In this document: positions 1 through 64,000 of the stretch, piece after piece | Layout of the letters: each line of letters starts with the position of its first letter | Numbering within the stretch: the stretch's first letter is position 1 | Source of the DNA: Girardia tigrina | Lineage: Eukaryota | Length of the DNA stretch: 64,000 nucleotides | NCBI GenBank assembly: GCA_001938485.1 | Contig: MQRK01238430.1 | Coordinates: 99,490 to 163,489 of the forward strand | Direction of reading: 5' to 3' | Position numbers and translations under genes: made by a program | The notes under the pieces: model-generated | The model's database searches: none | Told to the model about the DNA's origin: nothing | What the model saw: only the letters and a program-made list of their open reading frames with translations

Positions 1-224
1 AAAGACGAAGACCGCCTTATCTAAATGATTACATTGTGGATTCAGATTCTTCTGTAGACGAATCTGGTGGGAGTGTTGGATATTAGATATTTTAATTATT
101 TGAAATATTTAATATTTACATTTTTGATAAATATTTTGTTTAAATATTATCAATTAAACATTGTTTTGGAAAATAAACTTTTCGCGTGAAATTTTGAAAT
201 TCCAGTTTAAAAACTTTTTTAACA
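1..224 (+). mobile_element. 3' end of a Gypsy-type LTR retrotransposon (pol tail, PPT, 3' LTR)
   Basis: RRRPPYLNDYIV integrase-tail motif at the window start; purine-rich GGTGGGAG at 66-73 directly followed by TGTTG...TAACA (74-224, ~150-bp LTR). Confidence 0.65.
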
Positions 225-689
225 GAATAATCCAGTCTTTTTTATTGTGAGGAATATTTTAATTATTGAATGCTTGTGATATGATTACATTAAATTTGGA
301 ATTATGATTCTCCAACCATGTTGGAAAATTAGTGTTTCGTGCACTAACGATATCCAATCCTTGATACATTTTAAATTCTCATTAACAGAAGAACATCATG
401 ATGTTATAATTAAATATACTTTCCTACAAACAAAAAACTTTCTTTTCTGCTTTGTTTTTTTTACAATATTACTTGTAAATATTCCTTTATGAAAACAAAC
501 AATAATATCAAATCTAAGCGGCACGAATATAACAGTGATACATAAATAAATAAACGGATATTAGAAAGTATTTAGAAACAATCAAACCAATTCCAGTCTT
601 TAGTAAATAAATTTCCTTCAAGTAAATTATGATTGCAAAATGTTTTTCTAATTTCCATTTCCATTGCACTGGTGCAGAGTTAAAGATAC

Positions 690-1453
690 AGGTTGCAAAT
701 CAGTAAAACCCCGTGCCGTGCCCATGTTGAAAAAGCCATGAAGAAGAAGAGGTTAGCCTTCGCCAAGCAATTCCGGAAGTGGTCAGTTACTGATTGGAAC
801 AAAGTGGCATTCAGTGACGAATCCTACTTTGAATTTCGTGGTGGAAAGAATGTTAGCGTTACTCATGTTTGCCCTCAACCACTCATTCAGAGAGTATATA
901 TTCCTCAAACGGTTCGTTGGGTGTAGGAAGACTTCACAATTGTGAAAGGATCATGAACAAGGAGAAATATTTGGATGTGTTGAGGGACCGTGTTATGTCA
1001 CAAATGAATGAATGATTCACAGATGACAGTGGAATATTTATTTAAGATGGAGCTCCCTGACATACAGCGAAACGATGCATTCAGTTTCTTCATCAGCATG
1101 GAATGGCTGTTGGACTGGCCTGGCAACAGCCCAGATTTAAGCTTAATCGAAACTCTCTGGGCTGTTGACAAACAGAAGCTTAGTGACCTTCCTCCACCAA
1201 ATACCAAGCAGAAAAAAATTGTAAACATTATACGTACATAGAACAGCGTCTCCTGTTGCTAAAACGTGCTCCAAATTTCATACCACCATGTCTGATCGGA
1301 TTAAGGTAGCCATTGCAGCTAAGGGTGGTCACACTAAATTTTAGTGCTTAGAAAGTGAATAATAAATAAATAAATAATATGTTCAGATGCTAGTATTTTT
1401 AATAATATGACATTTAATAATTTTAATTAATAAAAATATTTTAATAACGCACT
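690..1453 (+). mobile_element. Degenerate Tc1-family transposon
   Basis: Fragments KKRLAFAK..W...W.KVAFSDES, WPGNSPDLSLIETLW and AAKGGHTKF*; terminal ...GCACTG followed by TA. Confidence 0.85.
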
Positions 1454-3213
1454 GTATATATATTATTAATTATTAATTAGTCATTTTTAGTCATTTGCAA
1501 TTGTTCCTAATTATACTATTTTAGAAAGTAAATAGAAAACAAAATAACTTCAAATTAATATTTTTTTAATATTTGATATAAATTTAAGAATTTTCCGCAT
1601 TTCTTTATAATAAATAAATGTTGCAATTCTCTATTAATTATAGTTTATTCGGTTATATCTTTGTCTTAATTGTAACAATATATTTATTTTCTCGACTCTG
1701 GGTGTTCCACTCTTTTTAAATACTTATTTTCGTATTAAAAGACAACTGTTTTGTTATTTTAAGGTGCATCTATGCAAATTATAAATCAGGACCAAAATTA
1801 TTCGGTTGAAAATTTTCAAATCGGACCGAATAATTCGAAATTCCACGATAATCCGACAGTTGCACCAAGCTGAAACACATATTAAAATGCTCTCCCAAAT
1901 TGTGTCACTTCAACCTCGATCGGATTACTAGTTTGAGTTATGGACTTGAAATATCGACTCCAAATCGATTAAATTGTTGAAAATTTCGAATTTTTAATTG
2001 ATTTTTGAGGGACTTTTTTGCATAATTATTTACTAGTTAAAATTAACGTGTGTGTAACTCTGTTACAAAATTGAGTATTTTCATCATAAATCAGTTTTCT
2101 TAAGAAAAAAATTATTATAAAAATGCTTTCCAATTCGATTTGAAAGACAAAATAATCTTAAAAGTTGTTAAATTCGGTTAAAAGAAAAATAAATTGTGCG
2201 AGTGTGTTAAATATTGCGGCCCTTAATATGTCCCCTATATATGGTGTTCTAAAATTATTAGATCTTTCTTTTTCTTCTTTAATCAAATCTGAAATTTTAA
2301 GAGGTCTTTTGATTTAAAATTAAAGCTCAGTCGATCTAATAAATAGATACGTGTATTCAAAACAATTCAACTAATAACTAACCAATTAATACTTTAATCT
2401 TACTCAAAATGAAATGAGTCAGTAAGTAGTTAGAATATAACTCTAAAAAGAATAAATACTAAGTGAGGATAATAATCGGCCAATTAAGGGTTTAGAATCT
2501 GTTTTAAATCTTGATTAACATGATAAATCGATATAGTTTGGATATTCTTTTCAAAATTCAGAGAAAAAATAGTAAAATTTCGGAATATCACAAAATAATT
2601 GTTCTTGTCGAGGTAGTCGATTAATTTAGATTATTGAGGCGAAATTATTTTTATGTTCTATTATAAAGTTTATTGGGTTCGAAAATTGCTGAGAAATTTA
2701 ACAGGAAATTTTTATTTAACTGTTGAAGATGACAAAAAGACAGAATCCAAATTTTCGGTAGAAAATGAAATTTACTTCGTAATATACACGATAATCATTC
2801 ATTAATATTTTTTAATAAATATTTTAATTATTGATAATTTAATAATAATAATAATTTTTATATATGGTCATCGCAATTCTTTGACGACCGCTATCTCCCG
2901 ACTTGTGGATTTAAACCTCGGCCAACAATCAGAATTTATGGTCTTAATGAGAACCGTTTCACATTTTTCCAATTAGAAACGAACATCGTACAAATGGCTG
3001 CTGAAAATTCTGCGATCCAAATTCAAACTATATTCCATCCTTCGAAATTAAATTAAATTTTCGATATATTTTCAACCACTCCCTATTCTTTTGAAAATTT
3101 ATTCACAATAAATCTAATATTTTCGATTTACTGGTAACCGCTCTTTTTTAAAACTCGCAAACACAACAACTCTCAACTCACATTCATTAAAACAAAACTT
3201 AATTATTAATGTA

Positions 3214-4383
3214 TTAGTTTGGTAGAAAAATAATGGCGGTTTTTGAGCTTTATACTTTTTTTTATCTACTTTGATATGTATATAAGTTTAAATGCATTAG
3301 TGTTAGATATTATTTGAAATCTTATGCCTAGCTGTATATTCCTATAGCCATTATTAACATATTGCTGTTATTTTTTAGAATATTTACGGTGCTAAATTAA
3401 TAATGGAAAAAATTTTAATTCGTGCAATTTTCTTGTACGAATTTAAACTGGTCATAAAGCAGCAGAAACGGCTCGCCGTATCGATAAAGTGTTTGGCAAG
3501 GGAACAGCTTCTGAGCGCACAGTGCAACGATGTTTCCGAAAATTTTCTGATGGAGATGAAAATCTTGAAGATGAAGAAGGTCGTAGTCGTCCAGTTGCTG
3601 TGAACAACGACAATTTGAGAACAATGGTGGAAACAGATCCCCGTACAACAATCAGAGAACTTGTAGATGGGTTGGGCATTAGTCATTCAACAGTCCTGGA
3701 TCATNNNNNNNNNNNNNNNNNNNNNNNNNNNNNNNNNNNNNNNNNNNNNNNNNNNNNNNNNNNNNNNNNNNNNNNNNNNNNNNNNNNNNNNNNNNNNNNN
3801 NNNNNNNNNNNNNNNNNNNNNNNNNNNNNNNNNNNNNNNNNNNNNNNNNNNNNNNNNNNNNNNNNNNNNNNNNNNNNNNNNNNNNNNNNNNNNNNNNNNN
3901 NNNNNNNNNNNNNNNNNNNNNNNNNNNNNNNNNNNNNNNNNNNNNNNNNNNNNNNNNNNNNNNNNNNNNNNNNNNNNNNNNNNNNNNNNNNNNNNNNNNN
4001 NNNNNNNNNNNNNNNNNNNNNNNNNNNNNNNNNNNNNNNNNNNNNNNNNNNNNNNNNNNNNNNNNNNNNNNNNNNNNNNNNNNNNNNNNNNNNNNNNNNN
4101 NNNNNNNNNNNNNNNNNNNNNNNNNNNNNNNNNNNNNNNNNNNNNNNNNNNNNNNNNNNNNNNNNNNNNNNNNNNNNNNNNNNNNNNNNNNNNNNNNNNN
4201 NNNNNNNNNNNNNNNNNNNNNNNNNNNNNNNNNNNNNNNNNNNNNNNNNNNNCTTGTTTCTCGTTGGCAAAAATGTATTGATGCCAACGGTTCATACTTT
4301 GATTAATAAACTTTTGTTTCTGTGAATTTGCACGTCTTTGAAATTTTTGTCCCAAAACCGCCATTATTTTTAGACCAACCTAA
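3214..4383 (+). mobile_element. mariner transposon, full length with TIRs, frameshifted, central N gap
   Basis: TIRs TTAGTTTGGTAGAAAAATAATGGCGG / CCGCCATTATTTTTAGACCAACCTAA, TA on both sides; HTH region (FGKGTASERTVQRCFRKFSDGDENLEDE..SRP). Confidence 0.95.
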
Positions 4384-7300
4384 TATATATATATATATAT
4401 ATATATACAAGTGTGTATATAATACATTCAAATTGGAATTCGAAATGCGAAATTCGAATTTCAATTTTTCTTTTTGTAAATTTAATTTTTTTAACTAATG
4501 TTACTTTATAGTTGTAAATCTGGAATAAATAATAATTTCTTACATATAATAAATAAATAATAATACACTGTACATATATATATGATGTTGGCAATATCGA
4601 CACACATTCATTTAAAGGTTAGTCTGAAGACTGATTGGTCGCACTACTCGTAGTTCTCGTAGCATGCTACGATTATCAATCATATAAAAAACAGCAAGCT
4701 GACATGCCATACGATGGATTTGCATACTAATCATCTATAATAATCTATAATCGATAAAATTTAAATAATTTATTAATTACAAAACAAATTACTGTTAATC
4801 AAAAAATGAATAATATAAAAAAGTTAAGGTTCAAGGCAATTTGCAAAAGAATAAAAATACTGAGAACTAAATGAAAGTTAGTTTGTAAAAAGAATTGAAG
4901 TTTTTACGTAACTAGGAGTTCAGATGCAACGATATCAAACTTCCGAAGACTCAATTAATAACATGCTAAATTTCCTTTAATGAAACATTGAGTAAGGGCA
5001 TTTATAATCTTGTGAAAGCGAATTTCTTAAGTAGAGTAGATCAAATTTCCTAAGATAATTTGATATTATTTTTATTTTCTTACAGAGATTGTTTTATTAT
5101 TCTTTAAAAGAAACTAAAAATGCAAAAGAAAAATAATTTCTTTTAATTCTAATATTTGATTTTTAAACTAAAAATCAAAATTTGAAGTAAAAAAATAATT
5201 ATATTGACAAAAATTGATAAAGAATTGATTTCAATTGAAATTTAATTATAAAATATACAAAAACAATAAATTATGTTTTATAGAATAAAAATAAATTTCA
5301 AGCTATGAATTTCGTATAATTTATTTAAACTTTTCAGTAGTTTCCTGCTATGGTTACATTGAATTATTTTTTAATTGTCTAAAGACATTGTGGATCCCTG
5401 TACCCATCAATATGTATATTTTTGCTTAAATATTTAACCGAAAAAAATGAATAAAAAAGAAAAGGAGTTCAAAAAACCAGAGACCATAGTACGATATATT
5501 TCTATGTAAAAAAACCTTGAAGAAAATTCATTTTATAGAATATTCAAACACTTTTGGAATGAGAATAGATGGATCAAGAAGACGTAATTCTATCTGAAAA
5601 TAAATCAACCATAAATTAATGGGTCTAAGTTTATAGAATATGAGACCAGCATATCTTTCTCGGAATGCAATGCATCTGTAAAATATAACTAAATAAATGA
5701 AACATATATACGAGATGATTTTATTTTAAAATGTTTTTTAATTATATATTGGAGTTTTAGTAAAATAGTGATGGAGACAAAAGACCTGCAGTTCAAAAAA
5801 CTCTTAGTGCTTCATTAACAAGGTTATTTGGAAATATATTTGAAAAAGTAAAATATAAAACTTTAAAATCTTTTGGAATATAATTATTATGATTTTTTAA
5901 GTTTTAGTTGTAGAAATATAATTTATAAAAATTTAAAAATTACGCCTAAAATTTTGAATTTAATAAGCAATAATACTATTTATTTATTATTTTATTTTTT
6001 TAATATTATTTTCTTAATATTATTATTATATTCTTTATAAAAAAATCAATATTTATATTGTTTCCTTTATATTGTTATTGGCAAAGGAAGTATTGGGTAA
6101 GAAATAAAAAACACTCTAACAGCTTTTAAAATCCTCCTTTTCTTTCTCGAAAATAAAAGAAATAAATATTAAGTTCGGTAAAACTAATATTTATCCGCAT
6201 TAAAATTCTTCAAGATGATTTCAAAGAAATGTTTTTGTTAATTTTAAATTTTAATATATATTTTTTCAACATATAAATAATAATAATTGCCTAAAAGGCG
6301 AGATGAAAGCAATTGTTAAAAATATTACTTAATGAATATGGAAAATTAAATGAAAACTGAAAAACTAATTTTCTTACATAAAAATAATGTAAACTAGAAA
6401 AACTGAGCAAAAGAAAATATGTAAAGTATTTGTGACTGCCTGGAACGCCATATAATCTATTATTAGAGAAAGTTTTCATATTTTTAATGGCACATAAATC
6501 AATAATATATATTTAGATTAGATCAAATGTTCTTCTACGCTAACATTCCAACAAGGAATAACAAAGCTGAGGATATGTAGTCAAATTACTATTTCATCTT
6601 TAGGATTCTTCTATATTAATTTTCCCGTGAAAATATGTTCCTAATACATTTTCGTAAATATAACTAATATTTAACTGGTCTTATCATTTCTTGAATACAG
6701 AAATGATAACTATATTCAAAAAATTTTTATCAAATGATAACCTAACCCAAATTGAGATAAAATTTTAAAATTAAAATTAAAAAAAGGAAAATATTCTTCG
6801 CGATATTTTATTTCTTAAATTAAAACCAAACTTAACTTTACTTAACTTTTAACTTAAAACCCAACGAAATTGGAAGACTGTTAATTTAAAAGTTTTAAAA
6901 GTATATAAAAATTTAAAAAAATAATTTAAAAAATACCCCATAAAAACTAACGTATTTAAACATTTAAACTAAAATTTAAACATTGACCCGAACATATAAA
7001 TACTAAAAATGATATTAAAAAAACACTAAATCCATAAATCCAAAAATTTGAATAAATGTTTAATTCAGTACTACATAAAATAAATATTAACTGATTTTAA
7101 AATTTAATTTTAAATAATAAATTATTCAAATAAAATTTAATTAAAAACAATTGCAATCATTTTATAAAATTTCAAAAGAAAAAAGATTAACTAAACAAAT
7201 GAAATTGGTTAAATGAATATTGATTTAAAAAAAAGAAATGAAAATACAAATGACAAAAGTTTTTAAACAAAAAGGAACGAAAATTTGTTTAATTTTATAC

Positions 7301-7439
7301 GTAATATAATTAATTAAAATTTGATCATTTTGATCATTATGAATTCTAGTTCAAATATTGAAAAAAAAATAAACGTAACTAACGTGGCAATGCATAGCAT
7401 AGATCTCTATGAGAATTTTAGGAAACTCTTCTAAATTTT

Positions 7440-7945
7440 TGTACCACGAACTTAACAGTCTCTTCGGGTATTTTATCTATTATTTCTGTCACTCTCTTCC
7501 AGAAAACGTCAATTTGTCTTCTTTTCTTTCCAAGTGATCTTCAGCATTCTACTGGAGCACTTCATTTCAAATGGTTTAAGTTTATTTATGCTATTTTGAT
7601 TTATTGTTCAACTCTCACATCCATAGACAAATTTTGGGATCTTTATTCTTCTTAGGGATCTTTATTCTACTCTTGAGGCTGATTTCTTTTAAGAAAAATT
7701 AACAAAAGGAAGCTGAAATTCTACGGACATCAGATAAGAATACAAGCCCTAGCGAAGGTTATGGTTGAAGGAAGAGTGGAAGGAGAAAGACAAAAAAGAG
7801 AAAATAAACAGACGACTTTAAAGACTAGAATAGATTGAACATAGAAGGTCTGAGAAAAGAGGCTAGAAAATAGAGAGATGTAACAAAGGCTTGTACATAA
7901 TTATGTGTACCCACGGCCCAATGGCTGAAGTTCAAAAGAAGAAGG
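7440..7945. mobile_element. 5'-truncated RTE-clade LINE with inverted 5' part
   Basis: Minus 7680-7440 reads PKFVYGCES*T...FEMKCSSRMLKITWKEKKTN; plus 7690-7945 reads KRKLKFYGH...VMVEGRVEGER, ending in AAGAAGAAG. Confidence 0.75.
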
Positions 7946-8370
7946 AAATTTATATATTTAGATAAAAATTAATTTGTTTTGTAAACTTGTAAAAGTGATT
8001 ACTACAGTTTTTATCCTCAATTTTCGAATTTTCTGACTTTTTATGTGATTCTGATAAATTGACTCAATTTACGCCTTCATTTCGCATTTATTGAATTGAA
8101 ACTTGATTCCATGATTAGGTCCATATTTATGAATTTCCAAATCCTTGTTTTTTTAACTGATACTTTGGCAAATTATATATATATATATATATATGGTAGT
8201 GTATATAAATGTGTTTTTCAAAAGATTTATTTTAAAAATTCTAAAAAACATGAAAGAATTAATGATATTTAAAAACATGATTTTAAAATGTAAATTGTTT
8301 TACAAAAAAAATGTAATTTATTAGGATATTTTAATTTTTTAGGATATTTTTAATAATATAAATATGCGTA

Positions 8371-8640
8371 TTAAATCTTCATCGCCATCCTTTTATTCGC
8401 TAAGGTTTCCACTAAGGTTTTTAAGTATGTGTCCGGCACTTCACCCCCATGAACATGCATTGTAATCTTTCCATCGAAATCTATGAAATCTGTTAAGGAA
8501 CAAGTCTCATTCGGCCAAGGAATGTCAGATAAAGGAACAATGGTGTCAAGCAGAATATTCTCTTTCTTGATATTTATGGATGTTGGACCTTGTTCAACTG
8601 CAAAATTTGAAACACAGTTTTTTAAATCATTTAAGCCTCT
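8371..8640 (-). CDS. Probable terminal coding exon of an unidentified gene
   Basis: Stop-free ~90-codon stretch richer in GC than its flanks (GLNDLKNCVSNFAVEQGPTS...HVHGGEVPDTYLKTLVETLANKRMAMKI*), preceded by candidate AG acceptors; no transposon motif recognised. Confidence 0.4.
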   Translation of the reverse strand, partial: RGLNDLKNCVSNFAVEQGPTSINIKKENILLDTIVPLSDIPWPNETCSLTDFIDFDGKITMHVHGGEVPDTYLKTLVETLANKRMAMKI

Positions 8641-8819
8641 TGAGAAATAACTTAATCTTATAGTCAAATAATTTAATCCATTTAAAATCCTATTTTAATC
8701 CTTTAAAATATATCTTGAAAAATACCTTTTAAAATGATGAAATTAAAACAATAGAAAATTGCTTAGAAATCAATAAATTTAGCTTTTTAATACAAAAACT
8801 AAATTCCTTCAAATCCTTT

Positions 8820-9003
8820 AATCAGATTTGTTTCATGATGGCAAAGTATTCACTACGATTTTCAGCAGAGATTGTGAACGAAGCTGAATGTATTTGATTT
8901 TCATGTTCTTCCTCGGTTCTACAATTTGCATATTTAGGAAGGTAGGAAAACAACCCGAAACCATTTGATGCACAAAATTTTATGTATTGAAGCATTATCC
9001 ATT
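8820..9003 (-). mobile_element. IS630/Tc1-like transposase fragment
   Basis: MDNASIHK...VVFLP motif followed by a Tc1-like C-terminal stretch. Confidence 0.6.
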
Positions 9004-10389
9004 TTTAAAATCTTATTTTTTAAATTTTTACTAAGTAATTTTTATTACTTTAAAAGTTCTGGAATATTATTCACGTTACCTAAAACACTAAAATAAATAA
9101 AGGATGTTTGTGTTTCCGTATTCCTACCTTCAAGAATAAGTAAAATACGTTTAAAGCTAAAATTAAAGCTGTAAATAACTATTTATCGTTGATATTTAAG
9201 AACACATCTTAAAAATTAAATATATTCAAAGTTCTACCATTTTAGATTTACCTTTGAAATATTTAGAAACATTTAAATTAATATCTAAAATTTTACGTTA
9301 CAAATTATGCATGTTGATAAATTATGTATGAAACTTCGAAACATGTTCAATAATCATTTTTAAACAAGCTTTGACTTCATTATTTTCATATATATTAGGT
9401 TGATCCACGACACCACCAAAAATTTTTAACTTCTTTCAGAACTCTCTTCACAAGTCTATGTCATTCAAGTACCACATAGTGCAAATATGAAACTTATTGA
9501 AGAATGTTTAGAGGTCGTGTAAGATTCTCAAAAATTTATATCGGCTATTTTCCAGCCGAACAATGTACAAAAACAGCTGTAAGCAATTATTACTTGAGTG
9601 ATTAAATTATATGATCAATGATTGAACATTAATAACCAAAGTAAACAATATGTGTGTTCGAATTCTTCATCTGACGAGAAATAAAATTTAAATTTAGATA
9701 AAAGAATCTAAAGGTGGGTGTTAAATAAATGTATGTTATTAAATTGTTAATTGTTAATAATATTTATTACGTATTAATTGCGCTATATTGTTTTTAATAT
9801 ACAGAAATGGTAAAACTCTATCCAGTGCAAAGTTTAACTGCTTGGAAAAGGTAAAGATCATCTACCAGGGTCCCATCTGCCCACAATTGGTGGTATTTTC
9901 AGACTAATGATGTTTTTTCACACTTATCATTTCTTTCGACTAAAAGAAGCAGCATATATAACTAAATAGTTAACTCTCAGAGTATTATACCTTTTACAAT
10001 CTAATTTCACATTAATGAAAATCAATTTTACTAAATGGAAATTAATTTCAAAAAAGGTGAAAATAGATATAAATTTGTTGAACCTTAATTTTTTTAACTT
10101 TTTATAAATATATTGCCTGAAAACGCATCAAACAATCCAATATTCAATAATTATATTATAATCAAAATTAGAGAAAAATTTTATACTGTTATGACACAAT
10201 GTTATAACATATTGTTAAAATGTTATATTCAAAGAGATAAGATTGGTAAAACCACAGTAAAACGTCACCAAATGTTTCGATTGAACACTGAATTTAATAC
10301 TCTGAAAAGATAAAGATTTTTAATATCCTAAAAATGCATTAAGATCAACTTACTTAAGATTTTACCAAAACAATATGATATTTACTCCT

Positions 10390-11372
10390 TTAAATCATCC
10401 ATTGTGAGAATGCCGACATAGTATCGTCCAACATGATTAAAAAAATCAATTAACTTTGCGGAGTTAAAACATTTTTCGCTTCGAAAGTTATTTTATCCAG
10501 AACTTGCATTTTATATTCAGTAATAGTTACACCCCCGTCTCTTCTGATATAATTTGAAATTTTCGGTATTTCACTCCTCAAACTATCTTTTACGGCGATT
10601 TTGAAGGAGTCCCACGTCAGTTCATTTGAATTTTTAAGTAAAAATATTGAGCCAAACGAAGTAACTGAACATCTTCAATTATCTTTTCAAAACCGGCATT
10701 ATCGATCACAAAAGTTGCGGACTTAACACCAGTATCGACGCAGAGCTCTATGAGTTGTCGAAACCACTGCTGACAATCTTCTTTCTTGAAGGGTCCCAGT
10801 CGACACTGGAAATCAATCAACTGGGTGAATGACATGGCTGCAAAACAATCCAATTTGCCATATTTGTAACCGCCTTGTTTATGGCGACAAAACAAGTTAA
10901 AATTTGATTCATCAATCCAAATAATTGTCCTATTTTGAGATATAGCAGAAAACAGTGAGGTAAAACATTAAGAACGCTTCGTTTTGTTTTCTTCAAAGTT
11001 CATGTTAGCAACTGCAGATCGAACATCCTTAACGGAAATTAACTCACAGTCTAACCTGTTTTCGACAGTGATAATGCACAATCTAATACCGAATTCCTCT
11101 ACCAGACGATCGACACAATGTTTTAAAGTTCTTTGACAATCTTCTTCAATCCACTGTATCAGACTGTCGACGATTTCTTATGTCTTTTTAGATTCTCTGA
11201 ACTTTCCTGTTGGAAGTGGCTCGTTTGGATTGTTGCGAATACAGTCGTAAGAGATTCTTGTATTCATTTCATAGAAGTTACAGACTGACTTCTAATAACT
11301 TCTATTCTCATAGATTTCTAAAATTTTTCGGCGGGAAGATCTGTCAATTTTATGATATTTTCGGCGTGGCAT
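10390..11372 (-). mobile_element. Degenerate IS630/Tc1-like transposase
   Basis: MPRRKYHKI... start, IIWIDESNFNL, FVIDNA, LLRLA.Y motifs with stops and frameshifts. Confidence 0.8.
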
Positions 11373-11404
11373 GATGATTGATTTTTCTCTATAAATTGAT
11401 TAAA

Positions 11405-12262
11405 GGGAAAATGCAAATTTTACCAACTTTACCTTAATTTTACAACTTTTTACGCCAAATGGAAAATACAATAAAAAAACTATAAAAAAAACATTTATTG
11501 ATAAAAAATTAAAATATTTTTTATTCATTTTTTATTTCTTTTCTTCTTTTTGTATCAAAATATCGTTGGGATTTATTTTAGGAGCCTTTTGTATTTCCTT
11601 TGGTTTCGTGATGTTTAAAGCATATATTTCATTGATATTTTCAACAAATTTATTTTTAGCCACTAGAGAGTCATCGAATATACCATTCATGTCCATCTTC
11701 AAAATTATATTGTATTACAACTGAGCCGGATAGACTATCAATGTTCCTCATTTTCTTGGTACATCGAGCAGTTTGGCAACAGTAAGTATATGTCGTCGTC
11801 ACATTGTTATATTTTTTATCTCTCTGAATCCATATTTGACTTTCATCATTATAACCAACTCCTTCATATGATTTCCATTGGTTTACCGTTCGTTTCTTAA
11901 TTTCTTTCGTATTATTATTGTTATCCATTTATAGATAAATTTTAATCCTTTTTTAATATTGGAAATAAATTTAAAAAACTAATTAATAAAAACAAAAAAT
12001 CACCATTTTAAAAAATTGGAAAGAAAGTTGAATTATATTTAGCGTAAGAAATTGTAAAAAAATAGTGTAAAAGCTGCAAAAGTTGACTTAAAGAAAATAG
12101 CGTTCAAATTGTTAAATTAGAGTAAAAATTATAAAATAAGCGTACAAATTTGTATTTTTTATTGTATTTTCCATTTAGCATAAAAAATTGTAAAAAGTGT
12201 GCGTAAAAATTATAAAATTAGCGTAAATTTTATAAAATTAGCGAATGAATTGTAGTACACCC
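11405..12262 (-). mobile_element. Internally deleted Mutator-like element (MULE) with 10-bp TSD
   Basis: GGG...CCC termini flanked by identical ATTGATTAAA (11395-11404, 12263-12272); inverted repeat ~11438-11480 vs ~12152-12196; internal 85-aa ORF 11928-11671 with Y.C....C...GH (WRKY/FLYWCH-like) motif. Confidence 0.8.
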
Positions 12263-13254
12263 ATTGATTAAATAAAACATCTGCAATGAGTGTGATTTTT
12301 AATATTAACTGCATCAAAAGTGCAAAAAATTCTTATATAATATTATTTTTATATATTATAATTCAAGGTATATTTATACTTGATATTTATTTTTGTTTGT
12401 TTTCATATTTATATTTTTGTGATATTGATTTTCATTTGTGTGAAATTGAATTGTAAAAGGTATAGTAACGAAATATATAAAATACACAGAAATAGTAAAT
12501 AGAATCAAATAGCCTAAAATTTCACAATAAGATTTTTATTTCTTAGTGTGATTAAAAATTATTTCCATGGTATTAAGCTTCTATTTAGTTAATATATTAT
12601 ACATCATATACCTTTTAGAAATATTCAATTTTCAACGTGTTATGTATTAATCAGAACATTTTTGTAAAGAAAATCAAAGAAGCGCGATATTATATAAAAC
12701 AATATTTTTTACACAAATTCCTTTCAATCTTTTTGTCGATTTGCGATTCCAAACCTCAGTCGTTAATTTAAATCATTATTTTAAGCCATCATTAACTATT
12801 TGTAAGAGGATAAAAATTTCTCAAATAGTCCAAAGCATAATAGGTTGAAATTTATCAATAAATTATTGATCAATATGGTAAGTTAAAATTTAAAAAAATA
12901 GAAACTGTTGCCAAGAGAACAATTTCTACAGGAAAATCCAACCAAAACAATCAATATTTCTGTCACATAAAACAACCGAAAATATTTTTTGCAAATTATA
13001 CGTCAAAAATATTTTATTATATATTATTCAAAATATAAAACAAATTTTCATTTTTTTCTTTAAAAAGCAATCAAAATTTTACTAGTAATTACTAATAATT
13101 ATTATTAATAATAAATTGGTTCATCAATAAAAAAAGATTTATAATTGAAAAAAATAATTTGATATTGATTGGAAGCCAAACACCAAATGTAACAAAATCA
13201 ATAATTAACTCAATCCTTTTTAAAAAAAAATACAAAAAAAACAAATCTCTTCAC

Positions 13255-13487
13255 CTTGTCTTATCATATCAAAACCCTCTTTTGATTTATCTGTTATATT
13301 TATGTACATATTCAAATAATTCATCTATCAAAATCCACTTACCCAGCAATGCAATGAAAAATTGACTGTTGAAAACGTTTATCACTTTATCTATTGCATC
13401 TATGAGATTTTTATCTGAAGATTCTGATAATTTGGAACGGTACAGTTCCAGTAACTCAATCGCCTTTAAGGCATCTGAATACGACAT
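13255..13487 (-). CDS. dlg1: Exons 1-2 of a Discs-large/SAP97-type L27_1-domain gene (exon 1 13487-13343, 52-nt intron, exon 2 13290-13255)
   Basis: MSYSDALKAIELLELYRSKLSESSDKNLIDAIDKVINVFNSQFFIALLD closely resembles the Dlg1 N-terminal L27 domain; GTAAGT donor and CAG acceptor give in-frame DKSKEGFDMIRQ. Downstream exons not found, so orthology is tentative. Confidence 0.8.
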
Positions 13488-13753
13488 GACGTTGATAATT
13501 TTATGACAAGTTTATAAAAATAAAATTACATATAGTTACATTGTTACAAGAAAATAAAAAGAGTGTTAAAAAATATTCATCAGAACATTTAAACATCTTT
13601 AACGAAATTTAAAAATAATAATAAAAACAGTTTTCCTATAGTATACAAGTAAGAGTACCGATAGGAGCTTTAAAGGATATCGATTTGTAAAGAGAAAGCT
13701 CTTCTGGTCTTTTGAGAAGAAGAAAAATCATTGTATCATATAAATAATAGGGT

Positions 13754-15060
13754 ATTAGGTGAGTTTTAAGGGTTTTTAATTCGTAAATTTTGAACGATCG
13801 TCATTTGCTAAATACTTATCGGATTTAAACGAAATATGCATCATTCGAATTACCAGGTGTCTTACCAAAAGAATCGACGCGATACAATAGGAATTATTCC
13901 GTTATTAAATAAATATAGTTATCTGGATTCGACGAAGTCCTCAAGGCTGTTTTTGCTGGTTCTTATTGGTAAGGGTAAGAACGAGAAATTTATCGAAGTA
14001 CTTGAAAGGTGGTAGTCGATTGACGCAAAGTCTGGAAAGTATGCCTTCTTATACGGTAGGGTATTACGACGTATATTGACCGGTGCCGACTGCAGTTATG
14101 ACTATTTTCGGTACATTTGTGATCTCCATACAGTAGGACTGTGATGTAATGTTTTAGTCTGATTTCAAAAAGTTGAAATAAATCACACCAGCTGAAAACT
14201 ACTATATTGTAACCATAGTCTATTTTACCACGTTTTTATTAGCTTGCTTTCTTGTCTGTTTGTCTGTTTGTCTGTTTGTCTGGAACAAATCTTGCGATTG
14301 ATTTTTCGACCACTTTCAGTCATCCAATTGAGCTGAANNNNNNNNNNNNNNNNNNNNNNNNNNNNNNNNNNNNNNNNNNNNNNNNNNNNNNNNNNNNNNN
14401 NNNNNNNNNNNNNNNNNNNNNNNNNNNNNNNNNNNNNNNNNNNNNNNNNNNNNNNNNNNNNNNNNNNNNNNNNNNNNNNNNNNNNNNNNNNNNNNNNNNN
14501 NNNNNNNNNNNNNNNNNNNNNNNNNNNNNATAAAAACAACCACGTTTTTCAAGCATTACCAATGCACTAAAAAGAGGAAAATAATTTTTTTCTAGGCATG
14601 TGCGAAATTTTATACCTAACCAAAAACGTGGGGCATAGAAATGATCGACTGTTACTAAAAAGCAGTAAAGAGGAAATAGTAGTTACTAATAGCAGTAATT
14701 CAGAAATCCGCCCCACGTTTTTGGTTAGGTATAAAATTTCTCACATGTCTAGAAAAAAATTATTTTCCTCTTTTTAGTGCATTGGTAATGCTTGAAAAAC
14801 GTGGTTGTTTTTATAAAAAAAATTTTTTATTAATAATATTATTATGGATTTTCAGTTATGATACACAATTCTTTCTTCTTTAAACTGAATGATTCGATCT
14901 AAAGAAGTGACCTCAAAATGTGATAAATTTTGCAACCCAAATTTCGAATCTTTTTACCTTTCAAATGAGTTTAAATCATAAGTAACAGAATGGTGACTGA
15001 TACCTAGTTCGTCCACAACTCTTTTTACGAACCTTTTAGGATGGATAAGCTTCCCCAGGG
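13754..15060 (-). mobile_element. Old degenerate mariner interrupted by a Helentron-like repeat
   Basis: Minus-strand remnants VDELGISH, TMVTI..SAGVIYFNFL, AYFPDFASIDYHL (YSPDLAPSDYHL-like), on both sides of 14223-14832. Confidence 0.65.
14223..14832. mobile_element. DINE-1/HINE-like (Helentron-associated) non-autonomous repeat, copy A
   Basis: TTTTACCACGTTTTT start, (TTGTCTGT)n microsatellite, inverted AAAAACGTGGT near the other end, GCATT-ggt-AATGC hairpin; near-identical to 59401-60445. Confidence 0.6.
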
Positions 15061-15699
15061 TCTTGAAATTTTCATACGGAATTACTGCAGATAGATTACT
15101 AAGGGTTAAATCTTCAAAACAAAATATCTTGAACCATTTTTATGTGCTACTTTTCCAAAACTATTAAGTCCCCACACTTGGTTAATTTTGGAAGCTTTCT
15201 AGGCTTTGGAGTGCCGCAATTTGAAGCTTATTAAGAAAAACAATATGATTTTCGACAATATTATTAAAAATTTATTTACCAGCAGGACAAATTATAAAAA
15301 AATATTGATAATAAATATTAATAAAACTTTAATATGTTTGATTAAAGTAAATTTAAACATCGAACTAAACTTTTAACTATCCATTGGGGAGGAGAGACAC
15401 AATCCTGATTCAACAGACAATATTCAAACACATGAAGTATTCCTCACAAAGTTAAAATAAAATATCGTTCAAATTGCTCCTTTGACATGGTTAAATAAAT
15501 CGATAAAATTAGAAATATTCAATCTAGGTAAAACAAGTATACCAAAGGAAGAGAGAATAAAATACAAAGTCGAATGTAAAAGATTGAAAAAACGGTACTA
15601 AACGTATGATAATTTTACATTAAACGTGGAATTTTTGGCTGTTATTGCATTTGATCCTATTGAGGCAATAACAGATTTTTTGAGGATCAAATATTGTTT

Positions 15700-17240
15700 T
15701 GCGATAAATTTTAATTAAATAAAATAAAATTCTTGCTTAGCAAAAGAATGCTCCGGAAAACACCATCGATTGTTGCATGTGGAAAGTAACGAAAGATTGT
15801 CAAAATTCACTGGAATAGAGAAAAATAAAACAATGGAGGCAACTAATGTTACGACAACTATGAAATCAACGACTAGCTAAGAGGATTAAGCTCAGCGGAA
15901 ATATGTAACGTATATGAACCATACCTGTGTTAGTGATATCTCAGAAAAAGGAGATAACAGTAAACGCATTGCTAGATGACGCGAGTAGTGTGAGTATGTC
16001 AGTCAAAGAGTGGCTAATGAATTACAATTAGTAGGTGCGAAAAAGTTCATTGGAGTAAATGTGATTGGTGGTAATGCTGAACAGATGATGGCAAGAAGTA
16101 GCCAGAGATGGAGTTACGGAGCGTGAATAGAAAAGTGCATATTGATTTCCAGGCATTAGTGATCGCCAAAATATCAGACGGAATTCACGTCTGTGACTGG
16201 AAAAAGATGCAAAATCGTTGGAAACATTTACGAGATATACCTTTTCACCCAGCTGGATTTTTCCAAAAATAACTCTGGAGTGCATGTGCTGATAGGAGCA
16301 GACTTTATTTGTTTACACCAATCCATTCGCAAAGTACGGGGAAACGGAGATGAGCCAGTAGCACGTCTCACACCGTTGGACTGCACCTGCATGGGAACAA
16401 TCCAGGAGCGGTTGACTAGACCATGCACGCATTTCAGTATATTTTTGACAACAGATAATGATAACGATCTAATGTTAAGAAGATTTTGGGAAATCGAAGA
16501 AACAGAACACCAGAAGAGTGGTGATTCGATTGAAGAACAATATATTGCTCGAGCAATAAAAGAATTCAAATATCAAGATGGGCGTTACCAAGTTGGGTTG
16601 CCATTCAAAACACGAACGCCAGAAGTACTGGAAACGAAAGCAATGGCTGAAAAAAGAGGGCTATTATTAGAGTAAAGATTTAATAAAGACGAGGATCTTC
16701 GACTTAGTTACGATAAAATTATCATAGATTATTTAGAGAAAAGATATATTCGAATGATAACAGATGGAGAGAAAGAAGGTGTCAAGTAGTGGCTGCCTCA
16801 CTTCCCTATAATCAAAAATGATAAAGAAACAACCAAAATCAGAATAGTATTTGACGCAGCTGCAAAGAGCCAAGGGGTATGCTTGAACGATCTCATCGAT
16901 ACTGGCCCGAAGCTGCAAAACGATCTGCTAGAAATATTATTGAAATTCAGAAAATTCCCCATAGCTTTAGTGTCTGAGGTACAAGAGATATATTTACAGA
17001 TATCGATATCTGAGAATGATAGACAATATTTATGTTTTTCCCACATAAGTGAAGGATAGAGAAGGTACTATCAGTTTCAGCGATTAATTTCGGATTGAAC
17101 GCATCGCCGTTTCTAGCGCAGTTTCTAGCACGGACGAATGCGGACACATTTAGTGAAGAATTGCCGGAAACAGTTCAAATAATTAAATATTCCACTAACA
17201 TGGATGATACCATGTTTTCAGTGGAAAACAACTGAAAAGA
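15700..17240 (+). mobile_element. BEL/Pao LTR retrotransposon pol fragment (protease-RT)
   Basis: VLIGAD, RRFWEIEE, YQVGLPF, IRIVFDAAAK..LND...GPKLQNDL, FGLNASPFLA motifs, with stops. Confidence 0.9.
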
Positions 17241-17764
17241 CAGATACCTCGAAGTGGGGAAGTATTAGTGATTAGAGACAACCCATTAGATGAGGACAGA
17301 TTAAAAAGAATAATGGAAATATTCAACAAGCAAATTGATGGGCAATTAATGGAGATTCTAACAAATTATAATGGCTGATAAGTTGGATATCGGGAAAACA
17401 TCATTGACAAAACACAGAATAGAAACACGCGGGGATCCAATGCACTTTTTATTTTTAAGGGAACAAACTCTCGATTTTTTTGTGTTTTGTGCGGATTCGA
17501 TTTAGAGGGTCCTTATTATTGGTGGTTTATTTTAAAACAAAAAGGTTTTCAAACAGTCTTTTCGAAATAATTTTAATTATAGTAGGTTGATTACAACAAA
17601 AAATGAATATAAAACTTAGAAAGAAAATAAAAAATATGAATATGTTCTTTAAGTATCAGTCTAAACTCAATTTAAGTCTAAATATAAACCAAAATACATT
17701 TTATTTATTAAGCTATTTTTAAATAAAAATTGTTTGGGATAACTTTTTTCTAAAAACAAATTAA

Positions 17765-18810
17765 AAGTTTATTTCAAACAAGGTATCATAGTTGCCCGTG
17801 GGAAATCATCGGATACTGCGAACTAACTCGTCCTTTGCAGCATTTCGCGCCGATCACACTTCGTCCATCCATATTTTGAATCGGGTTCTATTAGCCGGTA
17901 TTGTGCTTGCTCCAGGTTGTTGAATAGTATTTAATGTTGGACACAACGCACATCCTTCGAAGATTCGCCAGTGTGGTGCTCGTCAGTTTGAGGAGGTCAG
18001 CATCTTGTCGTTAGCATCCGGCCATGAACCCAAGCAGCCTACCACCAGGATACCAAGTCGTACGGTCCAGTCCCTGTGGTTTTGCTCCGCTTCTTCTGCA
18101 AGCTGCTTGTATTTTTTCTCGTTGTCTTCTATGTTTTTTTTCAATAGCCCCTTTGTGTCGTATGGGGTTTTGACGTCAATTAGCCATAGCTCTTTCGTAC
18201 CTTTGTTCTTTATTTGTAGGTCTATTCGCTTGAGTTGTTGACCATAAGCCACTCTCTGTCCGGAATTATTTCGAGAATTGGTTTTTCAGTCAGCAATACC
18301 TCCGTGCATTGTGACGCGCCAATATAATGGACCTGTTCCTATTACATAGACAAAAGATATGCACCTGTTTCGCAGTTTTAGTGTCGCATTCCCGGTATCT
18401 CGTTTTACTCGCCGGTTTGTTTTGGATAAAATTTGTTGGAAGGCTGTTAGTCCGTGCCGCATAAAGAAATCTCCATTCCTCATTGGTAATTTCCGTGTTA
18501 TGTAATACTGTCATGCTGACTTTACTCTCTACCAACGCCGTTGCTGATATCCCTGCCATTTTCTGACGGCTTCATTTGTCAAATTTTAATCGACCGTATA
18601 CTCTATGAATTTGAAAGGAAACAGAGTTCGAATTTGCCTGGTTAATAAGTGGAGTCTGAAGTGGTGTGAATGTTCAGGCAAATCCATAATTTATTGATCG
18701 CAAACCGAATTTGCAAGCCGATGCTATCCAGGTACCTGATGGAATTTCGAATCTTAGTTCACCAGGATTTATAGCCATTCTCCCTATCCCCCTTGTTCAG
18801 GAAGAACGAC
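17765..18810 (-). mobile_element. 3' fragment of an RLE-type non-LTR retrotransposon (R2/NeSL group)
   Basis: EEWRFLYAARTNSLPT, degenerate CCHC knuckle (..ECD....HIFCLC), RHN, RIDL...LWLIDVKTPYD...KKY, VVGCLGSW; AATAAA after the ORF. Confidence 0.85.
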
Positions 18811-18849
18811 ACTTTAATTACTTTTTTTGCGGCCAAACTATAGGCAGTA

Positions 18850-19512
18850 GATGAGCATTGACAGTGAAAAAGTGTATTGTCACCTAGAATACATCAGTCC
18901 TGAAAGTTTCATGTCGCTAAGTGAACGGGAAGTGGGTGAATTTTTGATCGCAAGATTTGATGCATCCAGACAGACAAACAAATGAAACATAATAAAAGCT
19001 TGTAAAAATGAGTAATAGTATGATATTCTTTAAAGCAATCAGTGATACAGAGCCCTACATCACACTCTGCACATTCAAATCTCGATTCAGATATTTTCCT
19101 TTCCTTTCGAACAGATTGACTACAAACAATGCATTTACGTTGTTTTGCTCTCTTTCCAGTCTCTGATGGTACCAATGAAGGGAAATGCCGATCAATCAAT
19201 CTCTTGGGATGCTCTCCTGCATTTGTTCTTCGTTCCGTTCCCAGATCTTTAGCATGTTCCTGAATAATTTCTCGTATGAGTTGCAGTCTAAATCCTCGCA
19301 ATTGAGGTATTTTGCCAGTTTTTATCATATAAAGTATATATGCATTCAACGTAGAAATATCTAGAAGGTAGAAGAAAATTTTTTGGCGGGAATATTGTAG
19401 AATTAATTGAAAAGGGGATATATATGAATAAAAGTGAGAAACATTTAAAAATGTTTGCCGTCCTTTGAAAAAAATTGTAAAACGTATATATACGTCTGCT
19501 GCCTTTAAAGGG
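18850..19512 (-). mobile_element. Internally deleted piggyBac
   Basis: TTAA-CCC terminus at 19516-19510; KIFFYLLDISTLNAYILY and the Cys-rich C-terminal domain (KCIVC...ECAECDVGLC...CF.EYH). Confidence 0.85.
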
Positions 19513-19776
19513 TTAATAATACCTAAACCTAATTTCATAACACTAGATTTTAAATCTTTAAGTTAAAAGAAATCTGTGTTTGTAAATTATAGTAGATTAA
19601 TTTTTTATTATTTAAGAAATCATGCAGAAAAATTTTAAAAAGAGACAAACGATATTACTAAACACAATTATTTAAATCCAAGATTCCAATATTAAAATTT
19701 TATATTTCCCAGTTAACACCACTTTTTTGATTCAGCCTTTAGATCAAGATATGATCGCCACTTTATAAATTTATTA

Positions 19777-20618
19777 TTGGGTTGGCAAATAAGTAATTGC
19801 CGATTTTAGTTACAGATGTCTCTCACTCACATTTTTATTATACCCGCAAATGTTATGAACTTCTTCTTATATATGTTAGCTGTCATCCTAACCTACTTTT
19901 ACAAAAATTCTATGTGTAAATATTTTCTTAAAGTTTTTTAATGATTGCAATAACTAATAAAATAATTAATATGCAGTGTAAAATTGAACATATTCGCCAT
20001 ATTATGCTTTATTATTTCCGTAAACGAAAGAACACAATGCAAGAAGCCAAAAAAGTTTCGTGATGTGTATAGTAAAAAATCCCTTAAAGAAAAGCAATAC
20101 CGAAAATTATTTTAAAAATTCCGTTGTGGAGAATTTTCTCTTAAAGATGGCTAACGTTCAAGTCGACCAGTGGAGCTTAATGAGGATGAAATCAAAACCA
20201 TCATCGAAGCGGATCGTCATGTAACTACACAGGAGATTACAGATAAGTTAAATGTGTCACAAAAAGCCGTTGAGAAGCATTTAAAACGTGTCGGTCTCGT
20301 CAAGAAATTGGATATTGGTTTGGAATTGCTGTTTCACCCATTATAAAGCACTGATCTCTCGCCATCGAATTACCACTTATTCTGCTCCATTCGTGGTAAA
20401 ACTTTCAATGCTGATGACGATATTCAATGTCACTTGACACAGTTTTTGGCCGAAAAGGATCATACTTTCTACGAGAGTGGAATTTTCAAATTGTCAGAGA
20501 GATTACAAAAGGTCCTCGAACAAAATGAAAAATACATCATAGATTAATGTTCATTCCAAGTAAAAAAAACTCTTTTATTTCATTGAACAAATCGACAATT
20601 GCGTAGTTGCCAACCCAA
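19777..20618 (+). mobile_element. Internally deleted mariner (second family)
   Basis: TIRs TTGGGTTGGCAA / TTGCCAACCCAA with TA flanks; HTH part joined directly to HP..STDLSPSNYHLF, so the catalytic core is deleted near 20317. Confidence 0.9.
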
Positions 20619-22290
20619 TATATTAGACAAACTTCATGTTCGTGATAATTTGTAAAAATATACAATAAAGAAACTGTATATGTAATGTCTTCAAAATCTT
20701 TTTAAAAAAGTCTTTATCTTGTAAGAAGTTTGTGAGGGAAAATTGTAAATGTTGAGTTTGTTGTTTGTATGCTATTTAGATTGGTGGCTTTCCTATCCGG
20801 ATGGGATTGATAAGTTATCGATTAATTATCTAAATCTAATGAGAATAATGTTTAAATACTAATTAATTAAACGTTTTATAATTAGTAATTATAATAATAC
20901 TTTTGAGTAAATAATTAAACTTATAAATTTAATATAATTAAAAAAGCTAATGTTTATTTTGAAATTTCCTTACCCAATAAAATTTTGAGAAATTAAAAAT
21001 TATCATTTTTATAATCCCATTCATTAATCAACGATTTGAATAAATATACAAAAATATATCAATCAGAGAAAGATGCTTACTGAAGATATCGTTACTGATA
21101 ATTGTTGTAAAGATGATTTTGTTTGTGTTGTTAACAAATGTTTTCACCTAAATTGTGATGTTGCTAATAAAGTTGATTCAGTCTAAGCGGATTTTCTGTT
21201 TTCAGTCAGTTTCAATAATCGATTTACATTATTTTTAGTTTTTGTGAACAAATTCTAATGTTTTATTTTTGTTTTGGGTTTTATTTACTCGATTTTTTAG
21301 GGAACATATCAGTGACGTTAATCGAGGGATCATGTAAGGAATTTAGGAAAATAGAAATGCACAGGATTATGAGAGAAATGTTTAGGATAAAGTTGACTAA
21401 AATTAATAATCTTCGATATATTTCTAGATCAAGCGCAGTCGTTAATTGGATATCGTACAGTAAATTATCGTTTAATTCATAATAACACTCGGTTGGAAAT
21501 TAGCGTCAATTATCCCCAATCATTTTTATTATTGAAATCATGCAGTTTAATAATATTCATTAATATATAACGAATTAGTGTTAATGTCTAAGATAAACTA
21601 ACCGCTGCTACCGACAGGCATTCTGTGTCAATGAGTCGATATATGAAGAATTTGAAAAATGACTAATGTCACTCCCTAATTTTACCATATTTAAACAAAA
21701 TTGAGATTAATTAATTATTTTCGAATTGCGATTGCTGTTTACGATTTATTTATGTGTTTTCGAAAACTAATTTCAGTTTGTATAATTCTGAATTTAGTCG
21801 GATTTTATTTGTTTATGATTCCATCTCTAGAAAATTAGAATAGCAAAAGATGTAATTTTAAAAAATAAATAATTTGATATTTTGTTCTTCTTTAGGTTGT
21901 AATTTTCGTGGATTAAAATGTAGCAATCATAAGTATCTGAGTAATTAAAAGTTATTTCTAGGAACATTCGAAAACGGAAATGACAATGAGCAATGATTGC
22001 TCATAACGTAAAATTGACACAAAGTAATTTTTAAATTTTAATTAATTTGAAAATTTCGGAGAAATTATGATGGCTGTTAAATTTCTTTACTAAATATTTA
22101 TAAAGAACAATATTTTTAACCATAATAAACTGATGATAGATTATTAAAAACATAATACATGGTTATGAGAAAATTAAATATTAATATTCTTTTATTGTAA
22201 TTTAAATAAACTTATTTTGTGGAATTGGACTGTGTTCTTACTGGCAACTACTTTCACCCAAACTTTGAAATAAAACTGTGATTTTCGCAG

Positions 22291-22364
22291 TTAGCAAAGC
22301 TGAAGAAAGACGAAAATTATTCTCTAAATTACCACTAGCAGCTCAAGAAGCATTTGCACTTAAG
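22291..22364 (+). CDS. Candidate isolated coding exon
   Basis: TTTTCGCAG acceptor and AAG|GTATCA donor; encodes SKAEERRKLFSKLPLAAQEAFALK. Confidence 0.4.
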
Positions 22365-22429
22365 GTATCATATTTTGAAAAGGAAATCAGATACCGTAAA
22401 GGTGGTTATACGTCATATCCTTTAAAAAA

Positions 22430-22660
22430 ATTCCCAAATGCGAAAAATCCTCAAAACCAATTCTCAATTGACGAATTGCCCATGACGAAAATTTCCCAAT
22501 TCCCCATTGAAGAAAATTCCTATTTCCGCATTGATGAGCTTTCCCCATTTTCCACTTCTCCATTGACGAAAATTTCCCATTTCCATATTCCCCGTTGATG
22601 AAAATTCCACATTTTCCAATTCCACTTAACGAAATTTCTCCAATTTCCAATTTTAGATTG
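22430..22660. repeat. Degenerate 23-31-bp tandem array (TTGACGAAAATTTCCCATTTCC-like), probably transposon subterminal repeats
   Basis: About seven imperfect units visible; adjacent minus-strand ISAFVINKVPY resembles a decayed hAT-type VTDN..Y motif. Confidence 0.55.
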
Positions 22661-23159
22661 TCGAAAATTCATTTTGACATATGGTATAGAAAAATAATAT
22701 TCAAAATAATAAGCACCTTTGAGAACACCATTGAGGAGTACAGCCTCCATGTTACTGTTCCCCACCTGGTACGTATATGGTACCTTGTTAATAACAAATG
22801 CACTAATTTTTGAAAGTGGAATTTCAAATTTATACAATGTTTTTTAATATAGCTTCACTGACAGTCTTAAAGTTTGTTGATGGCAGAATAATGCTGAAGC
22901 TAGGTGTTTCGCCGAACGAGACGACTCGAGGTCGTTGAAAATATCATTCATTAGTTTTTATAGTACAGCAAAAGACAAAGAAACTTTTTTAAAAATTGTA
23001 TTTTTATTGAAATTCAATTATTGAAACAAAAATATTTTTAATTATTATTTTTTTTTGATTAAAAAAATGAAAAAATAGGATTCATACATCAGTATAAGAT
23101 GCGGAGCATACTATGATGGTGCATGAGCGAGTCGATACGATGCTTCTGATGAATCATCC

Positions 23160-26046
23160 TCTAAATAAATACATGGCTTCAAGTTTGTAATGTTTACGAT
23201 ATTGTCTGTGTCATTATATTCGATATTGGTGTTGTTTTTTTATTGAATTTGATCACCATGTATGGTCCCGTGTATCTTGATTCAAATGAAGTTGGATTTT
23301 CTAGCTGCAACCAGACGAATTTTGCTTTAAACAGTTCCTGTGGATCAAATGTTTGGTTATTTCCCAGCTTTGGAGGAGTGGTATCGATGTTTTTAAAATG
23401 ATGCCTGGCTGCCTCCAAATGTTTTTCATCGGTCGGATAATCACTGATTAATAATTCGTTTATTAATGATGTATTTGCACCAAAAACCATTTAAGCTGGA
23501 GAACTTCCTTAGCGGCTGTTGGGAAGATTTCTCCATCCAAGTAAAATATACGGTAGATGTTTGATCCAATCGTGTTTCAATATCATTGTTCGTAAGTAGT
23601 TTTTTAAGGTTTGGTGAAGCCTTTGATTGAAACTAAACAGTTTGACTGAGGATTAAAGGTTGTTGTTTGAAGCTTTAAGGAGTTGAACCTCTTGAGTATT
23701 TAATTGAATAATTCGGAATCAAATTGATGTCCTTGGCCGGGGATAACTCTTCTTTGGGTACCAAATCGTGATATCCAATTGTTGATGAAAATGTCCCCAA
23801 TTGTTTTTGTAGTTATATTTCTCATTGGAAATGCTTCCGGCCAACGGGTTTTTTATCGATGGTAGGGATGAGATAAGTGTGGGCTTGAGATGGAAGTGGG
23901 CCAACGATGTTAAAAGGAATTTTTTCGAATAGATTACCTGTTTGGAAAGAAAGGATTTGTGGTTTTATGTCTCGTAATTTTGTTTGATTGACATGTTTTG
24001 CACCACGATTTCACATCCTAGTGCATAAAAGACCAGATTATTTTGGGTCTGAGAAGTTCATAAAATACCTTAGAATCCGAGTGTGTTATTTCATGAACTG
24101 CTTTGAGGCTCTAGTCCTGAGGTCTTGACTAATTATTGGACAAGGGCATTCAGCATAAGAGATGTCGTAATGAATTTTTTCATGATTGGTTGGTTTTGTT
24201 TTGAAATATGATAATTTTTCTAAGTCGTGGGATTGAGTTCGAGAGTCTCTTTACCGAAAAGTGGTTCGAAAATTAAGGTTGAGATATCGATCCATGAGAA
24301 ACAAACCGTGACCACGTTGTCAGCGACGGATTTAAATCTCATCAGAATATCGAACTGAGATGAATAACTAATTTGTCTTTCTTGGTGGGGTGACGGATTT
24401 CGCATTGAAAGACACTGAAGTAATGGTTTATGATCCATGAATATCTTTATCTTACGTCCAATCATAATATGTTCGAAATGCTTGACTAAGAGAAAAAACC
24501 CGAGGAGTTCACGGCTGAATGTAGAATAACGGCTCTGGGCTGATGAAAGTTTATGCGAATATAACTCTACAGGTTCGGGATTATCATTTAATTATTGGCA
24601 TTAGTACTGCACCGATAGTGATATTTGATAAGTCGGTTGTTAGAGTGAGTGGTAATGAGCGGTCAGGATAGTGAAATTTTTGAATTGCCAATAGGTCATT
24701 TTTGATTTTTTTTGAAGGATTGTTCAGTTTTTGTTGTCCATTTTATCTTTTGTTTCTTTGGACACGAAGATAGTTCAATGAAAGAAGTCAGAGTTACAGA
24801 CAGATTTGGTAAGAATCTTCGACAATAATATATAATTCCTAACAAACTCCGCATTGCCGTAACTGTTTCAGGTTTAGGAAAATCTCGTATGGCTTTGATT
24901 TTACTTTCAAGTGGTTTTATACAATTTTTGAAAAGGTTGTGGCCTAGAAATTCTACACTGGCACAGGAAAATTTGCATTTTTCAGATTTAATTTTGAGAT
25001 GATTTTCATTCAATCAGTTTAATGTTGCTGTCAGATCGTGTTCAGGCTGTTTTATGATGTCATCGACACATGCAACAGTGTGTGGTAACCCATTGAGGAC
25101 TAATTCTATGTGTCTCTGGAATGTTTGAGACGCATTTCTGAGACTAAAAGGCATTTTGACGAATTCAAATAGGTCAAAAGTGTCGTACTAGTTGTTTTTG
25201 CTATTGAATCTTCATGTACTGGGATTTGAAGATATGCATTCGCTAGGTTAATCAACTTGAATACTGTGAAGTCAGAGAATCGCTGCAGAATGTCAGTTAT
25301 CAGTGACATATGGTATGAATCAGGTATGATGACTTTATTTAAACCTCTGTAGTCGCCACAAACTCTAAGAGTTCCGTCCTTTTTTGACGATCTGTGGTGG
25401 GGCGGCCCAAGGGGAAGAAGACCGACGTATCACTCTAGCTTTCTTAAGTTTTAGATAATTGTTTTTGGGATAGAACTCCTCTTTCCTCACATAATTCTCG
25501 ATGTCGATGATTGATAGGAGGGCACGGTTTTGTCACAATTACGTGTTTGGGAGTTAGGTGGTTTATATTCTTTGTTTGAGGAGGTCTCATGATATTTGGA
25601 AAATTGTGTTCGATGTAATTCATTGGATCTGATTAGATAGAGGAGATCTGTGACGCATCTGGTGTTGGGATTTCTAGGATATTTGCAGATTGAGGGACGA
25701 GTTTGTGATTTCTGCAATCCACAAGGAGTTTGTGTTGACCAAGCTTGATGACCACGCACATGTTGACACCTTGTGCGGTGTTTGTGATGAGACGATGGAG
25801 TATGCCGAGTCGAAACTCGATATTAACCACAATGAATGTGATCAATGGGACACACTGCTGTTGGATCAATGCTTGAAGCAGGTCAGTGGAATTAGTGAGT
25901 TTCCACAGTGCGCGAGGTGTTATCGATCAAAGAGCTGGTCAGAATTGAGTCTCAGTGAGATTACGTTGTGTTTCTTCCCCCTGACCCAGAAACACTGATT
26001 TTCCAACCCCAGGAAGCCGCCACCGCACTGCGCCCGCTCTAACACC
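23160..26046 (-). mobile_element. Degenerate Ty3/Gypsy element (protease-RT-RNaseH-integrase)
   Basis: LRVCGDYRGLN, AYLQIPV, CVDDI, EFLGH, DHKPL, YTGPY motifs in ORF fragments; TGGTGTTAGAG near 26046 may be a PBS remnant. Confidence 0.9.
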
Positions 26047-28639
26047 AAAAATTTGTATACAAATAATTTAAGAAATTTATATTAAAAATAAATAAAAGAA
26101 TTAAAAATTAAATTAAAAAAACAATACATGTAAAAAATAAATAAAACAAATAAATTAAAATTTTTTATTCGACTTGTTTCGATCGTTGTGCATTTAAATG
26201 AACAAAAAAATAATATCATCAATATTGACTCATGGAGTGGCAAATACGGCCGGTATTTTACAGATAGTGGTGCGTTATTATTTGTGTTATATATTATTTG
26301 CTGCCACCATTTAGTGGACACGTATGCCATTTTGTCGTAATTGCTCGACAGAGAAAAACTCTCCTTGGTTGGCCAAAATCAAGTGTTTAAAATAAATTGA
26401 TTGAAAACGTTTTTTTACGATGAAAGAAAAGTATATCGATTTGAATTATTACTTTTAATTACAGACAATTTGCTCAATTCCATATCATGATTTATTTTTT
26501 TATGATCAGTCGAATTTTCGATGAGTTGTTTTTGTTTTCTTTTGAATTGTAGAAATTATTGTAATCGTCTTTACAATAAATTTCAAATTCTTTTCAAATG
26601 ATAATAAGGGTATTGTATATCAAACTATATTTGATTTGTTCGATAAAACCAATGTTCTCTCAATTTTAAAAGGGTTTCAATAATCGACAATCACAAACAT
26701 AGCGCTCATTAAAATAGACTAAGTTACAACGATAACAATCTGGTGCTCTCACACGAATCAATTTTCAACAATCATTTTAGATTTTCGAATAACAATTTTT
26801 TAATCACTGGAGCATAATACTATTATTGGTTGAGGAATTTTTCTTTTGTTTCTTTTGAGCTGATTGATTATACATAAAAAGACTGAATTATAAATACTGA
26901 TAAGTTATTTATTAAACACTTTATTTTACAAATTAAATTTATTATTATTTTTATTACATTAATTTTACAGATTTACATTTCAATATCTTATAAAATTTAT
27001 TTTAAAATAAATTTTTAAAATCTATATAATAAAATGACCGTTGATAAAATAATTATTTAATGTTTTTATTTATTTGTAAAACGTTTTAACCAAATCCAAA
27101 AAAAGATTTAAATTAATATAAAATGATTTTAATGTTTTTATTTTATTTGTAAAACGTTTTAACTACTTTAAAAAGAGATTTAAATTATAAAATTATTTTA
27201 AATATTCAAAAATGTTAAGTGCGCCCAGTCCTCACAGAGAATAATATCCCGAGCACTGTTCAGATTTTTAAGAGCAGAAAGAAATTTCAGATACGATTAC
27301 CAATATATGGGGAGTGTACAAGGAGAGGGTGAAATCAGGAAAAAAGTAAGATGACCGAGAGAACCTGTAGAAGAATCCAAATGAAACCATAAACAAAGGG
27401 CAAAAAGATCTGGCCAACTGAATAGCATTTCATTGAAGAGTTTTCTTTCAGTGATTACGGAATGAGTAACCTCGTCCTTAAGCGGGATGAAATGCAAGTT
27501 GCAGACAAAGGGACTAATGAAGCAATCAATTTTCAAATTAGACAAAGGTAGACAAGCCAGCTCAGAGGAAAAAACAAATTGTTGTTGTCAATAGCTGGTA
27601 TATTAGTGACAACAACAAGCGGTGTTGGATACGGTTACGCAGAAAGCAAATCATAGCGTTCCGAAAGAAGGAAAACAACTCTAGGAAGAGCACTTTAGAT
27701 GGTTCTCTGAATTCCAAAGTTATCAAGAACAATGGATTGAGAAGTGTTGCAGACTTTTTGAATCTGTTATACACATTGTTTCTGGAAATTGTTATTTAAT
27801 TAGTCTGCCTTACAGTAATCAACAAAGATTGCAGAATTTAGTAAATAATTTCTCTTTTTTCGCCAGTTTAGAAACAAATCTTCCGATAAGAGACTGACAG
27901 ATGATGGGTCCATTGTTCGAAAAATTAAGCCCAGGTTCAAAGTCAGCATCAGAGGCAGTTTCCAGAGAAATTCCAAGAGAGTTTGACAGAGAAGTCGAAG
28001 AAAGAGCCCCTCTCTAAGGCACGGAGGGAGTAGCAAAATGAGTTAAAGGGATATGTAAGGAGAGGGTAGCTAAAAGCCCGGGTAGAGATCTTGAGTGCCA
28101 GAAGGGAGACCCTTTCAAGGTTTTGTTTTATCTGTAATTACCTGTGAAGCGGTAACATAAATGGAATCTTGGGTTAATATAGCATAATCCAGGCAAATAG
28201 TTTCAGTTGTAATACTTAAAACAATATTCTGGATTGTTTCAAAGGAGCAATTAATTTTAAAAAAGATTTCGGCAACTTTTTAAATAGTGGACTTTAATGA
28301 TATTATCAAATAGTTTCAGTAAAACCTTCTTAAAGTGAAATCGAAAACCGCAATATACATGAAGAACTAAAAGGTTCCCAGATTTTTTTGAGATAGTTTT
28401 AACAAATGTTTTTCTTTTTTTAACAATTGGCTTTTAAATTCTTTTGAAATGTGTACGTGACGTGTTCTCCCATTTTAATGCAAAATAATTTTGGAAGTCG
28501 ATTGTTAAAAAAAGAAAAAAACTTTTGTAAAATAAAAGTTTTCGAAGTTAATATTTCTCATCAATGCTCTCAAATATTTTTCGATTTCTGGATGAACCGA
28601 TATACGGATCGGCGTTATATTAGCCAGAGAACTGTTATT

Positions 28640-29084
28640 ATGTGAACAAATCAAAAAAAAATAATTACTGGACGACATCGGTCCAGGTGGGAGGATTTGA
28701 ACGGAAAGAAATCTCAATCTAAGAAAAAAAGACGACAAAGACAAAGTGACATTCACGAAACACGCTAAAAGGGAAAGGGAAGACAAATTTAATGAGATCT
28801 AGAAATGCATGAAAATCACGAGTGATGTCGACAATAAAAATCTGCGAACAATCATCACGAGAAACGAGATTACTTCTAACAGTGAAACTCCATTAAGCTC
28901 CCCCCACCACTCACGGACAGCCTACTGACGCTAAAGTGCCACAGCTACGTTATTGGGTACGCTCTGTTAATACCACTATCAAGTGTTCTGGTGTCTATTT
29001 GGGAAGTATCATCTAGGAACACGAATAATTGTGTGACCGAGGTTCGTTGAAGCAAGAAAAAACAATTTCATGAATAAGGGTTAA
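28640..29084 (+). mobile_element. piggyBac-type terminal fragment; homologous inverted copy at ~37085-37370
   Basis: Ends GGG-TTAA; shares KLLLDD.GP and GTGCC.CAGC...TTATTG...ACGCTCTGTTAATACC with the reverse complement of 37085-37370. Confidence 0.55.
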
Positions 29085-29361
29085 ATAGCTATCAAATACA
29101 AAATGGGTTATAAAAAAATTAAGTAATTATTAACTAATCTTAATTAACTTTGTTTTAAATAAAAAATAATAATTGATAAAATTTTTATAAGTATAAATTC
29201 TTAGTATTTTTTCATCAATGATTCTGCAGAATAACATAAATTAAAATATCGTCATAAATGATGAAAATGAAAAATTATTTATTTATTCACTCAAATCAAA
29301 GATTACGTAAAATAAATTAAAAAAAAATGTATCAAGGGAATCTTTTTTGAAAAATAAAGAT

Positions 29362-32300
29362 TCACCAACAGTTTGCTGGGGGATCAATTTCGAAAATAAT
29401 ACGTGAACTACAAGCTGCTCCAGCTCTCAATAGCAATACTCGAGCTATGACAGAAATGTGACAGAAGAGTAAATTAAAATAATTAAAATAATTATTACCT
29501 TCTTCATTGTAATTGTGAAAGTCTCCTGGGGAACTCCACTGAATAATAAATATGTAGCGTGGAGATCTAGAGCCTCTGAAGACTACAACATCAGAAGACC
29601 CAGCAATTATTAACCCGTTAAACTTTAGAACCAGTGGAAATAAATCTTTCACATATCCAACAAAATTAGTACAATTTTTAATATCATACATGTCAAGTTG
29701 GAAAAGACAAAAATCTAAAATCACCAACTGTTAAACAGGTTTAATTCAACTACAACAAATAATTAAGTTTTAATTGACAAAAATAAATTTATTTTATAAA
29801 AATTCAGGGACTGTGACTTAAAATAATAAAAATAAAATTAAAATTTTAAATTAGTGAGAAAATTATTAAATAAAGTATATTATATTAAATTATGGTTTAT
29901 CACTAGAGCAGAGATCAGATGTTTCTTTTGTAGTTGTATTAGGTTCAAAAATACAGCCAAATGCACGCAGAACCATGGAAATACAATCCATGGATGGTAT
30001 TTTCTTACAGGAAAGCCGACAAGATCTCGGAGACCGAAGAAATCCGAACCAGGCTATCGGAAGGCTGCTAGATACTCTTTAGTTCGGGTGAACCCTCTTA
30101 AGAGTATACAGCCAAATGTTCAATACCATTGAAAGATATGTGAGGCCTACAAATTACTCATAAACTGCGCCAGACTTAACATGGAATTAAAAAGTCAAAG
30201 CTCAGTATTAACAACATCAATATGAGGTTTACAACATTTATTAATATTACAAGCGCATTCACTATTTGACATCTCTCTTGATCAATTTTTTCTGAGTTCA
30301 AATTAATTATTTTCAATAAATGAAAATCTGTTAATAAAAATTATTAAATTATAAAGAATCTAATTGGTTAAAATTAAATTACATTAAAAAAATAAATAAT
30401 ACATTCAAAAATTATTTTAAATCTTTTTACTTTAAAATTAAATTAAGTTATTTTTAATTAGTAAGAATCAAAGAAAATATCAATCATCCATCTGTGTATG
30501 AGAGGCACAATCCGAATCAACATTCTACATGCACAATATCAATACACAATTCAAAACATTCCTCACACTCAGGGTCTTCAAAAATTAATAATAGAGATTT
30601 CTTTGAAGACAAAAATCTTTCTAATAAATGCTTATTTCATATGGAAATAGTAGTTATTGAATTAAAGCCTTAATAGTACATAAAAATAAGTTTTAACTTT
30701 TAAAAATTGTTGGGTTGTAGTTGGAATCATTATTTTTATTTATACACATACTTAGCTGTAGGTAATCTATTAATATCTATTTTAATCTATTGCATAAAAA
30801 AATTCCCAAAAATATTGAAAATATTCAAATATATGAAAAACCTTATATATTCGCAATCAGCTAAATTTTATTTGTTTCCGATTATTTTTTTTTGAATTTT
30901 TGAGCATAGTTTATGTCGTTATTTTGGTTCATAATCAAAAAATAAGTACAATTTTAAAAATGTATTTTATATCAAAATAACTATATTTAAACAAATATAA
31001 TTAAATATTTAATATTAAACAATATTTCTTTAATATTAAAAGTTCAGGCATTTAAATTATGCCTACACACCTCCCCTCCTAGATCGATAAAAGCTGGCTT
31101 GGGTTTGTCGAGTTAAATGTTTTCTTCTCTGTCGCGTCTAGATTGTGATAACCTTGCCGTTTTCTGAGCGGCGTACTACATCGAAAGGTCCTTCGTATAC
31201 TGCTTGAGAAGGACTCCTGAGTTCTTTTTTATCCCCACTTATTTGCATTTCAGAAGATCCTTGGGACGGAAAAATTTTATATCTCAGTGACTCTTAAATT
31301 CATTGGATGAATCTAGAATATCTACAACGGATTGATTAAAATTATGCAGAATAACGTCTCCCGTCAGGTGTGTAGGTACCTAGTAAAATCTGGGACGGTG
31401 AAAGCCCGGAGCTGTTTTATTGTGTTTCGAAGTCCCAGTAAAACTCGGGATAGTATTTTCAGCCATTCTTTTTCTACATCGATTGCTGTAGATCTTAATG
31501 GTTCTTTCAATGTCCAATGGAATCTTTCTTTCTTTCCATTGTTCTGTGGGTGGTGTGGGGTTGTGTGAGGATGTTCGATTCCGTACTGATTACATAAATC
31601 TTTGATATCTGAAGCAATGAATTGCCTCGCATTATCGGTGATGACGTGTTCTGGTGTGCCGAAACGAGATATCCATTCTTTTTCAATTACTTTGATTACT
31701 TCTTTAGCTCCGATTTCTCGCATTAGGAAAGCTTCTACACCGCCGGTGTCGCGATCTATTGTGGTAAGAAGGAATTTATTCCTCTATTTTCTCCTTCAAT
31801 GGTCCGACCAGATCGATTTGGACCACTCTAAGTTTTCCCAGATTGGTGATGATACCATGTGGAGTTCTGGTGTGTTTATAAATTTTATTTGCTTGACAGT
31901 TTTAACAGTTGCGAACCCATTTTCGAATCTCGGTCTTCATATGGTCTTTGCGCATGAGCGAGACACGATTAAGTGAAGAGCAATCTGATAACGTGTTTTT
32001 GCTAATTGAAAACTTTTACCAATACCCCGCTTTTGGGTAACAGTTAAGAAACTGTTACCATTAGCAATTTTTAAGTCACGTAACGTTTAGTCAATAATTT
32101 GATTGTTGCATTTGCTTCTGAATGGCATAAGCTGTGAAGTCTAGAAAACTCAGAGTATCTGTGACATTCGGGTAGAAAAATCCTTGGAGTTTTTGTTGAC
32201 TTGTCTACGAGTAAGCCCTCTTTTGTTTTGTCTATTACCAGAGAAGAATTAAAATGTTTTGAAATGATGTGTCTTTCTTTTGATCTTTAATTAGTTCTTG

Positions 32301-35300
32301 AAGGGTAATATGAAACAATTCTTTGATCTCTTCGTCCTCATATTGTTTGGAAAGAAAATCTGCCACTACGTTTTCTGAACCTTTAATATAATTTATTTCC
32401 ATATCGAACTGAGATAAGAATTGAATCCATCTCCATTGGCAATTTGAAGGACTTTTCATTGTTTGCAAGTAAAGCAGTGGTTTGTTGTCTGTTTGTACTC
32501 TAAATCCGCTGTCCTCCAAGTAGTGTTTAAAGTTTTTAACCGCAAGAACTATTGATAATAACTCGCGTTCAAAGGTAGAGTACCTTTTTCCGTGGCTGTC
32601 AGCTTCCTGAAAAAAACTGGTTTTATATTACCTTCAGGATTTTCTTGGTTGAGACTATTTCCCACTGCTGTTCCTGACGCATAGGAGCATAAAACAAAGA
32701 GGGTATGGAAATTTGGTAGGCACATTGTTTTGATGTTTCTAAGCTTTGATTTGGCTTCTTGGAAGGCTCTTTCGTGTTTTTCTTCTCAGTTGAACTTGGT
32801 CCTTTGTTTACTACTCTGAGATACTTGTTCGTGAAGTGGGGCTAAGGTTTCTGATAATTTCAACATTAACCACTGGTAGAATATAACGGCTCCAATGAAT
32901 CTTCGTAGAGCTTTGGTGGATCTCGGTGGTTCCATTGCATCAATATTCAACATATTAACACCGAGTCCAGATACATTGAACCACAAGAAATTGAAGTCTG
33001 ATTGATTCCATTTGCACTTGTTAGATTTGATTTTTAGTTTAGAATTCTTCAATCTAGTCATAACTTCTGTACATGTTTGCGATGGTCGACATCGTTTTTA
33101 GAGAATACGATGATATCGTCAATATACGCCATTGCATAAGTTTCACATCCTCGTAGTATTGAATCGATTGTTCGCTGGAACGTTTATAATGCATTTTTCA
33201 ATCCGAAAGGTATAAAATTGTATTCGTAGAGGCCAAACGGAGTGATAACGGCTGTTTTGTGCTTGTCAGCTTTGTCGATTGGGATGTGGTGATATGCTTT
33301 CTCTATATCGATAGTAGAGAAAAAATTGCATTTGGATATCTGATCAAAAATATCGGTTATTTTGGGAAGAGGGTACCGACACGGCCTGGTTTTTGCATTT
33401 AAAGCCCTGTAATCGTCGCAAGAGCCGAATGTATCGTCCTTCTTCTTGACTATCACTAACGGAGAAGACGAATCGCTGTTGCTTTCTCGTATAATACCAT
33501 CTTTGAGTAGCGCTTCAAACTGTTTCCTGATATCATGCATGGTGGTGTTTGCCAGACGACGAGCTCTTTGTGTCGATGGAGGACCCGAAGTTTCAATTGT
33601 TAATGAAGGTAAGTTGATCAGTTGGTGTACTTCTGTCGGGTTTCGAAACAATTTCCGGTTTTTGCAGTCTATCAGGAGATTAAAATGGGCCAAGAAATCG
33701 GAGCCCAAAATTGGTCGGCGAACATCAGCGGCTGTGAATCTCCATTGAAAATCTTCTTCCAATCGCGAGATATGGAATTGTAAGACCTTTTCACCGAATA
33801 TTTTGATTTTGGTGTTATTGGCAGATATTAATTCACAGCTCCTCGATGTGGAGTCCGGTTGGAAGAGATTTCGGGGTGCAACGCTGATATCAGCACCTGA
33901 ATCAATTAAAAAATCAAATAACCTGGCACTTGACCTCACCGGAACGGAAAATATTGCGTTGAGCTTCGGTTTTGATGTGAATGGTCAATGATAATATCAA
34001 GGGGCCTCGGTGTTCGACCTCACTGGGTCCCTGATTCTTTTCCCGAAGGATTTCCGGATATCCAAGAGCATGGTTTCTGGCATTTCTTTGCTAATCGACC
34101 AAATCTTTGGTTGTATAAACACAGCTGTGGTTTATCGGTTTGAAGTTTACTGAGGCGATTTTTTATCCAGTTTAATTCGATTTTCATCATTTCAATAGTT
34201 TCATTTGAATGCTGGATTTTCGGTTCTATTGCCGAAATTCGTCTTTCGTCAAGCAAGAAATGAGCATCGGCTTTAGTGCTGAGTTCTTCTAGATTGAGCG
34301 TTTCGTAATTTATTAAATGATGTCGGATAGAAACTGGAAGAGCAGCTAGGAACTGTTGTTTGAGGAATTCGCATTTATCAAGATTAACGTTGGGCTGGAT
34401 TACTCGATAGCATTTCTTTAGTTCTTCCAGTAATCGGGTAGGTTTAAGTTGATAGTCCATTCCATGTTGTGTAGCGCGAAGCAAGGCCTGAGCTGCTGAC
34501 ATTGAGTATTCCTTGAATAAAGCCTGTTTTAACTTCTCGTAAGGTGACCGCATAATGGATCCATGGCTGTCGTCAGTGTTTCGAGGATGTCAGGAGGCAG
34601 GCAGGTCAGGTTATGAAAATATTTGCCAGTTCGAAAGCGTTTTCAACTTGGGTGATCCAGTGTACTATATTCTTAAAATATGGTGGAATTATGACTTGGA
34701 TGTGGCTGGTCTCAGCCACGCTTCTGACACCAGTGTCGTTATTTTGGTTCAAAATCAAAAAATAAGTACAATTTTAAAAATGTATTTTATATCAAAATAA
34801 CTATATTTAAACAAATATAATTAAATATTTAATATTAAACAATATTTGTTTAATATTAAAAGTTTAGGTATTTAAATTATGCCTACAGTTTAAAACAAAC
34901 ATAATGCATTTGGACAAGAAATTTCATATCAGCTTTCTTTGTGTATGTAACATAATAATAAAAACTGTTAATAATGGAGTGCTTAAATGAATTTATATGT
35001 AATGCAGTTGTTTAAATAAATCTCAAAAACCGCGTTATTTGAGTTTTCTCTTCAGTGATAATGAAAAATAGCTATATTGTAGAAAATTTTAAATTGAAGC
35101 TTGGTTCAAACTGAAAAAAATAAAAATAGCTTTACTAATATAATTTTCTGGTTTGCTTATGTTTGCTTAGGATAATTTTTAAACAGTCATTCATATAATT
35201 CGTGATAAGGAGCTAATATGAATAAAGCAAAATGTTCTCTGTTGACTCAATGCAACTATATTAAGCCCTGTTTTTGAATCTTTTACTACTAAACATCATT

Positions 35301-38300
35301 TTGATATTGTAATAATGAATTTCTATTAACTCAAAATTGATTGCCAAGCCACAGATTGCAAATGTCTGCTATAAATAATAACGTCTTATACAACTAAAAG
35401 CTAATGGCATGGTCATCATGATGAAAATAAACGAATTTAAAAATTGGTGATATTCATTTATGTTGCGATCTCCACTCAGAGTTATAGTTTCTTTTGGAAA
35501 AAAGATACTGTTGATTTGGAAAAAATGGGTTCCCTTTTAAAACCTTTTTCTTTTAAATCAAGACCAGAGTTGAATATTAGAACATTGGAAACACAGATGA
35601 GTTTCGATTAGTTTTCTTTTGTAGTTCATCATAAAAGCAGCGAAAGACATTATGATAACTACCGTTTATCCAAAGAAATACAGTTCTACAGTTATTTTGT
35701 GCGTGAAAGTAATTTTTACCGATGAGAACATTAAAAAAAATTAAAGATTAGAAAACGATGAAGAGTTATCTAATTTCAAAGAAATACCAATATAAGTTAT
35801 TGATTTGACGGCGTCATTTTGATGGACTTGATAGAAAATACATTTTCTTTTGTTTTTGATTTAGATTCCAATAAATTTAGATGTTTAATCTCCTAAAAAA
35901 AACCCCACCTCCAAAATATGTCATGACTTTTAATTCATCGCAAGTTCTATTTTTGGTCATATATGCCCGATATATAGTTGCTACAATATGGTATTTAGAA
36001 TATTACAAATTAATTATTACTTATTTAAAATGTTATTGCAAAAACATTACTTTACACATTTTTTTTGGAAGACGAGTAAACTCGTCATATCCCTTTTTAT
36101 AGTACAACTTGCGAGCCGAGTTTACTCGCTTTTTTGTGCGAAGCGGTAAGGTACGGTAAACTTGTAAACAATGTGTTCTAGACAGGTGTAGGTGGTGCAT
36201 TAATTATTGTTTCCGGTATCCAATCTATCTACCTGCTGATAAAATGAGCTTGAGAAGAAACAAATAATAATAAGGGTAAAAATAAACAACTCGAAAATGC
36301 TCAACTACATAGTGTTCATCAAAGCATTTTAAAACGATATTTTGGGATAATTAATGTTAAATATAACTGAAAAAAAACAAAAAAATGATCAAAAGTCTTA
36401 AAAAATATTAAAATTTATATCATACTTAATGAACTTTTGCAAGGAGTACAAAGGGGCAAAATATACATTTCAACTCCTCCTAACCAGAATTGTTCTCGGA
36501 TTTCAGTGTGAGCTTGACAACATTTAAGAGCATTTTCTTTGTTATCAAAACTAAGGATCCCCAATCCCCAATGAGCAGGAAATTGACCTTCAATACATCG
36601 TATGGAAGTCTAGGAAAGCAAAAGGATTTTGTTTTAGAATAATTCTTCAATAAATGTTTTATCTAAATAACTTTGTATATACCATTTTAACGAATGTGTA
36701 CATAAAACTTTGGATTCTAATTAACAAATCTCAAATCAGAATGTAAATAAAGTCCAGCTTATTTTCTTTCAGTTTATTTCTTGTGAAAACAACATATTTA
36801 ATCAAAGACATTTAACGACTTGGAAAAATAAACTATTTTCGGGTGTCAAAATTTATGCACTTTATTCAGGGGAATCTGGGGAGATTTTTTCACTACCCCT
36901 TACAAATCAATTTTTTTCAGAAAATAGATAAATCTTGTTTCCTGTAGCCTTTAAATTAGTGGCCTCTTAATTATTAATGTAACATTATTGAACTTTTACG
37001 ATTTATCAATACCTCAGTGGAAAAGGATATTCTTAAAAAAATAACTTTTACATAATAATTGAATAAGTAAAATGTAGTTGGTTATGGTATTAACAGAGCG
37101 TGCACAATAACATGGCTGCGGCACTATAGAACTGGATGTGTATCCCTGGGTGGTAGCCGTAACTTAATGGTACGTTAGATAAAATATCATTGTCGACATC
37201 AAACTGGATTTTCACGCATTTTTGGATCTCCTTAAATTCATCTGTCCTTCTCACCTTTATAGTCTTTCTCTTCTTTGATGGCAATTTCATTCGACTCGGA
37301 TCCTCCGATCGGGACCATTGTCGTCCAGTAATAATTTCTCCGTGACTTGTTCACACAATGACAATACTTTGACCAATATAACACCGAATCGCATATCGTT
37401 TCGTCGAGAAATCAAAAATATTTGATGAGAGCATTGTAAATTTAAAAAATTTGTATTTTTAAGAAATAAATTTTTTTTAGATCGACCCAATTAAAAGACT
37501 TTACAAATCAATAACATTGATTCTTTTTTTACGGAATTCAATTTTTTAATATTCATCATAATATTTTGCCTTATCCCATACACATATTTTCATATTTCGA
37601 AAATTCGCTAATTTACAACAATTTAAATATATTTTTTGTCTTTTTTTATTAATCTTTTATTTTTATAATCTCATTTTTTTAATATCCAAAATGTCATTTA
37701 TTTTATTCATAAAATGCATATTAACAGCCCATATCATATTTTGAAAATAAGCTACAAATTTTCAGTAAACAACAGAATGAAGTTAATGAACAGATGAGAT
37801 TTTTGGAAATACAATTCGGTCTTTGTATTTATTGTCATATTTGTCACCCCATACGGTCGATTGATAAATCTCCGATTGATTTAGATTATATTGATATTAG
37901 GACGAATTCCAAAAAAGCGGATTCAATATTGTTAATACATTTTCCATTTCAATATTTGTCTCCCCTTGGAGGATTGAACACATTTATTTAAAACTTACCA
38001 CAAATCGAAACATTTACTAAGCACACTTAAATAGACATAAGAGGCTAAAACGGAATATATCTGTATATTTTTTGAAGTATTCGAATTTGAAAATATCAAT
38101 CTATAATTATGATTGAGAAAGAGCAATCTAAGAATACATGCACAAAATACATATAACTAACAAATGACATTTGAAAATATTCTTTTTGTAGTTCCCCTCT
38201 ATCTGAAGGCTCTAAAAGAATAATTTCAGAAATAACTGAAATTTAATACTGGAATATCATACGGTTGTCATGTACGGGATGAACTTAAATGACTTTATGT

Positions 38301-41300
38301 CCCATTTACTCAAAAATTAAACTTCTAGATACTAATTCCCATAATACAGGACGGAAATAGAATAAATTTAGGTACTGGATTGCAAGTCCTTATAATCTAA
38401 TATTATGGAGTAGCCTTTCAGTGTAGGCCGCTTTTGGGCATTGGAGTCCAGAGACAAAGTTTTATTCAACCTAGTTTCCCACGGACAATACGTGGAAGTA
38501 TACCCAACTGGCAAACACAGGAGACCCTAATTCCTTATAGTTATTTTGTTAAAAAAGGAATAAACTGATAAATAATTAAAAAGCGAATTTCTTCTTTCCA
38601 ATAAACAATATTTTACCAATTTTGCTTTTCTGCAAAATTCTCCATTTTCGAAAGCTTTAATAGTGCCTAATTCTAAGGTAATTTCAATCGATTTCAATCA
38701 AACAAACATTTCCACAGTTTTCTGTGTCGACCACCGATTCCGATTTGATCCATCCGCAAATGTTTGAGGCATTTACTGATATTTATTTGGAAAATAAGTA
38801 GGGTTTTATTTTTTATTTATGTACCACAAAATGTTAACAGAAAAAAATGTAACAAAACCTATTTATTTCCATGTAAAAATTACCTATTTTGTGATGTCGA
38901 AAAAACTATTTTTTTCTTTTAAAAAAATTATTTATCATTGTAAAAATTTTATGAAAGTTTTATACAGATATCAATAAAAAACAAGTTTATTTTTTATGGA
39001 AACAATGTAATTGTTTTACCAAGTTAAAAAATAAAAAATTTCAAATGTCGTCTTTGTTTTCTCAATAGATCAAATTAACATTCGAAAATGGCTTTGAACC
39101 CTGTTTATTTACAATTTGGAAGACAAAACGACACAGGTGCGGTATTTTAACCCCGTGCCAGGAGAAGCGATTCTGACAATCGCGACGTTGACGGATCGAC
39201 CCTGCGGTCCAACAAATTTTGTGTTGAACGAATCAAAAAATGAAACCGGGACGAATCAGGTCGAATCGAATTCGGTACGGCGAGCCTCTCATATAATCTA
39301 GAGAGCGATATTCCGCCGACGACGAACAGCAACGCGAGATACGATCCGATGTACAGCGCCGAGACCGGCGATGCCATAACAATATATACATATTACCTTC
39401 CGATGCGAATAAAGCCATATTTAAGTTATTGCTAGTTAAAATTAGCTATTTTAAATTATAAAACTAGTAAAATTGTTAAGGTTATGTTTAAAAAATATAA
39501 TAAAAGAATTACATAGATAAATTATATACCATACGGTTATATATAAATAGTATACCATACGGTAATCGGTTTATTTGCGGTAATAAAATCCGCAGTAGCT
39601 TTTTTGAATTTTTGGGAAAGATTATTTTCGGATTGGCGATTATTATTTATTAAAATTATTAAAAGATTATTATTTATAAAAATTATTAAAAGATTATTAT
39701 TTGAAAGGAAAAAGGATGTTTTTCCGACGTTCAAGATTTCACTTTCGGTCATTTCTGGGAATGAGGAACTATTTCGCCTCATTCCCCGGGATGGTTCCGA
39801 GTTTTGGAAGCCTGTAAGTAAAAGAAATATATTATATATAATGAATATGTAAAAAGAATTTCACTTACTGTTTAAAAAAAAGTTTGATAAAAAAATGAAA
39901 ATTTTGGGGAATATTCCCCTTTTTAATGAAAATGAATTTCGGCTTATCGACCGACAAATAGAAATTGGCCATTAGGCCATTAATCATTAAGCCCATTTGG
40001 GCAAAATGAAAATCTACGGCCTTAATGGCCTAATTAATTTATAGATAAGTTGATTTATGGACAAAGGCCTAATAATAATAATTATTATTATAAAAAAATT
40101 TTTTTCTAAATATTTTAATATAATATATGCACTTTATTCAGGGGAATCTGGGGAGATTTTTTCACCACCCCTTACAAATCAATATTTATCAGGAAATACC
40201 AAAAATTCATAAATTATGGCAAATAAAGAAAACAAATTTTAATTTATCAATTTGATTTGTAAAAACATTTGTGGATAATCGTAAATTTTTTTTAATGTCG
40301 AATTGATCAATTAGTTAATCTTTTAACTGATTCCTGTTGTCATGGAATTACATAATCATAAAGGGAGTGTGTGAAAAATCGTTTACCATATTTGTTACAA
40401 ACAAACAAAAGAAGTGAGTCAATACACCTTGATGTGGACAATGCCACCGATCGATCGCATGCTAAAATGCGACAACGCAATATTTTCTCGTCGATCAATA
40501 AATCTTACTATATTTCGGTGGCGTTCATATTTTCGAAGGGTCACCACCATACCCGCGCGCACCGTGATCCAGACGATGAGGGATCGGGGATCGGTCACTC
40601 GTGACNNNNNNNNNNNNNNNNNNNNNNNNNNNNNNNNNNNNNNNNNNNNNNNNNNNNNNNNNNNNNNNNNNNNNNNNNNNNNNNNNNNNNNNNNNNNNNN
40701 NNNNNNNNNNNNNNNNNNNNNNNNNNNNNNNNNNNNNNNNNNNNNNNNNNNNNNNNNNNNNNNNNNNNNNNNNNNNNNNNNNNNNNNNNNNNNNNNNNNN
40801 NNNNCTCGAAATTAGTCGGAACAGAAACACTTCCACAATCGTAAATCAGAGAACAATTTATTCTCTCGTTGTTGTTGACTTGGATTTGCAAATCGATTTA
40901 AATCTCTCAGAGAGAATCCGATTGTAACGAAATAACAACAAACGTGAATAAATTAGAGAATCGTAAAAAGTAAATCAAAATTCGTTTTTCAAAAAGATTT
41001 ATTATTTAGCAATGCAAGAAAGATAAGTTTTAAATTGGTGGTTAATGAAATCAGTTGTTTGGTACGGTAAAACAAATTCTGCTAATTATAATCATCATCG
41101 AAATTATTTCGTTAGATTCTTAAAATAAAGACCGAATGTTTTTTTAAAATGCGCATCTGAATTTTTCAGTTTTAAAAATTTTAGGGGTCGCAAATCCAAT
41201 TAAGAAATTTTTTCAAAATTAAAAATTAAAAAATTAAATTAAATATCACATTAAAAAAACTCTTAATTGGTTGCTACTGCTGATGCGATTTAATGAACAC

Positions 41301-43116
41301 TACACACCTATTATTTTTTATTCAGGGTATTAAGAACACCAATATGACTTAACATTTTTATTATTATAACAGGCTTGATTGTTATATATTTAAATTTTTA
41401 CTCAAAATTTATTGGATAAAAATTAAAATGATTATTATTTATTTAAGAAATATTAATTCAAATTATTTATTTAAAAATTGTAAATAAAATTAATAAACTT
41501 ATTTAAAATTTTACAATTATTTTAAATTAGAAATAAATTTAAATCTTACATATTTTCAGATAATAAAAATTAAAATATTAATCAGCCATCTGGGTAGGAG
41601 AGACACATTTCCAAATCAACATACAACATTCAAACAAAAAACATCAAACATTCAAAATATTCCTCACACAAGGCATTGACCAATTACAATAGGTCATATG
41701 TAGTCAAAATAAAATAATTTTTGGTAAAAATGTTTGAAAAAAATTTATTTTTTGATACAGGGGCTGACCATAATTGACGTTACGCGATTTTAACAGATTT
41801 CTAAACCCCCTTCCCTCTCGTCATATTTCGTTATAACAAGCCTGAACCCCCTTAAATATGATGTCACAAAGCTCTGACTCCCCTTTACATTTTCCTTTTG
41901 TTATCATATCTCATTTTTTTCACAAAACTAATATTAAACTTCTGTCTCATTATCAAATCAAAGGATTACTGCGACATATATCAACAATAGTTTGTAATAA
42001 TGAAGGCTGATCTTCCTCAATTCTGGGCTTACCAGGTTTGGCCCTGACGTTCATTGAGTTACAATTGACAGCAATTGAACACTGATTTTAGGGTAACGTG
42101 ATCTAATTAACAATGCTTACACAGATGTTGAAATTATCAATATTAATGCCTTATTTTCGGGAGACGAGTGAATTCGTCATACCTTTTTTTATAGTACAGT
42201 GCGGAAGCCGAGTTTACTCGTTTTCTTTCGCGAAGTGCTAAGGTGCGGCAAACTTGTAAATAATGGGCTCTAGACAGGTGTGACGGGGGGCGTTATATAA
42301 TGTCAGCGGTATCTAATCTATCTATCTGCCGATAAAATGAAGTTGAGACGCCTCGATTTGGCGGGAAAAGCTCCGACTACATAGGGTTAACATCACATTT
42401 ACATTTTTCCTATGCTCTGCAATAAAGCTCTTCCTCTCTTTTAGACCATGGTCTTTAATTCGTTTAGAAAGATGACAGGTAATCTCTCTAATGTAGGTGA
42501 CATCGCACTTATTACATTTATAGTCAAAAACAATATTAGAACAAAGAGTTAAAGGTGTAATAGATTTATTACTGGACCTATTTTGAATTTTATGAGATGA
42601 GAAATTATATAATTTTAGTTGCTTTTAACAATGCATTTTTAAAAGTTTTTAAATTCTTCAGATATTGTTGAATGTCAAAGTGACTACATATATTGTAAAT
42701 ATAATATAATTAAATAAATAAACCGATAATTCAAAATCGCAAATTGTCTTTCCAAATAAAAAATACTTTACCAGTTTTGCCATTCCGAAAAATTCCCCAT
42801 TCCCGTAAGCTTTAATGACGCCTAAATTTGTCATAATTGTGTTTCTAAACTTTTGAAAAGTGCTCAATGCATTATTATAGACAATCAAAACTAATGTTTG
42901 TTCGGTCGATCGACAAAGATTCTAAATGAGGAAGTTTCATTTGATTTTTCAACAGAAATTAGTAAATAATTTACACAGTTTTCTGTGTCGACCATCGGTT
43001 CCGATTTGGTCCATCCGCAAATGTTTGAGGCATTTACTGATATTTATTTGGAAACTAATTAGGGTTTTGTTCTTTATTTATGCATATGTATTACCTCCCG
43101 AGTCGAATAAAGCCAT
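29362..43116 (-). CDS. Tandem DUF1330-like (dimeric alpha-beta barrel) protein, 238 aa, 6 exons: 43116-43095, 43036-42975, 42921-42772, 36609-36426, 29714-29499, 29444-29362
   Basis: All five introns are GT-AG and phase-compatible (58, 53, 6162, 6711, 54 nt); 717 nt open frame. Two repeats match the DUF1330 pattern: IKAYGNGEFFG...CIEGQFP..WGLGILSFDNKENA and LVLKFNGLIIAGS...VFRG...YIFIIQWSS..DF..Y. Confidence 0.85.
30914..34887 (-). mobile_element. Complete compact Ty3/Gypsy provirus (3974 bp) in intron 4 of the DUF1330 gene
   Basis: 154-bp LTRs 30914-31067 and 34734-34887 (4 mismatches), 5-bp TSD GTTTA, PBS TGGTGTCAGAAG (tRNA-Leu type), PPT AGGAGGGGAGG; gag, FLIDSGAD protease, RT, RNaseH and integrase fragments. 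Confidence 0.97.
36066..36315. mobile_element. piggyBac-type terminal repeat, copy 1 (copy 2 at ~42157-42390)
   Basis: Shared GACGAGT.AA.TCGTC, GCCGAGTTTACTCG, CTAGACAGGTGT blocks; copy 2 ends ACATAGGG-TTAA. Confidence 0.6.
38617..39418 (-). pseudogene. Decayed duplicate of exons 1-3 of the DUF1330 gene
   Basis: Exon 1' 39418-39397 (MALFASE), exon 2' 38775-38714 with donor GT>GG, exon 3' 38672-38617 internally deleted (LGTIKAFENGEFCRKAKL); ~570-bp insertion in intron 1'. Confidence 0.85.
40370..40991 (+). mobile_element. LTR-like repeat with central gap
   Basis: Purine run AAAGGGAG then TGTGAAAAATCG ... CGTTTTTCA inverted ends; GC-richer interior. Confidence 0.4.
41759..41890 (+). mobile_element. 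PIF/Harbinger-type MITE end
   Basis: AGGGGCTGACCATAATTGACGTTACGC...CCCCC is typical of Harbinger MITE termini. Confidence 0.45.
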
Positions 43117-43363
43117 AGTTAAGTTATCGATTACAATATTGATACTTAAAATTGATTACTTTAAATTATAGAACTGCCATATGTTTATTCTATTTTATTT
43201 TGTAATTATTTTGTCAATATATAACTATTATATAAAATACTCGTATTAAATGAAGCTGCAAACATTTTTTTCACTATTATGTTTTTAACGATTTAAAATT
43301 TTTTGCTTTAAAACAACTTAAATTAAAATTATATACCTCACTTAAAATTATATACCTTGACCC

Positions 43364-44125
43364 TTAACAATCACTGGGGGCTCTTGAGTCATCAGAAATG
43401 TTTCTACTCAAAGGGGTCGTGACATATGAATTTCTCGTTCTGTGGTCTTGGTGTTCTTTTTTTATTTTCCACTGTTCTCCATTCATTTTCTCTTTTTGTG
43501 TTATATGCCGCAACTGGAGCATTTCTTTTCTTTTTATCATATTCGAACATTCTCGTTTGAATGTCTTCAATTTCGTCAGATTTCTTGACACCTCTAACAG
43601 CTATTTCTTTCTGTGCGTTCTCGTCATCTATCAGATTAGCGTAGACCAAATTTGATAGTTACTTTTTACCCAACTTTTTCTCAATTAACTTTTCAATGAT
43701 TTCATCAGCCTTTCTAAATATTACTGTTGGGTCGCTAGATCCAATTCTCATTTCTACCAGTTCCTTCATTAGATCCAGGATAGATTTTTCCTTTGAAAAT
43801 GTGGATCTTAGTTTCTCTTCACATGTTTCACCGCAGCTGCTTCATAATTTATTATGGCATCCGGAGTCATATATTGTGTTGCTAATAAGATTTTCCTCTC
43901 CTCTGAAAATCCCATTATCTTCGCATACATGTTAAAGCTCGTTATGAATGCCTCAACTTTTGTTTCTGATCCATCAAAAATCTCCGGACCTCTGATGTTC
44001 GGAATCACGTGGTTGTGTGTCGCCATATTAAGAACACCAACATGGGTTTTCAAACTTTTATTTTCAATACAATCAGAATTGTCTTTTGGACAACTCTCAG
44101 CAAAACTCTCGTCATTCGACATCAT
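43364..44125 (-). mobile_element. Retrotransposon gag remnant
   Basis: PEIFDGSETKVEAFITSFNMYAKIMGFSEERKILLA..YM is a typical Gag capsid N-terminal motif; frameshifted. Confidence 0.7.
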
Positions 44126-46732
44126 TCTAAATTGATAATTTTTTGTTAATGTTTGTTAATAAACAATTATTCGGTTCGATTTGCTTTCTCGATTTATATA
44201 TCGTTCGGTAATTAATTCGGTCAGACGAGATCAGATAAATATTGATCTCGCACTAATTAACTAGGCTCTATTAATAAATTCTTAGCTGACCAGTAATTAA
44301 TTCGGTCAGACGAGATCAGATAAATATTGATCTCGCGATAATCTTGAACTTTAAAATCTTCTTATAAATAAATTCTTAGCTGACCTTTCAAATCTAAATT
44401 CTTAACCTTTGAAATCTTTAAGGACTTTTTTAATTAAAATTTTTGAGGGCCTTCTTCTGATCTTTTTCTTTCTTTTTATACCCTTCTTTTTAATTATAAT
44501 TGTTTTTATTTATCTTTTAAAATATAATATTTATCTTTCTTTCCTAAATGTTCTTTTATTTAATTTAGTTTGTTTATTTTTCTAAAAAGTTTTATTTCCA
44601 TTATTTATATATAATTTATATTTATTATGATAAAAAGGTAAATAACTTCTTATTTTACCTATTTAATTAAAACAAATACTTAATTTTTAAATATTTTATT
44701 TTATATACTCGACATTTATGCAGGTGATAATTAGAGTCACAGAAAAGGCATTAGTTGATTGAAATTTTGTTAAGCTCTACCTCTACTGAAGATTGCTGAT
44801 TTAAGTCGACAGTGTTGATTGTCGGATTCATGTTGTGGTAAGCTATATTTCATAGGACTAGGTCAAGAGATTTAGGATGATCGAAAGCTGCACTCGTGTC
44901 GTTCAACAAAAGGCGTTCTTAGTTATCTTGGATAAGTATGTGAGAAATAAATACATATATAATGTACTATTCTGTGATAACAATTTCAGTAACGTCTCTG
45001 AAATTTTAATCTCAAAGAAAGGAGTTGAGAGCTAAGATGTACTGATAGCTATACTCATCGTGTGTTTACTTTCGAGTTGATATGATGTGATGAGCAAATA
45101 TTTCATTCCTAGGCTGGTGAAAAATTCTTTTCAATAGAGCTAAAAATTGATCAAAAGGAGAAGCGTGTGTGAAACAAACTAATTTGAGTAAAAAAGATTT
45201 TTTTTCTAGAAATATTTCTATGAAAATTTATAAGACTTTGATATATTTACTGTCTGCAAAAGATTTCATATTCTTATAAAAAATGTGAGACACTTGAAAG
45301 CAACAATTTTTGTGAAAATAGCCAAATAATTTGTGTATGCACAAACTATTTGGGGTAACACAGTCGCACTGAAAATACTATTTGATAGTGCAATTTTCAA
45401 ATGAAAAAGGATTTCTTGAGATGACAAAATGTTCTGTAAATATGGTAACTTAAATTTACATTTGTAACTAATAAGTTTGTCAAATTGCAGGCCACTTTTC
45501 CATTCGTTTATTAACTTACTTTCTTTATATGTATATATGTATATGTTATTCCGAATTTGTGTATTCGGCAACTCATTTGCCGAATTCTTGAATCGGGCAA
45601 GTTTTTGCCGAATGTTTTGATAATAAATGCTGAATTTTTCATATTTAATTGATTTTTTATAATTAATTGATATTTTGCATATTAAATACATATTTTTCAT
45701 ATTTTATTGGTATTTTGCATAATAAATCGATTTTTTTCACATTAAATATATAATCTTGCATTTTAAATTTAGAAATTTTCACATTACAATGAAAATTTGC
45801 ATATTTACTCATTCTCGATAACAATAAATGATATTTTTTAAATTTGATCAAAGTAAGAAATTAAAAGAAAATTTACTTGAAAACGTTATGCGATTATCCA
45901 CAAATGTTTAAACTGTAATTAATAGAATTTTTTTGGTTTTTTCCTTCCATGCTTTATAAAAATGGAGTTGTAATTTTTTCGTATGAAAATTTCCCTTCTA
46001 CAAAAGATTACAAAAAATTCTGATAGCTAAGTATATTCTGTCCGCATGAAGAATGGATTAAAATTTTTTGTAATTTATTTGTTATTCGTACATGTAGATT
46101 GATCTTATTCATCTGTAGATTGATCCCAGACACACTTTGGCGGTTCGGTGTAAAATTAACCAGTACAATGTATGGAGATGCCTGATTTTTAAGTCAAATA
46201 TTTATTTTTGATTTTGTGTTTTCAGTACAAAATATGTAAAACTTTTGCAAATTTTAACAAATCTATTGAGGCAAAAGATTTAGGCCGATTTTAGTAAATA
46301 TCTGATTTCTCTTTGGATCACATTTTAAAATTTGATTTTTATTGATAAGAATAATCTAGATTACAATATTTTTAATGTTTATTTTCCTAAATTAAATGTT
46401 TCTAAGTCTACAGTTTCAAAATGATTATTACAAACAATTATTATAACCCAATAGGCAATAGTGGATCTTTAAAATGATTTTTAAAACGTTAAATTTGTAT
46501 TTATCTTTATTAAAATAAGTTTTTTTAACATTTATTTAAAATTTATTTAGATCATTTCTTAAAAATTTAACTTATTTCTTAACCATAAACATTTATTTCG
46601 GCCATCAAACAAAATTATTATCACTTACATTTTGTTTTAATTCACTAAAATCATATACTTTTGTTTGCCGTAATGTTTAATAGTTGAATGTAAATTTCTC
46701 TTCAAATAAAAACTAATCTCGATTCAATCAAA

Positions 46733-49700
46733 ATGTTTAAAAAAGTAAACAGATTTTATTTCAATAAATATTAATTTACAAAACGCTGTTTTCAGGTCCG
46801 TTTTATGAATAGTTTTCCGAACAAATATGTGATAATTATCGGAGTCGTTTCTTCGTGGATTTTATATTACAATCATTTGAATTTCTTAGGCATTTTGATA
46901 TTAACTGTCATCGTATTATTGTTGTATATCAATGAAAAATTGATTGGATCTAATAAACCGCAAGTGATTCCTAAAATAAATACGAAAACCGGTGAAAGTG
47001 CCGAATGGCTCAATACTCTCATTCAACGATGGTTTTTTTATGATAATAACTGATTCTATCATTGGAACATTTCTCGGATTTCAGGTGGATTTTTTCCATT
47101 TCTGGATCGGAGAATTACTTTCGGAAAAGAATCAATAAAATTCTTAAAACACACACGCCTGAGTTCTTCGGTATATATTTATGATACATATGTAAATCTT
47201 TATGTAACCATGTATTATTTATTTATAATAAACAAAATGTAATTATTATATCGACAGCTAAAACATCGACATAAAAAATAGAAATACAAAGAAATGTTTT
47301 AATGATAATAAAAATTTAAGATTAGAAAATTCTGCGACTATAATCGGCATCCTACGGCATTATGGATGGTACTTTTAAAACTGTTTCAAATGCATTTTAT
47401 CAGTTATACACTATTAATGGTTCTGTTGGCAATGAAGATTTGCGAGTGTTACCATTGGTATATTCGTTAATGACAAGCAAAAGAGAAAATAACTACAGGG
47501 TTTTCCAATAAGAAGTGTTATTTTGATATTCAAAGAAAAATCCATTTTTATAAGGTCGTATATTTATTACATTATAAAGAGAAAGGTGTGTCGTTAGTAA
47601 TGGTAAATAACATCAGCCAAATGACCACCACGACCACGCCTACAGGACCATATCCTTTTCATGAAATTTTCCATAACCAAATTGCAAAGTGGCTGCCCTA
47701 TGTCCTCGATAGCCTCACGAATTCAATCTTTGAGATCTTGAATCGACGCTGGGCTTTTGGCGTAGACCTTCTCTTTCACGTGGTGCAAAGAAAGAAGTCA
47801 CAAGGTGTCACATCACAAGACCTCGGTGGCCAATTGTGATCACCTCTTCGAGAGATAACACGATTCAGAAACGTTTCCCGTAAAAGATCAAAGGTTTCGT
47901 TGCTTTTGTGGCACGTAACGCCGTCTTGTTGAAAGTAAAAGTGGTCCAGATGTATATCATCCGATTCCGACCATAAAAAATTAATAATGATCTCTAGATA
48001 GTGTAATCCATTCACCGTAACTTTTGCTCCAGCCTCATTATCGAAAAAATAAGGTCCATTGACCCCGCCGCACCAAACAGTCACACATAGAGGATGAAGA
48101 GGCTTTTCAACAATAAATCTGTGGTTTTCAGAGCCACAGATGCGACAATTTTGCTTGTTGACGAAGCCACCGAGGTGGAAATGGGCCTCATCATTAAGGA
48201 TGATTTTTTGATGGAATTCCGTATCATTTTAATGCATTTTAAGGACCCAATCAGTAAAGACACGACGTTGTTGATGATCGACCGGCTGGAGTTTTTGCGT
48301 TAACTGAACTTTATAAGCCCTAAGACTGAAATCTTTATGCAAAATATGGTGTAAAGACGTTTGTGGTATGCCTAATTTCAAAGAACGACGATGAATGGAC
48401 AAACCTGGGTTTTCTTCAATACTTTGGGCTACAGCAGCAATAAACTCGGCTGTTCTTGAGCGATGTGCACGGATTTTATTCTTCAAATCATTAACTTGTC
48501 CCAACAGCTCGAATATTTTCACCAAATTCTGTATTCCGGTCCTACAAGGTGCTTCACGACAACCAAAAAATGTTCGAGTTTTAAGAACCATCTCTGCCCA
48601 AAATTCACCATTTTGTATTGAATTTTAATAATTTGAAGGCGTTATTTAAGCGTGTGTCGTTCCATTTTGATTAATGGCGTAGTTTATACTTCTCAAATGT
48701 CAAAAAATGAGATCTGCCGAAATAGTGGGCTATTCAAAATAACACCTCGTTTTGGATATATTGGATATATTTGGATATATATATTATTTAATTTAATTTA
48801 ATTTAAACACACCGCTTAGGTGGATTCAAATCAAATGTGAGACACGTTTCCAACCCGGTTGGAAAAGGCTTCATATTCCAGCGATTTGTTGCTTTCGCGT
48901 CTACCTTTGTCGCGCTGTCGGCAAAGAGTTACGCTCTCCAAGAGAGTCAACTGCTTGTGGTGTTAGGCAGTGCCATCTTTTATTAAGTCATCGTAAGAGA
49001 TGTAGATAACGGCATACCTTCCTCTTTATAATGTAATAAAAATCCGATCATTTATCTTATAAAAATGGATTTTTCTTTGAATATCAAAATAACGCCTCTT
49101 ATTGGAAAACCCTATATAAAACGGCTTTTTGAAGATTTAATAGATTTGGCATTAGAAAATGAAATTAATCTAAACTCATCTGTGATTATGACAGATCTAG
49201 AACTTCCGGTAACAAATGCAGTTAGAGTAGAATTTCCTAAAGCTCAAAATAAAATATTTTTTTTTCATTTCGGTCAATGCTTTTGGAAAAAAATTCAAAG
49301 TAACATCAATATTCACCGTGATGCTAAAGAGTTGGTGAGATGGTTTAAAAAAATATGTACATTTCACCATTTCTGTGGTCTGTATATGATGTAATTCACC
49401 AAGGTATTCTAATAAACACAAAATATCGTCGAGTCTTGGCACTGAAGATGGGAATGTATTATTAGGCTTGTCAATATTTTTCTGTCGATGTTGTGACTTG
49501 TCGATATTTTGGCCTGTGTCCAATTATTATATATCACTAAAAATGTATTTATATAATTGATTTAATATAGTGAAAAGCGAAGAAACATCTTATAAGTAAA
49601 CATTTATTACTTCACAATTTATGACAGATTTCATTCTTATCAGAACATCATCAGGTGCATCGTCCATTGACAAGAACAGATTTATAAAATTATCAAAAAA

Positions 49701-52700
49701 ATGAATCCAAAAATGAGTCTGTATCAAACACAGTAAATATTAGTATCTCTAACTAAATATCTTAAGCGTTTTAAGTATATTTTTAAAATATATTTATAAA
49801 ATATTTGACAAATATTCTGTGTTCGATACAGACTCCTTTTTGATTTCATTGTGGTATTTTATAAATGTTTTATCAATGGACTATCCACCTGATGATGTTA
49901 TGATAAGAATGAAACATGTCGTGAATTGTGAAATAATAAATGGTTACTTAAAATATATATTTATATGTATATTAGACCAATAACTCCATCTTCCTTTTCC
50001 AGTACCCACAGGGAAATCCCGCTATAAGTGACCGTTTCTTGTGGATTGGTTCGGGAAAGAGGGGAAAATTAATTAACAAAACACTATAACTAATTAGATT
50101 TGTTAAAATAAATACACATATGTATTGATAATTTAATGCCCTTTCAATCAATAAAAAGATTCTCAAGATCTCAGTTTTAATTGGCTATCCTTTATTTATA
50201 CAACATTCAAATTAACAAATGGTTCTAAAATATTTTTCGCCTAACATTCTTAAAAAGATATTTTATTGTTCTAAATCCACTTGTAAGCGGCGTTTTAAAG
50301 ATTGGATATTGCTTTCATCAAAATCGAGTATTCTGTTATACCATATGATATATCATTATAGATTTGTTTATTACCGACACAACCAAAATATTTCTGCTCG
50401 TTACAGATGAAACAAAAAATATCAATGGTTTTATCAATGACCTATTTTTTACGAATAAGTACAGCAAGACTCCCTTTGCCAAGAAAAATAAGATTTTTAT
50501 GTTTTAAATTCGACTTTAATTCTTGAAATTTAGAAGCATAGATAAATCACCTTTCATTTCTTGACTCAGTTTCTTCTTTATATGATAGGTTTCAAGCCTT
50601 TTAAAATTCGATCTACCGTACTTGTACTTATATTTATTTGTAATTTTTCTAAATTTGACTTTTAAATCTGATAATCTAAGTAAGCAATTCTCGTCAACCT
50701 GAGAAATTACTATTTCTTTAAGTTCCATCTTTAATTTAAATTGGAAATTTCGTTTTTTCTTACTTCCAACAATTCTCCAGTAGCCTAAACTGTTCAACAA
50801 TACGATATACTGAGTTGTAACTTTAGTCATACATCACAGAAATAGACTTCAACAGCATTATAATAATCTATTTATTGCGTGTTTTTCATTCTCGTCAGAA
50901 ATCTTCTTCTGTTTTTTTCTGAGATCGATGATTTGAAATGATTGATTTTGAAATTATATATAAATATATATAAAAATCAAGAACGCTATTAAAATAAAAT
51001 TTTATTGTCGCAATATATTTCGGTGGATTTTCCACCATCTTCAGGCTGCATTAACAACAATTTCACTGTTTTATATACAGCAAATTGATGATTATGCAAA
51101 CATCTTGTGTAATAACTAATTAAATATTTTCAACAAATTGGAAGAGCGACTTGTTTGAACATTAACCCTACAAATACCATGTGGGAAATAGTTACATATT
51201 ATACCATGCATGGACAAATATGTCCATAAAAGTAATCAAATAAAAAGAAGCAAAAAAATTTGTTTTAAATAACAAGTCCTAATTAATTTTGAAGTATATT
51301 CAATCTGATTTGTCCACAATTATCACAAAAAATCTCGATTTTCGAATGTTTCTTACAAACAAAGAAATCACAGCTACAACATTTTGAATTAATTCTGCTG
51401 GCTTTATGTTTTGTTTCATAATCGACTGATGTGTCATAACATATCTTGCATCTTACGCGTAATACTTGTTTACTACGAGAACTCGATTCTGATATTTATA
51501 TCCATTGTGTCATTAATGATGATGATGATGATGGTAATGTGGAGGATGAAGATGAATGAACGATACAATCAATAGAAAACACAATATCTCGGTGTAGATT
51601 TGCCTTTTGTCGTCTACTTGCGTTTCGCAAAACCAACGAATGAGCTAACTCTCTTAGAAACAATTTTCTCTTATTCGGATTTTTGACTTGCCAGTCAGGA
51701 AAACTTTCGATAAATGTGTATGCATTTACACCTACTATATCCAATAATGTATAGAAAAGTGAAACAGGCCATCTAAATGTTCCTCTTTTAGTACTGTAAT
51801 GGCGGGTAATTTTATCGATTGTGTCAACACCCCCTTTAGTCATATTATAGAACGAGTTGATTTCCGGTTTACGTTTATCGCCATCAAACGTTCCAATAGA
51901 CTGATGATGAGTTGATATGAATAATACTGATTTTCGAGGCTTTGCGTTGTATGAAAGGAGTGTTTTTGGTGCTGAAGTAGAGATCGCTTTTGAAAATAAG
52001 AATACAGATGAGTACAGCTCTGTTCCGCTAGTATTTTTTATAATATTAGGAAGATGCTTTCTGTTAGATTGAATAGTTCCGACCATTGTTAGTTTAAAAT
52101 TGTGCCATAGAATATCTGCTAAATCAATAGATGAATAATAACGGTCCATCGTTATATTACGTGAAGATCCTTTGATCACCTTAACCAGTCTAATAACTAT
52201 GTCTATAGGTTTATTGGATTGTAAATCGGATTTGCCAGCATATGGCTCCATTGCTAAAACATAACGATGCTTAGCGTCTGTTATCATTCGAATAAGTATA
52301 CCGTATTTACCGGGCTTATCCTTCATAAAAATCTTGAATGGGCACCTTCCACGAAATAGTGAGAGCATCTCATCTATAGTCGTACATTCGTAAGGCTTGA
52401 AAAGTCTTGAAAATGAAGATGCAATTGATTCAAACAGATTTCTTATGGGAGCAAATTTATCAGTCTTTCTTCTTTCTTGTCTGGTACTCTTTTCATCGAA
52501 TCGCAAATGCTTTATTATTTGAATAAACCTATTTCTTGACATCGCGCCCCTGTAAAATGGTCTACCATTTAGTTGTGACCATAAATCTGTAATCGATGGA
52601 GTATTATCATTATTGCTTCCCATCATGTATAATAGTCCCATAAAGGTGAGCAGATCGATTTTATCAATCTTATCATTTTCTTCTATTATATGTTCATTCG

Positions 52701-55700
52701 TATTTTTGATGGTTATATCAAGGACATCCGTTGACATGAATTTACGGAAAGCATCTTCTGCATTTATAGCCTTACCGTCAGGTGTTATGCCCATATGATC
52801 TTTTATTACATCTTGAATATATCTTTTTTGATTTCTAAACTGCTTCTTGAATTAAACCTTACCAGTTTTTGACACTATTTGTTTGTTTGTCTCTTCTAAT
52901 TCTTCGTCTTCTCCTACTTCATCTTCATCGTTCAATTGATACTCTTTCTCATTGTCTTCAACTTCACTTGTCTCATCTTCTTCTCCTGATAAAATTAAAT
53001 CATTTTCTCCCGCAATATCAATTCTAAAATAAATAAAATAAATCAGTGAAATAAAATAAAATCAATATAAAAAGATAATATATAATATATAAATTATATT
53101 TAATATATAAATCAATATCAATGAAATAAAATAAAATCAATAAAATAAAACACAATAAATCAGTTAAAAAACTAATTAAAACCCCTTGCAAGATAAATAT
53201 GGACAAGAATCGGATCAGCTAAATGCACTTTCAAGTCCGGGACCGCAATAAAATTACACTGCTTAAAGCATTTTCAAAGATTTTCATTTAGTTTTAAAAT
53301 TTTAAGATTTTCATAAGTATGAACATTTTTGTCCATGCACAGTATTTGTAGGGTTAATGGACGGATTAAGTGATTTAATCAATAATGCTTCACAAGTAAC
53401 TCTTTCCCAAAAATTTTTTAAATTACTGGATTCATGAATTTAAAATTAACGGATTCAGGAGCATGGACGATTGGGTAATGGGAGTAATATTGCTGGACAT
53501 ATGAAGGGTTGTAAATCGGAGGTGAAAACAACTAATTTTAAAATATTGTACAGTAATTTTAAAAATTATTGGGAAAGTTACTTGTGAAATATTATTGATT
53601 AAATCACTTAATCCGTCCATTAATGTCCAAACAAGTCTCTCTTCCAATTTGTTGAAAATATTTAATTAGTTATTACGCAAGATGTTTGCATTTTCATCAA
53701 TCTTTATATATATAAGTAAGCGAAATTTTTGTTAATTCAGCCTGAAGATGGTGGAAAATCCACCGAAATATATTGCGACAATAAAATTTGATTTTAATGG
53801 CGTTCTTGATTTTAATGAAAATTTACCATTATTTTTTAAATTTCTTATTAATAAATATATACAAAGTTCTTTTTCAAATATAATCGTAACTTTTTTACAA
53901 ATAAATCTTTAGAATTTATAAAAATCGATAGAATAACATTTGGAAACACTACTCCAAATGCATCTGCTATAAAATTGATGGATTTGTCCGCACCGGATAA
54001 AAGGCCAGTGTATTTGACCGAAAATTCTCTCAGCAAATTGATCAGTTTTATCAAAGGAACAAGATATTATTCGATTGTTTTGGAATTCGATGTGAACTTT
54101 CGTCTGACCGGTACCGAGATCTCTGTGCTTTGTAAACATAAAAAGTTAGTTTATTGATTTAAGTGTACTTTTATGTGATTTATTGAATGAATGAGTTTTT
54201 CATTTTTTTACACGAAGAACTTTATCTTTTTTATTTATATTATTTTTTACGTGATCTTTGTGAATAGTTTAAGAAATTCGTATAAATTTTCAAATTTCAA
54301 AAATATTTAAAAATATATCATAAAATATATCAATTAAAAAATAAGCATTTTAAAATTAGAATAAAATAAGTTTGTTAGAACGCAAGATTAATATATACAA
54401 TACTTTATTCAAATCAAATTCAAAATTGTGTGCAACACTCAATTACTTAAATTATTATTTAAATTAATATTTAGTTAAATTAGTTTTGAGAGATTTCAGA
54501 AAATTCTAGAACCGATTGTTAATATTGATTTTTGTAAATTAAGTATTAAGGTAAATTATAATAATGAAAATTCCTCAATAACTTCATTATCCAACACGAA
54601 AATATGGAAGGTAACATATATGACATTAAAGTGAAGTTTGGAAAATGACTACAGACGAAGACGGACTAAAATAAGCATTGAAATAGATAGACACTCAGAA
54701 CAAAAAATCTGTAGATGCATATTTATCGGAAATTACTTGGATATGTGGTGCACAAACTTGCTACGATATAGGATACATATGAATGTAGGATACATAAACA
54801 CAAAACCAAGATGACAACCAATAAAATTTGAGCGAGACATATAAAAGGAATATTGAAAGATGTTATTGTTGCTAAAATTGATAACAAGTATCGTGGTTCC
54901 AAACATTAAAACAACATATTTTGTATAACATATTAACAAGTGTCATGCTGGTAGTAAAAAAGTTCATAATTATCTCAAAAATGATTTTGATAAGGATAAT
55001 ATGCGAGTGATAGTAAAAGAAATAGTAGTACTATTATCGTACAATGTGTAGATTGGGAAATGTGAATGGATACCACTACATATTGGCCATAATCGACCAA
55101 TTAGAAGATGTATTAGTAAGAACACAGTGATAAATCAAGATAAAAAATCGCACTAAACGTCCTACTAGATTGATGGATATGGAAATTTAGATCACCAAAA
55201 GAAGTTCACATGGACAGAGGGAAAAATTTTAAGCATCGCTGTTGAAAGATTCATTCAAAAAATTCGAAGTAGAAATAGTTTCCTCTAGTCCTAATCATCA
55301 CAATACAAATTAAATCATGGAAAGGTAGTTTAGAACAATTGAAAATGTGTCCTGTAATCGCATTTACAAAAGAACTTTAATTATATTATTTATAAATAAT
55401 AAGTGATACAGAAATAATAGTGTTGCATTTATATAAATATAATATTTACACTGATAATAGAAAATAAGAAAAATACTTCAAGTAATAACAAAATAAATTG
55501 AAAACAATTTTTGCATAGATTAGTTGTTCAAATATTTAAAGTTTCATCATTTTATTTTTTGTTTATTTGTTCAGTTAATAAATAACTCTCGTCTTTTTAT
55601 ATTTAATAAATTCTAGACTAAAGCATCAAATTTCGATAAATGAATAATAATTTATTATTTTTTATCATTTTCTGGTAATTCGAGAAGACTATTTTCAATA

Positions 55701-58700
55701 AAACAGACTATAAATAAAAATATAAAATAAGAATTTTATTTAAAATTTAGAATTAGCATTGTGATTGACATCGTTATATAATATTGTTAATTTAATTTTA
55801 TATTTTGATCAAAAACGTATCTAATCAAAATTCTTCAAATACAAATGCAGTGACAATAGAATTTTTCTGAGATTGATGAATAATATCTATCAGTCATATG
55901 TGTCAATTATTCATCTTCCAAAAAAGTTACATCAAAAATTAATAAAATATCTTTTAAATGTGCAGCTAATGATTTATTAATATTTCTAGAGGCTCAATTA
56001 TTATACGAGAAAATTATAAAATTAAATTTGAATAATTATTGTAATTAGTGTAATAATAGAAGCATAATTTAATCAGAAATATAATTCAACCTAATATTTT
56101 CAATTAATATAATGAATTTGTAAAGTTTATTTTCAAAGATTAAATTTATTTATTTTAATGAAACGTCCAAAAAATTTTTTTAATAGTGAATCTGTTTACT
56201 GAAGAATGGTATTACAGAGTTTTTAAAATGTTTTCTTAGAAAACAAATTCTAAATAACAATTATCAGTATAAATCCGAAAAAAAGATTTTGTCTTATAAA
56301 TTGTATTAGTTATTATAGTTTTGGTGTGATTTTAGATATTTGCCTCGAATAGTCAACTGGATTAATCTGTTAACCCGTTATACCCTCCTTGGACGTGAGC
56401 TATTATGACATAGCATCTGTATAGATGCTGTTTATAATCATTACAAGAAATTATGTGCTTTCTATGATCGTGTATCTATTTATACCCAACAACAAAAACG
56501 TTTTCTATTTATCAAAGCACTGTGAACATAAATACTTTAATATAGTTGAGGATAGTTGTATTTGTACATTGATTTTAGAATCATTAAATGTTATCATAAA
56601 TGCTTCACACGCATCGCCCTTGCTATAATTATTAGGTTGGTCGAAAAATAATGGCGGTTTTGGGACAAACTTCAAAGACGTGCAAATTCACAGAAACAAA
56701 AGTTTATTAATCAAAGTATGAACCGTTGGCATCAATACATTTTTGCCANNNNNNNNNNNNNNNNNNNNNNNNNNNNNNNNNNNNNNNNNNNNNNNNNNNN
56801 NNNNNNNNNNNNNNNNNNNNNNNNNNNNNNNNNNNNNNNNNNNNNNNNNNNNNNNNNNNNNNNNNNNNNNNNNNNNNNNNNNNNNNNNNNNNNNNNNNNN
56901 NNNNNNNNNNNNNNNNNNNNNNNNNNNNNNNNNNNNNNNNNNNNNNNNNNNNNNNNNNNNNNNNNNNNNNNNNNNNNNNNNNNNNNNNNNNNNNNNNNNN
57001 NNNNNNNNNNNNNNNNNNNNNNNNNNNNNNNNNNNNNNNNNNNNNNNNNNNNNNNNNNNNNNNNNNNNNNNNNNNNNNNNNNNNNNNNNNNNNNNNNNNN
57101 NNNNNNNNNNNNNNNNNNNNNNNNNNNNNNNNNNNNNNNNNNNNNNNNNNNNNNNNNNNCCTGGATTCAAGAAACTATAGTGGATGATTCCAGCATCACA
57201 CCACCAAACTGTCACCATAACCTTACGGGGTGTTAGTTTCGGTTTTGAAAAGTGTTTCGGTACTTCATCTTTGTCCAATCACTGTGCAGATCGACGTCGG
57301 TTATCATACAGGATCCATTTCTCATCACAGGTAACAATACGATCAAGAAATGGATCGTTCTTATTGCGAAGATGATTGGCAGAACAAATTTCATAGCGTC
57401 GGTTCTTTTGATTTTCATTCAAATCATGTGGAACCCATTTATCAAGTTTCTTGATTTTTCCAAGTTGTTTTAAATGATCCAGGACTGTTGAATGACTAAT
57501 ACCAAACCCATCTGCAAGTTCTCTGATTGTTGTTGTTCACAGCAACTGGACGACCATGACATTCTTCATCTTCAAGGTTTTCATCTCCATCAGAAAATTT
57601 TCGGAACCATCGTTGCACTGTTCGCTCAGAAACTGTTCCCTTGCCAAACGCTTTATTGATATTGATAGCCGTTTCTGCTGCTTTACGACCCAGTTTAAAT
57701 CCGTACAAGAAAATTGCTCGAATTTTATTTTTTTTCATTATTAATTTAGCACCGTAAATATTCTAAAAAATAACAGCAATATGTTAATAATGGCTATAGG
57801 AATATACAGCTAGGCATAAGATTTCAAATAATATCTAACACTAATGCATTTAAACTTATATACATATCAAAGTAGATAAACAAAGTATAAAGCTCAAAAA
57901 CCGCCATTATTTTTCGACCATCCTAATATTAAACCGTCAACACAGAATTTTAAAGTTACCTAAATCTTATATTATTATACGTTTCTTTAACTTAGTTATA
58001 TAGGGATTACATGAACATCACTTTGGTATAAAAATCCTTAATATACCATTATTGGTTTTTGGGAACATTTATAACAAGTTTTCTACAATTTACAAAAAGG
58101 ATTACACATTAAAAATTAAAAATCTATGAAATAAAAATTGTTTTAAATAAGTTTTACTCTTTACTGCTTGATTTTTTTATTTTAATAAAAAAAATATATA
58201 ATATAGGAAATGAGAATGCGTTTAAGTTTTGATAAGCTAATTAACGATCATTAAAGTATTTAAGTAATCAAATGCATTTTAAAGGCGCCTAAATTAACAA
58301 TCTATTGTTTATATTTTTAATATTAATTACCGCTAATTAATAGAACTTTAAATCCATAAATAAACAACGTAAATTATACATTTTCTTTATCTTTTATGTT
58401 TGTCCTAACGATTTTTATATTTATCGCAGGTATCCAGAAGAAAATAAAATTGTTTTGAAAGATTTCTTCATCAATGGAATCCTTAACTTGAAGGTTACCC
58501 TTGATGCTGGAATTCCTTTTCCACATATTAGTGAACTCGCTCTCTATTTCAGTGAAAAACATATGTGAGAAATTATATTTTAATGTAATTTTTACTTCGT
58601 CAATTACACATTTTTTTATTTAAAATGTTGTCTATTTTTGATAATTAAATTACACTTTTAACATTTAACTTTAGATTAATTAGTTACTTAATGTTAATTA

Positions 58701-59046
58701 AATACCTTTTTATTGTAAACCAAATGACAAAGGTCTTGTTTAATAATCGTTGGTTTATTTTAAGAATAATGGCTTGATGAAAATAGAATGAATAAAGTCC
58801 CTCAATAAACAGGATAACAGCATTTTTCTATAAATAAATAATTTAATATCATTTTTTTCAGGCCAAAATTTGATTTTGATATATCTCTGAGTAACATATC
58901 GAATTTCAAGGACCGGTTTCGGATCTGGGTGTCGTGGATCATCCATTCCAATATTATAAAAAACAAGATTAAACTGTCAAATATTGGACTGATGGAAATG
59001 GAATCTCAATTCTTGTCGAATCAACAATGCATCTACGAAGGATCGG
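46733..59046 (+). CDS. N-terminal TM + SMP lipid-transfer domain protein (extended synaptotagmin/tricalbin-like), 3' incomplete; exons 46733-46744, 46796-47031, 47085-47170, 53913-54144, 58430-58564, 58862-59046
   Basis: Phase-compatible GT-AG introns; hydrophobic hairpin then GESAEWLNTLIQRWW, EFIKIDRITFGNTTP, IVLEFDVNF, LKDFFINGILNLKV...PFPHISELALYFSE..PKFDFDI, all SMP-domain hallmarks. Confidence 0.85.
47355..49460 (+). mobile_element. MULE transposase remnant split by the DD41D element
   Basis: MDGTFKT...FYQLYTI...LPLVYSLMTSK.ENNY (47355-47495) continues KRLFE...IMTDLE...NAV...FP...FHFGQ (49117-49300). Confidence 0.85.
47496..49114 (-). mobile_element. DD41D (rosa-type) Tc1/mariner transposon, composite
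   Basis: FQQD-x41-D spacing (QQDGVTCH...WPPRSCDVTPCD), DEAHF motif; ~60-bp TIRs at 47496 and 49114 with TA flanks; extra TIR-like end at ~48731-48755. Confidence 0.9.
49618..49658 (-). ncRNA. Minimal hammerhead ribozyme motif, degenerate antisense copy
   Basis: Minus strand CAC-CTGATGA-T-GTTCT-gata-AGAAT-GAAA-TCTG-TC; stem II better, stems I/III worse than the plus copy. Confidence 0.55.
49885..49924 (+). ncRNA. Minimal type I hammerhead ribozyme motif (predicted GUC cleavage after 49920)
   Basis: CAC-CTGATGA-T-GTTAT-gata-AGAAT-GAA-ACATGT-C-GTG: stem I CAC/GTG, palindromic stem III ACATGT, canonical GUC triplet. Confidence 0.75.
51006..51050 (-). ncRNA. Minimal hammerhead ribozyme motif (Penelope type)
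   Basis: Minus strand GC-CTGAAGA-T-GGTGGA-aaa-TCCACC-GAAATATATT-GC. Confidence 0.7.
51166..53353 (-). mobile_element. Full-length piggyBac (2188 bp) with TIRs and TTAA TSD
   Basis: TTAA at 51162-65 and 53354-57; TIR CCCTACAAATAC; 432-aa ORF with TIDE, TMDRY, GGVD..D catalytic motifs; acidic N-terminus and Cys-rich C-terminus in the same frame beyond single TAA codons. Confidence 0.97.
53736..53780 (+). ncRNA. Minimal hammerhead ribozyme motif (Penelope type)
   Basis: GC-CTGAAGA-T-GGTGGA-aaa-TCCACC-GAA-ATATAT-T-GC; perfect 6-bp stem II, palindromic AATATATT in place of stem III. Confidence 0.72.
54580..55340 (+). mobile_element. Highly decayed Gypsy pol/integrase remnant
   Basis: SPKEVHMDRGKNF and SSPNHHNTN integrase-like motifs. 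Confidence 0.55.
56632..57926 (-). mobile_element. mariner, same family as 3214-4383, inverted, in the SMP gene intron
   Basis: Same TIRs and near-identical 5' leader; WVPHDL and VTCDEKWI motifs; TA flanks; central gap. Confidence 0.95.
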
Positions 59047-59400
59047 GTATTATTATTTATTTAGAAAATCTAATAATATCATCAATTTAAAAATAAATTT
59101 AAAAGGACCTATTTTTACGGTTCGTATTTATACATTATAAAATAATTCTGTTATAAGTTGATACTTGTAATTTCATATACCGGTTTTACTGGAAAATTAT
59201 ACCTTATTTTTTTAAAAGTTTTTACTCTGACATATTAAATTTAATATAATTTAATTTAATATAAATAACAAATTTTCGTTATTATTAAATAATATCAACA
59301 TTTCAATTATAAGTTTTTTTATTAATAATGCAAATCTAATAAATTTTTAACAGTGAAAATTTAAGTAATGAAAGCTCTATCGATAACCTGAATAACATGT

Positions 59401-60445
59401 TTTTACCACGTTTTTATTAGCTTGCTTTCTTGTCTGTTTGTCTGGAACAAATTTTGCGATTGATATTTCGACCACTTTCAGTCATCCAATTGAGCTGAAT
59501 TTTTTATACAGGCTTACTTCCGATGACAATACAATTTGATAAAAAAATTTTGAAAAAAAAATATTTTTTTCTAATTTTCTTTGCAAAAAACCACTTACGG
59601 TTATCTACAAATTTATACACTGTATTAAATAGCAATCTTTTCGTTTATTTTCATGAATGAAGTTAAAACTCTTTCAAATTACCAAATAATTTTATTTTGA
59701 AGATTGAAATATTTTCAAAAAATTTTTTTCAATTAATTTTTTTACATTTTATACACACACACATGTATATATTGAAATAATCAATGGTATTTTACCACGT
59801 TTTTCTTAGCTTGGTTTCTTGTCTGTTTGTCTGTCTGGAACAAATCTTGCGATTGATTTTTCAACCACTTTCAGTCATCCAATTGAGCTGAATTTTTTTA
59901 TACAGGCTTGCTTCCGATGACAATACAATATTTNNNNNNNNNNNNNNNNNNNNNNNNNNNNNNNNNNNNNNNNNNNNNNNNNNNNNNNNNNNNNNNNNNN
60001 NNNNNNNNNNNNNNNNNNNNNNNNNNNNNNNNNNNNNNNNNNNNNNNNNNNNNNNNNNNNNNNNNNNNNNNNNNNNNNNNNNNNNNNNNNNNNNNNNNNN
60101 NNNNNNNNNNNNNNNNNNNNNNNNNNNNNNNNNNNNNNNNNNNNNNNNNNNNNNNNNNNNNNNNNNNNNNNNNNNNNNNNNNNNNNNNNNNNNNNNNNNN
60201 NNNNNNNNNNNNNNNNNNNNNNNNNNNNNNNNNNNNNNNNNNNNNNNNNNNNNNNNNNNNAAAAAGCAGTAAAGAGGAAATAGCAGTTACTAATAGCAGT
60301 AATTCAGAAATCCGCCCCACGTTTTTGGTTAGGTATAAAATTTCACACATGTCTAGAAAAAAATTATTTTCCTCTTTTTTTAGTGCATTGGTAATGCTTG
60401 AAAAACGTGGTTGTTTTTATAAAAAAAATTTTTTATTAATAATAT
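59401..60445. mobile_element. Two head-to-tail DINE-1/HINE-like repeats (copies B and C)
   Basis: TTTTACCACGTTTTT...TGTCTG starts at ~59401 and ~59790; 3' part matches 14657-14832. Confidence 0.65.
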
Positions 60446-62040
60446 TTTTAAAAATAAAATAATAGATTTTTTTTAAAAATTACCATATATATTTGTCTAA
60501 AATCGGTCATGCTCAATTGTCGGTCACGTTCGAAGTTTATTATGATAAAAATGCGAAATCGCAGAGGAACCGGAGCGAATCCATACTAGGATGTAGTTAA
60601 TCTGTTTAGCCGCATCGAGACGGATTTTGTTCGTGCCGCGCCGCCACCGAAAGGCGCTGGGAGCCGACTTAATTTACCGACTGTTAAATCAACACAGAAT
60701 TCGAAACTATAAATAATAAATTATAATAATTACGATTTAAAAATTAAATAAGAAACTTTCAAAGACGAAAATTCAGCTCAACCGTCATATATGACTGGTT
60801 TTTTTATAGTCATTAATAATTACCATAAACTTTTCATTGCGTGTTTCAGTTTATAACAATTTATCTTTGTTAAGGTGACATACATGCGAGATTATTGGAA
60901 TATTGTGAATAATCTTTAGTAAATTTCTGAATATAATTTATCTATCCCAGAAAACCTTTTAAAATATTTTAAAACGTAGCAAAATTTTCTAAAAAACTGG
61001 CACACATCGGTCCATCAGCTCCGATTCCGATATTAACAACAATTATGTTATAGAAATTTAGGGGATTTTTAGTAATTCTATTTTCAGCCGTTTTTATAAA
61101 TAAATGTTTAAGTACAATTTTATTCAGAATAATGGTCATTTAAATATTGAGAATTAAAATATCACATTAGAAATTATAAATATCTTACAGTCCCATTTTT
61201 AAACTTAATTTCTCTGCGTTACTGGTGACTATTTTGTTGTCAGTGTTACACAGTATTGTTGGGGTTCCGTAAAATATAAATTAAATTAAAAAAAAATAAT
61301 AAAAAAATTAAAAACAATAATCTAGTTAAAATTAATAATTTTTTGATTATTATAATAATTATTTTTATGAAATTTATAAATATTTGTAAATATTTTGAGA
61401 TTTGTTTTAGTTTTTCAATTTTCAAGGCTAGGAAAAACTAGTATATAAACAATTATTATTTTAGTCTTATTCTCACAAAATATTTCGGACAAAATATATT
61501 TTGCTGTTTCCATTAAAGTTTTTATGTAATGAATTGCGGTAATCTTTATTTTTATTTTTAAATATAATTACAAATTGAGTATCCTGTAAGGGAGAAAGTT
61601 TGTTATTTTTAAAATTACAGATATTGCTCGTTCAAAAAATCGATATTGAGTTGTATTGATTGAGTGTGCTTCAAATATTTGATTTGGCGATAAAATTCCA
61701 AATTCAGTTTGTGCTCAAGTGTCATTTGCAAATAAAGTTTATTAAAAAGAATTGTGTTCATTCCTTATATATTATTGTTGGAAGAAACCTTTTGGTCGAT
61801 TTGGAGTCAGATTATTAGTTTATTATAAACAAAGAAATAAAAGTGATTTAATTGTATACCCAACAGTATGTAGCTTCTATTATGAATTGTATATGGACCT
61901 TCAGACTTGTTCTAATGTTTGTCTTTAATGTCTTTCTTTATCCCAAGCATTCTCCTATCTGAAATTTTAGTACCGTTTTTTCGCAGTAATTGGTTTATTT
62001 CTCTTTAATTCCCTTTCTGATATCTATCACTGAAACAATA

Positions 62041-64000
62041 TGATAAGTCAAAGCTGATGGCAAAGATTTATTTTTCCGAACGAAAATCCACCGGCTCAAA
62101 GTTCCCGCAATTACTTAATCCAGTAAAACAATCGTATTTAATTCCGATTGCTATATCTCCACACGTCCCACTGCCCTCAAGGCACACAAGCAGATACTAC
62201 TGGAGCAGGGGGTACCCGATCACCAACACTGGCTTGAATTCCCGTACAGACGAATTCCTCGAATCTCGCTGGACGGCGAATAGCTCTTTGTCGCCGCCCC
62301 ACCGGAGACTCTACTTGCTCTTCTAACTCGCTTTCGACGGCTTGTGACCCATCTCGATCGCTACTTTCACTAATCGCGCGTGGATCGCTAGTATCCCTAA
62401 TCTCGGTTCGTCCGACATCATCACTGCTCGCTGTGGGTGCGGCCAACCGCACGTGATTTACGTGGTAGGGTCTGCCGTCGACTTCCACTTGATGTGGCAA
62501 GTGCAACCCGGTAATGGTTGCGTGTCTCCACTGTGACATGCATGAATAAGGTGGTGACTGTTTCACAAATACTTCATCTCCGATTCGAAATACCTTAGTT
62601 CGTATTTCTCGACTCCAACCGATGTTAGTGAGGTTGAATGGCTTCGGCAATTATAGCCTCCGACTGTATGCAAAGATGGTTGAGGCTGGAATGATGCCAC
62701 TTGCGTTTGGCGTTGCATTATACAATGCAACCATCTCACCCACCGGCCTGTTACTCCGAGTCACCATTCGTTTAATAGTCCTGTGGCCGCGTTCCACAAT
62801 TCTATTTCCGCTCGGACGGTTCACGCATCTGAAATGAGCTTCGATATCCACTCGTTCTAGCAATCTCGACACGCCCGACCCCCTGAAAGTGCAATAGTTA
62901 TCAGGAATTACTTCCTCTGATGGACCGAATTAGTTCCAGACGCTGTTCATTGTGGAACAGATGTCCGCTTCACTCTCCGTTGCAATTTGGCACCATAACA
63001 TAAATCGCCCGGGGCCGCAGTCCACCACGGTCAGAAATTTTGCCGCCCCAACGTGTGTTACATCCACAGCAACTCGGGTCCATGATTTCCTTACCCCAAG
63101 ATCACCTTTCTCCCACTGAATCACTCCTGAATCACTGCTCTGATTTGGTCTTCTGACACCTTGCCCGGACCCCATATTTTTCTAGCTAGGAACATCGATC
63201 TTCTCACTCCGAAATGATGCATCTCGTGAAGTTGCTTTAGACCGTTCACTGATTCCCATTGACCTCTGACAGTTACGGCTGCAGCCACCGCGGGGTTTCT
63301 CGCCAACGTCCACCAGCTGGATGGAACCCGAGTCAGTGAGTCCGATTTGTTTTATTCTGATCGGACCAGTGTTATGATGACTTTCAATTTCTCTTCCTCG
63401 ACGACTTGTTTAAATAGGCCCACCCGTCTCCGGATTAGAATCTAACTGAGTGCCTGAGACGTAATCGGTTCGCGTCCTCGACGACGACGCCGCCTATTTC
63501 GACACATATACCAACCGTGATCGAGCTTGTGTCGCACCACACGCGCCCTCTCTCGATTTGCGGTACCTCCCATTCACCCTTGGCCGGATCTTCCGTTTGG
63601 ACCCGGTGCGCCAACTGTCGAGTTATTTCCTCAATTTGAGATTCTACGACCGTGTCCCATCCACAATCGCTGGCCATCCTTTTGATGATGCTGCACACCG
63701 GCCGTAACCAACCACAGACCGGGTAATGTCCCACAAACCGACCAGTCCACGCGAATAAATTGCGGCGAGTGACTTGCTCTGGCAGTGGTGGAAATTCTCC
63801 GTCACGGCGCAACCGTAATTGCCCGCCTTCGTCCACCTTAACCGAGAGACCCAGCATTCGACCGCCGTCTATGGGAACTGGATCTTTCGCCTCTAATCCG
63901 AAGCACTGCAACACTTTTAGAATTCGATTTACTGGCATTTCGGCGACATTGACTGCGATGTCATCGTAGTGGGCGTCTGTGTTCGCCTGCACCAGCGGAT
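62041..64000 (-). mobile_element. 3' half of a GC-rich LTR retrotransposon (RT-RNaseH-integrase, PPT, 3' LTR 62164-62041)
   Basis: YDDI, VWCDTS, HHFGV, VAVDVTH, GNRIVERGHRTIK and RRPARFEEF motifs; GAGGGCAGTGGGAC then TGTGGAG...TATCA. Confidence 0.85.

Follow-up and report, generated by a model that had tools for sequence, protein, structure and literature searches.

A six-exon flatworm gene with two distant DUF1330 homologues, predicted to fold as a single-chain barrel

Gene structure and splicing

The minus strand of the window, the 64,000-nucleotide stretch of Girardia tigrina DNA analysed here, carries a spliced six-exon animal gene between positions 43116 and 29362. Assembly of the exons gives 717 nt, which encode 238 amino acids (12 of them cysteines) and contain one terminal stop. 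Introns 1-5 measure 58, 53, 6162, 6711, and 54 nt, respectively, and all five are of the GT..AG type. The features of the locus are as follows:

43095..43116, minus strand: coding part of exon 1, with the ATG at 43116; contigs of X1 and X3 link it to exon 2 through copy-specific letters
42975..43036, minus strand: exon 2, aa 8-28, N-terminal arm of low confidence (gene model, alignment of relatives, pLDDT of P0004)
42772..42921, minus strand: exon 3 (aa 29-78), covering the first half of DUF1330-like domain 1 and tied to exon 4 by a loose end in X7
38617..39418, minus strand: decayed partial duplicate of exons 1-3 within intron 3 (sequence comparison with the live exons)
36426..36609, minus strand: exon 4 (aa 79-140), which supplies the second half of domain 1 and holds the conserved C83, C108, and C132 (contigs, homology)
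30914..34887, minus strand: decayed LTR retroelement within intron 4 (terminal repeats, reverse transcriptase and integrase remnants)
29499..29714, minus strand: exon 5 (aa 140-212), encoding most of DUF1330-like domain 2 (contigs; PF07045 at E 0.058, below the cut-off)
29362..29444, minus strand: exon 6 (aa 212-238 plus the stop), which supplies the final helix and strand of domain 2, including the conserved C223 and R226 (contigs, homology)
29262..29361, minus strand: 3' untranslated region in spliced contigs (X1 to 29262, X3 to 29268), whose ends do not fix the true 3' end of the transcript

The 238-aa frame had been proposed from the letters of the DNA, and it is confirmed by the assembly, by spliced contigs, and by a profile of 14 full-length relatives (E 5e-95). 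The accompanying remark that the frame is invisible to an open-reading-frame track needs qualification, as exons 5 and 6 and the intron between them form one continuous open frame of 122 aa (29362-29730).

Four of the five junctions are seen in RNA-type contigs from runs X1, X3, X5, and X7, whose RNA status is a guess, none of them being recorded as RNA. Intron 4 (29715-36425) is skipped exactly by single contigs from all four runs, and intron 5 (29445-29498) is skipped exactly in X1, X3, and X5 and with a one-base offset in X7. Exon 2 is joined to exon 1 in X1 and X3, with seven letters unique to the upstream copy of exon 1, and the loose end of X7 at 36610 agrees with exon 3 in all but one of 30 letters. 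The junction between exons 2 and 3 is a putative one, placed by homology and by the matching intron position in the relatives. The spliced contigs bear out the expectation that the exons are co-transcribed. The assignment to an animal also stands: the five GT..AG introns, the spliced contigs from three studies, and the animal-type transposons in and around the gene indicate genuine residence in the genome rather than contamination.

Elements nested in the long introns

Both the duplicate in intron 3 and the retroelement in intron 4 were overlooked in the preliminary description. The duplicate consists of three parts (39397-39418, 38714-38775, and 38617-38672), which differ from the live exons at 3/22, 3/62, and 12/50 letters; some 100 nt of exon 3 are missing from it, as is the donor site of exon 2. 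Some of its formal splice forms are open, yet the first strand and helix are deleted, and no splice joint from its exon 3 is found among the contig joints listed. The LTR element has TG..CA ends and a 5-nt target duplication, and its 154-nt terminal repeats show 4 differences between them. Given the duplicate, and given that intron 3 contains an N gap, a chimera made up of the 5' exons of one tandem gene and the 3' exons of another was considered. This was rejected because contigs join upstream-copy letters of exons 1 and 3 to exons 4-6.

A family among tapeworms and flukes

The Girardia protein is 37-50% identical to the 14 full-length relatives. A profile search gave 23 matches among 926 candidates, of which 13 are named, every one from a tapeworm or fluke, and the other 10 are without a name. 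Exon 4 searched against 1.84 billion representatives gave 12 matches, one of which is a spurious repeat protein, while exons searched singly by a word index gave no relative (15 and 3 candidates). In the tree of relatives, flukes form one group and tapeworms another, and the Girardia gene is placed outside both parasite groups, near ENA/Logan sequences. By sequence comparison, therefore, the gene is a member of a family found across tapeworms and flukes and no singleton. For example, W6U3K6 (Echinococcus granulosus EGR_09455), A0A183S8K3 (Schistocephalus solidus), and CSKR_110695 (Clonorchis sinensis) share its architecture and intron positions at 40-45% identity. At the positions of introns 2, 4, and 5, the gene models of flukes and tapeworms show breaks or insertions, and the fused, intron-bearing state would already have been present in the ancestor of the sampled lineages.

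UniRef already labels two relatives as DUF1330-containing, and the labels of tapeworm and fluke relatives read 'DUF1330 domain-containing', 'expressed conserved', or 'hypothetical'. Within the literature searched, no paper on a flatworm double-DUF1330 family was found; DUF1330 is absent from the 12 supplements of PMC10092323.

Homology of the two halves to DUF1330

The preliminary description had recognised two DUF1330-like repeats, and these are upheld at the profile level and, with the structures 2fiu and 3lo3, at the fold level. Against an alignment of 15 bacterial rows, the two halves reach HHalign values of 96.0% and 96.3% with scores of 51 and 53 (E 4e-9 and 2e-9). Shuffled controls (30 shuffles per half) give maximum scores of 17 and 15, on 18 bacterial rows including three in a wrong frame that are left out of the 15. 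In the scan with PF07045, with the exons taken singly, exon 5 reaches 14.2 bits (E 0.058) against a cut-off of 23, and exons 3 and 4 score nothing. Two of 12 relatives, P0007 (28.4) and P0009 (30.8), exceed the gathering cut-off of 23 bits, 19 of 28 alignment members match at E up to 0.1, and none of seven matched in NCBIfam. Each half is 15-16% identical to bacterial DUF1330. The halves are 11.5% identical to one another, and their direct comparison gives no signal (HHalign 0.3%). Taken together, the profile comparisons indicate that both halves are distant DUF1330 homologues.

The likeness to DUF1330 (PF07045; Atu0297 = PDB 2fiu, Colwellia 3lo3) extends nearly end to end in each half and includes three structural glycine columns and an aromatic residue after strand 3. 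The flatworm protein differs from the bacterial ones in its two fused domains, its five introns, and its own set of conserved cysteines and polar residues. The signature of the bacterial rows, S-x-E-Y...R, is a feature of this 15-row sample rather than a curated definition (Tyr in 15/15, Ser in 14/15, and Arg in 14/15); its S-x-E-Y and Arg columns are out of register in the flatworm halves. Where the bacterial rows have Tyr, all 11 first halves show a gap, and 11 of 13 second halves carry Glu. As S-x-E-Y is lost, the flatworm protein is to be regarded as a distant homologue and a variant, not as a typical DUF1330 member.

DUF1330 had been described earlier as an uncharacterised and mostly prokaryotic family. 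It is indeed a mostly bacterial domain, but it is not wholly uncharacterised. CmaL (PSPTO4723) of Pseudomonas syringae is reported to be a DUF1330 member required for L-allo-isoleucine (Worley et al., 2013, J Bacteriol 195:287; cited by PMC4228168 and PMC7385143). In the literature searched, this is the sole functional statement found for DUF1330.

Predicted fold

The fold models are of the relatives P0004 and P0035, not of the Girardia protein. The AlphaFold model of P0004, which is 50% identical, contains two ferredoxin-like repeats (pLDDT 73.6, pTM 0.74), with pLDDT below 50 in residues 1-40. Its whole length aligns with 2pgc over 190 residues (Z 14.4, rmsd 4.3). The second half alone aligns with 2fiu (Z 7.6, rmsd 2.2, 93 aligned) and 3lo3 (Z 7.2, rmsd 2.0, 91 aligned). 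The same two structures rank at the top for the first half alone (2fiu: Z 8.2, rmsd 3.2, 89 aligned; 3lo3: Z 7.9, rmsd 3.1), with Z values less than 1 apart from those of unrelated ferredoxin-like folds. In Foldseek, RRM domains rank above 2fiu for the first half, with nothing at E 0.001 or better, and one of five first-half models has a pLDDT above 60. A bacterial DUF1330 protein searched against the PDB matches 2fiu only. Apart from an artefact caused by repeats, the PDB sequence search with the family profile returned just one weak row, a globin, and the viral fold search gave only a generic match, an ABM protein of a giant virus.

The whole-chain match to tandem alpha+beta barrels supports, as a prediction, the earlier proposal of a fused barrel, in which the two halves would close into one single-chain alpha+beta barrel. 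Each half would be a ferredoxin-like domain, and the two sheets would pack as a pseudo-dimer equal to that which single-domain DUF1330 proteins make from two chains. The same two-domain layout over the whole chain (Z 8-14, about 170-197 residues) is observed in 2pgc, the anthrone oxidase-like 5f9p, FN1347 (3mcs), coproheme decarboxylase/chlorite dismutase, DyP, and sulfur oxygenase reductase. However, these share 3-10% identity with the flatworm protein at an rmsd of about 4, and the latter is without a conserved heme His. The tandem barrels and the flatworm protein are likely to be independent fusions inside one superfamily.

Conserved residues and possible functions

Prominence had been given earlier to Cys-rich ends and CxxC pairs. 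Both tetrapeptides, CNLC and CTPC, occur in the protein, but they are no motif, as C28, C31, and C135 each occur in 0/14 relatives; CNLC lies in a variable region, astride the junction of exons 2 and 3. Cys-rich ends with such pairs are therefore not supported as a feature. The conserved cysteines are C83 (12/14 relatives), C108 (14/14), C132 (13/14), and C223 (14/14). Near-invariant polar positions comprise Q36, D100, C108, R116, and E117 in domain 1 and Q145, D147, Y149, K152, Y160, Q198, W199, C223, and R226 in domain 2. The N-terminal arm carries the motif N-x-S-N-x-[TC]-x-W in the Girardia model and 8 of the 14 relatives. No signal peptide or hydrophobic N-terminal stretch is found in the model, and no His column is conserved across 15 rows (best 7/15 or fewer).

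The reading favoured here, with the chances about even, is that the two fused distant DUF1330 homologues form a predicted single-chain barrel which would likely act in the cytosol, free of cofactor, as an enzyme or binder for a small molecule. Fusion would have let the two halves diverge to their 11.5% mutual identity, and the family-specific near-invariant polar residues would have taken the place of the bacterial S-x-E-Y. These residues may line one or two pockets and act without heme or a CxxC site. CmaL, with its reported role, offers a possible precedent by analogy for small-molecule chemistry in DUF1330; its role is in bacterial secondary metabolism, and the flatworm protein has no link to that reaction. 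Shared fold alone indicates no function.

The lost bacterial Tyr could equally mean lost catalysis. The same gene and fold may instead be non-catalytic, a degenerate barrel serving as a structural or protein-binding part of a flatworm-specific structure (sperm, cilia, or tegument), which is possible if rather unlikely. The S-x-E-Y motif, with its Tyr in 15/15 bacterial rows, is absent from both halves, and the conserved N-terminal motif sits in the low-confidence arm. Moreover, each half stands at the end of a stem of 3.3-3.6 changes per site, beyond which the flatworm sequences are strongly conserved, a pattern consistent with a change of role. Nevertheless, the many near-invariant polar and aromatic residues in both domains are as expected of pocket lining.

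Tandem ferredoxin-like architecture is also that of coproheme decarboxylase, chlorite dismutase, DyP peroxidase, and sulfur oxygenase reductase, and these enzymes fill many rows of the whole-model fold search (Z 8-11.5). The four conserved cysteines could in principle bind metal. A heme or metal protein of this kind is nonetheless improbable: identities are 3-10%, no His column is conserved, and the per-domain fit is closer to the cofactor-less DUF1330 structures (rmsd 2.0-2.2). The heme enzymes coproheme decarboxylase/chlorite dismutase and DyP use a proximal His. Quite improbable, too, is an RNA-binding protein with an RRM-like fold, although Foldseek places U1A-type RRMs first for the first half (E about 0.01) and the ESM Atlas cluster bears an automatic spliceosome-related name. 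DUF1330 structures rank first in VIA, the profile match is to DUF1330, and a fused gene model is the likely source of the name, as seen with the RRM and helicase labels on the over-long models P0023 and P0044. A thiol-redox or zinc role through CNLC and CTPC, both present in this protein of 12 cysteines, is highly improbable and as a family mechanism largely refuted, no CxxC pair being conserved.

Origin of the gene

An ancient horizontal origin had been suggested for the gene. Vertical descent, whatever the function, carries about half of the probability: an old eukaryotic DUF1330 gene would have been lost or changed beyond recognition in other animals, with no transfer into flatworms. It agrees with the 15-16% identity of the halves to bacterial DUF1330 and with the domain tree (97 columns, 15 bacterial rows), in which very long stems join both halves to an unresolved star of bacterial rows and no donor group is resolved. 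The flatworm profile finds none of 301 bacterial genomes, all of one phylum, although six of them carry a DUF1330 gene; it would therefore also miss distant animal or protist members. On the other hand, no named non-flatworm eukaryote is among the 12 matches of exon 4 or the 23 of the profile, and bacterial clusters of 207 and 223 aa come next in nearness among those listed in the Atlas (scores 0.89 and 0.88), though they are leads only.

Transfer is the more doubtful account. An already fused two-domain DUF1330 gene would have entered the stem lineage of flatworms from bacteria, acquired introns, had its pocket rebuilt, and been kept in free-living worms, flukes, and tapeworms as a flatworm-only enzyme. 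No relative was found in GTDB genomes (P0004 query), JGI metagenomes, IMG/VR, or the 301 genomes by pattern scans, which are insensitive at such distance. Two 'bacterial' members of the Echinococcus cluster were rejected as evidence of transfer; they are 97-99% identical to tapeworm proteins and lie on contigs of 562 and 901 nt.

Significance

The weight of these observations is limited by the automatic DUF1330 labels that databases already give to some family members and by the putative nature of both the function and the transfer. As a conserved barrel of bacterial type that appears to be restricted to flatworms, the protein is a tractable lead for lineage-specific biochemistry, and its gene is a candidate old gene transfer. 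If the transfer reading is true, it would be an ancient gene transfer at the level of a phylum, and the protein, having no host counterpart, a possible parasite-selective target. Although tapeworms and flukes have lost many of their metabolic genes, 13 named parasite proteins retain this one at about 40% identity to that of Girardia. In taeniid tapeworms, locus tags point to two neighbouring paralogues.

Gene structure and splicing

The 238-aa, six-exon frame of the preliminary description was reproduced by splice-site reading of the minus strand. The joined exons amount to 717 nt, and the five introns (58, 53, 6162, 6711 and 54 nt) are all bounded by GT..AG, within AT-rich animal-type DNA that is rich in transposon remnants.

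Exons of the gene, from splice-site reading, and a nested duplicate (window positions)
43116-43095, minus strand, exon 1
43036-42975, minus strand, exon 2
42921-42772, minus strand, exon 3
36609-36426, minus strand, exon 4
29714-29499, minus strand, exon 5
29444-29362, minus strand, exon 6
39418-38617, minus strand, decayed partial duplicate of exons 1-3, within intron 3 of this gene

Words from the 3' exons are present in 13 of the 16 sequencing runs listed, none of which is recorded as RNA, the RNA label being a guess. The contigs of four of these runs (X1, X3, X5 and X7; three studies, X1 and X3 from one sample) were compared with positions 29200-40500, exons 1-3 and the exon 2/3 junction lying outside this span. 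Exons 6, 5 and 4 are spanned by a single contig in each run, with the 6711-nt intron skipped exactly in all four and the 54-nt intron in three, the skip in X7 being offset by one base. In X1 and X3 the contig extends on to exon 2-like and exon 1-like sequence; the seven letters between these two parts match the upstream copy of exon 1 (43097) but not the duplicate, which shows that intron 1 was removed. The loose end of X7 past exon 4 has 1 mismatch in 30 against exon 3 at 42773 and 7 against the duplicate. The co-transcription assumed for the exons is thus upheld by presumed RNA contigs, for exons 4-5-6 in four runs and up to exons 2 and 1 in X1 and X3.

In the duplicate, the donor of exon 2 and about 100 nt of exon 3 are missing, and straight reading meets an early stop; such a decayed copy could mislead gene predictors. 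Its first intron carries about 560 nt of additional sequence. Intron 5 (29445-29498) is in frame and stop-free over its 54 nt and would add 18 aa if retained. Several fluke gene models show an insertion at this site; among the contig joints listed, only the spliced form occurs.

A flatworm family of double-domain DUF1330 proteins

The gene is real, and its family is homologous to DUF1330 (Pfam PF07045). Exon 5 scored 14.2 bits against PF07045, under the 23-bit cut-off that 2 of 12 relatives pass, and matches at E up to 0.1 were found in 19 of 28 alignment rows. When compared by HHalign with 15 bacterial DUF1330 proteins from plasmids and genomes, each half reached a probability of 96%, far over column-shuffled controls. 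The two halves share 11.5% identity, and each has 15-16% with the bacterial rows; a direct profile comparison of one half with the other gave no match. Unlike the bacterial proteins, both flatworm halves lack the S-x-E-Y signature, another set of polar and aromatic residues being near-invariant in the family.

Searching 1.84 billion representatives with exon 4 returned 12 matches, one a spurious repeat protein, and those named came from one tapeworm and from liver flukes. Similarly, a profile search gave 23 matches among 926 candidates, and all 13 named ones were tapeworms or flukes. Compared with 14 full-length relatives, the model shows 37-50% identity, and it scores E 5e-95 against their profile. 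In a quick tree the flukes form one group and the tapeworms another, and the Girardia protein groups with ENA/Logan sequences. Together with the base composition and the short introns, this placement would fit a free-living, planarian-like flatworm. Gene models of flukes and tapeworms have breaks or insertions precisely at model positions 28|29 (relatives P0044, P0017, P0019) and 139|140 (P0002, P0055), the sites of introns 2 and 4; the same holds at 211|212 (P0016, P0019, P0020, P0039, P0041), the site of intron 5. This is indirect evidence that these three introns are older than the split of the fluke, tapeworm and Girardia gene lineages. In taeniid tapeworms the family comprises two paralogues whose locus tags are nearly adjacent (EGR_09453/09455, TSMEX_006277/006279; P0031, P0045, P0046, P0049, P0023), and P0023 looks like a gene model fusing the two.

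Two family members already bear the UniRef label 'DUF1330 domain-containing', and PF07045 is carried by 43% of the 102 members of an ESM Atlas cluster that consists mostly of flatworm proteins. In the openly accessible literature, no paper on a flatworm double-DUF1330 family was found; likewise, DUF1330 did not turn up in 12 supplementary files of PMC10092323. The gene adds a member to a flatworm family that is labelled in databases but undescribed, and that represents a remodelled variant of DUF1330 with two domains.

Predicted fold and possible role

The barrel fold proposed for the protein holds in prediction. The AlphaFold model of P0004, a relative 50% identical to the gene model, has two ferredoxin-like repeats (pLDDT 73.6, pTM 0.74), with low confidence for residues 1-40. 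About 190 of its residues match tandem barrels (2pgc, Z 14.4, rmsd 4.3). The second half by itself lies at rmsd 2.2 and 2.0 from the solved DUF1330 structures 2fiu and 3lo3; 2fiu was also the sole match of a PDB search with a bacterial DUF1330 protein. For a first-half-only relative, VIA placed 2fiu and 3lo3 on top with unrelated folds within 1 Z, and Foldseek gave nothing at E 0.001, RRMs heading its list.

Of the reported CxxC pairs, CNLC and CTPC, both are present in the sequence, but neither is conserved, since none of 14 relatives has C28, C31 or C135. The conserved cysteines are C83 (12/14), C108 (14/14), C132 (13/14) and C223 (14/14). A conserved histidine column was not found in the family alignment, nor a signal-peptide-like start in the model. 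The motif N-x-S-N-x-[TC]-x-W (aa 9-16 of the model, exon 2), in an N-terminal arm that is otherwise variable and of low confidence, recurs in 8 of 14 relatives, and its tryptophan is kept in 14 of 15 rows.

The two fused halves would form a single-chain pseudo-dimeric barrel in the cytosol, which may bind or convert a small molecule with neither heme nor CxxC chemistry; we give this reading about an even chance. The barrel itself is a prediction; its pocket and activity are inferred from the superfamily and from CmaL, a DUF1330 member required for L-allo-isoleucine according to a paper title cited in PMC4228168 and PMC7385143, the only indication of function among the search results. The main rival, a non-catalytic structural role, is rather unlikely.

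Origin

The horizontal origin raised in the preliminary description stays evenly balanced as a transfer into the flatworm stem; that an already fused gene was transferred there and is now a flatworm-only enzyme is doubtful. No non-flatworm eukaryote occurs among the named matches of the exon 4 and profile searches. The flatworm profile had 0 matches in 301 bacterial genomes, though 6 of them carry DUF1330, so distant animal or protist members could escape such a search. The next Atlas neighbours are bacterial DUF1330 clusters of two-domain length (0.89 and 0.88), which serve as leads only, and in the domain tree each half is joined to an unresolved star by a stem that is 3.3-3.6 changes per site long. 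Two relatives labelled as bacteria, P0047 and P0048 (Glycocaulis, Nitriliruptoraceae), lie on contigs of 562 and 901 nt and share 97-99% identity with family members from taeniid tapeworms; they are likely contamination, which would fake a transfer signal.

Repeats and neighbouring frames

Other features of the window
30914-34887, decayed LTR retroelement within intron 4
30370-30568 and 41474-41669, repeat pair, short Cys-rich broken frame, 71% identical
36059-36255 and 42151-42348; 28562-28740 and 37255-37436, dispersed repeats in long introns, 76-80% identical
51496-52851, minus strand, 451-aa open frame, full-length DDE_Tnp_1_7 (piggyBac-like transposase), E 5e-66
18909-19562, C-terminal remnant related to that transposase
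8371-8694, minus strand, 107-aa open frame resembling a coding exon, no Pfam match

The retroelement, which accounts for 3974 of the 6711 nt of intron 4, has TG..CA termini, 154-nt LTRs with 4 differences and a target duplication of 5 nt, and keeps remnants of RT and integrase. The copy at 30370-30568 is covered by numerous deep contigs with varied loose ends, which marks it as a multi-copy element. Some of the dispersed intron repeats have very deep contig cover; these repeats are likely transposon ends. The 107-aa frame is possibly part of a neighbouring gene.

Follow-up and report, generated by a model that had tools for sequence, protein, structure and literature searches.

The window analyzed here, a 64-kb stretch of DNA, contains a U4 snRNA and a Discs-large L27 exon, which indicate a host of animal type; for the L27 exon, no sequence database match was found, and the only structures that it matched were those of Discs-large. 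Amid many broken transposons, the window holds two hammerhead-bearing inverted repeats located 1 kb apart, denoted elements A and B, the second of which is interrupted by a piggyBac transposon. The left arm of element A (49590..49738, minus strand; profile match reaching 49749) and its right arm (49812..49953, plus strand; profile match from 49803) appear to be pseudo-LTR (pLTR) fragments, inverted relative to each other and with their 3′ ends facing outward. The arms include an outer pair (49587-49673/49870-49956; 87 nt, 86%) and an inner pair (49700-49738/49812-49850; 39 nt, 85%). The first-pass annotation described a 360-bp palindrome, and the inverted arms are real: 122 of the 142 aligned columns are identical, and the predicted fold of 49580-49965 reaches -150.4 kcal/mol, with shuffled sequences averaging -60.1 (z = -18.5) and none of 100 shuffles equaling it. 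However, the element is not palindromic throughout, the arms being separated at the inversion junction by an AT-rich spacer of 73 nt (49739..49811), which itself includes a 28-nt near-palindrome (49777-49804, 24/28). The arms diverge by 14%, with 20 of the 142 columns differing, in addition to indels, and all six substitution types represented. The best conserved stretch of the arms is the hammerhead, of which there is one motif per strand, each pointing outward and lying 64 nt from its arm end; a direct repeat of the unit was looked for and is absent. The span originally assigned to the element (49593..49950) is too narrow, given that a one-sided tail (49555-49589) and a candidate target-site duplication (49543-49554/49955-49966) lie outside it.

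The plus-strand motif of element A (49886..49923) is a minimal type I hammerhead of the kind found in metazoan Penelope-like elements (PLEs), and base by base it is as first described, with a full core, a CAC/GUG stem I, an ACAUGU stem III and a GUC site. It consists of CAC (49886-49888), CUGAUGA (49889-49895, C3 being 49889), one extra U (49896), helix II (49897-49910, with one mismatch), GAA, the self-complementary ACAUGU (49914-49919), C17 (49920) and GUG (49921-49923), a layout that places the predicted cut between 49920 and 49921. The core-proximal pairs of helix I are complete on this strand (3/3), and all six positions of the helix III palindrome are intact, with a duplex energy of -4.6 kcal/mol. 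The presence of a hammerhead on each arm, as initially proposed, thus holds in that both motifs can be recognized, but the minus-strand copy (49620..49657; C3 at 49654, C17 at 49623) is degenerate: the two core boxes are retained and all 5 bp of helix II form, but pairing has been lost in helix I (1/3 core-proximal pairs) and in helix III, where two of the six palindrome positions fail and the remaining four do not support a stable duplex. The CUGANGA and GAAA core boxes, the UH site and the type I order are common to both arms of A and both arms of B, and the extra U that follows the first of these boxes, a feature described for these ribozymes (PMC4209133), is present in all four motifs. Helix II is closed by a G-U wobble in both arms of element A and by a G-C pair in element B; the G10.1-C11.1 pair that closes this helix is highly conserved, although not called invariant (PMC4209133).

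A hammerhead descriptor that was composed after the motif had been seen, and that includes a 3-bp helix I, matches the plus-strand site of element A alone in the window, and matches were found in 3 of 300 shuffled windows. When helix I is omitted, the descriptor finds four loci, namely both arms of A and both arms of B, against a background of 0.22 matches per shuffled window and at least one match in 61 of the 300. Among Rfam families, U4 snRNA alone passes the gathering threshold in the whole window; at E-values up to 10, the region 49500-54000 yields seven weak matches, none of them from hammerhead families, so that Rfam speaks neither for nor against the motif.

The left copy of the candidate duplication of element A (49543..49554) is 12 bp long and matches the right copy (49955..49966), which abuts the right arm, at 11 of the 12 positions, 9 of these forming an exact match. 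Between the left copy and the left arm lies the tail, an extension of 35 nt (49555..49589, minus strand); in A as well as in B, the tail length of 35 nt is set by the offset of the duplication. An exact 9-bp match in this geometry, the limits of which were fixed after the repeat had been noticed, occurs in 0.8% of 40,000 random flank pairs, and the chance rises with AT content, to 4.4% when both flanks are at least 80% AT and to 11% among 2,515 pairs of at least 88% AT; the flanks of element A are 82% and 69% AT. Taken alone, the duplication is evidence of modest weight. Within the tested ends, no direct repeat of 4-12 nt abuts both arm ends of element A. In rotifer Penelope copies, an inverted pLTR is accompanied by a 31-bp tail and a duplication of 8-10 bp (PMC3846280), and the general scheme of PLE insertion includes a tail of 30-40 bp at one end (PMC8557442; PMC3846280); the 35-nt tail and the 9-12 bp duplication of element A agree with both.

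That element A contains no coding remnant is borne out by every approach applied. The Pfam scan, which covered 120 segments (117 of the 165 frames of at least 65 aa and three pieces of element B), returned no match for the 76-aa open frame of A, and a database search with the same frame gave no match either. Neither the C-terminal profile nor tblastn with 161 PLE proteins matched the element, the N-terminal profile derived from long hits detected nothing in A or in B, and the best scores of a protein matrix, built from 104 of 150 proteins having the P-x-[LIM]-N motif, were at the chance level in the interior of A. A "TDSF" stretch with a faint resemblance to PLE C-termini scored at the chance level and was rejected. 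Within the 64-kb window, which includes 1,677 N bases beyond the reach of sequence searches, blastn and nhmmer detect no second copy of A (the next best nhmmer match has an E-value of 1.1), and a pattern allowing three mismatches matches only the two arms of the element itself. Copies of A are also absent from the prokaryotic genome contigs searched, and a full-length parent of its pLTR was found neither in the window nor in these contigs. A search of the same contigs for PLE relatives with P0001, a protein that combines a reverse transcriptase (RT) and a GIY-YIG endonuclease, produced 56 pattern matches, none confirmed, and an alignment of 27 PLE sequences has no stretch conserved enough to serve as a query. 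A sigma-70 promoter scan, which is unsuited to a eukaryote, gave 5 sites against 5.1 expected, that is, the chance level.

Element B shows the same overall organization in a copy that retains coding sequence. Its left arm, oriented on the minus strand, comprises an outer part (50971..51165), where a hammerhead (C3 51044, N17 51012) accompanies the final codons of GIY-YIG, and an inner part (53356..53439), with a GIY-YIG C-terminal remnant in which 22 of 24 residues are the same as in P0001. The two parts are separated by a piggyBac transposon (51166..53353, minus strand) that is bounded by TTAA at 51162-51165 and 53354-53357, has terminal repeats identical at 12 of 12 positions and carries a transposase frame at 51499-52851 (PF13843, E 4.9e-66). 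The right arm (53450..53669, plus strand) encodes a frameshifted C-terminal half of GIY-YIG up to the stop codon, with 93% agreement with P0001 over 53450-53584 and 29/40 in the later frame. It is followed by a minimal hammerhead (53740..53776, plus strand; C3 53742, N17 53774), the core of which starts 72 nt after the stop codon, and by a 35-nt tail (53816-53850) and the right copy of an exact 11-bp duplication (53851-53861; together 53816..53861); the left copy (50960..50970) abuts the left arm. The probability of such an 11-bp duplication by chance is 0.09-2.2%, depending on AT content. Helix II of the right hammerhead begins with an ATG, from which an open frame extends through the tail.

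The DNA of element A cannot be aligned with that of element B, and global alignment shows no homology, so that B, as judged from sequence comparison, is an analogue of A and not its parent; a sequence alignment of the four hammerheads places A and B out of register. The link to RT and GIY-YIG is present at B, in the form of C-terminal remnants, and absent in A, the arms of which are approximately as short as the non-coding end of B; because the stop codon in B lies 72 nt before the core, arms cut like those of A would retain hardly any coding sequence or none. The window contains two further GIY-YIG remnants besides those of element B. Another neighbor of element A is a remnant of a MULE transposase (49032-49391; PF10551, E 1.4e-05), and blastn at an E-value of 0.1 finds no match between the two.

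The suggestion that element A presents one ribozyme whichever strand is transcribed is not supported: apart from the damage to the minus-strand motif, the core is buried in the full transcript, where the 10 plus-strand core bases checked have unpaired probabilities of at most 0.008 and the probability of helix II is 0.0 on both strands. The active hammerhead form is also absent from isolated minimum-energy folds of A. Read-through RNA of element A is predicted to form a long hairpin that buries the hammerhead core, and the hammerhead is probably inert at this locus; judging from the computed fold, the hairpin would give rise to small RNAs at most.

Taken together, these observations make it likely that element A is a decayed, heavily 5′-truncated insertion of an endonuclease-containing (EN+) PLE, with two pLTR ends arranged head to head. 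The element is best read as an inverted pLTR cut too short to include coding sequence, and the hammerhead belongs to the pLTR, which is the sole reason for its presence on both arms. The connection to PLEs and their minimal, dimer-type hammerheads, already proposed in the first-pass annotation, is supported by the tail, the duplication and the sister palindrome B with its GIY-YIG coding sequence. The insertion would have started with nicking of AT-rich DNA by the GIY-YIG endonuclease, with a stagger of 9-12 bp as suggested by the duplication. Both target strands would then have primed reverse transcription from start sites on the RNA approximately 35 nt apart, leaving one arm longer by the tail; the tail is seen in the sequence, and we infer the mechanism from published work (PMC11167929). 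Both cDNAs would have stopped early, 77-95 nt upstream of the hammerhead core, and presumably were linked 5′ end to 5′ end over the short AT-rich spacer, yielding an inverted repeat with its 3′ ends out, the geometry actually observed. Subsequent decay of the arms, of which the 14% divergence and the one broken hammerhead are the visible traces, would have been neutral. In the parent element, according to the literature, the hammerhead would act on a tandem precursor RNA, either in dimeric form or with the help of a protein.

An alternative that appears unlikely is that element A is a copy of a non-autonomous palindromic family moved in trans by a PLE protein and transcribed from the AT-rich center or from either flank. 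The element is indeed compact and devoid of coding sequence, pLTRs suffice in cis for mobilization in trans in a rotifer (PMC3846280), a recent preprint argues that tandem retrozymes are non-autonomous PLE derivatives (bioRxiv 10.64898/2026.07.22.740005), the 14% divergence of the arms could be older than this insertion, and the spacer contains a near-palindromic AT stretch similar to those at pLTR 5′ ends. However, element A is a single copy within the 64-kb window, one of its hammerheads is broken and the full-length RNA hides both, and the tail is present on one arm only, as expected from a single integration; moreover, the same architecture in B, an ordinary coding PLE end, indicates that inversion at insertion suffices, with no need for a new family. 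The earlier description of a MITE-like non-autonomous element likewise finds no backing in the window, where no duplication of at least 4 nt abuts both arm ends and no second copy is detectable. A more elaborate version is somewhat less likely still: A would be the type copy of a palindromic family that has many copies but encodes no protein, derives from two PLE ends and is moved as a unit, in either orientation, by a PLE enzyme, its hammerheads being off in the read-through hairpin and on only in transcripts from the AT-rich center, where divergent RNAs could share helix III partners.

It is very unlikely that element A is a MITE of the Mutator/Foldback type that carries or has captured a hammerhead-like stretch: long imperfect arms separated by a short spacer, along with an AT-rich duplication of 9 bp, are Mutator-like, and the MULE remnant is close by, but the duplication, instead of abutting both arm ends, is set back by 35 nt at one of them, element A shows no similarity to the MULE region, and conservation of the arms is highest in the hammerhead, the details of which fit PLE motifs. 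Slightly less probable still is a host-kept functional RNA (a regulated ribozyme or a hairpin RNA) or an assembly artefact, notwithstanding the very stable hairpin and the nearly intact plus-strand motif, given that the differing columns, indels and six substitution types exclude a collapsed or mirrored read and look neutral, the setting is a field of broken transposons, and no Rfam family reaches the threshold here.

Interpreted as a fossil PLE insertion, element A is ordinary, one more instance of a known pattern, and its value is modest: together with B it forms a clean pair from unrelated PLE families within 4.3 kb, the two agreeing in having inverted ends, a tail of 35 nt and an AT-rich duplication. 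This pattern fits the two start sites of reverse transcription seen in vitro for an anole element, and the shared signature offers simple genomic means to separate such palindromes from MITEs, for which they are easily mistaken in annotation. If palindrome A had spread as a unit, it would be an inverted counterpart to tandem retrozymes and of greater importance.

MITEs, including Foldback and Mutator derivatives, are short and non-coding, with long terminal inverted repeats and a stable hairpin. Element A differs from them in its one-sided tail, its ribozyme motif, the lack of a duplication at both ends and the lack of likeness to the tested neighboring transposon. With the non-LTR retrozymes of animals (PMC7229834; bioRxiv 10.64898/2026.07.22.740005), it shares its shortness, the lack of coding sequence, a type I hammerhead and the link to PLE pLTRs; however, retrozymes are head-to-tail tandems with same-strand ribozymes that release monomers, whereas A is arranged head to head and has a single motif on each strand, so that no unit can be released by two cuts on one RNA. 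The type I topology, extra U, short helix I and palindromic helix III for dimer formation are those of the minimal hammerheads of metazoan PLEs, from which A differs in the G-U pair closing helix II (G-C in the known motifs), in a helix II of 5 bp (instead of 7-8 bp), in having been matched to no named element and in the degeneracy of one copy. In the PLEs of Schistosoma mansoni, dual minimal hammerheads on opposite strands are separated by approximately 100-700 bp (Cervera and De la Pena, 2014; PMC4209133), an arrangement resembled by the opposite-strand cores, the distance between which is 235 nt in A and, with the piggyBac insertion subtracted, 506 nt in B. A further close parallel is with insertions of EN+ Penelope/Poseidon elements (Arkhipova et al., 2013, PMC3846280; Craig et al., 2021, PMC8557442), which have an inverted 5′-truncated copy at the 5′ end with the 3′ ends out, a tail of 30-40 bp at one end only, a duplication of 8-12 bp and, close to the 5′ end of the pLTR, a short palindrome; unlike in those insertions, both arms of A are approximately 150 nt long with no ORF between them, and element B, which keeps the C-terminus of the endonuclease, is intermediate.

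The arms of element A, the hammerhead palindrome (49590-49738 and 49812-49953), are identical in 122 of 142 aligned columns and are parted by a 73-nt spacer; the region folds at -150.4 kcal/mol compared with -60.1 kcal/mol for shuffled sequences (z = -18.5, with 0 of 100 shuffles as good). Both hammerhead core boxes are present on each arm, read outward and lie 64 nt from the arm end. The plus-strand motif is complete, as the first-pass annotation had proposed: three core-adjacent helix I pairs are present, with further pairs past a mismatch, and an additional U follows the first core box; helix II has 5 bp with one mismatch, helix III is self-complementary, and position 49920 in the GUC site is C17 under hammerhead numbering. 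In the minus-strand motif helix II is perfect, but only one of the three core-proximal helix I pairs is retained and the helix III palindrome is broken at 2 of 6 positions. Accordingly, the description of A as a palindrome with a hammerhead on each arm stands for the inverted repeat and the core boxes, whereas the minus-strand motif is degenerate. A descriptor with a 3-bp helix I matches the window solely at the plus-strand motif of A (and 3 of 300 shuffled windows), and without helix I it matches four loci compared with 0.22 per shuffled window, figures that are somewhat generous given that the descriptor was composed after the motif had been seen.

The two remaining matches, at 51044 (minus strand) and 53742 (plus strand), fall within inverted repeats (50961-51165 and 53620-53825) that are the outer arms of a second palindrome, element B (50960-53861). 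Between these arms lie an additional inverted repeat (53354-53623) and a piggyBac transposon (51166-53353, minus strand), which is flanked by TTAA (51162-51165 and 53354-53357), has 12 identical terminal bases and retains an open transposase frame of 451 aa. The transposon is younger than B, which was its insertion target, and once it is removed B is a single palindrome with 178 of 195 columns identical in the outer arms and 76 of 84 in the inner arms. Translated outward, both arms of B yield the end of a GIY-YIG endonuclease: in a matrix built from 104 of 150 relatives of P0001, a database protein with reverse transcriptase and GIY-YIG domains (14,978 relatives at E <= 0.001), they rank first and second among 123,790 positions. 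The stop codon lies 72 nt upstream of the hammerhead core, and a frame of 34 codons, opened by an ATG where helix II begins, reaches the end of the 35-nt tail beyond the right arm. From the GIY-YIG end, the stop codon and the hammerhead layout it follows that B is a 5'-truncated Penelope-like element (PLE) whose 5' end adjoins an inverted copy.

It is this second palindrome that gives away the identity of A. The two share no alignable DNA and are two families with one architecture. That A has no coding remnant, as originally noted, was upheld by four tests, and this is where the assignment is weakest, A having no protein-level tie to a PLE. Missing coding sequence is also what truncation predicts: the arms of A start 77-95 nt upstream of the hammerhead core, about the length of the non-coding stretch of B.

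The integration signatures of the two elements agree. In A, one copy (49955-49966) of a direct repeat of 12 bp, with 11 positions identical and 9 exact, abuts the right arm, and the other (49543-49554) ends 35 nt beyond the left arm. The repeat in B is 11 bp long and exact; its left copy (50960-50970) touches the left arm, and its right copy (53851-53861) starts 35 nt beyond the right arm. Each element therefore has a 35-nt tail on one side. Among random flank pairs of the same geometry, the window for which was set after the repeats were noticed, a 9-bp match occurs in 0.8% (n=40,000), 4.4% at >=80% AT (n=40,000) and 11% at >=88% AT (n=2,515), and the corresponding rates for an 11-bp match are 0.09%, 0.64% and 2.2%. 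Each candidate duplication taken singly is modest evidence, and the persuasive point is the identical 35-nt offset in two unrelated elements. The tail and duplication of A, together with the same architecture in the GIY-YIG-bearing B, support the link to PLEs. That A belongs to a palindromic non-autonomous family is improbable; the 64-kb window has no second copy, and relatives were also absent from the prokaryotic genome collection. The MITE-like label is not supported: no direct repeat of at least 4 nt abuts both ends of A, as the duplication of a MITE would. A MULE transposase remnant (PF10551, 49032-49530) with short inverted repeats (49419-49435 and 49495-49511) lies directly upstream of A, and the arms do not resemble that region in sequence comparison.

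The truncated-PLE reading suggests an origin in which a PLE endonuclease would have cut AT-rich DNA, priming on both target strands would have yielded two cDNAs whose start sites lay 35 nt from each other, and both would have ended early and been joined head to head. If the arms were identical at the outset, A has drifted by about 7% per arm since insertion. The hammerhead would then be doubled because the pseudo-LTR (pLTR), the terminal repeat of the PLE, was doubled. The notion that a ribozyme is offered on either strand is not supported, on two grounds: damage has affected the minus-strand motif, and in the computed fold of a whole-element transcript the antisense arm precedes the sense arm and pairs with it, hiding the core (unpaired probability <=0.008 for the 10 plus-strand core bases checked; helix II probability 0.0 on both strands). 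In single-arm transcripts, helix II is predicted to be rare at equilibrium (0.0002 and ~0.03).

With a G+C content of 20-39% in every 2-kb segment but the last, the window is AT-rich. Broken transposons abound in it, recognised by Pfam through MULE, piggyBac, mariner and LTR-retrotransposon domains. A U4 spliceosomal RNA gene (31944-32086, plus strand, 85.3 bits) and a Discs-large L27 exon (13344-13487, minus strand; PF09058, E 3.5e-12), with a GT splice donor after it, identify the host as an animal-type eukaryote. The U4 gene is embedded in a degraded LTR retrotransposon, with the RNase H remnant on one side and the integrase remnant on the other, and the exon is the only clear piece of a host protein gene noticed. 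Two further PLE remnants, both on the minus strand, have no hammerhead core downstream: a decayed GIY-YIG remnant (42051-42624), in which 35 of 64 residues are the same as in P0001 and which is broken by a repeat of 200 bp (42151-42348) with an 80%-identical copy at 36059-36255, and a C-terminus (56535-56630) that matches P0001 at 50% across 32 aa (E 0.002), comes third in the matrix ranking and is interrupted by a mariner-like element. A repeat family (14221-14844 and 59401-60450) that combines a short tetranucleotide microsatellite with a 285-bp palindrome (14530-14814, 84%) has no hammerhead motif and presumably resembles Helentron-associated non-autonomous elements. Three shorter palindromes (28398-28532, 5132-5200 and 34807-34853; arm identity 71-85%) have no descriptor matches, and two hammerhead-like core boxes that stand alone, separated by 5 nt (22300-22315, plus strand), failed the helix II test and are probably due to chance.

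The sequence families of A and B are not assigned to named elements, and no description of a multi-copy palindromic pLTR-only family was found in the openly accessible full-text literature. In rotifer Penelope copies an inverted pLTR is reported to lie alongside, one of the inverted pLTRs has a tail of 31 bp, and the duplications measure 8-10 bp (PMC3846280). A one-sided tail of 30-40 bp is described as a general trait (PMC8557442); the tail has been traced to two neighbouring reverse-transcription start sites, and AT-rich DNA is reported to be cut on both strands (PMC11167929). The frame in B that opens where helix II begins has a parallel in an anole element whose ORF begins at stem II (PMC11167929), and the low helix II probability in single-arm folds of A fits the cleavage of PLE hammerheads, reported as weak or protein-dependent (PMC11167929, PMC4209133). 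Minimal hammerheads occur in PLE terminal repeats across metazoans, most scattered motifs being ascribed to truncated PLEs (PMC4209133). The inverted dual-hammerhead arrangement is already known: the cores are spaced by 235 nt in A and by 506 nt in B minus piggyBac, compared with about 100-700 bp for the dual motifs on opposite strands described in PMC4209133.

Follow-up and report, generated by a model that had tools for sequence, protein, structure and literature searches.

Penelope/Poseidon-type elements, such as Penelope of Drosophila virilis, Pen2 of Adineta vaga and PAc of Anolis, carry an inverted pLTR and a tail and encode a reverse transcriptase (RT) followed by a C-terminal GIY-YIG endonuclease. 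Inverted 5'-truncated copies and tails of 30-40 bp are common (PMC8557442; PMC3846280), with 30-40 bp being the published range for the tails (PMC8557442, PMC11167929). Cleavage of both target strands and the use of two RT start sites have been shown in vitro for the anole element (PMC11167929). Hammerhead ribozymes on opposite strands, 100-700 bp apart, have also been reported in Penelope elements (PMC4209133, including the legend to Fig. S4A). These belong to a minimal class for which a monomer gave no cleavage in vitro and for which a dimer is reportedly needed (PMC4209133).

The locus described here lies in a 64,000-nucleotide stretch of DNA from Girardia tigrina, referred to as the window. 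It consists of two Penelope-like 3' ends arranged head-to-head, each with a predicted hammerhead ribozyme, and one arm is interrupted by a piggyBac element (Table 1). It shares with Penelope/Poseidon-type elements a parent with RT and C-terminal GIY-YIG, head-to-head 5'-truncated copies, a probable one-sided tail and a short candidate duplication in AT-rich DNA. It differs in that it comprises two 3' ends and no full-length copy, in that one arm is split by piggyBac, and in that the family is unnamed. The inverted arms, the tail and the opposite-strand hammerheads are all already described for Penelope elements.

Non-LTR retrozymes are likewise short, non-coding-looking repeats with a type I hammerhead, and have been proposed to derive from Penelope pLTRs (10.64898/2026.07.22.740005). 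They are head-to-tail tandems, whereas the locus is an inverted pair that retains endonuclease coding sequence. The retrozyme-type array of head-to-tail units, each with a hammerhead, is absent, and this assignment was rejected.

Architecture of the insertion and its parent family

Both arms contain the GIY-YIG tail, the UTR and the minimal type I hammerhead of one Penelope-like element. Removal of the piggyBac and one TTAA from 50973-53813 leaves 649 bp, in agreement with the preliminary description of a palindrome of about 650 bp, unrelated to the palindrome at 49587-49956; blastn gives no cross-match between the two at E<1e-3. The excised insertion is predicted to fold as a single long hairpin (-361 kcal/mol), and the two arms differ by 22 events over 264 aligned columns. 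The palindrome is not perfect to its center, given the 84 nt that are unique there. The head-to-head junction lies near 53448, and within the inner left arm 53429-53438 has been swapped for a short near-copy of the 5' start of the right arm (9 of 10 positions identical between 53428-53437 and 53451-53460).

Table 1. Coordinates of features at the locus (window positions)
Feature	Position	Strand	Details
Candidate left target-site duplication	50960..50972	+	13 bp, TA-rich; abuts left arm; 12/13 identical to 53851-53863
Outer left (inverted) arm	50973..51165	-	GIY-YIG end, stop codon 51116-51118, UTR, hammerhead, predicted first 22 codons of next ORF; right-arm alignment; tblastn to P0009 374-389
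Left minimal type I hammerhead	51010..51046	-	Core C3 at 51044; predicted cut after 51012; motif scan; identical to right copy
TTAA target duplication, left copy	51162..51165	.	Sequence
piggyBac element	51166..53353	-	2,188 bp; 12-bp terminal inverted repeats beginning CCCT
piggyBac transposase frame	51283..53027	-	Two in-frame stops; Cys-rich C terminus; possible 5' intron
TTAA target duplication, right copy	53354..53357	.	Sequence
Inner left arm, GIY-YIG tail	53358..53448	-	tblastn 92% to P0009 351-375
Unique center	53449..53532	+	GIY-YIG portion confined to longer right arm; 93% identity to P0001 over 53450-53584
Right arm GIY-YIG tail up to stop codon	53533..53669	+	2-nt frameshift deletion near 53575; empty TTAA site 53620-53623
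UTR, stop codon to hammerhead	53670..53739	+	13/70 columns differ between arms
Right minimal type I hammerhead	53740..53776	+	2-bp helix I, CUGAAGA, extra U, 6-bp helix II, GAAA, palindromic helix III; predicted cut after 53774
Probable Penelope tail	53814..53850	+	37 bp; right arm only; between arm end and candidate duplication
Candidate right target-site duplication	53851..53863	+	Pairs with 50960-50972

The palindrome does occupy the originally proposed interval, 50973..53813, but the insertion probably extends to 53850. The left arm has no tail, and the sequence points with moderate strength to a one-sided tail of 30-40 bp (here 37 bp) together with a short target duplication (13 bp with 1 mismatch). 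A comparable 13-mer match arises in 20 of 6177 control windows and in 7 of 992 AT-rich ones, with the duplication length freely chosen. The candidate duplication sits in low-complexity sequence.

In Penelope-like elements the pLTR takes in the first codons of the ORF. The right hammerhead overlaps a predicted ORF start codon, the ATG at 53748, and the frame opened there continues through the probable tail without a stop. The predicted cut is 26 nt downstream of the ATG; in PAc too, the hammerhead overlaps the start codon and is cut at this spacing (PMC11167929). The predicted ORF start gave three matches by phmmer over 1.84 billion proteins, all unrelated (a pair of cadherins and a single repeat protein with no Pfam match), and nothing by pairwise BLAST against the N termini of two long relatives. 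In a shuffle test of homology, one of 23 relatives reached P=0.04, which is not significant after multiple testing.

The preliminary description assigned the arms to a Penelope GIY-YIG tail and called for identification of the autonomous parent. Both are answered by a cluster of proteins, P0001-P0011, that match Pfam RVT_1 and GIY-YIG and are 93% identical to the spacer fragment. In P0009, RVT_1 at 18-116 and GIY-YIG at 293-372 indicate a single ORF with RT and then C-terminal GIY-YIG; such an ORF is a property of the parent cluster and not of the locus itself. The right arm matches the last 73 residues of P0009 and the left arm the last 39. Pfam finds no GIY-YIG match in the 45-aa and 30-aa fragments from the locus; it is through the parent proteins that the domain is assigned. 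The family proteins are mostly 96-99% identical to one another, the nearest long relatives are unnamed and 51-57% identical, and the sole named match is 28% identical. Inspection of P0001 and P0009 by eye reveals no Cys-rich linker separating the RT from the endonuclease; the absence of such a linker is one mark of the Penelope/Poseidon clade, to which the family may belong. A scan of bacterial and archaeal genomes for the parent DNA returned 33 pattern matches and no relatives.

The interrupting element resembles the piggyBac superfamily in its TTAA duplication, CCC...GGG ends, short terminal repeats and DDE_Tnp_1_7 transposase with a Cys-rich tail (Pfam E=4.9e-66). A 12-bp subterminal inverted repeat starts at 51207 on the + strand and 53339 on the - strand. 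The element here departs from the superfamily in its two in-frame stops and in the distance of its relatives: none exceeds about 50% identity across the greater part of the length, and the best are 45-50% identical. No start codon was identified in the transposase frame, and the catalytic aspartates (DDD) are putative, assigned by motif. The suggested order, Penelope and then piggyBac, is supported: piggyBac sits in Penelope sequence, the TTAA is duplicated, and the single TTAA of the uninterrupted right arm is the empty site. The two stops give piggyBac an age of about 2% (95% interval 0.25-7.4%), an interval too wide to add anything to the structural order.

The minimal hammerheads

In sequence, the minimal type I motif is present in full: CUGANGA, GAAA, an NUH site, helix II with G10.1-C11.1 and a palindromic helix III. 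The right hammerhead lies 73 nt past the stop codon, in the pLTR position downstream of the ORF that is typical of Penelope-like elements, an arrangement mirrored in the left arm. A relaxed scan of the whole window produced 13 rows at 11 sites, of which only these two combine a perfect CUGANGA with a 6-bp stem II. The scan admits an extra nucleotide before helix II, and a strict motif without it misses both hammerheads. The Rfam hammerhead models give no match at E<=1 in the window, nor at E<=10 in 53650-53900; these models may miss minimal hammerhead motifs. The closing pair of helix II has a predicted probability of 0.94 and 0.995, and that of helix I, which is only 2 bp long, 0.02-0.04.

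As in the minimal type I motif of Penelope elements from metazoans (Cervera and de la Pena 2014; PMC4209133), CUGANGA is accompanied by one extra nucleotide, G10.1-C11.1, a 6-bp helix II and GAAA. In comparison to the Drosophila examples in that work, the palindromic helix III is identical to that of D. rhopaloa and D. elegans, the 2-bp helix I is shared with D. virilis and D. rhopaloa, and a U is at the cut site. The hammerheads here differ in a 3-nt loop II and a GC/GC helix I, and are predicted from sequence. The match of helix III and the 2-bp helix I to Drosophila Penelope motifs (Fig. S3, PMC4209133) would, by analogy, place the cut after 53774, as had been predicted. A cut after AUA (53772) was rejected, as no 1.1-2.1 pair would be left.

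The cores are on opposite strands and so cannot form the dimer reportedly needed by minimal hammerheads. A read-through transcript is predicted to lock the ribozyme in a long duplex, and no ribozyme function is therefore expected at the locus.

Origin of the inverted arms

The preliminary description noted drift in the arm sequence adjacent to the ribozyme. Drift is present, but it is one-sided, with 13 of 70 columns differing upstream of the ribozyme versus 2 of 37 downstream. The real outlier between the arms is the UTR just upstream of the hammerhead (Fisher P=0.0008 versus the rest), in particular a hyperdivergent patch at 53692-53737 with 12 events in 46 columns. Substitutions are not spread uniformly, with a UTR excess by scan (P=0.0012). 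This patch stands against uniform neutral decay. The left UTR folds as a separate hairpin (-15.2 kcal/mol, z=-2.4), unlike the right one (-3.2 kcal/mol, z=0.9), and both versions keep a TATA-like motif; the UTR sequence could possibly serve as a splice acceptor or a TATA/initiator. The patch may be a local mutation cluster or may reflect two different RNA templates.

We favor, with good confidence, an origin of the arms as head-to-head 5'-truncated 3' ends, likely from one insertion, followed by entry of piggyBac into one arm and, likely, neutral decay since. The RT/GIY-YIG protein would nick both strands of a TA-rich target, about 13 bp apart. Reverse transcription from two nearby RNA start sites would then leave a 37-nt tail on one arm and none on the other, both copies would halt inside the endonuclease gene, and the truncated ends would be joined with short templated filler. 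Finally, piggyBac would take the TTAA in the left arm. Priming on both strands is inferred for this locus by analogy to in vitro work on a different element. Selection on the active element family, rather than on the locus, would account for the conserved ribozyme design; the identity of the two cores here would be chance at low divergence, made striking by the mutation cluster upstream.

The term fold-back names one of two possible origins. In a true fold-back, which we regard as a less likely but credible route, the cDNA snaps back and self-primes its second strand, such that the arms are identical at birth and a later template switch scrambled one UTR. This departs from the favored origin solely in the making of the second arm, and the geometry fits equally well. 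Self-priming has been proposed for head-to-head junctions (PMC3846280), in the right UTR the patch is a TA run that nearly forms a palindrome, and template switching at inverted repeats reportedly yields multi-nucleotide changes (PMC8604942). However, termination 37 nt before the first end would call for an additional step, and the 84-nt unique center with templated filler is not a clean junction palindrome.

It is also conceivable, if rather unlikely, that the arms were born different, from separate RNA templates that were two family variants or two repeats of a tandem transcript. The UTR difference would then be older than the insertion, and the core identity would reflect selection that the active element had undergone earlier. 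One version of this idea has piggyBac already sitting in the copy that served as donor for the left arm. The differences do concentrate in the sole non-coding, non-ribozyme segment, the two UTR versions fold differently yet retain the TATA-like motif, and the anole protein, a predicted dimer, carries out extension on both strands (PMC11167929). Against this, there is one synonymous difference where 6.8 are expected at UTR-level divergence (P=0.009), the family proteins are nearly identical, and neither UTR version has a second copy, or donor, elsewhere in the window. That each arm was copied from a separate RNA molecule, with priming on one or other of the nicked target strands and from a different one of the two RT start sites, is similarly unlikely. 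Among the papers retrieved on Penelope and twin priming, none addressed this idea in its title or abstract opening; most subscription papers lay outside the search.

Ribozyme conservation and the meaning of the locus

The preliminary description found the cores and stem II identical and took this as a hint of constraint. The identity stands, with 0 of 33 columns differing (53742-53774 and its mirror), 0 of 37 for the whole hammerhead, and an identical run of 52 nt (53738-53789) enclosing both cores; the constraint is not supported. Substitutions do show a nominal deficit in the core (P=0.02-0.05): versus all other arm columns, nominal P=0.031 for the hammerhead and 0.020-0.046 for the 33-column version, the value of 0.046 arising from the one hyperdivergent UTR patch. 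The deficit is not significant against the coding tail, in which 7 of 120 columns differ (P=0.15). The 52-nt run has P=0.14 under uniform decay, or 0.054 and 0.039 with other arm boundaries. Counting clustered changes once gives P=0.11-0.15, and correcting for the motif having come to attention through an intact copy raises P to 0.21-0.46.

Further identical runs between the arms, of 38 and 36 nt, fall in dead coding sequence. Over-long identical runs also occur in two of six non-ribozyme dispersed repeat pairs in the window (P<=0.04), so the uniform null is too lenient; four of the ten alignments, three self-alignments across a loop and the target itself, were set aside from this control. Eight of the 11 cluster members include the C terminus; measured against these, private amino-acid changes number three over 39 codons of the left arm and two, plus a frameshift, over 73 codons of the right. 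One of eight coding substitutions between the arms is synonymous, in keeping with neutral change (neutral expectation 0.20, P=0.50), and coding decay looks neutral in both arms. The UTR and hammerhead differences are counted arm versus arm and are unpolarized. In the palindrome at 49587-49956, the 32-nt ribozyme has three differences, one in helix II and two that break the helix III palindrome; the 13 invariant core positions are nonetheless intact in both arms.

That the host maintains both cores, or that arm-to-arm gene conversion homogenizes the tract, with RNA active here, is therefore very improbable: the perfect identity and its nominal P are outweighed by the comparison with the coding tail, the correction for ascertainment, the other identical runs, the lenient null, the lack of a dimer of the required kind, the weak helix I and the inactivity of a same-class monomer in vitro (PMC4209133). 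Identical ribozyme cores do not show selection.

In short, the locus is an ordinary nested transposon relic of described architecture, likely decaying, and gives no evidence of a host-maintained ribozyme. It is of modest value as a worked example, in that the uninterrupted arm is the empty site for piggyBac, and the tail and duplication bracket the whole insertion. It also adds a new Penelope family, as yet unnamed, in which a hammerhead of Drosophila type overlaps a predicted start codon. If the arms do derive from two RNA molecules, then head-to-head Penelope palindromes would preserve a trace of priming on both strands from two templates, and genome-wide comparison of arm versus arm would separate self-priming from dual priming in Penelope transposition. 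If the divergent UTR is a subfamily difference, such palindromes would offer a cheap genome-wide test of how Penelope makes inverted copies.

Anatomy of a split inverted insertion

At this locus, two arms carry the 3' ends of one Penelope-like element and run from the centre outward through the endonuclease tail, a stop, about 70 nt of UTR, a hammerhead motif and 22 open codons, the ATG of which overlaps core position A9. The left arm is interrupted by a piggyBac with two in-frame stops in its transposase frame (Pfam DDE_Tnp_1_7, E=4.9e-66). Removal of the piggyBac at its TTAA leaves 649 bp, matching the palindrome of about 650 bp in the preliminary description. The empty site is visible in the right arm, where the same sequence has a single TTAA, and therefore the piggyBac entered Penelope sequence. 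The proposed order, Penelope and then piggyBac, holds in this sense; that the piggyBac inserted at this locus rather than in a donor copy is likely. A stop-codon clock gives about 2% for the piggyBac, with an interval (0.25-7.4%) too wide to inform where insertion happened.

The right arm extends further at its 5' end, leaving a unique centre, and the junction near 53448 carries a 10-nt filler that resembles the start of the right arm itself. Beyond 53813, the end first assigned, the reading frame stays open for 37 bases, followed by a 13-mer matching 12 of the 13 bases that abut the left arm. Such a match occurs in 20 of 6177 control windows and, among those that are AT-rich, in 7 of 992, frequencies uncorrected for the free choice of length. 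From the sequence, the 37 bases are read here as Penelope tail and the 13-mer pair as a putative target duplication; given that tail, the insertion without the piggyBac would be 686 bp.

The 45-residue frame is 93% identical to P0001, the one protein matched among two candidates and a member of a cluster of 11 unnamed proteins, of which P0009 contains Pfam RVT_1 and GIY-YIG. Both arms encode the very C-terminal end of this protein, and longer relatives give 37 matches with identity up to 57%. The autonomous parent, a suggested check, is thus identified at the protein level as the P0001 cluster, over the C-terminal 389 residues. As expected, the parent DNA has no relative in the prokaryotic genomes scanned.

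Coordinates of the insertion and of other features in the window, an AT-rich (GC mostly 20-39%), animal-like repeat region with transposon fragments throughout
Feature	Position	Strand	Observation
Left arm	50973-51165, 53358-53448	-	
piggyBac	51166-53353		Two flanking TTAA copies; 12-bp terminal repeats
Possible intron before transposase frame	53028-53185	-	AT-rich, piggyBac 5' region; GT and TTTTAG ends
Unique centre	53449-53532		
45-residue frame	53450-53584		
Right arm	53533-53813	+	
Empty site	53620-53623		
UTR patch	53692-53737		
Possible promoter or splice acceptor, by analogy with other Penelope pLTRs	53709-53741, mirror 51045-51080		Both arms: TATA-like motif ~30 nt ahead of helix I; YAG directly before core
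Predicted cut	after 53774		
Neighbouring hammerhead palindrome	49587-49956		144/180 columns identical between arms; apparent one-sided extension, about 30 bp; no Penelope protein match within
Its candidate duplication	49543-49554, 49955-49966		11/12
Related Penelope endonuclease fragment	42391-42612	-	55% to P0009; stops at TTAA, then CCCT at 42390; probably where a second piggyBac-type element entered a Penelope, other end not found
Weak Penelope-like fragment, C-terminal	56535-56630		E 0.01 to 5e-4 (both weak fragments)
Weak Penelope-like fragment, N-terminal	8039-8149	-	Adjoins TA run
Gypsy-type LTR retrotransposon, broken frames	31364-34589	-	gag, protease/RT, RNase H, integrase-like (by eye)
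U4 snRNA	31944-32086		Within the Gypsy-type frames
Tc1/mariner-like element	47494-49116		Long terminal inverted repeats; apparently in MULE-like transposase fragment (by eye)
Short fold-back, probably MITE	14530-14814		Arms of 128 bp with 90% complementarity; lacks a hammerhead motif
piggyBac-like transposase, C-terminal portion	18909-19562	-	By eye

The hammerhead motif and its divergence

In both arms the motif shares with the minimal Penelope hammerheads of PMC4209133 a 6-bp helix II, G10.1-C11.1, a helix III that is palindromic and one additional nucleotide behind the first core. Fig. S3 of that paper shows the same helix III and cut triplet for D. rhopaloa and D. elegans, and the 2-bp helix I is shared with D. 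virilis and D. rhopaloa. The predicted cut lies 26 nt from the ATG, the distance reported for an anole element (PMC11167929). Helix II is predicted to be stable (0.94, 0.995) and the closing pair of helix I unstable (0.02, 0.04), with a predicted cost of about 2.2 kcal/mol for the hammerhead-constrained fold. An Rfam search gave no hammerhead match. One minimal hammerhead monomer failed to cleave (PMC4209133), and the anole motif required its element's protein (PMC11167929). The cores are carried by opposite strands; folding prediction gives a single long hairpin for the excised insertion, in which both would be buried.

Between the arms, 22 events were counted over 264 columns: 7/120 in the coding tail, 13/70 in the UTR, 0/37 in the hammerhead and 2/37 downstream. 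The reported identity of the cores and stem II was confirmed (0 of 33 columns differ, P=0.046, or 0.020 with ragged ends included). The accompanying hint of constraint fared less well: substitutions nominally avoid the hammerhead relative to all other columns (P=0.031), but not relative to the coding tail (P=0.15). When clustered changes are counted once, P is 0.07-0.15; for the 13 invariant core positions taken alone it is 0.31; and conditioning on one intact copy, applied because the motif is noticeable only with an intact copy, gives P=0.21-0.46. A 52-nt stretch is the longest identical run (P=0.14, or 0.054 when ragged ends are included); further runs of 38 and 36 nt fall in dead coding sequence. 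Over-long runs also occur in two of six non-ribozyme dispersed repeat pairs, an imperfect control given that copies may differ by lineage. Both arms have decayed, with private replacements in the coding sequence of each relative to the 8 of 11 parent proteins that have a C terminus. One of eight coding substitutions is synonymous, in line with neutrality, a count that treats the 22 codons following the ATG as coding. In the neighbouring palindrome, which is older, 3 differences fall within the 32-nt ribozyme, all of them outside the invariant core positions. In short, there is no evidence for constraint at this locus, and the preliminary interpretation is supported in part.

Within the 46 columns of the UTR patch there are 12 events (scan P=0.0012); by folding prediction, a hairpin forms in its left version (z=-2.4) but not in its right. 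The patch reflects either a clustered mutation event in one arm or arms from different templates. Two broadly diverged templates are disfavoured because synonymous divergence is low (1 observed, against an expectation of 6.8 from the UTR rate; P=0.009), which does not argue against templates differing in the UTR alone.

Origin of the two arms

A single insertion probably made both arms. By analogy with PMC11167929, nicks would be placed on both target strands and two start sites of the reverse transcriptase would leave the tail on one side only; the truncated ends would then be joined. A self-primed fold-back making the second arm, as put forward in PMC3846280, is also compatible with the geometry at this one locus. 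Inverted 5'-truncated Penelope copies with a tail are described as frequent (PMC8557442, PMC3846280, PMC8969392), and hammerheads on opposite strands, separated by 100-700 bp, are on record (PMC4209133). The architecture has already been described for Penelope elements, and this locus adds one more example.
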